Source: Geobacter metallireducens GS-15 (GTDB lineage Bacteria; Desulfobacterota; Desulfuromonadia; Geobacterales; Geobacteraceae). From it: a DNA stretch of 32,000 bases. The notes below the pieces were generated by a model, which worked only from the letters and a program-made list of their open reading frames with translations, ran no database searches and was not told where the DNA came from. Made by a program: the position numbers and the translations under genes. The DNA lies in contig NC_007517.1 of the NCBI RefSeq assembly GCF_000012925.1, positions 1,740,001 through 1,772,000 of the forward strand, in the 5' to 3' direction. This document shows, piece by piece, positions 1 through 32,000 of this stretch (its first letter is position 1; the number at the start of each line of letters is the position of its first letter).

Positions 1-1125
1 ATCCAGGCCTCTGCTGAAGGAGATGTTTCGCTGGGCAGCCAACTGGAGCACTGTTTTCAGCTTGTAGAGGAGGGCGTTATCGACATTCTTCTTCGCCGGC
101 ATGACGATGTCATTCCCTTCCACGCGAACCACATCGCCAAAATTGGCCACGAGCAGTCGTACCTGCTCGGTGAAATCCACATGCTTCGTCTCAATAGTGC
201 TTTCGATCTCGTCCGCAAAACTCAGGAGGGTAGCCTTGACCGCGTCCATTTCCTGGTCTTCCTGAGCCACGTCTTCCGTGAAATCCGCGGAAAGCAGAAA
301 GGGGTCCTTCCTGTCGGCCGGCCAGAATTTCACCATTTCCAGCAACTCATTGAAAATGGAGGCATAACGGTTCAACCGGTATTCACAGCGTTCAGTCACG
401 CTCGGCAGAGCGGCGCAGTGTGTGATCAAATCTTCCACAATGGAGTTAAGAAGCGCCATGGGTTTGGTATAGGGCTGGCTTGTGGAGGCTCTTCCAGCCA
501 TTTCCACGACGGAATGATCCTCGTAAGGTTGTTTGTAGGTTTCTTGTTCCGCATCGGCGGCGATCCGCCACCAGATGTGCAGCAGCTCGCTGAATGAGGG
601 GGGGCTGATGAACTGTTTTGCCGCTTTCGCAATCTCCCATTCCCGGGCCTTTGCCGCATACAGGCCGAGGATGCTCCTGTTGGCAACGAGATCCGCATAA
701 ACCTTTTCCGCAATATCCAGAAAGAGGGAAAATTTGTATGCATACATCGGAGGGAGTTCGAGTTTTGTCTGGGCCAGCTTCAGGACATGGCCGGTCCATT
801 CCGTCTTCAGGTAGGCGCTTCTGATGGCGAGCCCTATTGCAATGTCGGCCTGAACTGCGGGGATCGGATAGCGTCCCATGATCGGTGAGGGATCAATTTC
901 GATGCTGTCGGATCGGGTAATCGGCATTCCTTCCCAGACTACGCTGCCGCTGTTTCTGCCGACTTGAGAAACCACCTTTCTGATGCCACGCAGCAATTTC
1001 GCCAGTTCCAGTATCTCAACGGGCGATTTGTCCCTGCGCCAGTATTCGGAAAAACCGTTTTCACCGGCTATCAGGAAACGTTCCTGAGCTTTACCGTCCC
1101 GAGAGGTTTTTTCGGAATGAATCAT
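1..1125 (-). CDS. Conserved hypothetical protein in the bssF position of the bss operon (first 375 codons; 3' end lies beyond the left window edge)
   Basis: The minus-strand frame (plus-strand triplets starting at 1,4,7...) has no stop from the ATG at 1125 down to position 1. N-terminus is MIHSEKTSRDGKAQERFLIAGENGFSEYW. Its ATG overlaps the TGA of the upstream ATPase gene (ATGA, 1122-1125), which suggests translational coupling. It is not in the ORF track because it has no stop in the window. The functional slot is assigned by gene order only; I recognise no domain. Confidence 0.6.
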   Translation of the reverse strand, partial: MIHSEKTSRDGKAQERFLIAGENGFSEYWRRDKSPVEILELAKLLRGIRKVVSQVGRNSGSVVWEGMPITRSDSIEIDPSPIMGRYPIPAVQADIAIGLAIRSAYLKTEWTGHVLKLAQTKLELPPMYAYKFSLFLDIAEKVYADLVANRSILGLYAAKAREWEIAKAAKQFISPPSFSELLHIWWRIAADAEQETYKQPYEDHSVVEMAGRASTSQPYTKPMALLNSIVEDLITHCAALPSVTERCEYRLNRYASIFNELLEMVKFWPADRKDPFLLSADFTEDVAQEDQEMDAVKATLLSFADEIESTIETKHVDFTEQVRLLVANFGDVVRVEGNDIVMPAKKNVDNALLYKLKTVLQLAAQRNISFSRGLD

Positions 1126-2006
1126 CGATATTCTCTGGTGTGCTGTTGCCAGGTGTGGTCGAACAGAACGTATTCATTGCCGACGCTCTCGGTGTACCCC
1201 TTGTTGACATGGAGACCGATGAGCACCGACTCAAGCGCCTCCTGGCTGGTCTGGAGACTCACGGCCAGGGCCTGTCGCAAGCTTGCGCCGACTGCCATCA
1301 TATCGCCGATCATGAGGGCCGTTCTGGTCGATACGTCGATCCTGAGATCGGAATGGCTTCTCAGGAAGTTAAGGGCGGAGATGATGTCGTCTGCCTGCAC
1401 AGCGGAGATGCCGGTTTTTTTTACCAACACCTCTCTTTCCACGTCGTTTGGCAGATAATCCATCAGCAAAAAGTAAAAGCGATCACGCAGGGCGGCATCG
1501 AGCAGTTCAGTCCCGACAAAGTCGTCCCCCTCATTCAAGGTGGCAAAGAACACCACCCCTTTCGCCACGTTTACCTGTCCCAGCTCTTCGAGCCAGACCT
1601 CGCGGCTGTCGGACAAGAGGGAGAAAAGCATATTCAAGGCCTTCGGGTGTTCCGGCCGGTTGATCTCTTCCAGGTGAATGACACAGTTGGGGGTCTGGAT
1701 AGCCTCGGGGAACAGAAACTGTTTATATTTCGTCTCTCCGGCTTCCAGTGCGTATTCACCAAACAGCTGGCCAGGCTCGGAAAGTATGCCGACTTGAAAC
1801 GTCGATAACGGGTTCTGGTAGATGGCGGCATACTGCCTTACCAGGGAAGACTTTCCACATCCCTGCCTACCGGAGATCAGCACGTTCACCGGTTTTTTTT
1901 GCGATAGCTGGTGGATCTTTTCAAAAATATCCGCCACGTCCTTGCTTACATAAAAATAGGGATCTTCCTGGGGTACCGATAAGTTACTCTGTTTACTGGC
2001 TGACAT
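1122..2006 (-). CDS. bssE: MoxR-type AAA+ ATPase, BssE-like putative chaperone of benzylsuccinate synthase
   Basis: Walker A GRQGCGKS, a Walker B-like VIHLEEINR, and a MoxR/AAA_5-like size. It lies directly 3' of bssB, as bssE does in known bss operons. The ATG at 2006 (MSASKQSNL) has GAGGA 9 nt upstream; the GTG at 2021 used by the track is an alternative start. Confidence 0.8.
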   Translation of the reverse strand: MSASKQSNLSVPQEDPYFYVSKDVADIFEKIHQLSQKKPVNVLISGRQGCGKSSLVRQYAAIYQNPLSTFQVGILSEPGQLFGEYALEAGETKYKQFLFPEAIQTPNCVIHLEEINRPEHPKALNMLFSLLSDSREVWLEELGQVNVAKGVVFFATLNEGDDFVGTELLDAALRDRFYFLLMDYLPNDVEREVLVKKTGISAVQADDIISALNFLRSHSDLRIDVSTRTALMIGDMMAVGASLRQALAVSLQTSQEALESVLIGLHVNKGYTESVGNEYVLFDHTWQQHTREYR

Positions 2007-2045
2007 ACGATGTGTCCTCACGGTGGTCTTCAGGTAAAGGTGACA

Positions 2046-2069
2046 GGCGGCACCGATGTCGGTACCGCC
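2046..2069 (-). other. Intercistronic stem-loop between bssB and bssE
   Basis: GGCGGCACCG-atgt-CGGTACCGCC pairs at 9 of 10 positions, inside the roughly 140-nt bssB-bssE spacer. No U-tract follows on the sense strand, so it is more likely an mRNA stability or processing element than a terminator. Confidence 0.35.
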
Positions 2070-2147
2070 GTCTTCCCGGTCTGTAATAACGGGGCAGTCA
2101 AAGCCTGGTGGGACCAGATTGCCCAGAATTACCCCGCCTGACCAGTA

Positions 2148-2375
2148 TCACACATGTTCTCTGAAGCTGAGCTTGCCGACTTCATGTTTGCCGCAGGTCA
2201 TCCTGTTTACGTCGGTTACCCACCGTTTCCACACGCCACCCATGGCATTTCTGTTGACGGTGCACTGTCCCCGAAGCGGGTTGGTGGGGTCCGCTATCTG
2301 CCATTTGCATGATTGACACGGTTTCTTCGTGCCAGGCTCTTCGTGCATCATGTTGCCATTACTTGTTGCGCTCAC
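2148..2375 (-). CDS. bssB: Benzylsuccinate synthase beta subunit (small four-Cys subunit)
   Basis: ...MMHEEPGTKKPCQSCKWQIADPTNPLRGQCTVNRNAMGGVWKRWVTDVNRMTCGKHEVGKLSFREHV. The four Cys, the size and the position immediately 3' of bssA fit BssB. The GTG at 2375 has GGAGG 5 nt upstream and is my preferred start; the longest ORF reaches the ATG at 2408. Confidence 0.85.
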   Translation of the reverse strand: MSATSNGNMMHEEPGTKKPCQSCKWQIADPTNPLRGQCTVNRNAMGGVWKRWVTDVNRMTCGKHEVGKLSFREHV

Positions 2376-2441
2376 TGTTGCCTCCTGTCCCGGGCCACGT
2401 GGAGACATCCCGCCGGGAATGCCCCCACGTGGATGTATTTG

Positions 2442-5030
2442 TTAGAGTTGTGTGTTCAGGTATTCAAGATCATCGGCACCGAAGGCCTGTTCGTTTCTGG
2501 CGATGATGGTGTTTTGGCCATAGGTCGGGATATCCACAAAGCGGGCACTGAAGCCTGAAACCCTGACGATGAGATCCTGATGCTTTTCGGGTTCCTTTTG
2601 AGCGGCCTTCATCTCTGCAGTGCTCACGCAGTTGAACTGGACATGATCTATGTTGAGTTTCTCCCAGGCATCCATATAGGATTTCCAGATAGTAAAACCA
2701 TGCACGCTACGCATGATCGGCACGGAAAGCCTCTGGTTGAGCAGATTGGCTTTCTGGTTTTTCTGCACTTTGGAAACGGACTTCAGTACGGCAGTCGGTC
2801 CTTTTTTGTCCGTCCCCATGTAGGGAGAAATACCCCCGTCGTCACCGGCATCGCCACCGAAACGGCCATCCGGGGTTGGACCGGTCCGTGACCCGATTTC
2901 CATGTAGAGTCCGACCGCCTGACCTACGGGAAGTACTGGTCCACCCGAATAATTGGTGATCTTTGCCATCTCGCCGCCAATGATATCCTCGTAAAATTTC
3001 TTGATGATGGTATCGGCATATTCGTCGTCATTGCCCCATTTGGGTGCATTCAGGAAATCCTGGCGCATATCCTCGTAGCCGTGCCAATTTGCGCGGAGAG
3101 CAGTGACGAGCTGGGCCATCGTGTACTTCTTCTCGTCATAGATCAGTTTCTTGATGGCAACCAGGGAGTTGGCGGCAACGACTGTCGTGATGGGGTTATG
3201 CCAACCGTTCGGCTGCTCGGAAAGTTCCATGCTGTCGATGCCCAGCTCCATGCAGCCATCATCGATGCTGGAGACGAAAGGCATCTGCAGGAATTTCGAT
3301 TCGTAATAACGCATGATGTCCTTGGCACGGATCACCTTGCTCGTCGCGTAGGCATACTGGCTCCTGAACGCTTCCCACAGCTGTTCAAACGTCTTGAATG
3401 TCGTAGGGTCCCCAGTGTGCGGACCCAGCTGCATGCCCGAATAGGACCAGTCAAACCCGTCTGCAAGGACGATTTCCATCATCTTGGCCGGGAAGATCGA
3501 GCCGCCACCTTCCGACCTTGTCTTATGGGTCTTACGCCTGCCACATACACCGGGAGACATGCACAACACCAGGCCCCAGTAATGGGCCTCGTCATCGGTC
3601 GCCCCATTGTTATTCTTGCTGAACTGGCTGTAATACTTCAGTTGTTCCGTACCAATGACGTCATGCTTGATTGAGGGGTACCCCAGGCCATCCCGGATGC
3701 ACTCGAAAACAAGGCGTTTGGTTTTCTCGCGGCCGACCGGATGCCACCTGAACACGATGGACGGTTCCGTGGTTCTGATGTTCCTTGCACCTTCGAGAAT
3801 GGCATCGGTCATGTCACTGCAGGCATCCACATAACCGGGCTTGGTCCCGCCGATGGTCAGAATGAACAGGTCGTTGGAACCGGGGAAGATTTCGCGGTAT
3901 GCTCTGGACTTCCCTGCGCCATGTTCCGAGATCTTCAGTCGCTCCATTTCAACCATTTCCACCACATCGGTGTGGGTCATGGGCTGGAAGGATTTCTCCT
4001 TGACGCTTATGTTGTAATAGGGCTCCAGCATCTCGTCTTCTTTTTGGGCATAACCGCTGGCATAGCGGTCTATGGCATGACAGATCAGGTAGGTATACCA
4101 TTTGGCCTGGAACGCATCTTTCAAGCCTTTGCACGGCTCTGCCGGCACGCGGTGGCTTATCTCAGCTATCTCCAGCAATTCTTCCTTTCTTGCAGGGTTT
4201 GTTTCGAAATTCTCGGCAACAATTTTTGCGAGACGGGCGTGGCGCCTGGCCCAGTTGATCACGGCTTCATCGGCGATGATCATTGCCTTCCAGACATCGA
4301 TCTTGGCTATCCAATCCAGTCCGGTTGTTGCATCCCATGGAATCTTCTGCATTTCCCTTTTGGCATGCTCGATCTTCTCGTGCGCCATTTCAATCCGTTT
4401 CAACAGACCGTCCTGCAGCACCGTTTCGTAAGGGGGGCTGATACTGTTGTAGCCCGTGGCGAACCCCGGAGCCTCCATGGTGCTCACCTGGTACATCTGC
4501 AGGAGTTCTTCCTGGGTGAAATACCGCTCGCCCTTGGCCTGCATGCTGTATTTCTTCCAGTATTCGTTGATCTCCGCAGCTTCTTCTTTGGGCTGGGGGG
4601 AGTAGTCACTCATGAGGTAGTCCTGAACCGCCATATAGGCGAGTTCAGGATAGAGCGGAAACATCTCGGGGTCTTCGGCGTGGTAGCCGATGATGAATTC
4701 GTCCTGCTGCAGGACCAGCGTGCTTTTGTTCAATATGTTCGCGAGTCCCAACGCTCTTCTGATCACTTCCGGCTGCCCTGCGCTCGCCTTGTGCGCTTCG
4801 GTGATGAAGCGCATCCGCTCGATGCCGGCCCGAACCTCCGCATCGACAAATTCTCCCGCTGCGGCATGCTTCCAGCGGCACCGTGCCTTGAGTCTCTTTG
4901 TCCTCTCCGTGGTGGGACGGGCAAGATTTTCATGAAGTACTTCATCAGCTATTGCATTTTCTTCCTGATTTGCCAGCGGAAAATCGACAACCTTGTCATT
5001 GTACTTAATTGATGCAGCAACCGTTGACAT
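2442..5030 (-). CDS. bssA: Benzylsuccinate synthase alpha subunit / fumarate-adding glycyl-radical enzyme catalytic subunit
   Basis: 862 aa. It carries the C-terminal glycyl-radical fingerprint RVSGFSARFVDIPTYGQNTII and the thiyl-Cys loop LVLCMSPGVCGRRKTHKTRSEGGG. The length and the flanking small subunits are typical of BssA rather than pyruvate formate-lyase. Confidence 0.95.
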   Translation of the reverse strand: MSTVAASIKYNDKVVDFPLANQEENAIADEVLHENLARPTTERTKRLKARCRWKHAAAGEFVDAEVRAGIERMRFITEAHKASAGQPEVIRRALGLANILNKSTLVLQQDEFIIGYHAEDPEMFPLYPELAYMAVQDYLMSDYSPQPKEEAAEINEYWKKYSMQAKGERYFTQEELLQMYQVSTMEAPGFATGYNSISPPYETVLQDGLLKRIEMAHEKIEHAKREMQKIPWDATTGLDWIAKIDVWKAMIIADEAVINWARRHARLAKIVAENFETNPARKEELLEIAEISHRVPAEPCKGLKDAFQAKWYTYLICHAIDRYASGYAQKEDEMLEPYYNISVKEKSFQPMTHTDVVEMVEMERLKISEHGAGKSRAYREIFPGSNDLFILTIGGTKPGYVDACSDMTDAILEGARNIRTTEPSIVFRWHPVGREKTKRLVFECIRDGLGYPSIKHDVIGTEQLKYYSQFSKNNNGATDDEAHYWGLVLCMSPGVCGRRKTHKTRSEGGGSIFPAKMMEIVLADGFDWSYSGMQLGPHTGDPTTFKTFEQLWEAFRSQYAYATSKVIRAKDIMRYYESKFLQMPFVSSIDDGCMELGIDSMELSEQPNGWHNPITTVVAANSLVAIKKLIYDEKKYTMAQLVTALRANWHGYEDMRQDFLNAPKWGNDDEYADTIIKKFYEDIIGGEMAKITNYSGGPVLPVGQAVGLYMEIGSRTGPTPDGRFGGDAGDDGGISPYMGTDKKGPTAVLKSVSKVQKNQKANLLNQRLSVPIMRSVHGFTIWKSYMDAWEKLNIDHVQFNCVSTAEMKAAQKEPEKHQDLIVRVSGFSARFVDIPTYGQNTIIARNEQAFGADDLEYLNTQL

Positions 5031-5055
5031 GAATAACCCCCTGTTTGATCATTTG

Positions 5056-5229
5056 TTATGCTGTTTTGAATGCTTTACATGATGGAGAATCGTTCCTGGT
5101 CGGCTTGGACAGCCAGTATTTACCCTTTGCGTCCTCCTTTTCGATAACGCAGTCTCCTTTGCCTGCTTCAAAGTCCCCGGCATTTTCAGGAACGGCAAAA
5201 TAGAATGAGCAATTCTTACAAGTGGTCAT
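5056..5229 (-). CDS. bssC: Benzylsuccinate synthase gamma subunit (57 aa, four Cys)
   Basis: Hand translation of the minus strand gives MTTCKNCSFYFAVPENAGDFEAGKGDCVIEKEDAKGKYWLSKPTRNDSPSCKAFKTA, ending at a TAA (5056-5058). GGAGA lies 6 nt upstream of the ATG at 5229. The gene sits between bssD and bssA as in known operons and matches my memory of BssC (MTTCK.C..F...KGKYWLSKP). It is too short for the ORF track. Confidence 0.85.
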   Translation of the reverse strand: MTTCKNCSFYFAVPENAGDFEAGKGDCVIEKEDAKGKYWLSKPTRNDSPSCKAFKTA

Positions 5230-5288
5230 TTCGAATCTCCTTTATGTGCATGGTTGACATCCTGCGGATTTGTCGTGATACAGCGCGA

Positions 5289-6335
5289 TTAGCGTTGAGT
5301 GACCACCACCCCCCTTCCCTGCGGCGAATAAACCGGGCGTGAAAAATAATCCCGCCTTGGCTTCAGCGATCTCGTGCCGGCAACATTTTCAACTGCTGGT
5401 GACGACCCAACCATACCGCCGAGGGTAATCTCTCGAATTCCTTGCTGCCTGAGTGCGTTAACCAGGGGGGTAAGCTGCTGTGCCGGAAGGTCGGGAACCC
5501 CCAGGTATTGATAGCTGCGCCCCAGTTGCACATATTTCCCCGTCGCATAGGAGTGATAGGGAAGGATGTCGACTCCGGACAGTTGGTTGGCGAACTGCCC
5601 CAGATACTCTGCATAGGCTTCGAAATCTTGACTGGTGTCGTTGATGCCGGGAATGATCGGGAGATGGGTACGTACTGTTGCCCTGGCTTCCAGGAGCCGT
5701 TCCAGGTTCGATAAGATTTTGTGCAGGGAACCACCGATAACGTGTTGATGCTTTTGGGGATCAGGGGTTTTGATGTCGACAATAAAAAGATCTACGTACT
5801 TCAGAAGGGGTTCAATATTATGCCATTCGGCAAACAGAGATGTCTCTATCGCTACATGAACATTCTCTTTTACTTTCAGTCTATACGTCAGATCACGGGT
5901 GAATTCAGGATACATCAGAGGCTCTCCGCCACTGACCGTGACACCACCTCCGCTATGCTGGTAAAAGATTCGATCGGACACAGCCTCCTGGACAATGCTT
6001 TCTATCGAAATGAATTTGCCTACTGTTTCACGTGCGCCAAACCGGCAGGCAGATACACACTGGAAACATGATGTGCAATGAGATCTATCGGTCGTTTTCC
6101 CAATACAGTCGTCATGCTCAGGATTATCAACACCCGATGGACAAGCTGTCAGACACTGTCCGCAATTACTGCATTTGCTTGCATGATAATAGAACTCTTG
6201 CTTAGGATTTATGTTCTCAGGATTATGGCACCATGGGCAATGGAGAGGGCAGCCCTTGACGAAGATGGTAGTTCTGATGCCGGGGCCGTCATGGAGGCAG
6301 AATCTTTGAATTTCGGTGATGAGTGGAGTGAGCAT
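5289..6335 (-). CDS. bssD: Glycyl-radical enzyme activase (radical SAM), benzylsuccinate synthase activating enzyme
   Basis: 348 aa. It has the radical-SAM motif CPLHCPWCHNPE near the N-terminus and two ferredoxin-like clusters (CSNCGQCLTACP, CTSCFQCVSACRFG). It is the first gene of the operon. Confidence 0.9.
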   Translation of the reverse strand: MLTPLITEIQRFCLHDGPGIRTTIFVKGCPLHCPWCHNPENINPKQEFYYHASKCSNCGQCLTACPSGVDNPEHDDCIGKTTDRSHCTSCFQCVSACRFGARETVGKFISIESIVQEAVSDRIFYQHSGGGVTVSGGEPLMYPEFTRDLTYRLKVKENVHVAIETSLFAEWHNIEPLLKYVDLFIVDIKTPDPQKHQHVIGGSLHKILSNLERLLEARATVRTHLPIIPGINDTSQDFEAYAEYLGQFANQLSGVDILPYHSYATGKYVQLGRSYQYLGVPDLPAQQLTPLVNALRQQGIREITLGGMVGSSPAVENVAGTRSLKPRRDYFSRPVYSPQGRGVVVTQR

Positions 6336-6399
6336 GGTGCACCTCCCTGATTGACAAAGGGTATGCTGCTGAACCGAACGTGCTTTCTAGTAGAGCATT

Positions 6400-6416
6400 A
6401 GCAGCAGTTGTGCCAA
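6400..6416 (-). promoter_or_regulatory. Sigma-54 (-24/-12) promoter of the bss operon
   Basis: The minus strand reads TGGCAC-aactg-CTGC (6415 down to 6401), with the GG and GC dinucleotides at canonical spacing. It lies about 65 nt upstream of the bssD ATG, and a sigma-54 activator gene sits divergently next to it. Confidence 0.65.
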
Positions 6417-6552
6417 AACAGTGTTTCATAAGACATTAAACAAGTCTCACATTGTATTTAGTGTATATTTGACAACTAGACATAGCTTCTTTTAAATCGC
6501 CATGTTATGATATGATTTAGGTGCTAAAATTTTGTTTGTATTTTGTGTTGGT

Positions 6553-6583
6553 GGGGGTGGGGGAAGCGATTTGGGGGGAGGGG
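6553..6583 (+). other. G-quadruplex-type G-tract (G5-N1-G5-N9-G6-N1-G4)
   Basis: The plus strand reads GGGGGtGGGGGaagcgatttGGGGGGaGGGG, embedded in otherwise AT-rich intergenic DNA between bssD and the regulator gene. Only the pattern is seen; folding and function are untested. Confidence 0.5.
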
Positions 6584-6930
6584 CGGCACTATGCGAGAAT
6601 GAAAGTGTGACGGGAAAAAGTTTGATTATTTTCTAAATACTGCTCTCAGGATTCAATATTTCAGAAAATGATGAACATTTTTTTTATACACTTGAATAAC
6701 TGTGGAGTTGTGGTGGGCGATGGGGCGCTTGCCAGTTTGAGGGGGGTGAAGAGGCTTTGATAATATAACTAGTCAATAATGCAATGCTTTTTATAATTTG
6801 CCGTTGCCCGGGGTATAGTAAGTTCGGAGTACTGACTGTATATAATTGCAATTTAAGTAAAAGCGACATATAAAACAATGTTAGATATTGCTGGGTCACT
6901 TCTGAGGCATTTATCGAGAAAGGTGGCATA

Positions 6931-8691
6931 GTGAAAAAGCGTAAGCTCGCGAAGGAAAGCTCTGCAAGTACCGTGGTCAGTGACAATCTACGTTCGCAAT
7001 TGCGTTTTTCAAGCGAAACCGGCGAGATATGGTTGTCTGAGCACCGTATGCTTCTTGTTCATGCGGATTCTCATGCGAAATTGCGCCGTGAGTTGATCGA
7101 AACTCTCGGAGTGGGCCGTGCGCGGGGCGTGATCATGCGCATAGGCTATGCTACCGGCATAAGTGATTATGAACTCACCCATATCAGCCGGGATAGGGTA
7201 ACTGATAATGAGAATTTCATGGCCGGGCCACTCTTATTCACATTGGAAGGAAATGCCAAGACCACTATCCCCAAATTAGAAATTGATCGGAAAGCAGGTA
7301 CGTTTTATGTCGAGGCTCTCTTGGAGAATTCCTGGGAGAGTCAGGCATACCTGCGCCATTATGGTGAGTCCACCGAAGGGGTGTGTTGGTATTTACAGGG
7401 CTACTCGAGCGGCTATTGCTCAGCTTTTATGGGCAAGCAAATTCTTTGCAGGGAAGTAAACTGTTTCGCTGCTGGCGCGAACCACTGCTACCTTGTCGGT
7501 AAACCAGTCGAGGAATGGGATGATTCCAGCGATTTTTCACTAATGATGAATCAGGAATCCATTACCGACCAGCTCATCGGTCTTCAGAATCAGGTTGTGC
7601 ACTTACGTTCCGCAATGGGTGAAAAAAAATTGCCTTCTGATGTGCTGGGGAATTCGCCTGCTTTTCTCGCCGCTTACGATCTTCTTACGCAAGCAGTTGA
7701 TAGCCAGATTACGGTACTGTTGCTTGGAGAAACAGGAGTTGGCAAGGAGGTATTTGCGCGCACTCTCCATGAGAAGGGGGCACGTAGCAAGGAATCGTTC
7801 ATCGCCATCAATTGTGCCGCCATTCCACACGACCTTGTGGAATCCGAACTGTTTGGCGTGGAAAAAGGCGCATTTACGGGCGCACATATATCTCGCCCCG
7901 GGCGCTTTGAGCGAGCCGACGGAGGCACGTTATTTCTTGACGAGGTGGGAGATCTCCCCCTTTCGGCGCAGGCAAAACTACTTCGGGTGCTTCAGGAGGG
8001 AGAGGTTGAACGTCTCGGCGGGACAAAAACACATAAAGTAAACGTGCGTCTTGTAGCGGCAACAAACATCGACCTGCGAAACCTGGTTGAGGTGGGAAAA
8101 TTCAGATCCGATCTTTATTACCGGCTCAACGCGCTGCAGATTAACATTCCGTCACTCAGAGAGCGTAAGTTGGACATTTTGCTTCTCGCCAAGCACTTCC
8201 TCAAGAAGTACTCCGCGATCAACGGCAAGAGGCTGCGCGGATTTTCCGACAAGGCAAAGCTGGCTTTGCTCGCCTATCAATGGCCCGGCAACATCCGTGA
8301 ACTGCAGAATGTTGTCGAACGCGCTGTAATGCTTGCGCCGAACGGCACCCACATCCATATAAACCATATGTTTCCTTCGTACAAAAACGATGGACTCCAC
8401 GAGTTTGCGCTTGATGTCAAAGGGGGCTTGAGCGCCGACCAGGAGGAAAGTGGTGAAAGCTTCTGCGATGCCATCCTGAGCGGCAGGATAACAATGGAAC
8501 AGGCCAATAACATGCTGGCAAACGCCGCCGTGGAAAAGGCCAAAGGGAACCTTTCCGCTGCGGCGAGAATGCTCGGTCTGACCCGTGCCCAGTTGGCCTA
8601 TCGACTCGAGCACCAGCATGACAATGCAATCGTCAAATCCATACGAGTCAGAGCGAAATCCCGAGATTCGTCAAACTATCCACTGAAGTGA
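6931..8691 (+). CDS. Sigma-54-dependent transcriptional activator, XylR/DmpR family (aromatic-effector N-terminal domain)
   Basis: 586 aa. The N-terminal XylR_N/V4R-like region reads ...CWYLQGYSSGYCSAFMGKQILCREVNCFAAGANHCYLVGKPVEEW. The AAA+ module has Walker A GETGVGKEVFA, the GAFTGA loop (EKGAFTGA) and Walker B FLDEVGDL. A Fis-type HTH (AAARMLGLTRAQLAYRL) sits at the C-terminus. The GTG start at 6931 has AAAGGTGG upstream. Confidence 0.9.
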   Translation: MKKRKLAKESSASTVVSDNLRSQLRFSSETGEIWLSEHRMLLVHADSHAKLRRELIETLGVGRARGVIMRIGYATGISDYELTHISRDRVTDNENFMAGPLLFTLEGNAKTTIPKLEIDRKAGTFYVEALLENSWESQAYLRHYGESTEGVCWYLQGYSSGYCSAFMGKQILCREVNCFAAGANHCYLVGKPVEEWDDSSDFSLMMNQESITDQLIGLQNQVVHLRSAMGEKKLPSDVLGNSPAFLAAYDLLTQAVDSQITVLLLGETGVGKEVFARTLHEKGARSKESFIAINCAAIPHDLVESELFGVEKGAFTGAHISRPGRFERADGGTLFLDEVGDLPLSAQAKLLRVLQEGEVERLGGTKTHKVNVRLVAATNIDLRNLVEVGKFRSDLYYRLNALQINIPSLRERKLDILLLAKHFLKKYSAINGKRLRGFSDKAKLALLAYQWPGNIRELQNVVERAVMLAPNGTHIHINHMFPSYKNDGLHEFALDVKGGLSADQEESGESFCDAILSGRITMEQANNMLANAAVEKAKGNLSAAARMLGLTRAQLAYRLEHQHDNAIVKSIRVRAKSRDSSNYPLK

Positions 8692-8724
8692 GTAATTGTT
8701 GGTTGCCGCCTGTAGCCTAAATCA

Positions 8725-9372
8725 CTAGGGGGCTTTCTCCTTCAGGTAGGCATCCTTGCAGTGTTCCGAGCAAAAATAGAGCGCGCGGCCGTGTAGCTCG
8801 ATCCTGCATGGGGCAGTGGTCGCCGAGATCGGCATGCCGCAGACCAGGTCCACGACGGTATAGTCTTTCTGATAGAGGGGATGGGTTTCCAGCCGAAGGT
8901 AGGTGTCGACAAATTCAAGGATTTTTTCTTCCACCCACCGGCCAACCGCTTCATCAGAGCCTTCGAGCGGGAGGGTTGTCTCGTCGTTTCGTTTGTACTC
9001 CATTAGCGTGGGAAGTATGTCCAGAGTGGAGCGGATCGCCACCTTTTCGCCCGTCTCCTCTGGAAACAGACCGATGTCGAGAGTGACAGTGGCGGGAAAG
9101 CGCGGCGTGTGGGCAAACTCGCAGGAGCAGTAAAAGTCGGTGCCGGAATGCCGATCGGAAACGAAGGCGTTTTCGAATTGGTGCGACAACTCCACCATCC
9201 TGGGATGGACAACGGATTCCAGGAGGCGATGGGCGGCAGCGGCAAATCGCTCACGTTGACCCAGCATCTCCTTCATCGTGCTGTCGATCTGCTTCTGCCT
9301 CTCCGCAAGTTCGTTCAGGTGCCTGTCGAGGCGCTTGCGAATTTTCTCCGACAGTTGTCCGGTCTCTTCCAT
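8725..9372 (-). CDS. Cytoplasmic protein with C-terminal YHS/TRASH-type metal-binding domain
   Basis: The C-terminus VDLVCGMPISATTAPCRIELHGRALYFCSEHCKDAYL fits the YHS/TRASH Cys pattern. The N-terminus looks coiled-coil and has no signal peptide. The ATG at 9372 (MEETGQL) has GGGGAGAG upstream; the longest ORF starts at 9393. Confidence 0.7.
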   Translation of the reverse strand: MEETGQLSEKIRKRLDRHLNELAERQKQIDSTMKEMLGQRERFAAAAHRLLESVVHPRMVELSHQFENAFVSDRHSGTDFYCSCEFAHTPRFPATVTLDIGLFPEETGEKVAIRSTLDILPTLMEYKRNDETTLPLEGSDEAVGRWVEEKILEFVDTYLRLETHPLYQKDYTVVDLVCGMPISATTAPCRIELHGRALYFCSEHCKDAYLKEKAP

Positions 9373-9408
9373 GATGTCTCTCCCCGGCCCCATGGCCGTC
9401 AGGTCGCG

Positions 9409-9834
9409 TCAGTCGCGAAACGTGGCGTGGCATTCGTTGCACTTCTCCTCGGCCTTCTTGAAGGCAGTCTTGGCGCCAGCAATATCTCCCTTTTTCGCCA
9501 AGGCCACCGTTGCCGTTACCTTCGAGCCGAAGTCATCAGCGATTTTTTTGAATGTGTCAATCTTCTTCAGATTCTTGTGGGGCTTCGCTTTCTTCAGATC
9601 GGGAATGGTCCCGGCCATTTCCCCCGCCTCCGCCTCGACAGTCGTGGCATCCCCTTTCTCCAGGGCGCCGTTGATCTTAGTCTGGGCCTCGGCATACATG
9701 GGCATTATCCGGTGGAGTTTGTCCATCCTGGTGTCACGGTGTTTCTTCCCGTGCATCTCGCCTCCGTGAGCGAGAGCTCCCCCCTGTGTCAGCAGAAGAA
9801 TGCACGCCGCCAGCATTGTTGCTTTCTTCATCAT
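9409..9834 (-). CDS. Periplasmic class II cytochrome c (cytochrome c'/c556-like four-helix bundle)
   Basis: It has the signal peptide MMKKATMLAACILLLTQGGALA, an Ala/Lys-rich helical body, and a single CNECH haem-c motif a few residues from the C-terminus. GGAGA lies 8 nt upstream of the ATG. Confidence 0.75.
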   Translation of the reverse strand: MMKKATMLAACILLLTQGGALAHGGEMHGKKHRDTRMDKLHRIMPMYAEAQTKINGALEKGDATTVEAEAGEMAGTIPDLKKAKPHKNLKKIDTFKKIADDFGSKVTATVALAKKGDIAGAKTAFKKAEEKCNECHATFRD

Positions 9835-9856
9835 TCGTGTTCTCTCCTGAATCGTA

Positions 9857-10762
9857 TCAGTGCTCCTGCACTTCCAGCGGAAACTCGCCGGCTCCTTCAG
9901 CAGAACGGCCGACCTTGTCGGTTACCTTCCAGCGGACCTTTACCGGCATTCCGGCTTTGAACAGGGAGGGGGCCTTCGGCTTCAAAACCGCCGCCATATC
10001 GAAGACCGAGTGATAGACTTCGCCGTCGAATCGCTTGTTGTCTCCCCCGGCTATGTTCAACTCCTTGATCTCCAGCGGCCGGTCGAAGAAGACATTCACC
10101 TCTTCTACCTCCTTTGCCCCCTTCTCCTTCATGGCAGTGACGCTCAGAAGGCGAGGGGGAGAGGGGTGGAGGACGGCGCTTTCCTGCGGTTTCAGCGGAC
10201 CTCCATGGCCGAGGAACATCGCGACGTCTTTGCCGTCCACGGTGCCGCTTTCTTTTCCTTCGATCTGCATCCGCACCTCCCGAACCCCGCTGAACTGGGA
10301 AAGGGTGAGGGCGACCGCATCGAGCAGGGCCTTTTCAACCACGGCATCGGCTTTTGCAGCAAGGATTTCCTTGCTGAAGTTCACGGTTACGGCGTCATTT
10401 TGCTCGGCAAGGCCGAGGATGCGCGTGCCGGGAGCAAATAGCTGGAGGAATTCACCCTTGTAACTCCCCACATCCATGCCTCCTAGCAGACGCTCGACCG
10501 CCACCTTCTTCAAGGAACTTTGATCGAAGGTGAAGAACGGAAACGGGACCACCTTGCCCGGCTCTTTTGCTGAGGGGAAATAGATGACGAAAGCGTAGCA
10601 GGTTCCCTTGTCGGTGGTCGGAGCGGGGCCGAAATACTTCTCATATGCCCCAGTGGCCGAAACGCGGACCTGTTTCCCTGGGACGTTTTTCTGCTCTTTG
10701 GAGCAGCCAGCCAAGGCAATCAGAACAAGGATTGCCACCAACGCTATGCGAACCTTTCCCAT
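9857..10762 (-). CDS. Lipoprotein with GerMN-like domain
   Basis: Lipobox LIALAG|C. The central region (...VAVERLLGGMDVGSYKGEFLQLFAPGTRILGLAEQNDAVTVNFSKEIL...LTLSQFSGVREVRMQIEGKE) matches the GerMN pattern as I remember it. The C-terminal roughly 100 aa are unassigned. Confidence 0.6.
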   Translation of the reverse strand: MGKVRIALVAILVLIALAGCSKEQKNVPGKQVRVSATGAYEKYFGPAPTTDKGTCYAFVIYFPSAKEPGKVVPFPFFTFDQSSLKKVAVERLLGGMDVGSYKGEFLQLFAPGTRILGLAEQNDAVTVNFSKEILAAKADAVVEKALLDAVALTLSQFSGVREVRMQIEGKESGTVDGKDVAMFLGHGGPLKPQESAVLHPSPPRLLSVTAMKEKGAKEVEEVNVFFDRPLEIKELNIAGGDNKRFDGEVYHSVFDMAAVLKPKAPSLFKAGMPVKVRWKVTDKVGRSAEGAGEFPLEVQEH

Positions 10763-10776
10763 AAGGCACTCCCGGT

Positions 10777-10810
10777 GGAAAAAGGGGCAACCGGATAACC
10801 GGTCACCCCT
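10777..10810 (-). terminator. Intrinsic terminator/attenuator hairpin after the Met/His-rich protein gene
   Basis: The minus-strand RNA is AGGGGUGACCGG-UUAU-CCGGUUGCCCCU followed by UUUUCC: a 12-bp stem (two G-U pairs), a tetraloop and a U-tract. It ends only about 15 nt before the ATG of the next gene (10762). Confidence 0.6.
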
Positions 10811-10835
10811 GGTGCCGACTTGACGCCGATCTTTC

Positions 10836-11318
10836 TTACTTCACCACGTACCAGAACTTGGCACTTCTCACCTTGCCGTCGGCCAGCTTGAACTTGGCCA
10901 TGACGCCGTACTTCCCCTTTTTGGAGAGGTCGAAATCGGCGCCGAAATGTCCTTGCATCGCCATCAGGTCCTTGACTTGCTCGGACTTGTTGGGGCCTTG
11001 GACTTTGACCTTCACCTCTCCTTCGGTAATCGCCTTGCCGCTCTTCGCATCCTTGAACTCAACGGCGATGTGGTGGGTCTCCTTCATCCCCTTCGGCATC
11101 TCCATCTTCATTCCCTTCATGTGCTCGGCCATGCTCATCACCTTGAAGGTGACCTTCACCCCGTCCACCACCTCCTGGTGGGCGACGTCACCCCCGTGAT
11201 CCATCTTCATTGAACCGTGGTCCATCTTCATGGAGCCGTGATCCATCTCCGCGTGGGAAACAAGGGGGGCCGCCAGGGCAAAGGTTGCCACTGCGATGAC
11301 TACTGGCAATTTCTTCAT
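10836..11318 (-). CDS. Periplasmic Met/His-rich metal-binding protein (candidate CusF-like Cu/Ag chaperone; possibly YtkA/FixH-like Ig fold)
   Basis: It has the signal peptide MKKLPVVIAVATFALAAPLVSHA. The mature N-terminus is EMDHGSMKMDHGSMKMDHGG, and further Met/His motifs follow (MAEHMKGMKMEMPKGMKETHH). It lies directly after cusA with a strong SD (AAGGAGAAG). The fold assignment is a guess. Confidence 0.6.
   Translation of the reverse strand: MKKLPVVIAVATFALAAPLVSHAEMDHGSMKMDHGSMKMDHGGDVAHQEVVDGVKVTFKVMSMAEHMKGMKMEMPKGMKETHHIAVEFKDAKSGKAITEGEVKVKVQGPNKSEQVKDLMAMQGHFGADFDLSKKGKYGVMAKFKLADGKVRSAKFWYVVK
11191..11250 (-). repeat. 21-nt in-frame tandem repeat (about 2.7 copies) encoding MDHGSMK
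   Basis: The coding strand reads atggatcacggctccatgaag / atggaccacggttcaatgaag / atggatcacggggg. The two full copies differ only at three synonymous positions. Confidence 0.9.
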
Positions 11319-11395
11319 TGTTCTTCTCCTTTTTATGGTGTGTTGAAATGGGTCAATGACCCTTCCTGAGAGCCGCCCACGGAGCGACTCTACAG

Positions 11396-14300
11396 CTAAT
11401 GCTTCATCCCTGAATACTTCAGTTTACCCTTTTTTAGATCATGTTTTTTCATCAACACAAAGATGACCGGCGTCATGATGAGGACATGGATGGCCGAGGA
11501 GATCATCCCCCCGATCATGGGGGCCGCGATCGGTTTCATGACGTCGGCGCCGGTACCGCTGGACCACATGATCGGTATCAGGCCGATGAGGGCCACTGCC
11601 ACGGTCATGAGCTTGGGGCGCAGCCGCAGCACCGCCCCCTCGAAGGTGGCATCATAGATGTCCTGCTCGGTGCATGGCCCGTTGATGAGCTTCTTGTCCA
11701 AGGCCTCATGGAGGTAGATGACCATCACCACCCCAGTCTCCACGGCGATGCCGTAGAGGGCGATGAAGCCGACCCAGACTGCCACCGACATGTTGTAGCC
11801 GAGGGCCTTCACCAGGTAGACCCCCCCCACCAGGGCGAAGGGGACCGAGAGCATGACCATGCTCGCCTCCAGGGCCGAGTGGAAGGTGAAGTAGAGGAGA
11901 ATGAAGATGATGAGCATCCCCGCCGGCACCAGGATCTGGAGGCGCTGCTTGGCCCGGACCTGGTTCTCCCACTGTCCCGACCATGCCACGTAGTAACCCG
12001 CCGGGAGCTTCAGGTTCTTTTCGAGGACGGTCTTTGCCTCACCCACAAAGCCCCCCATGTCGCGGCCACGCACGTTGAGGAAGACGATGGAGCGCAGCAG
12101 CCCTCCCTCGCTGTTGATCTCCGGCGCACCGGTGGAGACCTTGAGCTTCGTCACGAGCGACAGCGGCACCTGAGCCCCCTCCATGCCGCCCACGAGGATG
12201 CGCTGGATGGCCGGGATATTGTCACGATAGTCGCGCATATAGCGGATGCGGATCGGGAAGCGGTTGCGCCCCTCCACCGAGGTGGAGAGCATCTCGCCCC
12301 CCAGGGCGGTCTCGATGACATCCTGGATTTCGCCCACGTTCACCCCATAGCGGGCCGCGGCCTCCCGGTCGATGTCGATGTCGATGTAGTTGCCGCCGGT
12401 GACCCGCTCGGCCACCACGTCGGCAGCGCCGGGAACGGTCTTCAGAATCCCCTCGGCCTGGACCGCCAGGTCCTTGAGGACGTTCAGGTCGTTGCCGAAG
12501 ATCTTGACCCCCAGGTCGGTCCTGACCCCGGTGGAGAGCATGTTGATCCGGTTGATGATCGGCTGGGTCCAGCCGTTTCTGACGCCGATCTGCTGGAGCT
12601 TGGCATCCAGCTCCGAGACGATGTCGGCCTTGGTGACCCCGGCCCGCCACTTCTCCTTGGGTTTCAGGATGATGATCGACTCGAACATGGAGACCGGCGC
12701 CGGGTCGGTGGAGGTTTCGGCGCGCCCCACCTTGCCGAGGACGTGCTCCACCTCGGGGACGCTCTTGATGACTGTGTCCTGCACCTGGATAAGCCGCTTC
12801 GCCTCGGTTATGGAGATGTTGGGGAGCGTCACCGGCATGTAGAGGAGCGATCCCTCGTCAAGAGGGGGCATGAACTCGGAGCCGAGGGTCATGAACATCG
12901 GGATGGCGATGGCCAGGGCCACGAGGTTAAGGGCGATGGTGGTCTTTTTCCACTTCAGTACCCAGCGGATCACCGGCGAGTAGAGCCGGATGAAGAACAT
13001 GGAAACCGGGTTGGAGCTCTCAGGCGGCATCTTCCCCCGCATGAAGAAGAACATGAGGACCGGCACGAGCGTGATGGCGATGAAGGCCGATCCCACCATG
13101 GAGAAAGTCTTGGTGAAGGCGAGGGGGTGGAACATCTTCCCTTCCTGCCCCTCCAGGAGGAAGACCGGCACGAAGGAGAGGACGATGATGGCCAGGGAGA
13201 AAAAGATCGCTCGTCCCACCTGCTTGGCGCTTGTGATGATCACCTCCAGCCGCTTCTCTTTGCGCTCCTCGGGGGGGAGCTCGGAGAGGTGCCGGTAGCA
13301 GTTTTCCACCATGATGACCCCGGCGTCCACCAGCACGCCGATGGCAATGGCGATCCCCCCCAGGGACATGATGTTGGAGGTGACCCCCATGAGCTTCATG
13401 GTGATGAACGAGATCAGCACCGCAATTGGGAGGGTCAGCACGATCACCAGGGAGCTCTGGAAGTGGAGGAGGAAGGCGAGGATCACCAGGGATACCACCA
13501 CCGATTCTTCCAGCAGCGAGTGTTTCAGGGTGTCAATGGCCCGCATGATCAAATCGGAGCGGTCGTAGGAGACCATAATCTTTACGCCGGGGGGAAGCCC
13601 TTGCTCCAGAGACTTGATCTTCTCCTTCACCCGGTCGATGACGTCCTTGGCGTTCTCGCCGTAGCGCATGACCACGATGCCGCCCACCGCCTCCCCTTCG
13701 CCGTTCATGTCGAGGAGCCCCCGACGGATGGCGCCCCCCAGTTGCACGGTGCCGAGGTTCTTGACGTAGACCGGCGTGCCGCGCATGTCGGCGCCGACCA
13801 CGATGTCCTCCAGGTCCTTGGGAGACTTGATGTACCCCTTGCCGCGGATCAGGTACTCGGCGTCGGCCTGTTCCATGAGCCTGCCGCCCACGTCGTTGTT
13901 GGAGCGCTTCACCGCCTCCATAACCTGATCAACCTTGACGTTGTAAGCGAAGAGCCGGTTGGGATCCAGGTCGATTTGGTATTCGCGGACGTATCCGCCG
14001 ATGGAGGCCACCTCGGCCACGCCGGGGACGGTGTTCAGCTGGTAGCGGACAAACCAGTCCTGGAGCGTCCGGAGTTGTTCCAGGTCATATCCTTTTCCTT
14101 CCAGGGTGTACCAGAAGACATGGCCGACGCCGGTGCCGTCGGGGCCAAGCGTCGGGCGGACGTTGGGCGGCAGGAGCGATGCAGCGTAGTTGAGGCGCTC
14201 CAGCACCCGAGTTCTGGCCCAGTAGATGTCGGCCTTGTCCTCGAAGATGACATAGATCATGGAGAAGCCGAAGGCGCTCGACGCCCGGACGGCGCGCACC

Positions 14301-14533
14301 TGGGGCAGCCCCTGGAGGTTTACGGCCAGGGGATAGGTCACCTGGTCCTCCACCACCTGCGGCGAGCGTCCCGGATATTCGGTGAAGACGATCACCTGGT
14401 TGTCGGAGAGGTCGGGAATGGCGTCAACCGGCGTCCTGTAGACCGCCCATACCCCCGCAGCCACAATCAGGGCGAAGATCATGATGATAATGATGCGATT
14501 TCTCGCGGAGTAGTCGATGATTTTCTCAATCAC
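11396..14533 (-). CDS. cusA: Heavy-metal efflux RND pump, CusA/CzcA family
   Basis: 1045 aa. The N-terminus MIEKIIDYSARNRIIIIMIFALIVAAGVWAVYRTPVDAIPDLSDNQVIVFTEYPGRSPQVVEDQVTYPL closely follows the E. coli CusA pattern, and size and layout are RND-like. The GTG start has GGAGG 6 nt upstream. Confidence 0.92.
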   Translation of the reverse strand: MIEKIIDYSARNRIIIIMIFALIVAAGVWAVYRTPVDAIPDLSDNQVIVFTEYPGRSPQVVEDQVTYPLAVNLQGLPQVRAVRASSAFGFSMIYVIFEDKADIYWARTRVLERLNYAASLLPPNVRPTLGPDGTGVGHVFWYTLEGKGYDLEQLRTLQDWFVRYQLNTVPGVAEVASIGGYVREYQIDLDPNRLFAYNVKVDQVMEAVKRSNNDVGGRLMEQADAEYLIRGKGYIKSPKDLEDIVVGADMRGTPVYVKNLGTVQLGGAIRRGLLDMNGEGEAVGGIVVMRYGENAKDVIDRVKEKIKSLEQGLPPGVKIMVSYDRSDLIMRAIDTLKHSLLEESVVVSLVILAFLLHFQSSLVIVLTLPIAVLISFITMKLMGVTSNIMSLGGIAIAIGVLVDAGVIMVENCYRHLSELPPEERKEKRLEVIITSAKQVGRAIFFSLAIIVLSFVPVFLLEGQEGKMFHPLAFTKTFSMVGSAFIAITLVPVLMFFFMRGKMPPESSNPVSMFFIRLYSPVIRWVLKWKKTTIALNLVALAIAIPMFMTLGSEFMPPLDEGSLLYMPVTLPNISITEAKRLIQVQDTVIKSVPEVEHVLGKVGRAETSTDPAPVSMFESIIILKPKEKWRAGVTKADIVSELDAKLQQIGVRNGWTQPIINRINMLSTGVRTDLGVKIFGNDLNVLKDLAVQAEGILKTVPGAADVVAERVTGGNYIDIDIDREAAARYGVNVGEIQDVIETALGGEMLSTSVEGRNRFPIRIRYMRDYRDNIPAIQRILVGGMEGAQVPLSLVTKLKVSTGAPEINSEGGLLRSIVFLNVRGRDMGGFVGEAKTVLEKNLKLPAGYYVAWSGQWENQVRAKQRLQILVPAGMLIIFILLYFTFHSALEASMVMLSVPFALVGGVYLVKALGYNMSVAVWVGFIALYGIAVETGVVMVIYLHEALDKKLINGPCTEQDIYDATFEGAVLRLRPKLMTVAVALIGLIPIMWSSGTGADVMKPIAAPMIGGMISSAIHVLIMTPVIFVLMKKHDLKKGKLKYSGMKH

Positions 14534-14571
14534 AGTGAACCTCCGGGACCGGCGTCCGGTCCCTGATCAAA

Positions 14572-15972
14572 TTACATTTTCATATCACCCATATCCATGC
14601 CGCCCCCCTTCTTCTGGGGAGGAGCGGACGGCGTGTGCCCTTCATGACCGGCCGGGGGAGCCGGAGCGCCTTTCTCCTCCATCTTCATCCCCGGCATGCC
14701 GGCATGGCCGCCGCCAGTCCCTTTCAGCTGCGCTTCGGAGTCGATCAGGTACCCGCCCGATGCCGCAACCTTTTCGCCTGCCTTCACCCCGGAGAGCACC
14801 TGGAGCATGTCCCCCACCCGGGCGCCCACCTTCACGTCCCGGGGCTCGAACATTCCCGGCTTCATCTCAACCCATGCTACCTGCCGCTTACCGGTGTCCA
14901 TCACTGCGGCCACCGGCACGGTCACGGCGGTGCCGAGCGGCACCTTGACCGACGCGTTCACGAACATGTCCGGCTTGAGCTTCAGGCCTGGATTGGGAAG
15001 TTGGACCCGCACCTTGACCGTCCGGGTCTTGGGGTCGAGGAAGGGGTAGACGAACGACACCCGACCCGAGAAGGTCTTACCGGGATAAGACTGGGAAACG
15101 ATGTCGACCCGCTGGCCGAGCTTTATGAAGGAGAATTCGTTTTCGTAGACCTCCACGTCCACCCAGACGGTGGAGAGGTCGGCGATGTTGAAGAGGGGAT
15201 CCCCCGTGTTCACGTACTGCCCCTCAATGGCGATCTTCTCGATCACCACCCCCGAGAGGGGGGTGTAAATAGGAAGACGGATATTGGGACGACCGGCCTT
15301 CTGAAGCCCTGCGATCTGGTGCTCCTTTACCCCCATGAGGAGGAGCCGCTGCCGGGCCGAGGCCACGAGCCCCTCTCCCCCCTGGGAGATGGAGGCAATG
15401 GGGGAGTCCTTGAACCGGTCGCGGCTCTTCAGTGCCAGGAGGTATTCCTGCTGAGCGGAGACGAGATCGGGCGAATAGACCTCGGCCACCGGTTTTCCCT
15501 TGGACACATAGGCGCCAACGGTGTTGACGTAGAGCCTGTCAATGCGGCCCGCCACCCACGCGGTGACCTTCGCCTGCCGGGACTGGTCGTACTGCACGAT
15601 GCCGACAGCATTCACCTCCTTGGTGAGGGGCATCGTCTTTGCCTCAACGGTGGCAACATTGGCCATCACCTGCTGGGAAGGCGAGAGGGAAACATGCTCG
15701 AGCATGGCCATTTCCTTGGCATCTGCCTGGGCGCCTTCCACTTTTTTGATGAGCTCCATCCCGCAAATGGGGCAGGTACCGGGCTTGTCCTTGATGATGA
15801 AGGGATGCATGGCGCAGGTGTAGAGCACCTTCCCCTGGGCGGCCTTTTCCCCCTGTTTTGCTCCTGTTGCGGTCTCCGCCTTCTGGTTGTGCCACAGGTA
15901 GTACCCCCCGCCGCCTGCCGCGGCCAGGAGAACCACTGCCACCGGAACTGCTACCTTTGCACTCAATTTCAT
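14572..15972 (-). CDS. cusB: Efflux RND periplasmic adaptor, CusB-like, with N-terminal heavy-metal-binding zinc-ribbon motif and Met/His-rich tail
   Basis: It has a signal anchor, the motif YTCAMHPFIIKDKPGTCPICGMEL, an HlyD/CusB-like body, and the C-terminal tail HAGMPGMKMEE...GGGMDMGDMKM. It sits between cusC and cusA. Confidence 0.88.
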   Translation of the reverse strand: MKLSAKVAVPVAVVLLAAAGGGGYYLWHNQKAETATGAKQGEKAAQGKVLYTCAMHPFIIKDKPGTCPICGMELIKKVEGAQADAKEMAMLEHVSLSPSQQVMANVATVEAKTMPLTKEVNAVGIVQYDQSRQAKVTAWVAGRIDRLYVNTVGAYVSKGKPVAEVYSPDLVSAQQEYLLALKSRDRFKDSPIASISQGGEGLVASARQRLLLMGVKEHQIAGLQKAGRPNIRLPIYTPLSGVVIEKIAIEGQYVNTGDPLFNIADLSTVWVDVEVYENEFSFIKLGQRVDIVSQSYPGKTFSGRVSFVYPFLDPKTRTVKVRVQLPNPGLKLKPDMFVNASVKVPLGTAVTVPVAAVMDTGKRQVAWVEMKPGMFEPRDVKVGARVGDMLQVLSGVKAGEKVAASGGYLIDSEAQLKGTGGGHAGMPGMKMEEKGAPAPPAGHEGHTPSAPPQKKGGGMDMGDMKM

Positions 15973-16045
15973 GATCGTACCTCGCGGTTTATGGAGAATA
16001 GTTCAATGCATAGCATCTACAGGGCGCGCACGCCGGGAAAGCCCA

Positions 16046-17326
16046 CTACTCCTGCAATTCCTTGCCGACCAGGGCCTCAAGCTGGGCGAGGCGCATCTGG
16101 TACTCGGCCAGGGATTCGTAATAGTCCCGTTCGTAGTTGAAGAGGGTCAGCCGGTTGTCGAGGAGCGTAAGGAAGTCGACCTTGTTTACCCGGTAGCCGA
16201 TGGTGGCGGATTCCAGCGACTGCTCCGCCTGGGGGATGATGCCGGTGCGGTAGAGCTTGGCGAGCTTCTCACGCCGCTCCAGCTGGGCCAGGCTGTCGGC
16301 GATGCCGAGATTGATGCTGTTGTTCAAGGTATTCAATTCTGCCGTCGCCATGGCGATCTCGGCCGACGACTCCCGGACCATGGCATGGCGCCGTTCCCGC
16401 TGGATCGGGAGATTGAAGGTGAGGCCAGCGCTGTACATGTCGTACCCAGCCTCCATGTCATTGATGGGATCCCGCTGCATATATTCGAAGGAGAGATTAA
16501 CGTCAGGAAAATACTCTTTTTCCGCCAGACGGTGTCCGGCTTCACCCTTCTCGATCTCGGCGCGCAGACTCTTGACCAGCGGCCGGTTCTCCTGCGCCAT
16601 GGAGCGGAGTTGGTCGGGGGACCAGGTAAAGGGCTTCAGTTCGAAGTCGGCAACTTTTCCCACCGGCGTTTCGGCGGGGCGGTAGAGCAGGGTGTTCAGG
16701 GTGGCCTGGAGGCTCTTTCGCTGCTGTTCCAGGGATATCTTCATGTCGACCATCTTCGAACGTTCAACCTGGGCCTTGAAGACGTCCTGCTGGGCCCCCT
16801 GGCCCACGGAGTATTTCGTTTCGGCAAGGGCGATGAAGTCATCCATGATCCGGATATTCTTCTCGACGATCTGCAACTCCTTGTCGGTCAGAAAGATTTG
16901 GTACCAGGTCTCCTTCACCATCCGGGCCAGTTCCAACTTCCGCTCCGCCACCTGCCACTTGAGCGCCTCGGCCTCCCTCGACGCCACCTCGGCCTTCAGG
17001 TCCCGCTTCCCCCAGAAGGGGAGTTGCTGCGAGATGCCGATCACCCGCTGGCTCATGGGATCACGCCGGGAATTGAAGGGATCGCGGATCAGGAAGCTCT
17101 GCATCTTGAGCATGAGCATCGGATCGTCAAGGGCACCCGCTTGGGCCACGCGGTTGCGGAACATCTCCCAACGGGCCTCGGACGCCTTCACCTCGGGATT
17201 GTTGGCGAGGGCAGCATCGACAAGCTGAGGGAGATTTTCGGATGGTTTTGTTTCCTCGGCCGGTGCCTGGTACGGAAGCGCCAGCACCGCGAGAAGCATG
17301 AACCCGATTGCGAGACGTGATTTCAT
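16046..17326 (-). CDS. cusC: TolC-family outer membrane efflux protein, CusC-like
   Basis: It shows the outer-membrane-efflux repeat architecture. The signal peptide MKSRLAIGFMLLAVLALPYQAPA starts at the ATG at 17326, preceded by AGGAGA. The track ORF extends to 17383, but those extra 19 aa lack signal-peptide character. Confidence 0.85.
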   Translation of the reverse strand: MKSRLAIGFMLLAVLALPYQAPAEETKPSENLPQLVDAALANNPEVKASEARWEMFRNRVAQAGALDDPMLMLKMQSFLIRDPFNSRRDPMSQRVIGISQQLPFWGKRDLKAEVASREAEALKWQVAERKLELARMVKETWYQIFLTDKELQIVEKNIRIMDDFIALAETKYSVGQGAQQDVFKAQVERSKMVDMKISLEQQRKSLQATLNTLLYRPAETPVGKVADFELKPFTWSPDQLRSMAQENRPLVKSLRAEIEKGEAGHRLAEKEYFPDVNLSFEYMQRDPINDMEAGYDMYSAGLTFNLPIQRERRHAMVRESSAEIAMATAELNTLNNSINLGIADSLAQLERREKLAKLYRTGIIPQAEQSLESATIGYRVNKVDFLTLLDNRLTLFNYERDYYESLAEYQMRLAQLEALVGKELQE

Positions 17327-17439
17327 GGGGTCTCCTGGAGGTTGTAGATAGTTATGACTATCCATTTGCCGTGCCAAAAGCAAATTGGCTGATTTTACGG
17401 CTTATATTCAACTTGTGCCGCTTGTTCGATGGCGAGCAT

Positions 17440-17478
17440 GCAGAATATTCGACAGCAGCATCAGAATATTCTCTACTG
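17440..17478. promoter_or_regulatory. Two AGAATATTC boxes (candidate operator/UAS) upstream of cusC
   Basis: gCAGAATATTCgaca (17440-17454) and tCAGAATATTCtctactg (17461-17478) are spaced 21 bp start to start. The core GAATATTC is palindromic. The reverse complement of 17463-17476 is GTAGAGAATATTCT, identical to 28571-28584. Confidence 0.5.
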
Positions 17479-17775
17479 TCGTGGCTAGTTCACTCTAGTT
17501 TTTATCGGCGAGTTTTTAATTAATTTTAGTTGTTTTGTAAAAAAATTTTTCCATTTGGCAAAGTAGAGACAAGAGCGCGGTGCAATCACTTGCTGCCAAT
17601 CTGGATGATTTGCATCTGCATATCCATCCCTGCCTTCATGGCGGTGATGTTGGCCTCGTAGGCCCGGGTTAGGGCGGGACGGATCCGCCGATACGGCTCT
17701 AACCTGTTAAATAATGCCACTTCATTTCTTGTTGTCAATGTGTCTGGCAGATGTAAGTGCCTAACATTACGCCTG

Positions 17776-18186
17776 TTATTGCATGAGGAACCAAAGGAGC
17801 GGAAACAGCTGGTCCGGTTCGTAGGGTTTGTGAACTATACCCGACGCACCTGCCATTGCTGCTTTTTTCCCGAAATCTTCGGGCGGGTCGGCGACACCGA
17901 GAATAACTAAAAGGCTGGGCTGATTCTCGAGCGCTGCACGGGTCAGTTCGATCCCGTCCATATCGGGAAGCAGGGCATCGGCAACTAGGACTTTCCATGG
18001 TTCATCTTTAAGCACCAAGAGCGCCTCTTCGCCGTTTTCCACGCGGGTAACCCTCAAACCGTTACGAATTAGCAACGACTCAATGGTGGCGCACTGCTTC
18101 CCTGCGGTCACGAAAAGAAAGTCGCCGCTCTCTGGCCAGGTCTCTTTCGAATTCATTTCTTCTCTGTTGTGGGCCAAATTCAGCAT
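17776..18186 (-). CDS. Single-domain response-regulator receiver protein, probably degenerate (pseudo-receiver)
   Basis: By-eye alignment to CheY shows the phospho-Asp (VLVADALLPDMDG) and the Lys (VHKPY) present. The beta1 acidic pair is replaced (FLFVTAGKQ) and the conserved Thr/Ser is replaced by Gly (LVILGVA). Its ATG overlaps the TGA of the ABC ATPase gene by 1 nt. Confidence 0.7.
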   Translation of the reverse strand: MLNLAHNREEMNSKETWPESGDFLFVTAGKQCATIESLLIRNGLRVTRVENGEEALLVLKDEPWKVLVADALLPDMDGIELTRAALENQPSLLVILGVADPPEDFGKKAAMAGASGIVHKPYEPDQLFPLLWFLMQ

Positions 18187-18851
18187 CAGATCACCCTCCC
18201 GTCCCGAATGTGAATTGTCCGGTCGGTGTACTGGCAGTTTTCCGGGTTGTGGGTCACCATCACCACGGTCTGACCCTCGTCGTTCAGTTCCCGAAAAAGG
18301 GCCATGACCGCCTCGCTGTTGGCGGTATCGAGGTTGCCGGTGGGCTCGTCGGCAAAGAGGATGTGGGGGCGGTTGACGATGGCGCGGGCGATGGCCACCC
18401 GCTCCTGTTCGCCACCGGAGAGCTGGTTCGGCAGCCGGTCCGCTTTGCCGCCGAGCCCGACCCGTTCCAGGGCCTGGAGGGCCGCTTGCCGTTTCTCGTC
18501 GCCCTTCAGGGACGCGATGGTCAGGGGGAGCATGACGTTCTCCTGGGCCGTGAGATAGGGGATCAGGTGGAACGACTGGAAGACGAAGCCGAAGTTCCCG
18601 GCCCGAAAATCGGCCAGCCGCTCCTCTCCCAAGGCGTAGAGGTCGGTTCCGTTGACCGTCACCTTGCCGCTGGTCGGGTGGTTCATGCCGCCGAGGATGG
18701 AAAGAAGGGTGCTTTTCCCTGACCCCGACTGTCCCATAATGGTGATGAACTCGCCGGTCTCGATGCCGATGTCGACCCCCCGCAGCGCCTCCACCGTCTC
18801 ATCACCGCAGGAGTAGTGCTTGGTTAGATTACTGATCTCGATGAGTGCCAT
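18186..18851 (-). CDS. ABC transporter ATP-binding protein, MacB/LolD/FtsE-like
   Basis: Walker [10 protein letters not shown], signature LSGGEQERV, Walker B ILFADEPT. 221 aa, with no fused permease. Confidence 0.9.
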
Positions 18852-18906
18852 GGTTAAATACTCCGTTATTCTCGTTTGTCCGGTCCCTAGTCCCCGGTCC
18901 CCGCTG

Positions 18907-20067
18907 TTACAGTGCCCGCAGGGCTTCCGTGGGGTCCATACGGCTGGCGTGGAGTGCCGGATAGAGGCTCGCTAGGAGCCCCACCGTCACGGCGAGGCCG
19001 ATGGAGCCCGACGCCACCAGTCCGTCCCAGACAAGGGCCGCTTTGGCAGACTCGGCCATGAAGGGGAGGGCGAGCCGGGCCGCCCCCATTCCCGAAAGAT
19101 AGCCCAACGCGCCGGCCAGCAGGCTCACCAGGGACGCCTCCAGGAGGATGATCCGCATAATGTGGCTCTTTCTGAAACCGATGGCCCGGAAGACGCCGAT
19201 CTCGGTGGTCCGCTCGTTGACGCTCCCCATCATGGTCACGAAGACGATAAGTGAGCCGATGAAGATCACCACCCCGGCGACCCCGTAGGAGAAGCGCTTG
19301 AACTGGTCGAGGGTCTTGAGCCGCGACTCCACCACCTGCTGAATGGCGGTGACCTTCGCCTCCGGAAGCTTCTCGGCGATCTGGACGACCATGTCGCCGA
19401 TGGGGCAACCGGCGCAGAGCGCCGCCACTTCCACAAGCGTGATCTTGTCCTCCTTGCCGAGGATCTTCTGGGCCTTTTTCAGGGGCGCGAAGACCAGCGA
19501 GTCGTCCTGGGAGCCGGTCTGTTCCAGGATTCCCGCCACCTTCAGGGCCTCGCCCCCGATGGTCACCGAGTCGCCGGGGGAGAGGTGGAGCGTGTCGGCG
19601 GTGGTGCTGCCGAGGAGGATTTCGTTCTCAGTCTTCGGCTCGTCGCCGAAGATCCGCCACCACTGCTTCATCTTGAGCTCTTCCGCGAAGTTAACCCCCA
19701 CGAGGAGAACGTTTTTCTCCTTCAGAGTCGCCGCACCAAGCACCTTGGGAGAGACCGCGAGGATGTTTTTGTTGTTTTTGATCTCTCGGATTCTCGCCAG
19801 GTCCCCCTCATGGATCTCCTGCTGGTCGAAGCTTACCCGGCCGAGGCTGATGCCGCCGTAACTCATGGCCAAGTCCTCGCTTCGGGGCATGATGAGGATG
19901 TTGGCGCCGAACTCGTCCATCTTGCGGCCGATGTCGTTGGACATGGATTCGGTGAGGGTCACGAGCGTGACGATGGTGGCGATGCCGACCATGAGGCCGA
20001 TGGTGAGAAACGCCATCTTCGCTTTGCGCCGCCGCAGGTTATTGAGTGATATGGAGTGGAGTTTCAT
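18907..20067 (-). CDS. ABC transporter permease, FtsX/MacB-type with large periplasmic loop
   Basis: 386 aa. It starts MKLHSISLNNLRRRKAKMAFLTIGLMVGIATIV (typical MacB/FtsX TM1), followed by a roughly 200-aa extracytoplasmic segment and three C-terminal TM helices. Confidence 0.85.
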   Translation of the reverse strand: MKLHSISLNNLRRRKAKMAFLTIGLMVGIATIVTLVTLTESMSNDIGRKMDEFGANILIMPRSEDLAMSYGGISLGRVSFDQQEIHEGDLARIREIKNNKNILAVSPKVLGAATLKEKNVLLVGVNFAEELKMKQWWRIFGDEPKTENEILLGSTTADTLHLSPGDSVTIGGEALKVAGILEQTGSQDDSLVFAPLKKAQKILGKEDKITLVEVAALCAGCPIGDMVVQIAEKLPEAKVTAIQQVVESRLKTLDQFKRFSYGVAGVVIFIGSLIVFVTMMGSVNERTTEIGVFRAIGFRKSHIMRIILLEASLVSLLAGALGYLSGMGAARLALPFMAESAKAALVWDGLVASGSIGLAVTVGLLASLYPALHASRMDPTEALRAL

Positions 20068-20091
20068 GGTATCGATGCCTCGCCGGTCCGA

Positions 20092-20637
20092 TTAGAAATA
20101 GCGCGCTCCCTGCTGGAGATCGGAAGCCTTTACGATGATGTTCCTGCCGTCGCTGGTGGCGGGGAGGTACGAGGGATTGCAGCCGCCGACGGAGTGGGGG
20201 CCGATCCGGTTGATTTGGAACTTCTTGCCGCAGTTCTTGCACAGCATGGTGTCGCCATCTTGGACATACCCCTTCTTCTCCCGGAAGCAGACGTCGCAGG
20301 AATCAAAGGCGGTGTGAAACTGGCCGTCGCTTCCCTTCACCACGAGAAACCTGATCTCCTTGCCGCCCTCGGTGTAGCGGTAGAAGTGGGCGCTGCCGTC
20401 GGAAACTTTGGTCAATGGAATTGCTACCGTGCCGTTGACCGCCTTTACCTTCTCGACGCCGGACAAGCCGGGGAAATTGAGGGCAAACACCGTAGCTACC
20501 CCGGCCAGTAGTGCCCCTGCCACCAGAATTCCCCATTTGAAACCCTTCTTCGCTGCTTTCACGTTTACCTCCTCGCCCTCGGGCTTATTGATGGTTTCGA
20601 CCTGTCTATTTTCTTTTTCTCTCATTTTCTTCCCCAT
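20092..20637 (-). CDS. Membrane-anchored Cys-cluster protein, DUF2318-like
   Basis: It has one N-terminal TM helix (WGILVAGALLAGVATVFAL). The soluble domain carries CDVCFREKKGY...CKNCGKKF...GGC, the conserved Cys pattern I associate with DUF2318. Confidence 0.65.
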   Translation of the reverse strand: MGKKMREKENRQVETINKPEGEEVNVKAAKKGFKWGILVAGALLAGVATVFALNFPGLSGVEKVKAVNGTVAIPLTKVSDGSAHFYRYTEGGKEIRFLVVKGSDGQFHTAFDSCDVCFREKKGYVQDGDTMLCKNCGKKFQINRIGPHSVGGCNPSYLPATSDGRNIIVKASDLQQGARYF

Positions 20638-20639
20638 GG

Positions 20640-21059
20640 TCAGTTCCTTTCCGGCTTCTTGGACTTGTCACAGCAGCCACAGCCGCCACTGCGGGCCTGG
20701 GTGGGGCCGCTCATTCTGGTTTTCTCCCGGTAGCTATCGGCGCTCATGGTTTCCTGAACGGTGCTCTGGTACCCTGCATCGCTTACCGTTGCCGCCAGCT
20801 TCTGGGGGGTGGCCGTGTTGTCATGCCAGACCGATACCAGGCCAGCCTCAATGTTGACATCCACGGAAGCAACCCCCGGCACCGTTTCCAGAGATTTGGT
20901 TATCTTCGACACACAGCCGCCGCAGGAGATCCCAGTGGATTTCAGCTCCGTCACCGCCTCCGGTGAGCCTGATGAAAGCGCCGCTCCCGCACCAAGGACA
21001 ACTCCCAGCGCCGCCACCATCACCAGCCGAAAAATTTTAGATATCTGTCCTCGTCTCAT
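20640..21059 (-). CDS. Signal-anchored heavy-metal-associated (HMA) domain protein with Cys-rich C-terminal tail (copy 2)
   Basis: MRRGQISKIFRLVMVAALGVVLGAGAAL is followed by an HMA fold with the variant metal loop GISCGGCVSKI and the tail SGGCGCCDKSKK. The ATG at 21059 has GGAG 7 nt upstream. The 223-aa track ORF is an unsupported N-terminal extension. Confidence 0.8.
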   Translation of the reverse strand: MRRGQISKIFRLVMVAALGVVLGAGAALSSGSPEAVTELKSTGISCGGCVSKITKSLETVPGVASVDVNIEAGLVSVWHDNTATPQKLAATVSDAGYQSTVQETMSADSYREKTRMSGPTQARSGGCGCCDKSKKPERN

Positions 21060-21084
21060 ATGTATCTCCTTTCCCGAATACATC

Positions 21085-21513
21085 CTATATTGCATTACCG
21101 CAGCCGCCGGAGTCGCAACCGCCAGTGCCGCACCCACCGGACCGGACCACCTTCGCACCGAAATCCCGACCCGTAACCCGCCGGAAATCGGCGAGCGACA
21201 TCTGCTCCATGAGCCAGCTCTGAAATCCGGCCTTGCGGACCGCTCCGGCAAATGTCTCCGGATTGGCCGAATTGGTGTCGTACCCCACCAGAACCCACCC
21301 GCCCTTGACATCCACCTCGACCCCCGCCACCCCTTTCATCGGCTTGAGGGCCTTTTCTATCTTGCCGGCACAGCTGCCGCAGGTCATCCCGACGGTCTTG
21401 AGGGCCGCCACTGCGTTGGGGATAGGCGCAAGCCTGACGTTGAAGGCGAGATACACGAGAAGCCCCACGGCGCATGCCACCAGGATTCCGGTTCCTACTG
21501 TTCTTTTTCGCAT
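21085..21513 (-). CDS. Signal-anchored heavy-metal-associated (HMA) domain protein with Cys-rich C-terminal tail (copy 1)
   Basis: MRKRTVGTGILVACAVGLLVYLAF is followed by the canonical loop GMTCGSCAGKIEKAL and the tail SGGCGTGGCDSGGCGN. The ATG at 21513 has AGAGGAA upstream. It is a paralogue of the downstream gene, including the shared linker M-S-x-A-D-F/Y-R. Confidence 0.8.
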   Translation of the reverse strand: MRKRTVGTGILVACAVGLLVYLAFNVRLAPIPNAVAALKTVGMTCGSCAGKIEKALKPMKGVAGVEVDVKGGWVLVGYDTNSANPETFAGAVRKAGFQSWLMEQMSLADFRRVTGRDFGAKVVRSGGCGTGGCDSGGCGNAI

Positions 21514-21974
21514 GGTCAATTTCCTCTGACTCTCATCTCTTTCGCCGTCTGCCTTCGTCTGTACAGTCGAATACAAAAGCTGGGCCAATTGTAAAACTAC
21601 CTGAAATTACATAAAAAATGCCTAAATGTTATCGTTGCGGTAATTAAATGTGAGGAATAATCAACAGCACACTGTCTGATATTAGTCATGAATTGAGAGC
21701 GTAAATCAATCTTTGCAATAGTAAGCATACGAAGGCAACGGCTTGCTATAAAACTGTAGGTAAACTTTCCTGCAGAAGTCGATATAAGTTGTTGCAGAAA
21801 ATTCAACAACCGTTGTGGGATATTCCCTAATAAGTTGATTGCATAGATAATGTTATTTAAAAAAACCTTGCGATCTCGAAGTGTTAAGCAATGGCCCACC
21901 ATTTGCTAGGTACGGTACAATATTTCACGTCTTGGAGGTTTTCTGGTGCTTCTCCTGGCGGTGGAATTATATTG

Positions 21975-22015
21975 GGCGCACTCTTTGACTCCTCCTTCGG
22001 AGTGCGCCGTTTTTT
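21975..22015 (+). terminator. Intrinsic terminator with no annotated gene upstream on its strand
   Basis: GGCGCACTC (21975-21983) pairs perfectly with GAGTGCGCC (22000-22008) across a 16-nt loop, followed by gTTTTTT (22009-22015). The U-tract is on the plus strand only. Confidence 0.6.
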
Positions 22016-22095
22016 ATGCATCCATCAGGCAACGAAATGATTTTACATAGAGGCTCAGCGCCAATACACCACGCCCTGAAACAAAGGAGATTAAT

Positions 22096-22269
22096 ATGGG
22101 AAAAGTTGTTCTGATGCTCGCGATTACGGGAACTGTCGCGCTTCTGTCCGGATGCGCCGTTATTGATTTTCTCGACGGCAAGCATTTCGACAACACAACC
22201 GACTACGAAAGGCCCCAATACAACTCGGGAAGCTATGATAGCGGTCATGGCGGGGGACACTCACACTGA
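22096..22269 (+). CDS. 57-aa mini-lipoprotein with His-rich C-terminus (…SGHGGGHSH)
   Basis: AAAGGAGA lies 6 nt upstream of the ATG. The sequence is MGKVVLMLAITGTVALLSG|CAVIDFLDGKHFDNTTDYERPQYNSGSYDSGHGGGHSH, with a classical lipobox. It is too short for the ORF track. Confidence 0.6.
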   Translation: MGKVVLMLAITGTVALLSGCAVIDFLDGKHFDNTTDYERPQYNSGSYDSGHGGGHSH

Positions 22270-22290
22270 ATGAGAAAGGAGAATGCGGAA

Positions 22291-22482
22291 ATGAACGTTC
22301 GAGCTGAAGAGGTATCGTCAGGAATGCTGAGCAAGATGTTCTTTTTCAAGTTTACGGTTCTGACATCGCTGGTTCTTGGGTTGACGCTGGCTCATCCGAC
22401 AGCCACGATTGCCCACAAGGGGGCACAGAAACTCTGCTCGATCTTGATGCAGAATAATAGTGACTGCCAAAAGGCTTGCTGA
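22291..22482 (+). CDS. Small secreted three-Cys peptide (hypothetical)
   Basis: AAAGGAGAA lies 7 nt upstream of the ATG at 22291; alternative ATGs are at 22270 and 22324. The sequence is ...[52 protein letters not shown], with a hydrophobic signal-like segment and a Cys-containing tail. The start and the coding status are uncertain. Confidence 0.4.
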
Positions 22483-22514
22483 CAGCGCGAAAATTAAAGA
22501 GACGAGGATACTCT

Positions 22515-22664
22515 ATGAAAGCACTTCTCTTTTCGGCACTCATCATCGGCGCGTTTCTGACATCGGGATGCATGATGCTCATGCCGGGAGACCACATGGG
22601 ACACCATGGTGCACAGGACGAAGCGGCGGAGCGGCAGACCGGCAGCGGTGGTCACTCCCACTGA
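22515..22664 (+). CDS. 49-aa mini-lipoprotein, Met/His-rich, C-terminus …SGGHSH
   Basis: [18 protein letters not shown]|[31 protein letters not shown] has a lipobox, and GAGG lies about 9 nt upstream. It shares the G-G-H-S-H end with the ORF at 22096. The track ORF begins 13 codons earlier. Confidence 0.6.
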
Positions 22665-22699
22665 CAACCACAATGACTCAACAAAAGGAGCAGGGGCAC

Positions 22700-23629
22700 A
22701 TGGCACAAATTTACGAGAATCTTACTGACCTGATCGGCAAAACTCCGTTGCTGAGGCTTCGCAAAGTGGCCGCGGGAATCGAGGCAGACATTGTAGCGAA
22801 GCTGGAATCGTTCAACCCCGGCGGCAGCGTCAAGGACCGGATCGGCGTGTCCATGATCCGTGATGCCGAAGGGAGGGGACTCATCAACAAAGATACGGTC
22901 ATTATCGAGCCGACCAGTGGCAACACCGGCATCGCTCTGGCCTTCGTCTGCGCGGCAAGAGGATACCGCCTGGTCCTCACCATGCCCGATACCATGAGCG
23001 TCGAGCGGCGCAATCTCCTGAAGGCCTACGGCGCCGAACTGGTTCTCACCCGGGGGGCGGAAGGGATGAAGGGTGCGATCAATAAAGCCGAGGAACTGGC
23101 CGCGGATATCCCCAACTCGTTCATACCCCAGCAGTTCCGGAACCCGGCTAACCCCCACATCCATCGTTTCACCACCGCTGAGGAGATCTGGACGGACACC
23201 GACGGCAAAGTCGACGTTTTCGTGGCCGGCGTCGGAACCGGCGGAACCGTGACCGGTGTCGGCGAGGTGCTCAAAAAGAGAAACCCGGGGGTGAAAATCA
23301 TCGCCGTGGAGCCGTTCGATTCACCGGTCCTTTCCGGCGGCCATCCCGCCCCACACAAAATCCAGGGAATCGGCGCCGGTTTCGTGCCGGAGGTATTGAA
23401 CCGTGAAGCCATTGACGAAATCTTCACGGTGAGAAACGAGGAGGCGCTGGAAACCGCCCGCCGTCTGGCCCGAGAAGAGGGGCTGCTTGTGGGGATCTCC
23501 GCGGGAGCGGCGGCTTTCGCCGCCCTGGAGGTGGCGAGGCGTCCCGAAAACAAGGGGAAGAGAATTGTTGTTGTCCTTCCCGACACCGGAGAGCGGTATC
23601 TCAGTACCGTTCTTTTCCAGGATCAGTAG
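22700..23629 (+). CDS. cysK: Cysteine synthase A (O-acetylserine sulfhydrylase)
   Basis: [23 protein letters not shown]..., the PLP-Lys motif NPGGSVKDR, the loops TSGNTG and GVGTGGT; 309 aa. AAAAGGAG lies upstream of the ATG at 22700. The 389-aa track ORF is an in-frame upstream extension. Confidence 0.92.
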
Positions 23630-23634
23630 GAGTA

Positions 23635-23667
23635 CCCCCGCGCCCCTGCCGGGGCCTTGGGCGGGGG
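23635..23667 (+). other. GC-rich nested stem-loop after cysK
   Basis: CCCCCGC/GCGGGGG (23635-41 / 23661-67) encloses GCCCC-tgcc-GGGGC. No U-tract follows, so terminator activity is uncertain. Confidence 0.35.
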
Positions 23668-23685
23668 TGCGGGGAGGGGTAACTA

Positions 23686-24264
23686 ATGAACCGTCTTTTC
23701 ATTGTTGTAGTGATGCTCCTGGCTCCGCTTTCGGCGTGGGGCGAACTGGAATTGCCGGTAAGCGGTACAGTCACTTCCGGCGTGGGGTGGCGTGTAGACC
23801 CGTTCGGCAGTAGCAGGCTCGTTTACCACCGGGGTATCGACATCGCTGTCCCGGTCGGCACGCCGGTTCGGGCAACCCGTGGAGGACGGGTCATTCATGC
23901 TGGTCTGCATGGCGGCCATGGGCTGGCCGTCATAGTCGAAGACGACAGCGGCGGCAGGACACTCTACGGGCATAATTCCGAACTTGTCGTCCGGCCGGGA
24001 GAACGGATTGAACCTGGTGAAGTTATCGCGCGGTCAGGGAACTCGGGCAGATCAACGGGGCCCCACGTCCATTACGAGGTGTTGCGCGACGGCAGAGAAA
24101 CAATCACTGTGGCACGGGCCGACGAGGAGCTTCCCCGGCCAGCAAAAGCTGATGGAGGCCTTCGACGGCAACAGGAGCAGCGGATGGACGAGATTGTGAA
24201 TTCCATTCTGCGCGGGATCGGTTCAGCAGGAGATGGGCAGGGGGGAGGCGAACCCAATATGTAA
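23686..24264 (+). CDS. Secreted M23/LytM-family metallopeptidase
   Basis: It has a signal peptide (MNRLFIVVVMLLAPLSAWG), the HxxxD motif (YHRGIDI) and the HxH motif (GPHVHYEV). Confidence 0.85.
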   Translation: MNRLFIVVVMLLAPLSAWGELELPVSGTVTSGVGWRVDPFGSSRLVYHRGIDIAVPVGTPVRATRGGRVIHAGLHGGHGLAVIVEDDSGGRTLYGHNSELVVRPGERIEPGEVIARSGNSGRSTGPHVHYEVLRDGRETITVARADEELPRPAKADGGLRRQQEQRMDEIVNSILRGIGSAGDGQGGGEPNM

Positions 24265-24328
24265 TAGTCGGCATTCGTTGTGTTGCGGCGGCGAGAGAGG
24301 TTGTTATCCTTTGATATGAGAATGGACA

Positions 24329-25282
24329 ATGAAGAAATCTTATCTCATACATGGGGCAAAGGGCAGGGTCGTCATCTTGGTTTTATTGACGGCTGTTATC
24401 GCCTTGTTCCATTTTGTCGTGCCGACCGAGTCTCACGTCTATCATGCGCTGCATATCGTACTCCGTAAGCTCTACTTCCTCCCTCCTGTAATGGCAGGTG
24501 CCTGGTTTGGCCTAAGGGGTGCTGTCTACACGACATCGGCCGTCACAATCCTTTTTTCCCTCCATGCTTTTCTCGACTGGCCGGGGAACTACATGGAGCA
24601 GGCCAACCAGATGGGGGAACTTGCCAGTTTCTGGGTAGTAGGGCTTGTCTCCGGCTGGCTCTTCGACCGGCAGCGGGCACTTCTCGCGGAGCTTGCCACG
24701 GCCAACGAAGAGACACTCCTGGCTCTCGTTTCGGCCCTCGACATGAGGGCAAAAAACAGCCGGCTCCATTCCCTGCGGGTACGGGAAATTGCCCTCCGTC
24801 TTGCTGACCATCTGGGTGTAACCGAAAATGAAAGAAAGGCGATAGGATTTGGTGCGTTGCTGCACGAAGTGGGAAAAGTTTCAATTCACGATTCCGTGTT
24901 TACCCTCTTAAAACGGGTCGGTCTCCCGGAATTAGAACTGAAGGAAATGCGCTCGTACCCCGAAGCGGGGTATAATTTACTGCGGAAAATCGGTTTTCTC
25001 CGTGAAGCGGCAGAGATCGTCCGTGCCCACCAGGAACATTTCGACGGAAGCGGCTACCCACGCGGCCTCAGAGGGGAGGAGATTCCGCTTGGTGCAAGGT
25101 TGCTGCTGATTGCAGACACTTTCGAGAAACTCATTACCGGCATCGGTGCCGTTCAGTGCGAGGAGGCTGTCAGAATTATTCGGGAAGGTTCAGGAGGAGA
25201 ATTCGATCCGGGACTCGTGGACCTCTTTACGGGAATCGGTTGCGACGAATTGAGCCACGTGGCGAGCGCGAAAGATGAGTAG
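24329..25282 (+). CDS. Membrane-anchored HD-GYP domain protein (variant catalytic motifs)
   Basis: The N-terminal roughly 120 aa hold several TM helices. The C-terminal domain reads HSLRVREIA...LLHEVGKV...HQEHFDGSGYPRGLRGEEIPLGARLL. GYP is intact, but HD reads HE and HHE reads HQE. Confidence 0.8.
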   Translation: MKKSYLIHGAKGRVVILVLLTAVIALFHFVVPTESHVYHALHIVLRKLYFLPPVMAGAWFGLRGAVYTTSAVTILFSLHAFLDWPGNYMEQANQMGELASFWVVGLVSGWLFDRQRALLAELATANEETLLALVSALDMRAKNSRLHSLRVREIALRLADHLGVTENERKAIGFGALLHEVGKVSIHDSVFTLLKRVGLPELELKEMRSYPEAGYNLLRKIGFLREAAEIVRAHQEHFDGSGYPRGLRGEEIPLGARLLLIADTFEKLITGIGAVQCEEAVRIIREGSGGEFDPGLVDLFTGIGCDELSHVASAKDE

Positions 25283-25444
25283 TCGGAACCCGGGTATGCA
25301 TGGATTGAGCAAATTGCCGCGGTCATTCACGCTATAGTTACTGACAATGCATGTTCAGGAAGGTGCTTAAGGAGGGAGGTGATACCAAGGGGATGACGGG
25401 TGTTATTCGGTTGTAGATCATTTAAACAAGAGAGGAGAATGAAG

Positions 25445-25813
25445 ATGAGAAGAATTGCTGTCGTATTTGGAATGTTCGCCCTTTCGCTTGTGGTGTTCGC
25501 CTCTTTCTCAGCCGGGGCTGCAGACAAGAAAGCGAAGAGTGAAGTGGTGATGAAGGTGGGTAACAAGGTCCATCTCTTTCACAGCGGCACTGCCGACGTA
25601 AAAAAAGAGATCTGCCCGAACGACGTGATTACCGTCTACCGGGAGATTGGTGGGGCCAAGAATCCCAAGTCAATTGAAGTTGGGCAGGTCAAAGTGCTTT
25701 CGTACGTTAGTGCTCACTACTTTGAGGCCGAAGTGGTCAAGGGAGAGGTGAAGCCTGGCGACATCGCCATGAAAGAATCGGCTGCCTGCCTGATTCAACC
25801 TGTGAAACACTGA
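25445..25813 (+). CDS. Small secreted protein, unknown family (paralogue A)
   Basis: It has the signal peptide MRRIAVVFGMFALSLVVFASFSAGA. GGAGA lies 6 nt upstream of the ATG at 25445, and an ATG at 25439 is also possible. It is alignable by eye with 26103-26429 (…VYREIGG…VGQVKVLSYVSAHYFEAEVVKGEVKPGD vs …VYRYTGL…VGKVRITGYAGEHHLEGVVVEGNIQGND). Confidence 0.7.
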   Translation: MRRIAVVFGMFALSLVVFASFSAGAADKKAKSEVVMKVGNKVHLFHSGTADVKKEICPNDVITVYREIGGAKNPKSIEVGQVKVLSYVSAHYFEAEVVKGEVKPGDIAMKESAACLIQPVKH

Positions 25814-25860
25814 CGTATAGCTATTCTCACCTTCCTGTCCGGGCCAACGGCGTCCCGGAC
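25715..25860 (+). repeat. Copy 1 of a duplicated segment (3' end of paralogue A plus GTCCGGG/CCCGGAC hairpin)
   Basis: cactactttgaggccgaagtggtcaagggagaggtgaagcc...cctgtccgggccaacggcgtcccggac aligns by eye with 27723-27852. Confidence 0.7.
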
Positions 25861-26090
25861 CCCTTACATCTTCAAAATCGTTCAATCTCCCCGCAAGCGC
25901 CCGGTTTTCCAACGCCATGTCGGCATACATTCGTTTCAGGCGGCTCAGAGCATTATCTGGAATCCTTTTCTGAAAATGTCGGCGGCAAGGTAAGGAAATA
26001 TTACAGAATCACCCCCGATGGGGTTGATGTCTTGGCGAAAATAAAGGAAAAGATGCAGGAACTGGTAAAGATTCGCGGCGATGCAAGAAA
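25861..26090 (+). pseudogene. PadR-family transcriptional regulator remnant (no start codon, frame disrupted)
   Basis: One frame reads ...EHYLESFSENVGGKVRKYYRITPDGVDVLAKIKEKMQELVKI, a typical PadR C-terminal wing plus helix. The upstream PadR-like pieces (YIRFRRL, IFKIVQS) lie in other frames. No ATG/GTG-initiated ORF covers the region. Confidence 0.45.
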
Positions 26091-26102
26091 GGGAGGGAAT
26101 TC

Positions 26103-26429
26103 ATGGGAACTTTTAAAAGGTTAGCCATTGGCGTAATAGTCCTTGTACTTCCGTTGCTGATGACCGCCTGTATTGGCCCCAGAGCGACAGTCACGGTTAT
26201 TGCCAAACCGGGGGATACCGTTCAGCTTCTTCATCCGGGGCCAAAGGCCGCTAAAGAGGAGTTTTCTCACAATGAGATCGTCCCCGTCTATCGGTACACT
26301 GGACTCAGGAAGTACGGGGGCTACAAGGAAGTGGGAAAGGTCAGGATTACAGGTTATGCAGGGGAACACCATTTGGAAGGAGTGGTGGTCGAAGGAAATA
26401 TCCAGGGCAACGATTTCGTAGAGAAGTAA
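26103..26429 (+). CDS. Small lipoprotein, unknown family (paralogue B)
   Basis: GGGAGGG lies upstream of the ATG. It has the lipobox LLMTA|C and is a paralogue of 25445-25813. Confidence 0.7.
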   Translation: MGTFKRLAIGVIVLVLPLLMTACIGPRATVTVIAKPGDTVQLLHPGPKAAKEEFSHNEIVPVYRYTGLRKYGGYKEVGKVRITGYAGEHHLEGVVVEGNIQGNDFVEK

Positions 26430-26732
26430 ACCGTGGCTCACCTAAAAGATGCCCGGGTTTAGACTGATGGCCCCGGACGTGAGATAAGCTGAACGAGGAG
26501 CGCCACAATAGGAGCGTTGGGGGCTCAAGCCATACTGGAGGATGGCCAAGGCATTATGCCCGAACCGTCCTTGTGGAACAGCAGCCATCCTCGCGGCTCT
26601 CTTGGCATTATCGCCTTCGGGCTTCTCTCCTTTTGAAGGTCCCGCGGATCGTTATCGCGGGTTACCGCCCATATGGTCGTGCTGCACTGGCAGTAGTTTA
26701 GCTATCCCACTAATATCGAAAGGAAAAATGAC

Positions 26733-27523
26733 ATGGGACAGCAAAGAACAACTCCCAGCAACCGTTTGAAGATGAAGGCTCTAGCTTTCATTCTGGCCTT
26801 GGCCGTACTTGCCCCGGCAACTGCATGGGCTGGCCCGCCATTCATTACCGACGACCCGGAGACGGTTGAGTACCAGCACGGCGAGTTCTACATCGCCTCC
26901 CAATACGCGAACAACAAGGACAGTAAGGAAGGCACCGCACCGCACTTCGAATTCAACTACGGCATTATCCCGGATGTCCAACTGCATCTCCTTGTCCCGC
27001 TGGCCTTTGTCCACCCGAATGGCGGACCAACCATGTATGGCTTCGGCGACACCGAGGTTGGCGTGAAATACCGGTTCCTCCACGAGACGGATTCCGTGCC
27101 ACAGGTCGGCACCTTCCCGATCGTGCATCTTCCAACGGGGGACAGTGACCGTGCGGTGGTGGCCATGTGCCGGTGTTCCTCCCGATCTGGCTCCAGAAAA
27201 GTCGGGGGCCATGGACGACGTACGGTGGTGGCGGCTACTGGATCAATCCAGGTGAGGGAAACAAGAACTTCTGGCAGTTGAGCTGGCTGGGGCAGCGCGA
27301 AATAACCAAGAGCCTCACCCTGGGAGCGGAGATCTTCTATTTCGGCAAGGACACGGACGATGGGCGTGACCGGACCGGCTACAACATCGGCTGGATTTTC
27401 AATCTGAGCGAAGATCACCACATCCTTTTCTCTGCCGGCAGTGACATCGCGGGCAACAACCGATTCTCGGCCTATCTTGGCTACCAATATACCTTCGGGC
27501 CTCGCGAGGCCGAGAAAAAATGA
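26733..27523 (+). pseudogene. Outer-membrane beta-barrel channel of the MetA-pathway phenol-degradation-like family, interrupted by a frameshift near 27152
   Basis: The first part (signal peptide, then GPPFITDDPETVEYQHGEFYIASQY...HLPTGDSDR) runs in one frame. The rest (GHVPVFLPIWLQKSRGPWTTYGGGGYWINPG...FSAYLGYQYTF) continues in another frame. Restoring one nucleotide around cgtg|cgg (27150-27155) would give ...GDSDRGGGGHVPVF.... It could be a real mutation or a sequencing error. Confidence 0.65.
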
Positions 27524-27697
27524 TGTACGACACCATCCGGGGAGTGGCAAGACATTCTGGTCGGCTTCGTCACATCCTTCATCTTTGCCGTGATCGGGAT
27601 AATGGCACTCCTGAAATTCATCACGAGCCATACCTTCATACCGTTCGGCGTCTACCGGATCGTTGTGGGGGTGTTATTTCTGCTCTTCATTTCCTGA
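27524..27697 (+). pseudogene. 3' fragment of undecaprenyl-diphosphatase gene (uppP/bacA), no start
   Basis: The frame directly after the channel gene's stop reads ...EWQDILVGFVTSFIFAVIGIMALLKFITSHTFIPFGVYRIVVGVLFLLFIS*. This matches the C-terminal two helices of UppP as I remember them. Only about 57 codons are present and none is an initiation codon. Confidence 0.55.
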
Positions 27698-27722
27698 CGC
27701 GGCGCATTGTGAGGATCATCCA

Positions 27723-27852
27723 CACTACTCGAGGCAGAAGTGGCCAAGGGAGAGGTTAAGCCGTCCGGCATCGCCAAGAAGGAGCCTGCTGTCTGAGATC
27801 AAGCCCGCGAAGTAACCCCCGCAGCCCTGTCCGGGCTAACGGCTTCCCGGAC
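27723..27852 (+). pseudogene. Degenerate copy 2 of the 3' end of paralogue A plus its hairpin
   Basis: It reads LLEAEVAKGEVKPSGIAKKEPAV* and then, in another frame, EIKPAK*. Compare HYFEAEVVKGEVKPGDIAMKESAACLIQPVKH* in copy 1. The hairpin GTCCGGG-N10-CCCGGAC is conserved at 27829-27852. Confidence 0.6.
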
Positions 27853-28075
27853 ATCATTTCATTTGTGTACGCCCGGCATGGGCGTGTCTAATGGGGTGCA
27901 AGTTCCCTGTCAGTGTCGTTTCAACCATCGCTTCGGTCTTGCCGGGATGTTGCCCCGCATGATCCACGCGGCTGCTCGCACTGGCAAAAGGCCTGATCGC
28001 TGGCTACGCTTAGCAGAAGATTGGTGCTAATCAGAAAAAGCTATGACATTGCTGACTCTTCAGCGGTAAGGGGAA

Positions 28076-28091
28076 GGGGGCTGACGCCCCC
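28076..28091 (-). terminator. Possible terminator hairpin after the small Cys-rich protein gene
   Basis: GGGGGC-N4-GCCCCC lies 16 nt downstream of the TAG (28107-28109). On the minus strand it is followed by UUCCCCUU, a weak U-tract. Confidence 0.35.
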
Positions 28092-28106
28092 ATCCCGAGA
28101 CAAACG

Positions 28107-28424
28107 CTAGGAAATGCAGCAAGGGGCAAATCCCAACTTTTCACCTGCCGCACCGATTTCCTTCTTCAGATCTCCTATCTGATTTTCGAGGGCAGTTGTC
28201 CTGTTAGTGTCGATGCTGTTCATACCGTATTCAACGCTCAGTTCTATCTCCTTCTCATTCAGGCTTTTCCTCAAATGGGCAGTCTTGCTCTTGAACTGTT
28301 GAACCGCCTGCGGATCCTTGCACTTAGCGTCATCTCCGCACGAGCCACACGATGCAGCATATGACACTCCTCCGTACATAAGCACCAGAGCTGCCACGAT
28401 TCCATAAGAGATTTTCCTTTTCAT
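28107..28424 (-). CDS. Small secreted coiled-coil protein with N-terminal CxxCxxxxxC and C-terminal CC (hypothetical, possible periplasmic metal/redox stress protein)
   Basis: It has the signal peptide MKRKISYGIVAALVLMYGGVSYA. The mature part is ASCGSCGDDAKCKDP...helical K/E/L-rich...GFAPCCIS. GGAGGA lies upstream of the ATG. Confidence 0.65.
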   Translation of the reverse strand: MKRKISYGIVAALVLMYGGVSYAASCGSCGDDAKCKDPQAVQQFKSKTAHLRKSLNEKEIELSVEYGMNSIDTNRTTALENQIGDLKKEIGAAGEKLGFAPCCIS

Positions 28425-28569
28425 GACTCATCCTCCTTGTTGATTGTTTTGCGTGTTTCTCTGTTCACTTGAGTCATAAATTCCAATAACCGTGCCGAGA
28501 ATAGCGAGTGTTGTAACTATATATAAAAACTAACTATTTACCGTATGCCAGCTTGGTGTTACAGGTTGT

Positions 28570-28619
28570 TGTAGAGAATATTCTACAAAATAAGAACGCC
28601 TGTAGATGATTATTCTACA
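28570..28619. promoter_or_regulatory. Two direct copies of TGTAGA-(G/T)GA(T)TATTC-TACA (candidate operator/UAS)
   Basis: TGTAGAGAATATTCTACA (28570-28587) and TGTAGATGATTATTCTACA (28601-28619) are spaced 31 bp start to start, in the AT-rich divergent region between 28424 (-) and metY (+). The core AGAATATTCT is palindromic. Confidence 0.5.
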
Positions 28620-28826
28620 CATAAACTGGTGTGTATTACGGTTGTTTGTGCCGTAAGTAATTTATAAAGTAGGTCAAAAATAACTTGCCTTTCTTTGTGA
28701 AAAAATTTAGAAGGGAGTCAAGATATTGTTGACATAATTGGTGATAAAAAGGCGCTGTTATTTTGCGGCTGGTTCGATGTGACTTACTTCGCGTGGCCGG
28801 GAATGATGGCAAGGGGAAAAACGAAT

Positions 28827-30071
28827 ATGGCGCGGGATTTTCAGCTCGACACCCTCTTGATTCACGGCGGCCTTGAACCCGGCCCTGCTGGGGCCACGAC
28901 GGTTCCCATCGTCCAGTCTTCCTCCTTTGCCCACGAAACCGCCGAGGATCTGGAGGACATCTTCCGGGGCCGCAAGGCGGGGCATGTCTATACCCGGATC
29001 AACAACCCGACCACCGAGAGTCTGGAGCGCCGGTTGGCGCTGCTGGAAGGGGGGATCTCGGCCATTGCCACCTCCTCGGGGATGGCGGCCATCACTCTGG
29101 CGGTGCTGTCCATCGTCCGCTGCGGCGACGAGATCCTCTCCTCGGCATCCCTCTTCGGCGGCACCTTCTCCCTCTTCCGCGACACCCTCTCCAACTACGG
29201 CATCGCCACCCGTTTCGTGGATCCGAGTGATCTCGCCGCAATGCGGGCCGCAGTCACCGAGCGAACCCGTCTCATCTTTGTGGAGACCATGGGGAACCCG
29301 CGGCTCGACGTCCCCGACCTGGCGGCCCTGGCTGCGATCGCCCGGGAGGCAGGTGTGCCCCTCGTAGTGGACGCCACCGTCACCACGCCAGTACTCGGCA
29401 GGGTGAAAGAGCTGGGGGCCGACATTATTGTCCACTCCACCAGCAAGTACATCAACGGCACCGGCAGCGCCATCGGCGGGGCCATCATCGACTGCGGCAC
29501 ATTTGACTGGCGGCGGGAGAGCTATCCCCACTTCGAGCCGTACGTGAAGAAGTTTCGCCAGTTCGCCTTCTCCGCCCGTGCCCGAAAGTTGATCCACAAA
29601 GACCTCGGCGCCTGTCCCGCTCCTATGAACTCATACCTTCTGTCGGAAGGGATCGAAACCATGGCGCTGCGGATGGAGCGCAACTGCGCAAATGCCCAGC
29701 GCCTGGCGGAGTTCCTGGCCGCCCACCCCAAGGTGGCGTGGGTCAACTATCCCGGCCTCACCAGTTCGCCGTGGCACGAAACGGCTAAAGCGCAGTTCGG
29801 CGGCCGCTACGGCGCGCTTCTGACCTTCGGCCTTGCTGACAAGGCTGCTGCCTTCCACTGCATCGACGGCCTGCGGCTGGCCAAGAATCTGGCCAACATC
29901 GGCGACACCAAGACTCTGGTGATTCATCCCGCCAGCACCATCTGCGCCGATTTCGGCCCCGAGGAGAAGGCTCTCATGGGAGTGAGCGAGGAGATGATCC
30001 GCGTCTCCGTCGGCATCGAGGCCATCGACGACATAATCGAGGACTTTGCGGAGTCCCTCAACGCTATATAG
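28827..30071 (+). CDS. metY: O-acetylhomoserine sulfhydrylase (aminocarboxypropyltransferase), MetY/Met17 family
   Basis: MARDFQLDTLLIHGGLEPGPAGATTVPIVQSSSF..., the PLP-Lys region HSTSKYINGTG, and Cys/Met-metabolism PLP enzyme length. The ATG at 28827 fits the family N-terminus; the track ORF starts 16 codons earlier at a GTG. Confidence 0.88.
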   Translation: MARDFQLDTLLIHGGLEPGPAGATTVPIVQSSSFAHETAEDLEDIFRGRKAGHVYTRINNPTTESLERRLALLEGGISAIATSSGMAAITLAVLSIVRCGDEILSSASLFGGTFSLFRDTLSNYGIATRFVDPSDLAAMRAAVTERTRLIFVETMGNPRLDVPDLAALAAIAREAGVPLVVDATVTTPVLGRVKELGADIIVHSTSKYINGTGSAIGGAIIDCGTFDWRRESYPHFEPYVKKFRQFAFSARARKLIHKDLGACPAPMNSYLLSEGIETMALRMERNCANAQRLAEFLAAHPKVAWVNYPGLTSSPWHETAKAQFGGRYGALLTFGLADKAAAFHCIDGLRLAKNLANIGDTKTLVIHPASTICADFGPEEKALMGVSEEMIRVSVGIEAIDDIIEDFAESLNAI

Positions 30072-30083
30072 AAGGAGATTGCA

Positions 30084-30296
30084 ATGAATTTGACGGTAAA
30101 CGGTAAACCCTCCACGGTGGATGGTGCAGAGAGCCTGAACGTGACCGAACTCCTCTCGGCGCTCAAGGTGGCCCAGGCCGAGTATGTGACGGTGGAGCTG
30201 AACGGCGAGGTGCTGGAGCGGGAGGCGTTCGATGCCACAACGGTAAAAGATGGCGATGCGGTGGAATTCCTCTACTTTATGGGCGGAGGTAAGTAA
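30084..30296 (+). CDS. ThiS/MoaD-family sulfur-carrier protein with C-terminal extension (…FMGGGK), HcyS/CysO-like
   Basis: 70 aa with the beta-grasp pattern MNLTVNGKP...VELNGEVL...DGDAVEFLYFMGGGK. GGAGA lies upstream. It sits between metY and the adenylyltransferase gene. Confidence 0.85.
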   Translation: MNLTVNGKPSTVDGAESLNVTELLSALKVAQAEYVTVELNGEVLEREAFDATTVKDGDAVEFLYFMGGGK

Positions 30297-31105
30297 TGTT
30301 CACTGAAGAGCAGATCGAACGCTACTCCCGCCACATCATCCTGAAAGAGGTGGGAGGAAAGGGACAGAAGAAACTCCTGGAGGGGAAGGTGATGGTGATC
30401 GGCGCCGGCGGCCTCGGTGCCCCCATCGCACTTTATCTGGCCGCAGCCGGGGTTGGCACCATCGGCATTGCCGACGCCGACGTGGTGGATCTTTCCAATC
30501 TCCAGCGCCAGGTGATCCACTTCACCCCCGACGTGGGTAAGCCGAAAGTGGAGTCGGCCCGGGAGAAGATGGAGGCCATCAACCCCGACGTGACGGTGCG
30601 GACCTACCAGGAGTGGATCTCCGCCGCCAACATCGCCCGGATCATCGCCGACTATGATTTCGTCATCGACGGCACCGACAACTTTGCCGCCAAGTTCCTC
30701 ATCAACGACGCCTGCGTCATGGCGGGGAAACCGTACTCCCACGGCGGCATCCTCCAGTTCGTGGGCCAGACAATGACCATTAAGCCAGGGGAATCCCCCT
30801 GCTACCGCTGCATCTTCCCGGCTCCGCCGCCAAAGGACGCCATTCCCACCTGCTCCCAGGCCGGTGTCATCGGCGTCCTGCCAGGAGTTATCGGCACTAT
30901 CCAGGCCACCGAGGCGATCAAGTACCTGCTCGGAAAAGGTGCGCTGCTGACCGGTCACATCATGATGTATGACGCCCTGGAGATGAACTTCCGGAAGGTG
31001 AAGCTCAACCGGAACCGCAAGTGCCCCGTATGCGGCGATAACCCCACCGTGACGGAACTGGTGGACGAACTCGACGCCCTGAACGTCTGCGACCTGGAGA
31101 AGTGA
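30296..31105 (+). CDS. MoeB/ThiF/HesA-family sulfur-carrier adenylyltransferase (HcyF-like)
   Basis: YSRHIILKEVGGKGQKKLLEGKVMVIGAGGLGAP (Rossmann GxGxxG), LQRQ, and two CxxC pairs (CYRC, CPVC). The start overlaps the carrier gene's stop (TAATG). Confidence 0.88.
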   Translation: MFTEEQIERYSRHIILKEVGGKGQKKLLEGKVMVIGAGGLGAPIALYLAAAGVGTIGIADADVVDLSNLQRQVIHFTPDVGKPKVESAREKMEAINPDVTVRTYQEWISAANIARIIADYDFVIDGTDNFAAKFLINDACVMAGKPYSHGGILQFVGQTMTIKPGESPCYRCIFPAPPPKDAIPTCSQAGVIGVLPGVIGTIQATEAIKYLLGKGALLTGHIMMYDALEMNFRKVKLNRNRKCPVCGDNPTVTELVDELDALNVCDLEK

Positions 31106-31107
31106 CC

Positions 31108-31506
31108 ATGCTGACGATTCCCCGCGCGATCCACGCAGAGCTCATCGCTCATGCCCAAGCCGACGCCCCCATTGAGGCGTGCGGCATCCTCGGCGGTATT
31201 GACGGCGCCGTCTCGGCCATCTTCCGGATGGCCAACACCGACCAGAGCGACGAGCACTTCATGATGGACCCCAAGGAGCAGTTCGCCGTGGTGAAGGAGT
31301 TGCGGAACCGGGGGCTGGCGATGCTTGCCATCTATCACTCCCACCCGGAGACCCCGGCCCGGCCGTCGGAAGAGGATATCCGGCTGGCACTCACTCCCGG
31401 CGTTTCCTATGTCATCGCCTCCCTGGCCGGCGCGGAACCCGACGTGAAAGCGTTCCGCATTACTGACGGCGTGGTGGAGCCTGAGCCCATCGATATCGTG
31501 GAGTAA
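31108..31506 (+). CDS. JAMM/MPN+ metalloprotease (Mec+/HcyD-like, carrier C-terminal processing)
   Basis: EACG...HSHPETPARPSEEDI is the JAMM motif, in about 133 aa. The ATG at 31108 has GGAGA 8 nt upstream; the GTG at 31102 is an alternative. Confidence 0.85.
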   Translation: MLTIPRAIHAELIAHAQADAPIEACGILGGIDGAVSAIFRMANTDQSDEHFMMDPKEQFAVVKELRNRGLAMLAIYHSHPETPARPSEEDIRLALTPGVSYVIASLAGAEPDVKAFRITDGVVEPEPIDIVE

Positions 31507-31520
31507 AGGAGAGCAGACCA

Positions 31521-32000
31521 ATGTCTGACGAGAAGAAAAGCACTGACATCGACCTGAAAAATCTCAAGGCCGGCGGCTTCATCAAGGAGCGGGGGAAAGA
31601 CCTCTTCACCGTGCGCCTGCGGGTCCCTGGCGGACGCATGCCGGTTGCGCGCCTGAAAAAGATCGCCGAGGTGGCGGAGAAGTACGGCCAAGGGATGGTG
31701 CATCTCTCGGTACGCCAGTCGGTGGAGCTCATCAACATCAACTTCCGCGACTTCGACGCCGTGGTGGCCGAGCTCGGGGAGGGGACCCAAAAGGTGGCCT
31801 CCTGCGGTGCCCGGGTTCGGGTACCCACTGCCTGCGGCGGCTGTGAGTACAACCCCAACGGCCTCGTTGACACCCAGAAGTCGGCCTTGGAGGTGGACGA
31901 GAAGCTCTTCGGCACCTCCACCGGCCACCACAAGTTCAAGGTCGGCTTTGCCGGTTGCCCCTTCGACTGCCCCAAGTCGGCCACCAACGACGTGGGTTTC
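31521..32000 (+). CDS. Sulfite reductase, nitrite/sulfite reductase ferredoxin-like + sirohaem/4Fe-4S type (N-terminal 160 codons; continues beyond right edge)
   Basis: GGAGA lies upstream of the ATG. The sequence reads MSDEKKSTDIDLKNLKAGGFIKERGKDLFTVRLRVPGGRMPVARLKKIAEVAEKYGQGMVHLSVRQSVEL...CGGCEYNP...GCPFDCPKS, typical of small assimilatory-type sulfite reductases. It is not in the track because it has no stop in the window. Confidence 0.75.
   Translation, partial: MSDEKKSTDIDLKNLKAGGFIKERGKDLFTVRLRVPGGRMPVARLKKIAEVAEKYGQGMVHLSVRQSVELININFRDFDAVVAELGEGTQKVASCGARVRVPTACGGCEYNPNGLVDTQKSALEVDEKLFGTSTGHHKFKVGFAGCPFDCPKSATNDVGF

Follow-up and report, generated by a model that had tools for sequence, protein, structure and literature searches.

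A conserved, unstudied Geobacter gene set beside a Cu/Ag efflux pump most likely serves copper outside the cytoplasm. From its conserved cysteines and genomic settings, we propose that this module may be an ATP-driven, thiolate-based machine for Cu(I), and probably also for Ag(I), and we put the probability of this reading at roughly 45%. The conserved core is a triad of an anchored DUF2318 protein, one FtsX permease, and an ATPase.

In Geobacter metallireducens, the module occupies positions 17776-21513 of the window (the whole 32,000-nt stretch of DNA that was analysed) as six co-oriented, tightly packed minus-strand ORFs, in the order HMA1, HMA2, DUF2318/FtrD-like protein, FtsX/MacB-type permease, ABC ATPase, and degenerate receiver, followed by cusCBA. 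The intergenic gaps of 25, 2, 24, and 55 nt and the single 1-nt overlap agree with the close spacing given in the original prediction, and its domain assignments were all upheld by Pfam (HMA, PF10080, MacB_PCD, FtsX, ABC_tran, and Response_reg). The same six genes appeared in independent gene calls on public contigs with identical protein, and the entries for this set in strain GS-15 are ABB31785-ABB31790. HMA1 has an alternative start further upstream, at 21588, and its 142-aa form is ABB31790; HMA2 is identical to ABB31789. Transmembrane (TM) segments and topology of the module proteins were read from hydropathy and charge, and the receiver residues were assigned by alignment to CheY and orthologues. 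The features are as follows.

21574..21692, minus strand: non-coding block upstream of HMA1, candidate operator/promoter (GAATAT..GATTATTCCTCA, then TGGCCCAGCTTTTGT), conserved among close relatives (five upstream regions aligned)
21085..21513, minus strand: HMA1, with N-terminal membrane anchor, HMA domain (GMTCGSC), and C-terminal Gly/Cys tail (SGGCGTGGCDSGGCG); Pfam HMA 7.8e-15
20640..21059, minus strand: HMA2, anchored or secreted, with HMA domain (GISCGGC) and C-terminal SGGCGCCD tail; Pfam HMA 2.2e-14
20092..20637, minus strand: DUF2318/FtrD-like protein, with Lys-rich cytoplasmic tail, one TM helix, and outward-facing domain C114xxC117-x15-C133xxC136-x16-C153; PF10080 (former DUF2318) 4.9e-34
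18907..20067, minus strand: type VII (MacB/LolC-like) ABC permease, with four TM helices and LCxxCP (C218, C221) in its periplasmic domain, which spans roughly residues 43-257; MacB_PCD 2.1e-18 and FtsX 4.7e-21
18186..18851, minus strand: LolD/MacB-NBD-like ABC ATPase, its Walker A, Walker B (ILFADE), Q-loop, H-loop, and signature (LSGGE) motifs intact; ABC_tran 6.2e-35
17776..18186, minus strand: stand-alone degenerate receiver, with the CheY D57 and K109 equivalents kept, D12/D13 changed to V/T, and T87 to V; Response_reg 2.5e-14
17586..17738, minus strand: FlgC-like gene remnant in the receiver-cusC spacer, a 50-aa ORF matching the C-terminus of intact 134-aa genes in related loci L004-L006
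16046..17326, minus strand: cusC, outer-membrane factor; OEP 1.4e-46; called as a 426-aa gene on identical public contigs
14572..15972, minus strand: cusB, membrane-fusion protein, with N-terminal Cys/His/Met HMBD and Met/His-rich C-terminal tail; HlyD_D23 7.3e-83, HMBD 1.1e-11
11396..14533, minus strand: cusA, Cu(I)/Ag(I)-type HME-RND pump, with Met triad kept (LLYMP, SMFE, INMLSTG); CusA/CzcA NCBIfam above cut-off
10836..11318, minus strand: secreted 160-aa protein with MDHGSMK repeats directly after cusA, candidate periplasmic Cu(I) carrier

Co-occurrence was counted in the best 80 related genome loci, with denominators that vary with the loci countable. An HMA gene preceded DUF2318 in 72 of 77 loci, FtsX followed it in 63 of 75, and FtsX with ABC in 62 of 74. 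The genes thus travel together in these 80 loci, as had been expected, in an arrangement far beyond chance. The six-gene set first described is not the conserved unit, however; the unit is the triad, to which the Geobacterales add one HMA partner with a Gly/Cys-rich tail. Both HMA genes said to open the module are present in the window, but a second one was found in only 7/77 related loci, and one is the norm. It had also been stated that DUF2318, FtsX, and ATPase genes are known only beside FTR1/P19, which proved incorrect: single-permease triads without FTR1/P19 are widespread, occurring in Geobacterales, one Chloroflexota genome, and many metagenomes. FTR1 and P19 are indeed missing here, since no homologue of either, or of thioredoxin, was detectable in the window or the 80 related loci.

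The soft-metal (Cu/Ag) setting was confirmed by the intact CusA Met triad (M573, M623, and M672 all conserved) and by the 23 of 27 fully flanked loci in which Cus genes lie no more than 10 kb away. CusA scored 1039 bits against E. coli CusA versus 616 against ZneA. The module was thought to abut this pump directly; CusCBA is genuine, but a spacer of ~450 nt intervenes, containing the gene remnant and a sigma70-like promoter match. No membrane-fusion protein belongs to the module itself, a point against the copper machine. The MDHGSMK-repeat protein gave no match in a Pfam scan, and its homologues occur in 25 of the best 80 related loci, at times right after the ABC gene. Across the Geobacterales, the modules sit in copper islands with CusCBA and, in relatives, also CsoR-CopA, multicopper oxidase, kinase, and sigma54-regulator genes. 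For example, the Geobacter sp. DSM 9736 locus contains a multicopper oxidase, the module, a histidine kinase, a sigma54 regulator, and CusCBA, and a P. propionicus plasmid carries a CsoR-like regulator, a P-type ATPase, an HMBD protein, an HD protein, the module, and CusCBA. The order HMA-DUF2318-FtsX-ABC-CusCBA recurred in a distant metagenome lineage (L121). In five metagenome loci, DUF2318 is directly followed by a CopZ-like HMA gene and a P1B ATPase, and the one complete ATPase among them has the Cu(I)/Ag(I) signature CPC/YN/MxxSS (P1B-1). No recognisable metal gene was seen near four well-flanked distant triads, which likewise speaks against the copper machine. The Chloroflexota triad lacks Cus genes in its locus; thus, feeding an RND pump cannot be the general function of the triad.

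The conserved cysteines face outwards. The five DUF2318 cysteines were invariant in 87 sequences, and the spacing of their pattern (CxxC-x15-CxxC-x15/16-C) was nearly invariant in 374 proteins. The only two cysteines of the permease form its outward-facing LCxxCP; C218 and C221 were invariant in 64/64 Geobacterales permeases, and 48 of the 53 metagenome homologues of full length also had them. Neither this motif nor the predicted DUF2318 fold was visible to the original prediction. Permease homologues share 76-97% identity, and purifying selection on the permease is very strong, CxxC included. The permease is probably homodimeric; its structure model (pLDDT 60) is too poor to place the CxxC in three dimensions. 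At least two cysteines occur in the tail of all 75 orthologous HMA partners, each of which also has a GMTCxxC-type motif. The HMA1 TM segment spans residues 4-31, with MRK on its N side.

The DUF2318 domain (AF2 model, pLDDT >90 over the domain) is predicted to be Rieske-like, since Foldseek matched the model to the Rieske ferredoxin fold; no solved structure was found among its sequence relatives. It is called "iron-sulfur containing" in Pfam and "Fe-S-containing" by NCBI annotators. These observations bear on a redox relay, which we consider unlikely although it is the strongest competitor. A Rieske-like Fe-S or dithiol/disulfide DUF2318, the permease CxxC, and the HMA cysteines would jointly pass electrons or reducing equivalents on the outward side of the cytoplasmic membrane, the ABC part supplying or gating reductant, as in the published model for FetABCDEF (PMC10783030). 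Such a relay might maintain metal-binding thiols in their reduced state, or it might act as a reductase on Cu(II) or Fe(III). The Rieske-like fold, the Pfam name, and a small clade whose members have a genuine Tat signal fit this role instead of a copper machine. Genes or fusions of thioredoxin type occur with the triad in Fet clusters, L085, L134, L135, and P0285, and multihaem cytochromes adjoin the short Geomonas loci. That Geomonas species keep HMA-DUF2318 in a second locus without FtsX/ABC also weighs against the copper machine. The spacing resembles that of the Rieske boxes (CxH-x15-17-CxxH), but the ligands are CxxC/CxxC instead of Cys/His sets. Moreover, ~98% of members are held in the membrane by a plain anchor that lacks a Tat motif, so that cytoplasmic Fe-S insertion is unlikely and filling of the site probably takes place outside the cytoplasm; the outward-facing location is also supported by P0285, a lipoprotein fusing a thioredoxin-like domain to DUF2318. 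Finally, the Geobacterales loci lack thioredoxin and have HMA, Cus, and CopA genes as neighbours, and we know of no type VII ABC system that exports reductant.

The regulatory genes vary more. The receiver, correctly described as degenerate, is variable among relatives, where a histidine kinase and a sigma54 regulator often take its place or accompany it, and the gene remnant marks the site where relatives have FlgC-like, histidine kinase, and sigma54-regulator genes. Within the upstream block, TGGCCCAGCTTTTGT may resemble a sigma54 -24/-12 element; this assignment is tentative because strict sigma54 patterns did not recur across all 73 loci. A BceAB-BceRS-like sensory transporter, a rather improbable alternative, would use FtsX/ABC, HMA, and DUF2318 to detect periplasmic Cu(I) and set cusCBA expression without moving metal, signalling to a histidine kinase that has no periplasmic sensor domain, to the small receiver, or to the HD-GYP protein. 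Consistent with this, a kinase with a His-rich membrane domain adjoins the module in 51, and a sigma54 regulator in 38, of the 80 best related loci; the same kinase directly precedes HMA-DUF2318 in Geomonas loci without FtsX/ABC, its membrane domain is shared with the HD-GYP protein of the window, and a small receiver frequently overlaps the ABC gene end. However, the window has the module and cusCBA with a degenerate receiver and without kinase or regulator, many triad loci lack any two-component genes, and the permease is a four-helix, MacB-like protein, unlike the 10-TM BceB. The purifying selection on the permease suits a catalytic role equally well.

Slightly less probable still is that the same machine serves a thiophilic metal other than Cu or Ag (Hg, Cd, Zn, Pb, or Au) as a MerP-like periplasmic scavenger. 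Sites built only of cysteines are good binders of Hg(II), Cd(II), and Zn(II). Geobacter is known to interact with Hg (reference cited within PMC7726332). The HMA domains matched MerP and MerTP models weakly, but far below the MerP cut-off and lower than the CopZ models, which scored best in the NCBIfam comparison. MerT, MerA, and MerR were not seen among the window ORFs scanned, the adjacent pump has a Cu/Ag Met triad, and partners elsewhere are CsoR-CopA, multicopper oxidase, and CopZ with a P1B-1 ATPase.

Type VII ABC systems act by mechanotransmission, and to our knowledge the MacB/LolC/FtsX class has no transmembrane substrate channel and works on substrates outside the cytoplasm. The permease profile matched MacB, YtrF, and LolE chains. 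The nearest NCBIfam models of the ATPase were LolD and MacB, each below cut-off; judged from its motifs, this ATPase is catalytically intact and on the cytoplasmic side. A conventional exporter that moves metal ions or a metal chelate out of the cytoplasm through the inner membrane is very improbable: the intact ATPase and an annotation-level "general metal efflux pump" for GSU1338-1341 (PMC3495685) would suit it, but the permease belongs to this channel-less class, all conserved cysteines face outwards, and there is no cytoplasmic metal-binding domain.

The mechanism put forward in the original prediction, ATP-driven periplasmic extraction or chaperone loading to feed CusCBA, is plausible. 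In the copper machine that we favour, placed at the outward side of the cytoplasmic membrane, Cu(I) arriving in the periplasm would be captured by thiolate sites of high affinity in the HMA domain and its tail, and would then exchange these ligands for those of DUF2318 and the permease CxxC. ATP binding and hydrolysis would then shift the periplasmic domain by mechanotransmission, distorting the site and forcing Cu(I) off to lower-affinity acceptors, which may be the CusB Cys/His/Met HMBD, the CusA Met triad, or the Met/His-rich periplasmic protein, before CusCBA expels the metal. ATP would thus meet the cost of moving Cu(I) off tightly binding Cys sites and onto weaker Met ones. Apocytochrome c thiols might also be protected in this cytochrome-rich anaerobe, and in other lineages the DUF2318/FtsX/ATPase engine may work with other partners. 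In a G. sulfurreducens array study, GSU1340 and GSU1330 group together (PMC2680965), which points indirectly to co-regulation of the module with cus.

The view that no characterised system has this composition was borne out: the literature searched gave no functional study of the module, and nothing beyond the Fet accessory genes, which are defined genetically, and the passing "metal efflux pump" label of the G. sulfurreducens homologues. The module is of a known kind, the DUF2318/FtsX/ATPase genes, found here as a triad without FTR1/P19 in a copper setting, and it hints at the role of the related genes in the P19/FTR1 iron-uptake system. Precedents for the proposed machine are NosDFY with NosL, which delivers copper at the cost of ATP, and CcmAB, which releases the anchored haem chaperone CcmE in an ATP-dependent manner.

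The six minus-strand genes at 17776-21513 of the window, to which we refer as the module, are listed below with the Pfam matches of their products.

Genes of the module in the window
21085-21588 (annotated start 21513), minus strand: HMA1, HMA-domain protein (Pfam HMA, 7.8e-15)
20640-21311 (real start 21059), minus strand: HMA2, HMA-domain protein (Pfam HMA, 2.2e-14)
20092-20637, minus strand: DUF2318 protein (PF10080, 4.9e-34; Pfam name now 'FtrD-like')
18907-20067, minus strand: FtsX-type permease (MacB_PCD PF12704, 2.1e-18; FtsX PF02687, 4.7e-21)
18186-18851, minus strand: ABC ATPase (ABC_tran, 6.2e-35)
17776-18186, minus strand: receiver (Response_reg, 2.5e-14)

The original prediction had described these genes as co-oriented and tightly packed, and its coordinates, gaps (25, 2, 24, and 55 nt between the window ORFs), and single 1-nt overlap were all reproduced; each of its domain assignments was also recovered by the Pfam profile search. 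The same six genes were called on public contigs encoding the identical DUF2318 protein, and the module proteins correspond to ABB31785-ABB31790, with exact sequences in Geobacter metallireducens GS-15 and RCH3. Its statement that the iron permease FTR1 and P19 are missing was borne out as well, as phmmer searches with the E. coli proteins returned no match in the window or any of 80 related loci. TlpA or thioredoxin homologues were likewise not detectable in the window or these 80 loci, and none of the six module proteins reached the cut-off of a curated NCBIfam equivalog.

To describe conservation, 185,579 species genomes were scanned with a pattern, which yielded 391 stretches encoding relatives; in the best 80 loci, nearly all from Geobacterales or Desulfuromonadales, ORFs were called and then searched with the window proteins. 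The proportions reported here describe the best-scoring 80 of larger match lists, for the genome and metagenome sets alike. Among these best 80 of 391, an HMA gene lay directly 5' of the DUF2318 gene in 72 of the 77 loci with sufficient room, two HMA genes being present in only 7, and the permease lay 3' of DUF2318 in 63/75 loci, followed by the ATPase in 62/74. Cus genes were found in 23 of the 27 loci with a permease and full 10-kb flanks. Thus, the proposal of a co-conserved module stood in part: the anchored DUF2318 protein, one FtsX permease with an LCxxCP motif, and the ATPase (hereafter the triad) recurred together with HMA, but the six-gene set was not a conserved unit, and on the neighbor counts we rejected it as the conserved entity in favor of the triad plus HMA.

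The genes 3' of the ATPase varied and included a small receiver, an FlgC-like gene, CysK, and an M23 peptidase; the commonest genes between the ATPase and cusCBA encoded a kinase of ~370 aa with a His-rich membrane domain and a sigma54-dependent regulator. In Geobacter sp. DSM 9736 the order was multicopper oxidase, cytochrome c, HD protein, HMA, HMA, DUF2318, FtsX, ABC, receiver, kinase, sigma54 regulator, and CusCBA. On plasmid pPRO1 of Pelobacter propionicus, a CsoR-like regulator, a heavy-metal P-type ATPase, an HMBD protein, an HD protein, and a short hypothetical gene were followed by HMA, DUF2318, FtsX, ABC, M23 peptidase, kinase, sigma54 regulator, TolC, MFP, and CusA. Among the 12 loci without a permease (Geomonas, Citrifermentans, and related MAGs), 11 kept the HMA-DUF2318 pair, and in 10 of these 11 a kinase gene lay directly 5' of the pair. 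These short loci (L012, L014, L017, L020, L023-L025, L033, L035, and L036, at about 8000-14000) encoded a kinase, HMA, DUF2318, and, where the downstream genes were examined, a cytoplasmic-looking protein of 209 aa, with no permease or ATPase; in L012, multihaem cytochromes lay 3' of this protein. The same 209-aa protein was encoded 3' of the ATPase in the full loci of Geomonas and Citrifermentans.

Outside this group, a DUF2318 profile search of 1.84 billion representative proteins returned 1825 clusters (50% identity, all architectures, E up to 1e-3), and among the best 150 of these, short anchored forms (150-260 aa) predominated, accompanied by several repeat and fusion variants. In all four distant members on long contigs (one Chloroflexota genome and three metagenomes), DUF2318 adjoined a MacB-type permease of 385-402 aa and an ATPase, and no HMA, Cus, FTR1, or P19 gene was found in these four loci; three further members lay on contigs of 1-2 kb without neighbor context. 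A fifth distant locus combined the triad with a thioredoxin and an anchored protein consisting of little but a Gly/Cys tail. The expectation that DUF2318, FtsX, and ATPase genes occur only beside FTR1/P19 iron loci was therefore contradicted, as the triad was present without FTR1/P19 in these 4/4 loci, and no FTR1 or P19 homologue was detected in the 80 Geobacterales-type loci; similarly, the published statement that DUF2318 maps 'almost always' to Fet clusters (PMC6083913), the P19/FTR1 iron uptake systems FetMP-FetABCDEF, is not borne out by the sampled data.

Scanning metagenomes with a profile built from the distant members yielded 80 further loci, in which the permease lay 3' of DUF2318 in 61 of the 66 with sufficient room, and permease plus ATPase were present in 36/38. 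LCxxCP was found in 48 of 53 full-length permeases, the five exceptions being the second permease of two-permease loci. In the five metagenome loci without a permease, genes for a CopZ-like HMA protein and/or a P1B ATPase containing two HMA domains lay immediately 3' of DUF2318; the only complete P1B ATPase among them carried CPC, YN, and MxxSS, which we take to be the Cu(I)/Ag(I) P1B-1 signature of Arguello's classification. The order HMA-DUF2318-FtsX-ABC-CusCBA was repeated in the distant-lineage locus L121, and larger HMA proteins were encoded upstream in several other lineages. Since the triad occurs in a Chloroflexota genome and in loci without metal genes, its function cannot universally be to feed an RND pump. 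Two distant triad loci (L089, 5567-6921; L091, 8044-9074) adjoined genes for a BlaI/CopY-family repressor and an M56/M48 membrane peptidase; the CopY-type C-terminal Cys motif was absent from both repressors.

A common design was seen in all 75 HMA partners in which the HMA CxxC could be located, the motif being missing in four further orthologues. Each of the 75 comprised a short basic stretch, an N-terminal hydrophobic helix, an HMA domain of GMTCxxC type, and a conserved linker (LTPEQFKQITGRDIG); the C-terminal tail is rich in Gly and Cys and contains two or more cysteines, in most cases three or four. We also considered HMA1 as a lipoprotein, on account of a lipobox-like 'LVAC'; this reading was rejected because the cysteine varies in orthologues and sits within a hydrophobic stretch of 28 residues. 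HMA1 and HMA2 scored 39 and 37 bits against the MerP model (cut-off 92.6) and higher against CopZ models, and none of the window ORFs scanned matched a Mer family, MerT and MerA included; on the model scores and the gene context, a mercury-resistance (Mer operon) reading was rejected. Two distant triad loci (L085, 7579-7971; L092, 9512-10087 and 5860-6426) were found to encode anchored proteins consisting almost only of a Gly/Cys-rich segment, for example SSCGGLCGSPSCGAARGGSCGCGG, which resembles the Geobacter HMA-partner tails, and, in L092, also a Gly/Met/His-rich secreted protein. In the window, a small secreted protein at 28107-28424 (minus strand) carries CGSCGDDAKC near its N-terminus and APCCIS at its C-terminus and had no Pfam match.

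The DUF2318 protein of the window (181 aa) has a Lys-rich N-terminus, one TM helix, and a domain in which five cysteines are invariant; across related loci it was conserved at about 60% identity, versus 88% for the permease. Of 374 collected proteins, 344 had the spacing CxxC-x15-CxxC-x15/16-C, and the window protein, with spacings of x15 and x16 and its cysteines invariant, was counted as showing the Fet-type signature CxxC-x13-CxxC-x14/15-C. No sequence relatives in the PDB were detectable by single sequence or profile. An AlphaFold model built from 87 sequences was confident over the domain (pLDDT >90 for most of it), and in a Foldseek search the top 50 hits were all Rieske ferredoxins or Rieske domains, with E from 1e-5 to 1e-3 and a target-normalised TM-score of ~0.6; a Rieske-type fold is thus predicted. 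As in Rieske ferredoxins, the two metal-binding boxes are ~15 residues apart; however, the ferredoxins have CxH/CxxH boxes, whereas the DUF2318 boxes are CDVC and CKNC, with no histidine at ligand positions and a fifth invariant cysteine. An extracytoplasmic location of the domain is indicated by a thioredoxin-like lipoprotein fused to DUF2318 (protein P0285) and by the long Ser/Pro/Ala linkers that follow the helix, and since twin-arginine (Tat) signals were confined to a small clade (~6/374 members), its metal site is probably also filled outside the cytoplasm. Such filling would in turn make a mononuclear soft metal more likely than an Fe-S cluster. Architecture variants of the family (P0268, P0276, P0285, P0288, P0319, P0338, and P0475; locus L101) included two to four tandem domains, an N-terminal zinc finger with TM helix and DUF2318, the thioredoxin-like lipoprotein fusion, and a clade of Tat-signal lipoproteins encoded beside CopZ.

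The permease has hydropathy-predicted TM segments at 15-42, 258-285, 302-325, and 349-374, a C-terminal FtsX domain, and between TM1 and TM2 a domain of ~215 residues, of which MacB_PCD covers residues 21-210 of the protein; this domain is placed in the periplasm by a topology derived from hydropathy and charge. Its only two cysteines form the LCxxCP motif and were both invariant in 64/64 Geobacterales sequences. An AF2 model from a 58-sequence alignment (pLDDT 60, and <50 around the CxxC) tentatively put the motif at a strand-to-helix junction and was set aside for fold search and geometry. The protein is strongly constrained: homologues share 76-97% identity with that of the window, and column identity over 58 homologues averaged 88%. 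Its profile matched MacB, YtrF, and LolE chains, and in the ATPase, for which LolD, MacB, and FtsE were the best NCBIfam models, the Walker A, Q-loop, LSGGE, ILFADE, and H-loop motifs were all present. By these sequence features, both proteins belong to the type VII (MacB/FtsX-type) ABC superfamily. Scores were 58.9 against the MacB model (cut-off 966), 58 bits against lolCE (cut-off 362), and 51 against LolE (cut-off 439), and hence there was no equivalog-level match to LolC/LolE. No membrane-fusion protein, as MacA would be, was encoded between HMA1 and the receiver, the only one present being the CusB-type protein of the RND pump. At the positions of CheY D12/D13, D57, T87, and K109, read as V, T, D, V, and K, the receiver keeps the phospho-acceptor Asp and the Lys and has lost the Mg-binding acidic pair; its orthologues were likewise degenerate in the related loci L002 and L006 and canonical in DSM 9736 (L084).

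Downstream of the module, the window encodes an outer-membrane factor, a CusB-type adaptor with an extra N-terminal Cys/His/Met domain (HMBD), and a CusA pump, which scored 1039 bits against E. coli CusA versus 616 against ZneA. In an alignment to 3t51/3k07, CusA kept the Met triad M573/M623/M672 (LLYMP, SMFE, and INMLSTG), the established Cu(I)/Ag(I) site of CusA pumps. Small periplasmic proteins scanned in the window matched no Pfam family, and CusF was not recognised by Pfam; G. sulfurreducens lacks CusF, according to a cobalt study (PMC7726332). Directly after cusA, 10836-11318 (minus strand) encodes a secreted, Met/His-rich protein of 160 aa with three MDHGSMK-type repeats and no Pfam match; homologues were found in 25/80 loci, immediately 3' of the ABC gene in L068 and L072, and this protein may be a functional stand-in for CusF. 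The same gene string continues on the minus strand with a Germane-domain lipoprotein (9857-10762), a small secreted, cytochrome c'-like protein ending in CNECH (9409-9834), and a protein of 222 aa that has YHS as its C-terminal domain (8725-9393); the set as a whole was seen again in L038 and L063.

Between the receiver and cusC, the spacer (17384-17775) contains a C-terminal remnant of 50 codons (17586-17738, minus strand) from an FlgC-like gene that L004-L006 still have intact. Relatives carry a kinase and a sigma54 regulator at this place, a pair that the window has lost. A sigma70-like match, TTGACA-16-CATTAT, was found at 17738-17711. The strict sigma54 pattern TGGCAC-N5-TTGC occurred 5' of cusC in only three Geomonas loci and 5' of HMA in about one locus, and a relaxed pattern matched the upstream regions of related loci at the background rate only. 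An upstream block conserved among four close relatives is tentatively a candidate promoter element. Divergent from the HMA operon, two small predicted lipoproteins (22096-22269, LSGC; 22476-22664, LTSGC; both plus strand) end in GGHSH and may bind copper; one has a Met/His-rich stretch, and homologues of the first were found in 10/80 related loci. An HD-GYP-type protein (24329-25282, plus strand) carries a His-rich N-terminal membrane domain of ~110 aa that matches no Pfam family and is common to the histidine kinases flanking the module in relatives (32% identity, E 4e-18; true orthologues in ~19 loci); this domain may represent an intramembrane metal sensor of a kind not yet described. Secreted proteins of 137 and 108 aa (25400-25813 and 26103-26429, plus strand), without Pfam matches, are apparently related to each other (HLFHSG/QLLHPG). 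At 2442-8691, genes for a glycyl-radical enzyme (PFL-like plus Gly_radical), a radical-SAM activase, and a divergent XylR-type sigma54 activator resemble a locus for the anaerobic activation of aromatics or hydrocarbons, with no apparent link to the metal genes.

Taken together, three outward-facing Cys sites (HMA with its tail, DUF2318, and the permease LCxxCP) are encoded with a type VII ABC motor in Cu/Ag islands of Geobacterales, and DUF2318 is paired with CopZ-CopA in other lineages. We proposed, with a probability of roughly 0.45, that the module mediates ATP-driven, thiolate-based handling of Cu(I)/Ag(I) outside the cytoplasm and feeds CusCBA. The thiolate sites would capture Cu(I) and pass it among themselves, and an ATP-driven shift of the permease periplasmic domain would force it onto weaker acceptors, which might be the CusB HMBD, the CusA Met triad, or the Met/His-rich 160-aa protein, before final export by CusCBA. 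The ATP step would pay the thermodynamic cost of transferring Cu(I) from Cys to Met sites, and periplasmic thiols, such as the CxxCH motifs of apocytochrome c, would be shielded. Precedents for ATP-driven handling of cofactors in the periplasm are NosDFY-NosL and CcmAB-CcmE.

Among the alternatives, a redox or Fe-S relay, in keeping with the Rieske-like fold predicted for DUF2318, the existence of the Tat-signal clade, and the recurrence of thioredoxin partners outside Geobacterales, appears unlikely. More doubtful still is a Bce-like sensory transporter feeding the adjacent kinase and sigma54 regulator, the receiver, or the HD-GYP protein: a kinase often adjoins the module, also in loci without ABC genes, but the window itself has lost kinase and regulator, and many triad loci have no signaling genes. 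That the same machine acts on Hg, Cd, or Zn seems slightly less probable again, and a classical cytoplasm-to-periplasm exporter, at odds with the permease class, is very improbable.

ATP-driven copper handling by the module could also be one case of something broader, although we consider it improbable that the triad is a general, previously unrecognised engine for loading and unloading Cu(I) outside the cytoplasm, with a Fet version that metallates P19/FetP. In Geobacterales, such an engine would strip Cu(I) from the anchored HMA/Cys-tail carriers and give it to CusCBA; in the DUF2318-CopZ-CopA lineages, triad-type machinery would take the Cu(I) exported by the P-type ATPase; and in Fet, a diverged two-permease FetA-FetBCD with FetE/F would insert the copper that P19/FetP needs for iron transport. 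If true, copper insertion by Fet would explain why fetA-D mutants phenocopy fetP mutants. In C. jejuni, fetA, fetB, fetC, and fetD are each required for growth at low iron, a redox relay has been proposed, and the biochemical role is given as unknown (PMC10783030, PMC6083913); a copper requirement of P19/FetP for iron transport is indicated by the title of Chan et al. 2020 in the references of PMC10783030.

The G. sulfurreducens genes GSU1338-GSU1341 were counted by comparative genomics among 'three general metal efflux pumps' (PMC3495685), and in a microarray table GSU1340 (permease, -2.17), GSU1330 (Cus-type outer-membrane factor, -2.0), and GSU1333 were down together (PMC2680965). We identified GSU1338-1341 as the probable homologous module from how GSU1340 is annotated and from the close relation of the G. 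soli and G. anodireducens proteins. We found no functional, structural, or metal-response study of the module in literature searches with the Gmet and GSU locus tags, PF10080/FtrD-like, and Geobacter copper transcriptomics and proteomics. The component families are known, as is, genetically, the association of DUF2318 with an FtsX-type ABC transporter in Fet clusters; the single-permease LCxxCP subfamily, the HMA/Cys-tail partner, the systematic embedding in Cu/Ag islands, and the DUF2318-CopZ-CopA pairing appear to be undescribed. Periplasmic copper handling is currently seen as passive chaperone exchange plus proton-driven RND efflux. If our proposal is correct, an ATP-consuming step would be added to it, which would account for tightly thiolate-bound Cu(I) reaching weaker Met sites. 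The results also define a widespread, sequence-recognisable type VII ABC subfamily of one LCxxCP permease with an anchored DUF2318 protein, provide a testable copper-handling hypothesis for the Fet accessory genes of pathogens, the role of which has been unclear since 2018, and bear on metal tolerance and metal-nanoparticle formation in Geobacter, a genus employed in bioremediation and bioelectrochemistry.

The module shares with the type VII ABC systems MacAB-TolC, LolCDE, FtsEX, and YbbAP a 4-TM FtsX permease, a MacB-type periplasmic core, and a LolD/MacB-like ATPase, and by analogy mechanotransmission on a periplasmic partner would be expected for both. However, MacB has no CxxC in the alignment, whereas the periplasmic domain of the module permease has an invariant one, and unlike MacAB-TolC, the module has no membrane-fusion protein of its own, the partner being a Cys-rich protein with a predicted Rieske fold. 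In NosDFY-NosL, which delivers copper to N2O reductase via the Cu(I) chaperone NosL, and in CcmAB-CcmE, which releases the haem chaperone, an ABC ATPase moves a cofactor between membrane-tethered periplasmic carriers, not across the membrane. In contrast to the FtsX permease of the module, NosDFY and CcmAB have ABC-2-type permeases, and the module is not known to contain homologues of NosD, NosL, or CcmE; the acceptor is an enzyme for NosDFY-NosL and presumably an efflux pump for the module. Many relatives' loci are like BceAB-BceRS in that an FtsX-family ABC transporter adjoins a histidine kinase without an obvious periplasmic sensor domain; however, BceAB-BceRS has a 10-TM permease and an OmpR-type regulator, whereas the permease of the module has 4 TM segments, the regulator in relatives is sigma54-type, and the window has no kinase. 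The window pump resembles CusCFBA in CusA, with its Met triad, CusB, and CusC, but its CusB has the extra N-terminal HMBD, and no CusF was recognised, the loci instead encoding the ABC module, the anchored HMA proteins, and the 160-aa protein rich in Met and His.

A further comparison is with Fet, which shares with the window a DUF2318 domain of CxxC..CxxC..C signature and FtsX-type permease(s) and ABC ATPase in the same order. The E. coli plasmid cluster comprises FTR1, P19, a 459-aa FetA (multi-TM, DUF2318, and YHS), two permeases, an ATPase, and a TlpA-like protein; PLSDB contains this set (L094) in 797 plasmid records from E. coli, most of them conjugative plasmids of IncF type. Fet of C. 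jejuni, E. coli, and Yersinia has FTR1, P19, and TlpA/thioredoxin proteins (FetE/F), none of which occurs in the window, whereas HMA partners and a Cus neighbor are found on the window side. FetA combines 8 TM helices, DUF2318, and YHS in one protein; in contrast, the window DUF2318 protein has one TM helix in 181 aa, and YHS is on the separate protein at 8725-9393. Fet has two different permeases, and E. coli FetB and FetC both lack LCxxCP, whereas the single permease of the window carries it. Thus, given the FetA architecture, the two LCxxCP-less permeases, and the FTR1/P19 partners of Fet, we concluded from the sequence features that the window module is part of a separate, single-permease, LCxxCP-bearing subfamily distinct from the Fet type.

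Follow-up and report, generated by a model that had tools for sequence, protein, structure and literature searches.

Three consecutive short open reading frames (ORF1, ORF2 and ORF3), lying directly upstream of a cysK gene in Geobacter metallireducens, are genuine conserved genes, predicted to encode two lipid-anchored peptides and one secreted, Cys-containing peptide. They were examined as part of a 32,000-nucleotide stretch of DNA, here called the window, the relevant features of which are collected in Table 1. We read the three products as small proteins of the cell envelope, belonging to a Geobacteraceae-restricted neighbourhood for copper (soft-metal) homeostasis in which the capture and hand-off of metal would be joined by a thiol supply from cysK. 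Taken as a whole, this reading has in our estimate a probability of about one half.

Table 1. Genes and regulatory elements of the window, in order of position
Feature	Position	Strand	Description
CusCBA-type heavy-metal RND efflux	11396..17383	-	CusA/CzcA-family pump, HMBD-domain adaptor, outer-membrane factor
Fet-like module	17776..21588	-	divergent operon; from Pfam and NCBIfam
Sigma-54-type -24/-12 element	21892..21907	+	TGGCCCACCATTTGCT; ~190 nt 5' of ORF1
Leader stem-loop and T-run	21975..22015	+	GGCGCACTC, 16-nt loop with CTCCTCCTT, GAGTGCGCC, G, TTTTTT
ORF1	22096..22269	+	57-aa lipoprotein precursor (predicted), lipobox LLSG-C, mature 38 aa
ORF2	22291..22482	+	63-aa precursor, Sec-type signal or anchor (predicted)
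ORF3	22515..22664	+	49-aa lipoprotein precursor (predicted), lipobox LTSG-C, mature 31 aa
cysK	22700..23629	+	O-acetylserine sulfhydrylase A, 309 aa; TIGR01139 481 bits against a cut-off of 351; PALP domain
M23	23686..24264	+	secreted M23 (LytM-type) metallopeptidase, 192 aa; Peptidase_M23, E = 4.6e-28
HD-GYP	24329..25282	+	membrane HD-GYP protein, HFDGSGYPRG motif; HD_5, E = 2.2e-32
Secreted protein	25439..25813	+	~124 aa, conserved across loci

Three genuine genes

The features from which the genes were originally predicted are all present in the sequence: three micro-ORFs with Shine-Dalgarno motifs, the two lipoboxes, the short mature lengths given in Table 1 and the GGHSH ends of ORF1 and ORF3. 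The Shine-Dalgarno motifs stand 6-9 nt 5' of each start, as AAGGAG for ORF1 and ORF2 and as GAGGA for ORF3. Gaps along the series ORF1-ORF2-ORF3-cysK-M23 measure 21, 32, 35 and 56 nt, and the claim that no terminator precedes cysK was borne out by an intrinsic terminator scan of the + strand from 22016 to 23629, which returned none. A PROSITE-type lipobox rule, coded by ourselves (positively charged n-region, hydrophobic h-region, and a Cys between positions 15 and 35 that closes the motif [LVI][ASTVI][GAS]C), is satisfied by ORF1 (K3, LLSG-C20) and ORF3 (K2, LTSG-C19); across the window, 13 of 1622 start-to-stop candidates pass it. The Gly-Cys pair of the lipobox is invariant within both the ORF1 and the ORF3 family.

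All three ORFs are under purifying selection over their whole length, with dN/dS values of 0.20 (ORF1), 0.21 (ORF2) and 0.26 (ORF3) and with most variation at codon position 3. The original prediction was to stand or fall with conservation at the protein level and, since the ORFs are conserved at that level, it stands on this point. A reading of the three as chance ORFs was considered and set aside: the rarity of the lipobox in the window, the conservation and the dN/dS values all speak otherwise.

The peptides fall outside described families. Searches with ORF1-3 gave no match in Pfam (E <= 0.01) or NCBIfam (E <= 1), CusF, CopK, PcoE/SilE, CopC, HMA and YHS/TRASH included; the PDB yielded no relative of any of the three, and no plasmid matches were obtained at the DNA or the protein level. 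The literature places the window at Gmet_1566 and the surrounding island at Gmet_1435-1572; papers on Geobacter copper, on cysK and on locus tags near Gmet_155x-156x contained nothing on the ORF1-3 genes. It had been supposed that annotation would miss ORFs of this kind. Here all three are already in NCBI nr, but the supposition does hold for ORF3 in several metagenome assemblies, where the gene is uncalled.

Conservation within the peptide families

The ORF1 precursor starts with MGKVVLMLAITGTVALLSG, followed by the lipobox Cys, and its mature part runs CAVIDFLDGKH...GGHSH. Relatives comprise 17 database homologues and 20 genome loci. Alignment shows G19, C20, V22, D24-K29 (DFLDGK) and the C-terminal GGHSH to be invariant, with S18, A21, I23 and H30 conserved in at least 90%. 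The family is very narrow and found in Geobacteraceae only. A profile search of 1.84 billion representatives recovered 9 clusters only, so that there are no distant ORF1 relatives to learn from. The G. soli copy contains an in-frame stop with the remaining operon intact, which implies that ORF1 is dispensable.

ORF2, found in at least 20 loci, encodes a hydrophobic segment followed by a tail with three Cys residues. Homologues and database entries start at the position of ATG 22291, and we therefore take this codon, not ATG 22270, as the start of ORF2. Residues A41, H42, Q46, C49, M53, C59 and C63 are invariant, the predicted mature part thus containing an invariant Cys-x3-Met-x(4-5)-Cys-x3-Cys. 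Ahead of it, the aligned N-terminal segments share a charged n-region, an h-region of 13-15 residues, and an invariant Pro(-6) and Ala(-1)-His(+1), with T, S, I or M at position -3. From the -3/-1 rule we infer a cut after the invariant Ala41, which would leave a mature peptide of 22 residues; the segment may alternatively serve as an uncleaved membrane anchor.

The mature ORF3 peptide has four Met and five His residues. Homologues occur at 10 distinct loci, many of them uncalled, and a metagenome scan with a four-sequence ORF3 alignment picked up two loci. Profile-profile comparison of ORF3 with ORF1 gave a similarity of 91%. Potential metal ligands are conserved in the mature parts of all three families, namely His/Asp in ORF1, His/Cys/Met in ORF2 and Met/His in ORF3.

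Gene neighbourhood

Synteny with genes for HMA, FtrD-like, FtsX, ABC, YHS and HD-GYP proteins extends over about 20 species-level loci (individual loci are cited below by number, as L001 and so on). The most constant partners are the HD-GYP membrane protein, the YHS protein, the HMA proteins and the Fet-like ABC module. The HD-GYP gene is the most constant neighbour of ORF1, being adjacent to it and usually divergent in most loci, while YHS is encoded by a separate small gene 5' of ORF1, again in most loci. Immediately 3' of ORF2 there commonly lies the gene for the secreted protein of about 124 residues, as is the case in most loci; this protein matches no Pfam or NCBIfam family, and its single-sequence AlphaFold2 model (pLDDT 41) is unusable.

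The Fet-like operon of the window encodes two membrane-anchored HMA proteins (GMTCGSC), an FtrD-like/DUF2318 protein, an FtsX/MacB-type permease, an ABC ATPase and a stand-alone receiver; the module's Pfam matches are to PF10080, to PF02687 with PF12704, and to PF00005. It is syntenic with ORF1 in L001, L005, L007, L008, L010-L012, L015, L017, L019-L021, L026 and L028. The HMA proteins are CopZ/MerP-like, the G. soli locus includes a CopA-like P-type ATPase with YHS and HMBD domains, and in L010 a Tat multicopper oxidase and an outer-membrane efflux protein adjoin ORF1/ORF3. The window adds to these copper indicators its CusA/CzcA-family pump and HMBD adaptor. Judged by such family assignments, the neighbourhood is metal-related throughout and probably concerned with copper. 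The original prediction had singled out a large metal-resistance cluster as the neighbour of the peptide genes; the metal-related context recurs from locus to locus, but the RND cluster itself is not among the most constant partners.

Linkage to cysK

In nine of the ten ORF3 loci cysK comes directly next, about 35-45 nt beyond the ORF3 stop (35 nt in the window), and in L001, L013 and L026, as in the window, cysK is followed by the M23 gene. The presumed linkage of the peptides to cysK therefore holds for ORF3, but not for ORF1, which occurs without cysK in at least 12 loci, mostly with ORF2; cysK after ORF1/ORF2 is limited to the clade of the window. The conserved core is ORF1 plus ORF2, not the cysK linkage. 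This also divides the broader proposal of periplasmic metal peptides coupled to a thiol supply: the conserved potential ligands, the metal context and the ORF3-cysK pair all favour it, but the ORF1/ORF2 family is not linked to cysK. The region of the window is an island in which G. sulfurreducens orthologues are scarce (PMC1924859), from which it follows that this cysK is probably an accessory copy.

The same synteny effectively refutes a quite different reading, according to which the ORFs would be regulatory leader peptides controlling cysK by attenuation at Cys codons. The three Cys codons near the end of ORF2, 5' of cysK, would suit such a device, but ORF1 and ORF2 are kept together where cysK is missing, ORF3 intervenes between ORF2 and cysK, and no terminator or antiterminator was found between the peptides and cysK. 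Predicted export signals and purifying selection along the entire length of each ORF likewise speak against it.

The ORF3-cysK pair has a counterpart in the lpqS-cysK2 operon of Mycobacterium tuberculosis, which is cotranscribed and copper-induced (PMC3944814), cysK2 being a recurrent member of copper loci (bioRxiv 10.64898/2026.04.16.718964). In both, a putative lipoprotein gene lies directly 5' of a co-oriented cysteine-synthase gene in a copper locus (a probable one here), a match that concerns arrangement and does not establish homology. The RicR regulon of M. tuberculosis further resembles the present case in its lineage-restricted small ORFs without known function (socAB) (PMC3944814; bioRxiv 10.64898/2026.04.16.718964). 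The differences are considerable. The phylum is another one; the window enzyme is a canonical CysK (TIGR01139), whereas CysK2 forms a distinct actinomycete-only clade, homologues with more than 50% identity having been reported in Actinomycetes only (bioRxiv 10.64898/2026.04.16.718964); and regulation is by the RicR repressor in M. tuberculosis, as against a predicted sigma-54-type promoter here. The resemblance is most likely convergent. A pair found independently of lpqS-cysK2 would strengthen the case for extra cysteine synthesis as a general, selectable part of copper defence.

A proposed role in periplasmic metal handling

Their conserved potential ligands and the company they keep make the binding or relaying of periplasmic metal the most likely role of the ORF1-3 peptides. 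ORF1 and ORF3 would be exported, cut by signal peptidase II and tethered through the lipidated Cys to a periplasm-facing membrane leaflet as short, probably disordered peptides. Asp/His in ORF1 and Met/His in ORF3 would serve as ligands, together with the invariant H-x-H end that both possess. Cleavage by signal peptidase I would free ORF2 as some 22 residues beginning with the invariant His. Cu bound in the periplasm by the three peptides could then be handed on to the neighbouring HMA proteins, Fet-like DUF2318/MacB-type ABC module and Cus pump, or be buffered on behalf of these systems. In the G. metallireducens clade the sigma-54-type promoter would drive ORF1-ORF2-ORF3-cysK-M23 as a single unit, with the ORF3-cysK pair providing extra cysteine (thiol) synthesis during metal stress.

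One feature sits uneasily with metal binding. The ten-residue block of ORF1, CAVIDFLDGK(H), looks more like a protein-docking epitope than like a loose metal site, and a conserved block of this sort is typical of a protein-protein interface. The peptides might instead be signalling or regulatory partners, ORF1 and/or ORF2 docking on the HD-GYP phosphodiesterase or on a sensor of the sigma-54 pathway and so modulating c-di-GMP or transcription under envelope or metal stress. Lipoproteins acting as co-sensors are familiar from NlpE-CpxA and RcsF-IgaA. The constancy of the HD-GYP gene beside ORF1, usually in divergent orientation, would fit, as would the N-terminal membrane domain of its product, which is without an obvious sensor domain. 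We nevertheless consider such a role unlikely, given that HD-GYP is absent beside ORF1 in L001 and L026 and that both the conservation of His, Cys and Met and the presence of HMA and YHS neighbours suit direct metal chemistry.

The ABC transporter encoded nearby offers a further interpretation, in which a MacB/Lol-type system has the peptides as its substrates or as accessory subunits, either expelling ORF2, with or without metal, or handling both mini-lipoproteins. Pumps of the MacB type handle periplasmic substrates, small Cys-rich peptides among them. The ATPase scores best against LolD/MacB and the permease best against LolC/E/MacB, both below cut-off, and the related FetBCD transporter is without a known substrate (PMC10783030). 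The ABC operon is, however, divergent from the peptide genes, and in L009, L014, L016, L018, L024 and L025 it lies several kb off or is absent within 5 kb, which makes this interpretation improbable.

A bacteriocin or toxin peptide system, in which lipoproteins confer immunity and an ABC transporter serves export, would likewise combine secreted Cys-containing peptides of small size with small lipoproteins and an FtsX-type ABC transporter. Here, however, ORF2 is without a double-glycine leader, its hydrophobic N-terminal segment being Sec-type-like. Among the neighbours scanned no peptide-modification family was matched, the sole candidate being a generic SAM methyltransferase in L001, L026 and L023, and the neighbours consistently belong to metal handling (HMA, YHS, Cus, CopA-like, multicopper oxidase). 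A bacteriocin is thus very improbable.

The copper homeostasis reading can also be put in a sharper and more speculative form. ORF1-3 may constitute a copper-peptide relay, made up of ORF2 with its N-terminal His and three Cys and of the two H-x-H mini-lipoproteins, in which the peptides are ligands or substrates of the Fet-like DUF2318/MacB-type ABC module and the ORF3-cysK pair is convergent with mycobacteria. We offer this form tentatively and think it rather unlikely to hold in full; if true, it would provide a first handle on the cargo of Fet-like ABC modules.

Comparison with known envelope proteins

Small envelope proteins encoded beside efflux systems are known in CusF, PcoE/SilE, CopK and CopC, with which ORF3 also shares Met/His patches. 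In CopC the mature N-terminal His is a copper ligand, paralleling the predicted His1 of ORF2. Unlike these proteins, to which they have no sequence relationship, the present peptides have mature lengths of 22-38 residues and are far shorter; two of them are predicted to be lipid-anchored and have invariant H-S-H ends. The entericidins EcnA/B, OsmB and Lpp-type proteins resemble them in having precursors of 40-60 residues and a classical lipobox. There is no sequence similarity, however, and those proteins are not known to be metal-linked and are without conserved His/Met/Cys motifs.

The closest parallel to the neighbourhood, as distinct from the peptides, is the FetABCDEF system of Campylobacter jejuni, accessory to FetMP (P19) (PMC10783030, PMC6083913), in which FetA (DUF2318 plus YHS) and FetBCD are the same parts as the ORF1/ORF2 neighbours. 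The parts met here are a DUF2318 membrane protein, an FtsX-type permease, an ABC ATPase and a YHS domain (Fet composition as in PMC10783030), and near the G. soli locus there is a VKOR-thioredoxin protein comparable to FetE/F. Among the window ORFs scanned against Pfam nothing matched FetM (an Ftr1-type permease) or P19; a 173-aa protein in L005 has a weak, sub-threshold match to Iron_transport. FetABCD, the best-studied relative of the partner ABC module, has been linked to iron uptake, not copper, with no biochemical role assigned to it so far (PMC10783030). The iron link counts against the copper model. Unlike Fet, the present loci have membrane-anchored HMA proteins instead of FetM/P19, and YHS stands on its own as a protein of about 49 residues, predicted to be cotranscribed with ORF1. 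We know of no mini-lipoproteins or Cys peptides described in Fet systems.

Little work has been done on small envelope peptides, and neither a name nor a domain model exists for the three families described here. If they do bind copper, they would add a new kind to the periplasmic metal ligands, one that is very short, tethered by lipid and H-x-H-terminated, and would provide a candidate substrate for the enigmatic Fet-like ABC modules. The copper handling of Geobacter, which is employed in metal bioremediation and can form Cu2S nanoparticles, is of practical interest. Since the peptides occur in a single bacterial family and the concept in general is not new, we expect the impact to be moderate.

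Predicted promoter and leader of ORF1

The pattern TGGYN7TTGCW matches once in the 32-kb window, at TGGCCCACCATTTGCT. Since chance alone would give about one match, this is by itself weak evidence for a sigma-54 promoter. The element has GG and GC parts at canonical spacing (TGGCAC-N5-TTGCW), and L001, L003 and L026 have the same element at the corresponding position, the bases between GG and GC varying. An activator with receiver, sigma54 and HTH domains is encoded in the neighbourhood of L001 and L026. In the window no enhancer-binding protein is encoded beside the operon, and the XylR-type activator at 6931-8691 is more likely to act on the bss genes.

Between this element and ORF1 lies a stem-loop followed by a T-run (Table 1). 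Rfam gave nothing at the gathering threshold in the whole window, and an E-value scan of 21600-22720 gave sub-threshold noise only (for example Pseudomon-1/ErsA, E = 4.6). The leader as a whole folds no better than its shuffles (z = -0.64). A CsoR-like DNA operator was considered for the hairpin and is unlikely, because the loop varies in length from about 12 to 23 nt and the T-run always follows. The stem-loop itself is present 5' of ORF1 in 19 distinct loci, and RNAalifold gives it a 10-bp stem in which two pairs are changed on both sides. It appears terminator- or attenuator-like, and its position between promoter and ORF1 means that expression of the peptides may be low or conditional.

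Three small genes upstream of cysK

The original prediction described three tiny genes (ORF1, ORF2 and ORF3) preceding cysK, the first and third encoding lipoproteins and the second a product with a Cys tail. On reading 21700-24000 and listing the ORFs, every sequence element of that description was confirmed (see table). Shine-Dalgarno motifs lie 6-9 nt 5' of each ORF, and the gaps ORF1-ORF2-ORF3-cysK are 21, 32 and 35 nt. A consensus scan of the + strand found no terminator within 22016-23629, and we infer that the genes are co-transcribed; the gene for a secreted M23 peptidase begins 56 nt after cysK. Of two candidate ATG starts in ORF2, that at 22291 is used by homologues and database entries. 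Among the window's 1622 start-stop candidates, just 13 fit our own coding of a PROSITE-type lipobox pattern, and ORF1 and ORF3 are two of these.

Features of the window and of related loci (L handles; L026 is from G. soli), with a slash at predicted lipobox cuts
Feature	Location	Strand	Remarks
AAA chaperone-like gene	1122-2021		
bssDCABE	1122-6335		benzylsuccinate synthase cluster
Glycyl-radical enzyme	2442-5030		
Its activase	5289-6335		
XylR-type activator	6931-8691		sigma-54
Four genes, regulator to RND pump	8725-11318	-	222-aa with C-terminal YHS; cytochrome c'/b562-like; Germane-domain lipoprotein; 160-aa weakly YtkA-like
HMA, DUF2318, FtsX/MacB and ABC genes	18186-21588	-	
HMA protein	20640-~21060	-	membrane-anchored; GMTCGSC
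HMA protein	21085-21588	-	membrane-anchored; GMTCGSC
Promoter element	21892-21907	+	TGGCCCACCATTTGCT
Stem-loop with T-run	21975-22015	+	L001 5869-5912; L026 6871-6915; L015 4931-4975; 15 more loci
ORF1	22096-22269	+	57 aa, MGKVVLMLAITGTVALLSG/CAVIDFLDGKHFDNTTDYERPQYNSGSYDSGHGGGHSH
ORF2	start 22291	+	63 aa
ORF3	22515-22664	+	49 aa; 18 aa/31 aa
cysK	start 22700	+	passes CysK equivalog model TIGR01139, 481 bits
HD-GYP protein	24329-25282		membrane
Secreted protein, ~120 aa	25439-25813	+	...KSEVVMKVGNKVHLFHSG...VKGEVKPGDIA...
Small lipoprotein ORF	26103-26429	+	108 aa, MGTFKRLAIGVIVLVLPLLMTA/C...
O-acetylhomoserine sulfhydrylase	28779-30071		
ORF1 with in-frame TAG	L026 6990-7160		same in L027
Methyltransferase, 191 aa	L001 6425-7000; L026 7412-7987; L023 ~5130-5733; L028 gap 2378-3001		SAM-dependent
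Stretch with multicopper oxidase, efflux protein and 124-aa lipoprotein	L010 5641-8756	-	lipoprotein tail DEDMRMDDMRMDD...NHGSHGEGG

Sequence conservation

ORF1 has 17 database homologues and occurs at 20 genome loci, all Geobacteraceae. G19, C20, V22, D24-K29 (DFLDGK) and the terminal G-G-H-S-H are invariant, with S18, A21, I23 and H30 at least 90% conserved. Homologues of ORF2 keep A41, H42, Q46, C49, M53, C59 and C63, and those of ORF3 keep G-C-M, M23, H27, G29, H31, H47 and H49. Median dN/dS values, from a Nei-Gojobori script, are 0.20 for ORF1 (n=20), 0.21 for ORF2 (n=15) and 0.26 for ORF3 (n=6), and each of the ORFs varies most at the third codon position. The homologues and these ratios show conservation at the protein level, on which the original prediction had been staked; judged by their sequences, the three ORFs are real genes. 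Readings as leader peptides, chance ORFs or bacteriocins are rejected on the synteny and selection data.

That annotation often misses such ORFs is not borne out in this genome, since all three are in NCBI nr as proteins, but it does hold for many ORF3 copies elsewhere, which are uncalled in their source assemblies and were found only by reading the DNA.

An HMM built from the ORF1 alignment matched only nine clusters among 1.84 billion representative proteins, the most distant of which retain the lipobox and an (A/T)(V/A)(I/L)D...DGK-like start, and still end in H-x-H. No relatives of ORF1-3 were found in Pfam, NCBIfam or the PDB, and they are uncharacterised, lineage-restricted mini-protein families. 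Small accessory proteins that handle metal in the envelope are already known as a general kind, to which these belong; what is unusual is their extreme shortness, the predicted lipid anchors, the invariant H-S-H ends and the pairing of ORF3 with cysK. Profile-profile comparison of ORF1 with ORF3 gave 91% probability, which is weak evidence because shared signal peptides raise the score. The alignment pairs FLDGKH with LMPGDH and both GGHSH ends, and ORF3 is possibly a paralogue of ORF1 that is rich in Met.

In two assemblies of G. soli (L026 and L027), ORF1 is interrupted in frame by a TAG that follows ...DGKHFDHTTDY; the codons beyond are still recognisable (RPQYNSGSYGGGLGGGHSH), which suggests that the gene recently became a pseudogene or yields a truncated product. 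Since ORF2, ORF3, cysK and the M23 gene are intact, ORF1 is dispensable there.

Genomic context

The synteny table and ORF dumps show the broadly conserved unit to be ORF1 followed by ORF2, usually with a gene for a ~49-aa YHS/TRASH protein on the 5' side. Directly 3' of ORF2 in most loci is the conserved ~120-aa secreted protein, for which no family matches were found and a single-sequence AlphaFold2 model failed (pLDDT 41). The most constant neighbour is the membrane HD-GYP protein, usually divergent from ORF1. A few kb upstream, most loci encode membrane-anchored HMA proteins, an FtrD-like/DUF2318 protein, an FtsX/MacB-type permease and an ABC ATPase. Of the window's two HMA proteins, at least the one at 21085-21588 has a Cys/Gly-rich C-terminal tail (GGCGTGGCDSGGCGNAI), unusual for CopZ/MerP-like domains.

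The predicted linkage to cysK holds for ORF3, which directly precedes it in nine of ten distinct loci, but not for the ORF1/ORF2 family as a whole. ORF1/ORF2 are followed by cysK only in the window's clade (the window, L001, L003, L005, L013, L023, L026, L028 and L029), and in at least 12 other loci none lies downstream of ORF1 within the retrieved sequence, up to ~5 kb. The exception for ORF3 is L010, where a Tat-signal multicopper oxidase and an outer-membrane efflux protein adjoin ORF1/ORF3.

Other genes accompany the cluster. The 124-aa lipoprotein of L010 has a Met/His/Asp-rich tail and may be another candidate copper-binding lipoprotein. The small lipoprotein ORF just 3' of the window's cluster matches no Pfam family, and the four genes between the regulator and the RND pump may all belong to the metal cluster as well. 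Some relatives carry a methyltransferase gene between ORF2 and ORF3 that is absent from the window; its matches to arsenite-methyltransferase models are weak and below cut-off.

Probable metal and proposed function

Neighbourhood indicators point to copper or silver. They include a CusA/CzcA-family pump with an HMBD domain on its adaptor, CopZ/MerP-like HMA domains with GMTCGSC, YHS proteins, a YHS+HMBD P-type ATPase and a VKOR-thioredoxin protein at the G. soli locus, and the multicopper oxidase of L010. Predicted mature ORF3 has four Met and five His in 31 residues, predicted mature ORF1 four His and five Asp in 38, and the last 22 residues of ORF2 one His, one Met and three Cys, a composition matching putative copper or silver ligands. 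If signal peptidase I cuts ORF2 after invariant Ala41, in agreement with the -3/-1 rule in 15/15 sequences, His42 would become residue 1 of a 22-aa peptide. The copper sites of CopC use such an N-terminal His.

The neighbour set of ORF1/ORF2 matches FetA (DUF2318 + YHS) and FetBCD, as encoded in the fetMP-fetABCDEF cluster of Campylobacter; what this FetA/FetBCD module acts on is still unknown (PMC10783030). The link of the Fet relatives is to iron rather than copper, which counts against copper here. An independent precedent for the ORF3-cysK pair is the copper-responsive RicR regulon of M. tuberculosis. Among its members are socAB, small ORFs specific to the lineage, and lpqS, a putative lipoprotein gene that shares a transcript with cysK2 (PMC3944814). 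Copper strongly induces cysK2, which is met repeatedly in the copper loci of Actinomycetes (bioRxiv 10.64898/2026.04.16.718964).

The interpretation of the original prediction, a periplasmic metal-buffering and thiol-supply unit, is supported in part. With a probability of about one half, the three products would be periplasmic copper ligands, two lipid-tethered and one free or anchored, that capture metal on behalf of the HMA proteins, the Fet-like ABC module and the Cus pump, either handing it on or buffering it, with the ORF3-cysK pair adding cysteine supply in this clade. The invariant CAVIDFLDGK(H) block of ORF1 counts against a metal-ligand role; its resemblance to a docking epitope favours partner binding. 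The partner could, though this is unlikely, be the HD-GYP sensor; a MacB/Lol-type transporter, for which the same block speaks, seems quite improbable.

Putative promoter and leader hairpin

The window contains a single match to TGGYN7TTGCW, 5' of ORF1, and chance alone predicts one. This sigma-54-type -24/-12 element is, however, conserved at the corresponding position of L001, L003 and L026, with variation in the bases between GG and GC. A receiver-sigma54 activator is encoded nearby in L001 and L026, not in the window. In those two loci its gene and one for OsmC separate the RND outer-membrane gene from the receiver gene; the window has neither at the corresponding position (17383-17776).

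Between promoter element and ORF1 is a stem-loop with a T-run, which recurs 5' of ORF1 in 19 distinct loci, twice in tandem in L009, and matches no Rfam family. Its 10-bp stem has two pairs changed on both sides (compensatory), and its loop a conserved anti-Shine-Dalgarno-like CYCCTT. In most loci it ends only 12-38 nt before the ORF1 start and lies just beyond the 3' end of the YHS gene or overlaps it, so that ORF1 must be read through it; we regard it as a terminator that is leaky or conditional.

Genomic setting

The benzylsuccinate synthase cluster shows the window to lie in the G. metallireducens island for toluene degradation, and the O-acetylhomoserine sulfhydrylase fits the description of Gmet_1566 (PMC2700814). 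Gmet_1435-1572 span 167 kb, and only 19% of the genes there have orthologues in G. sulfurreducens (PMC1924859); the window's cysK is therefore probably an island-borne accessory copy. No plasmid match was found for the cluster, which in one related locus adjoins Tn7-like TniQ/TnsD genes.
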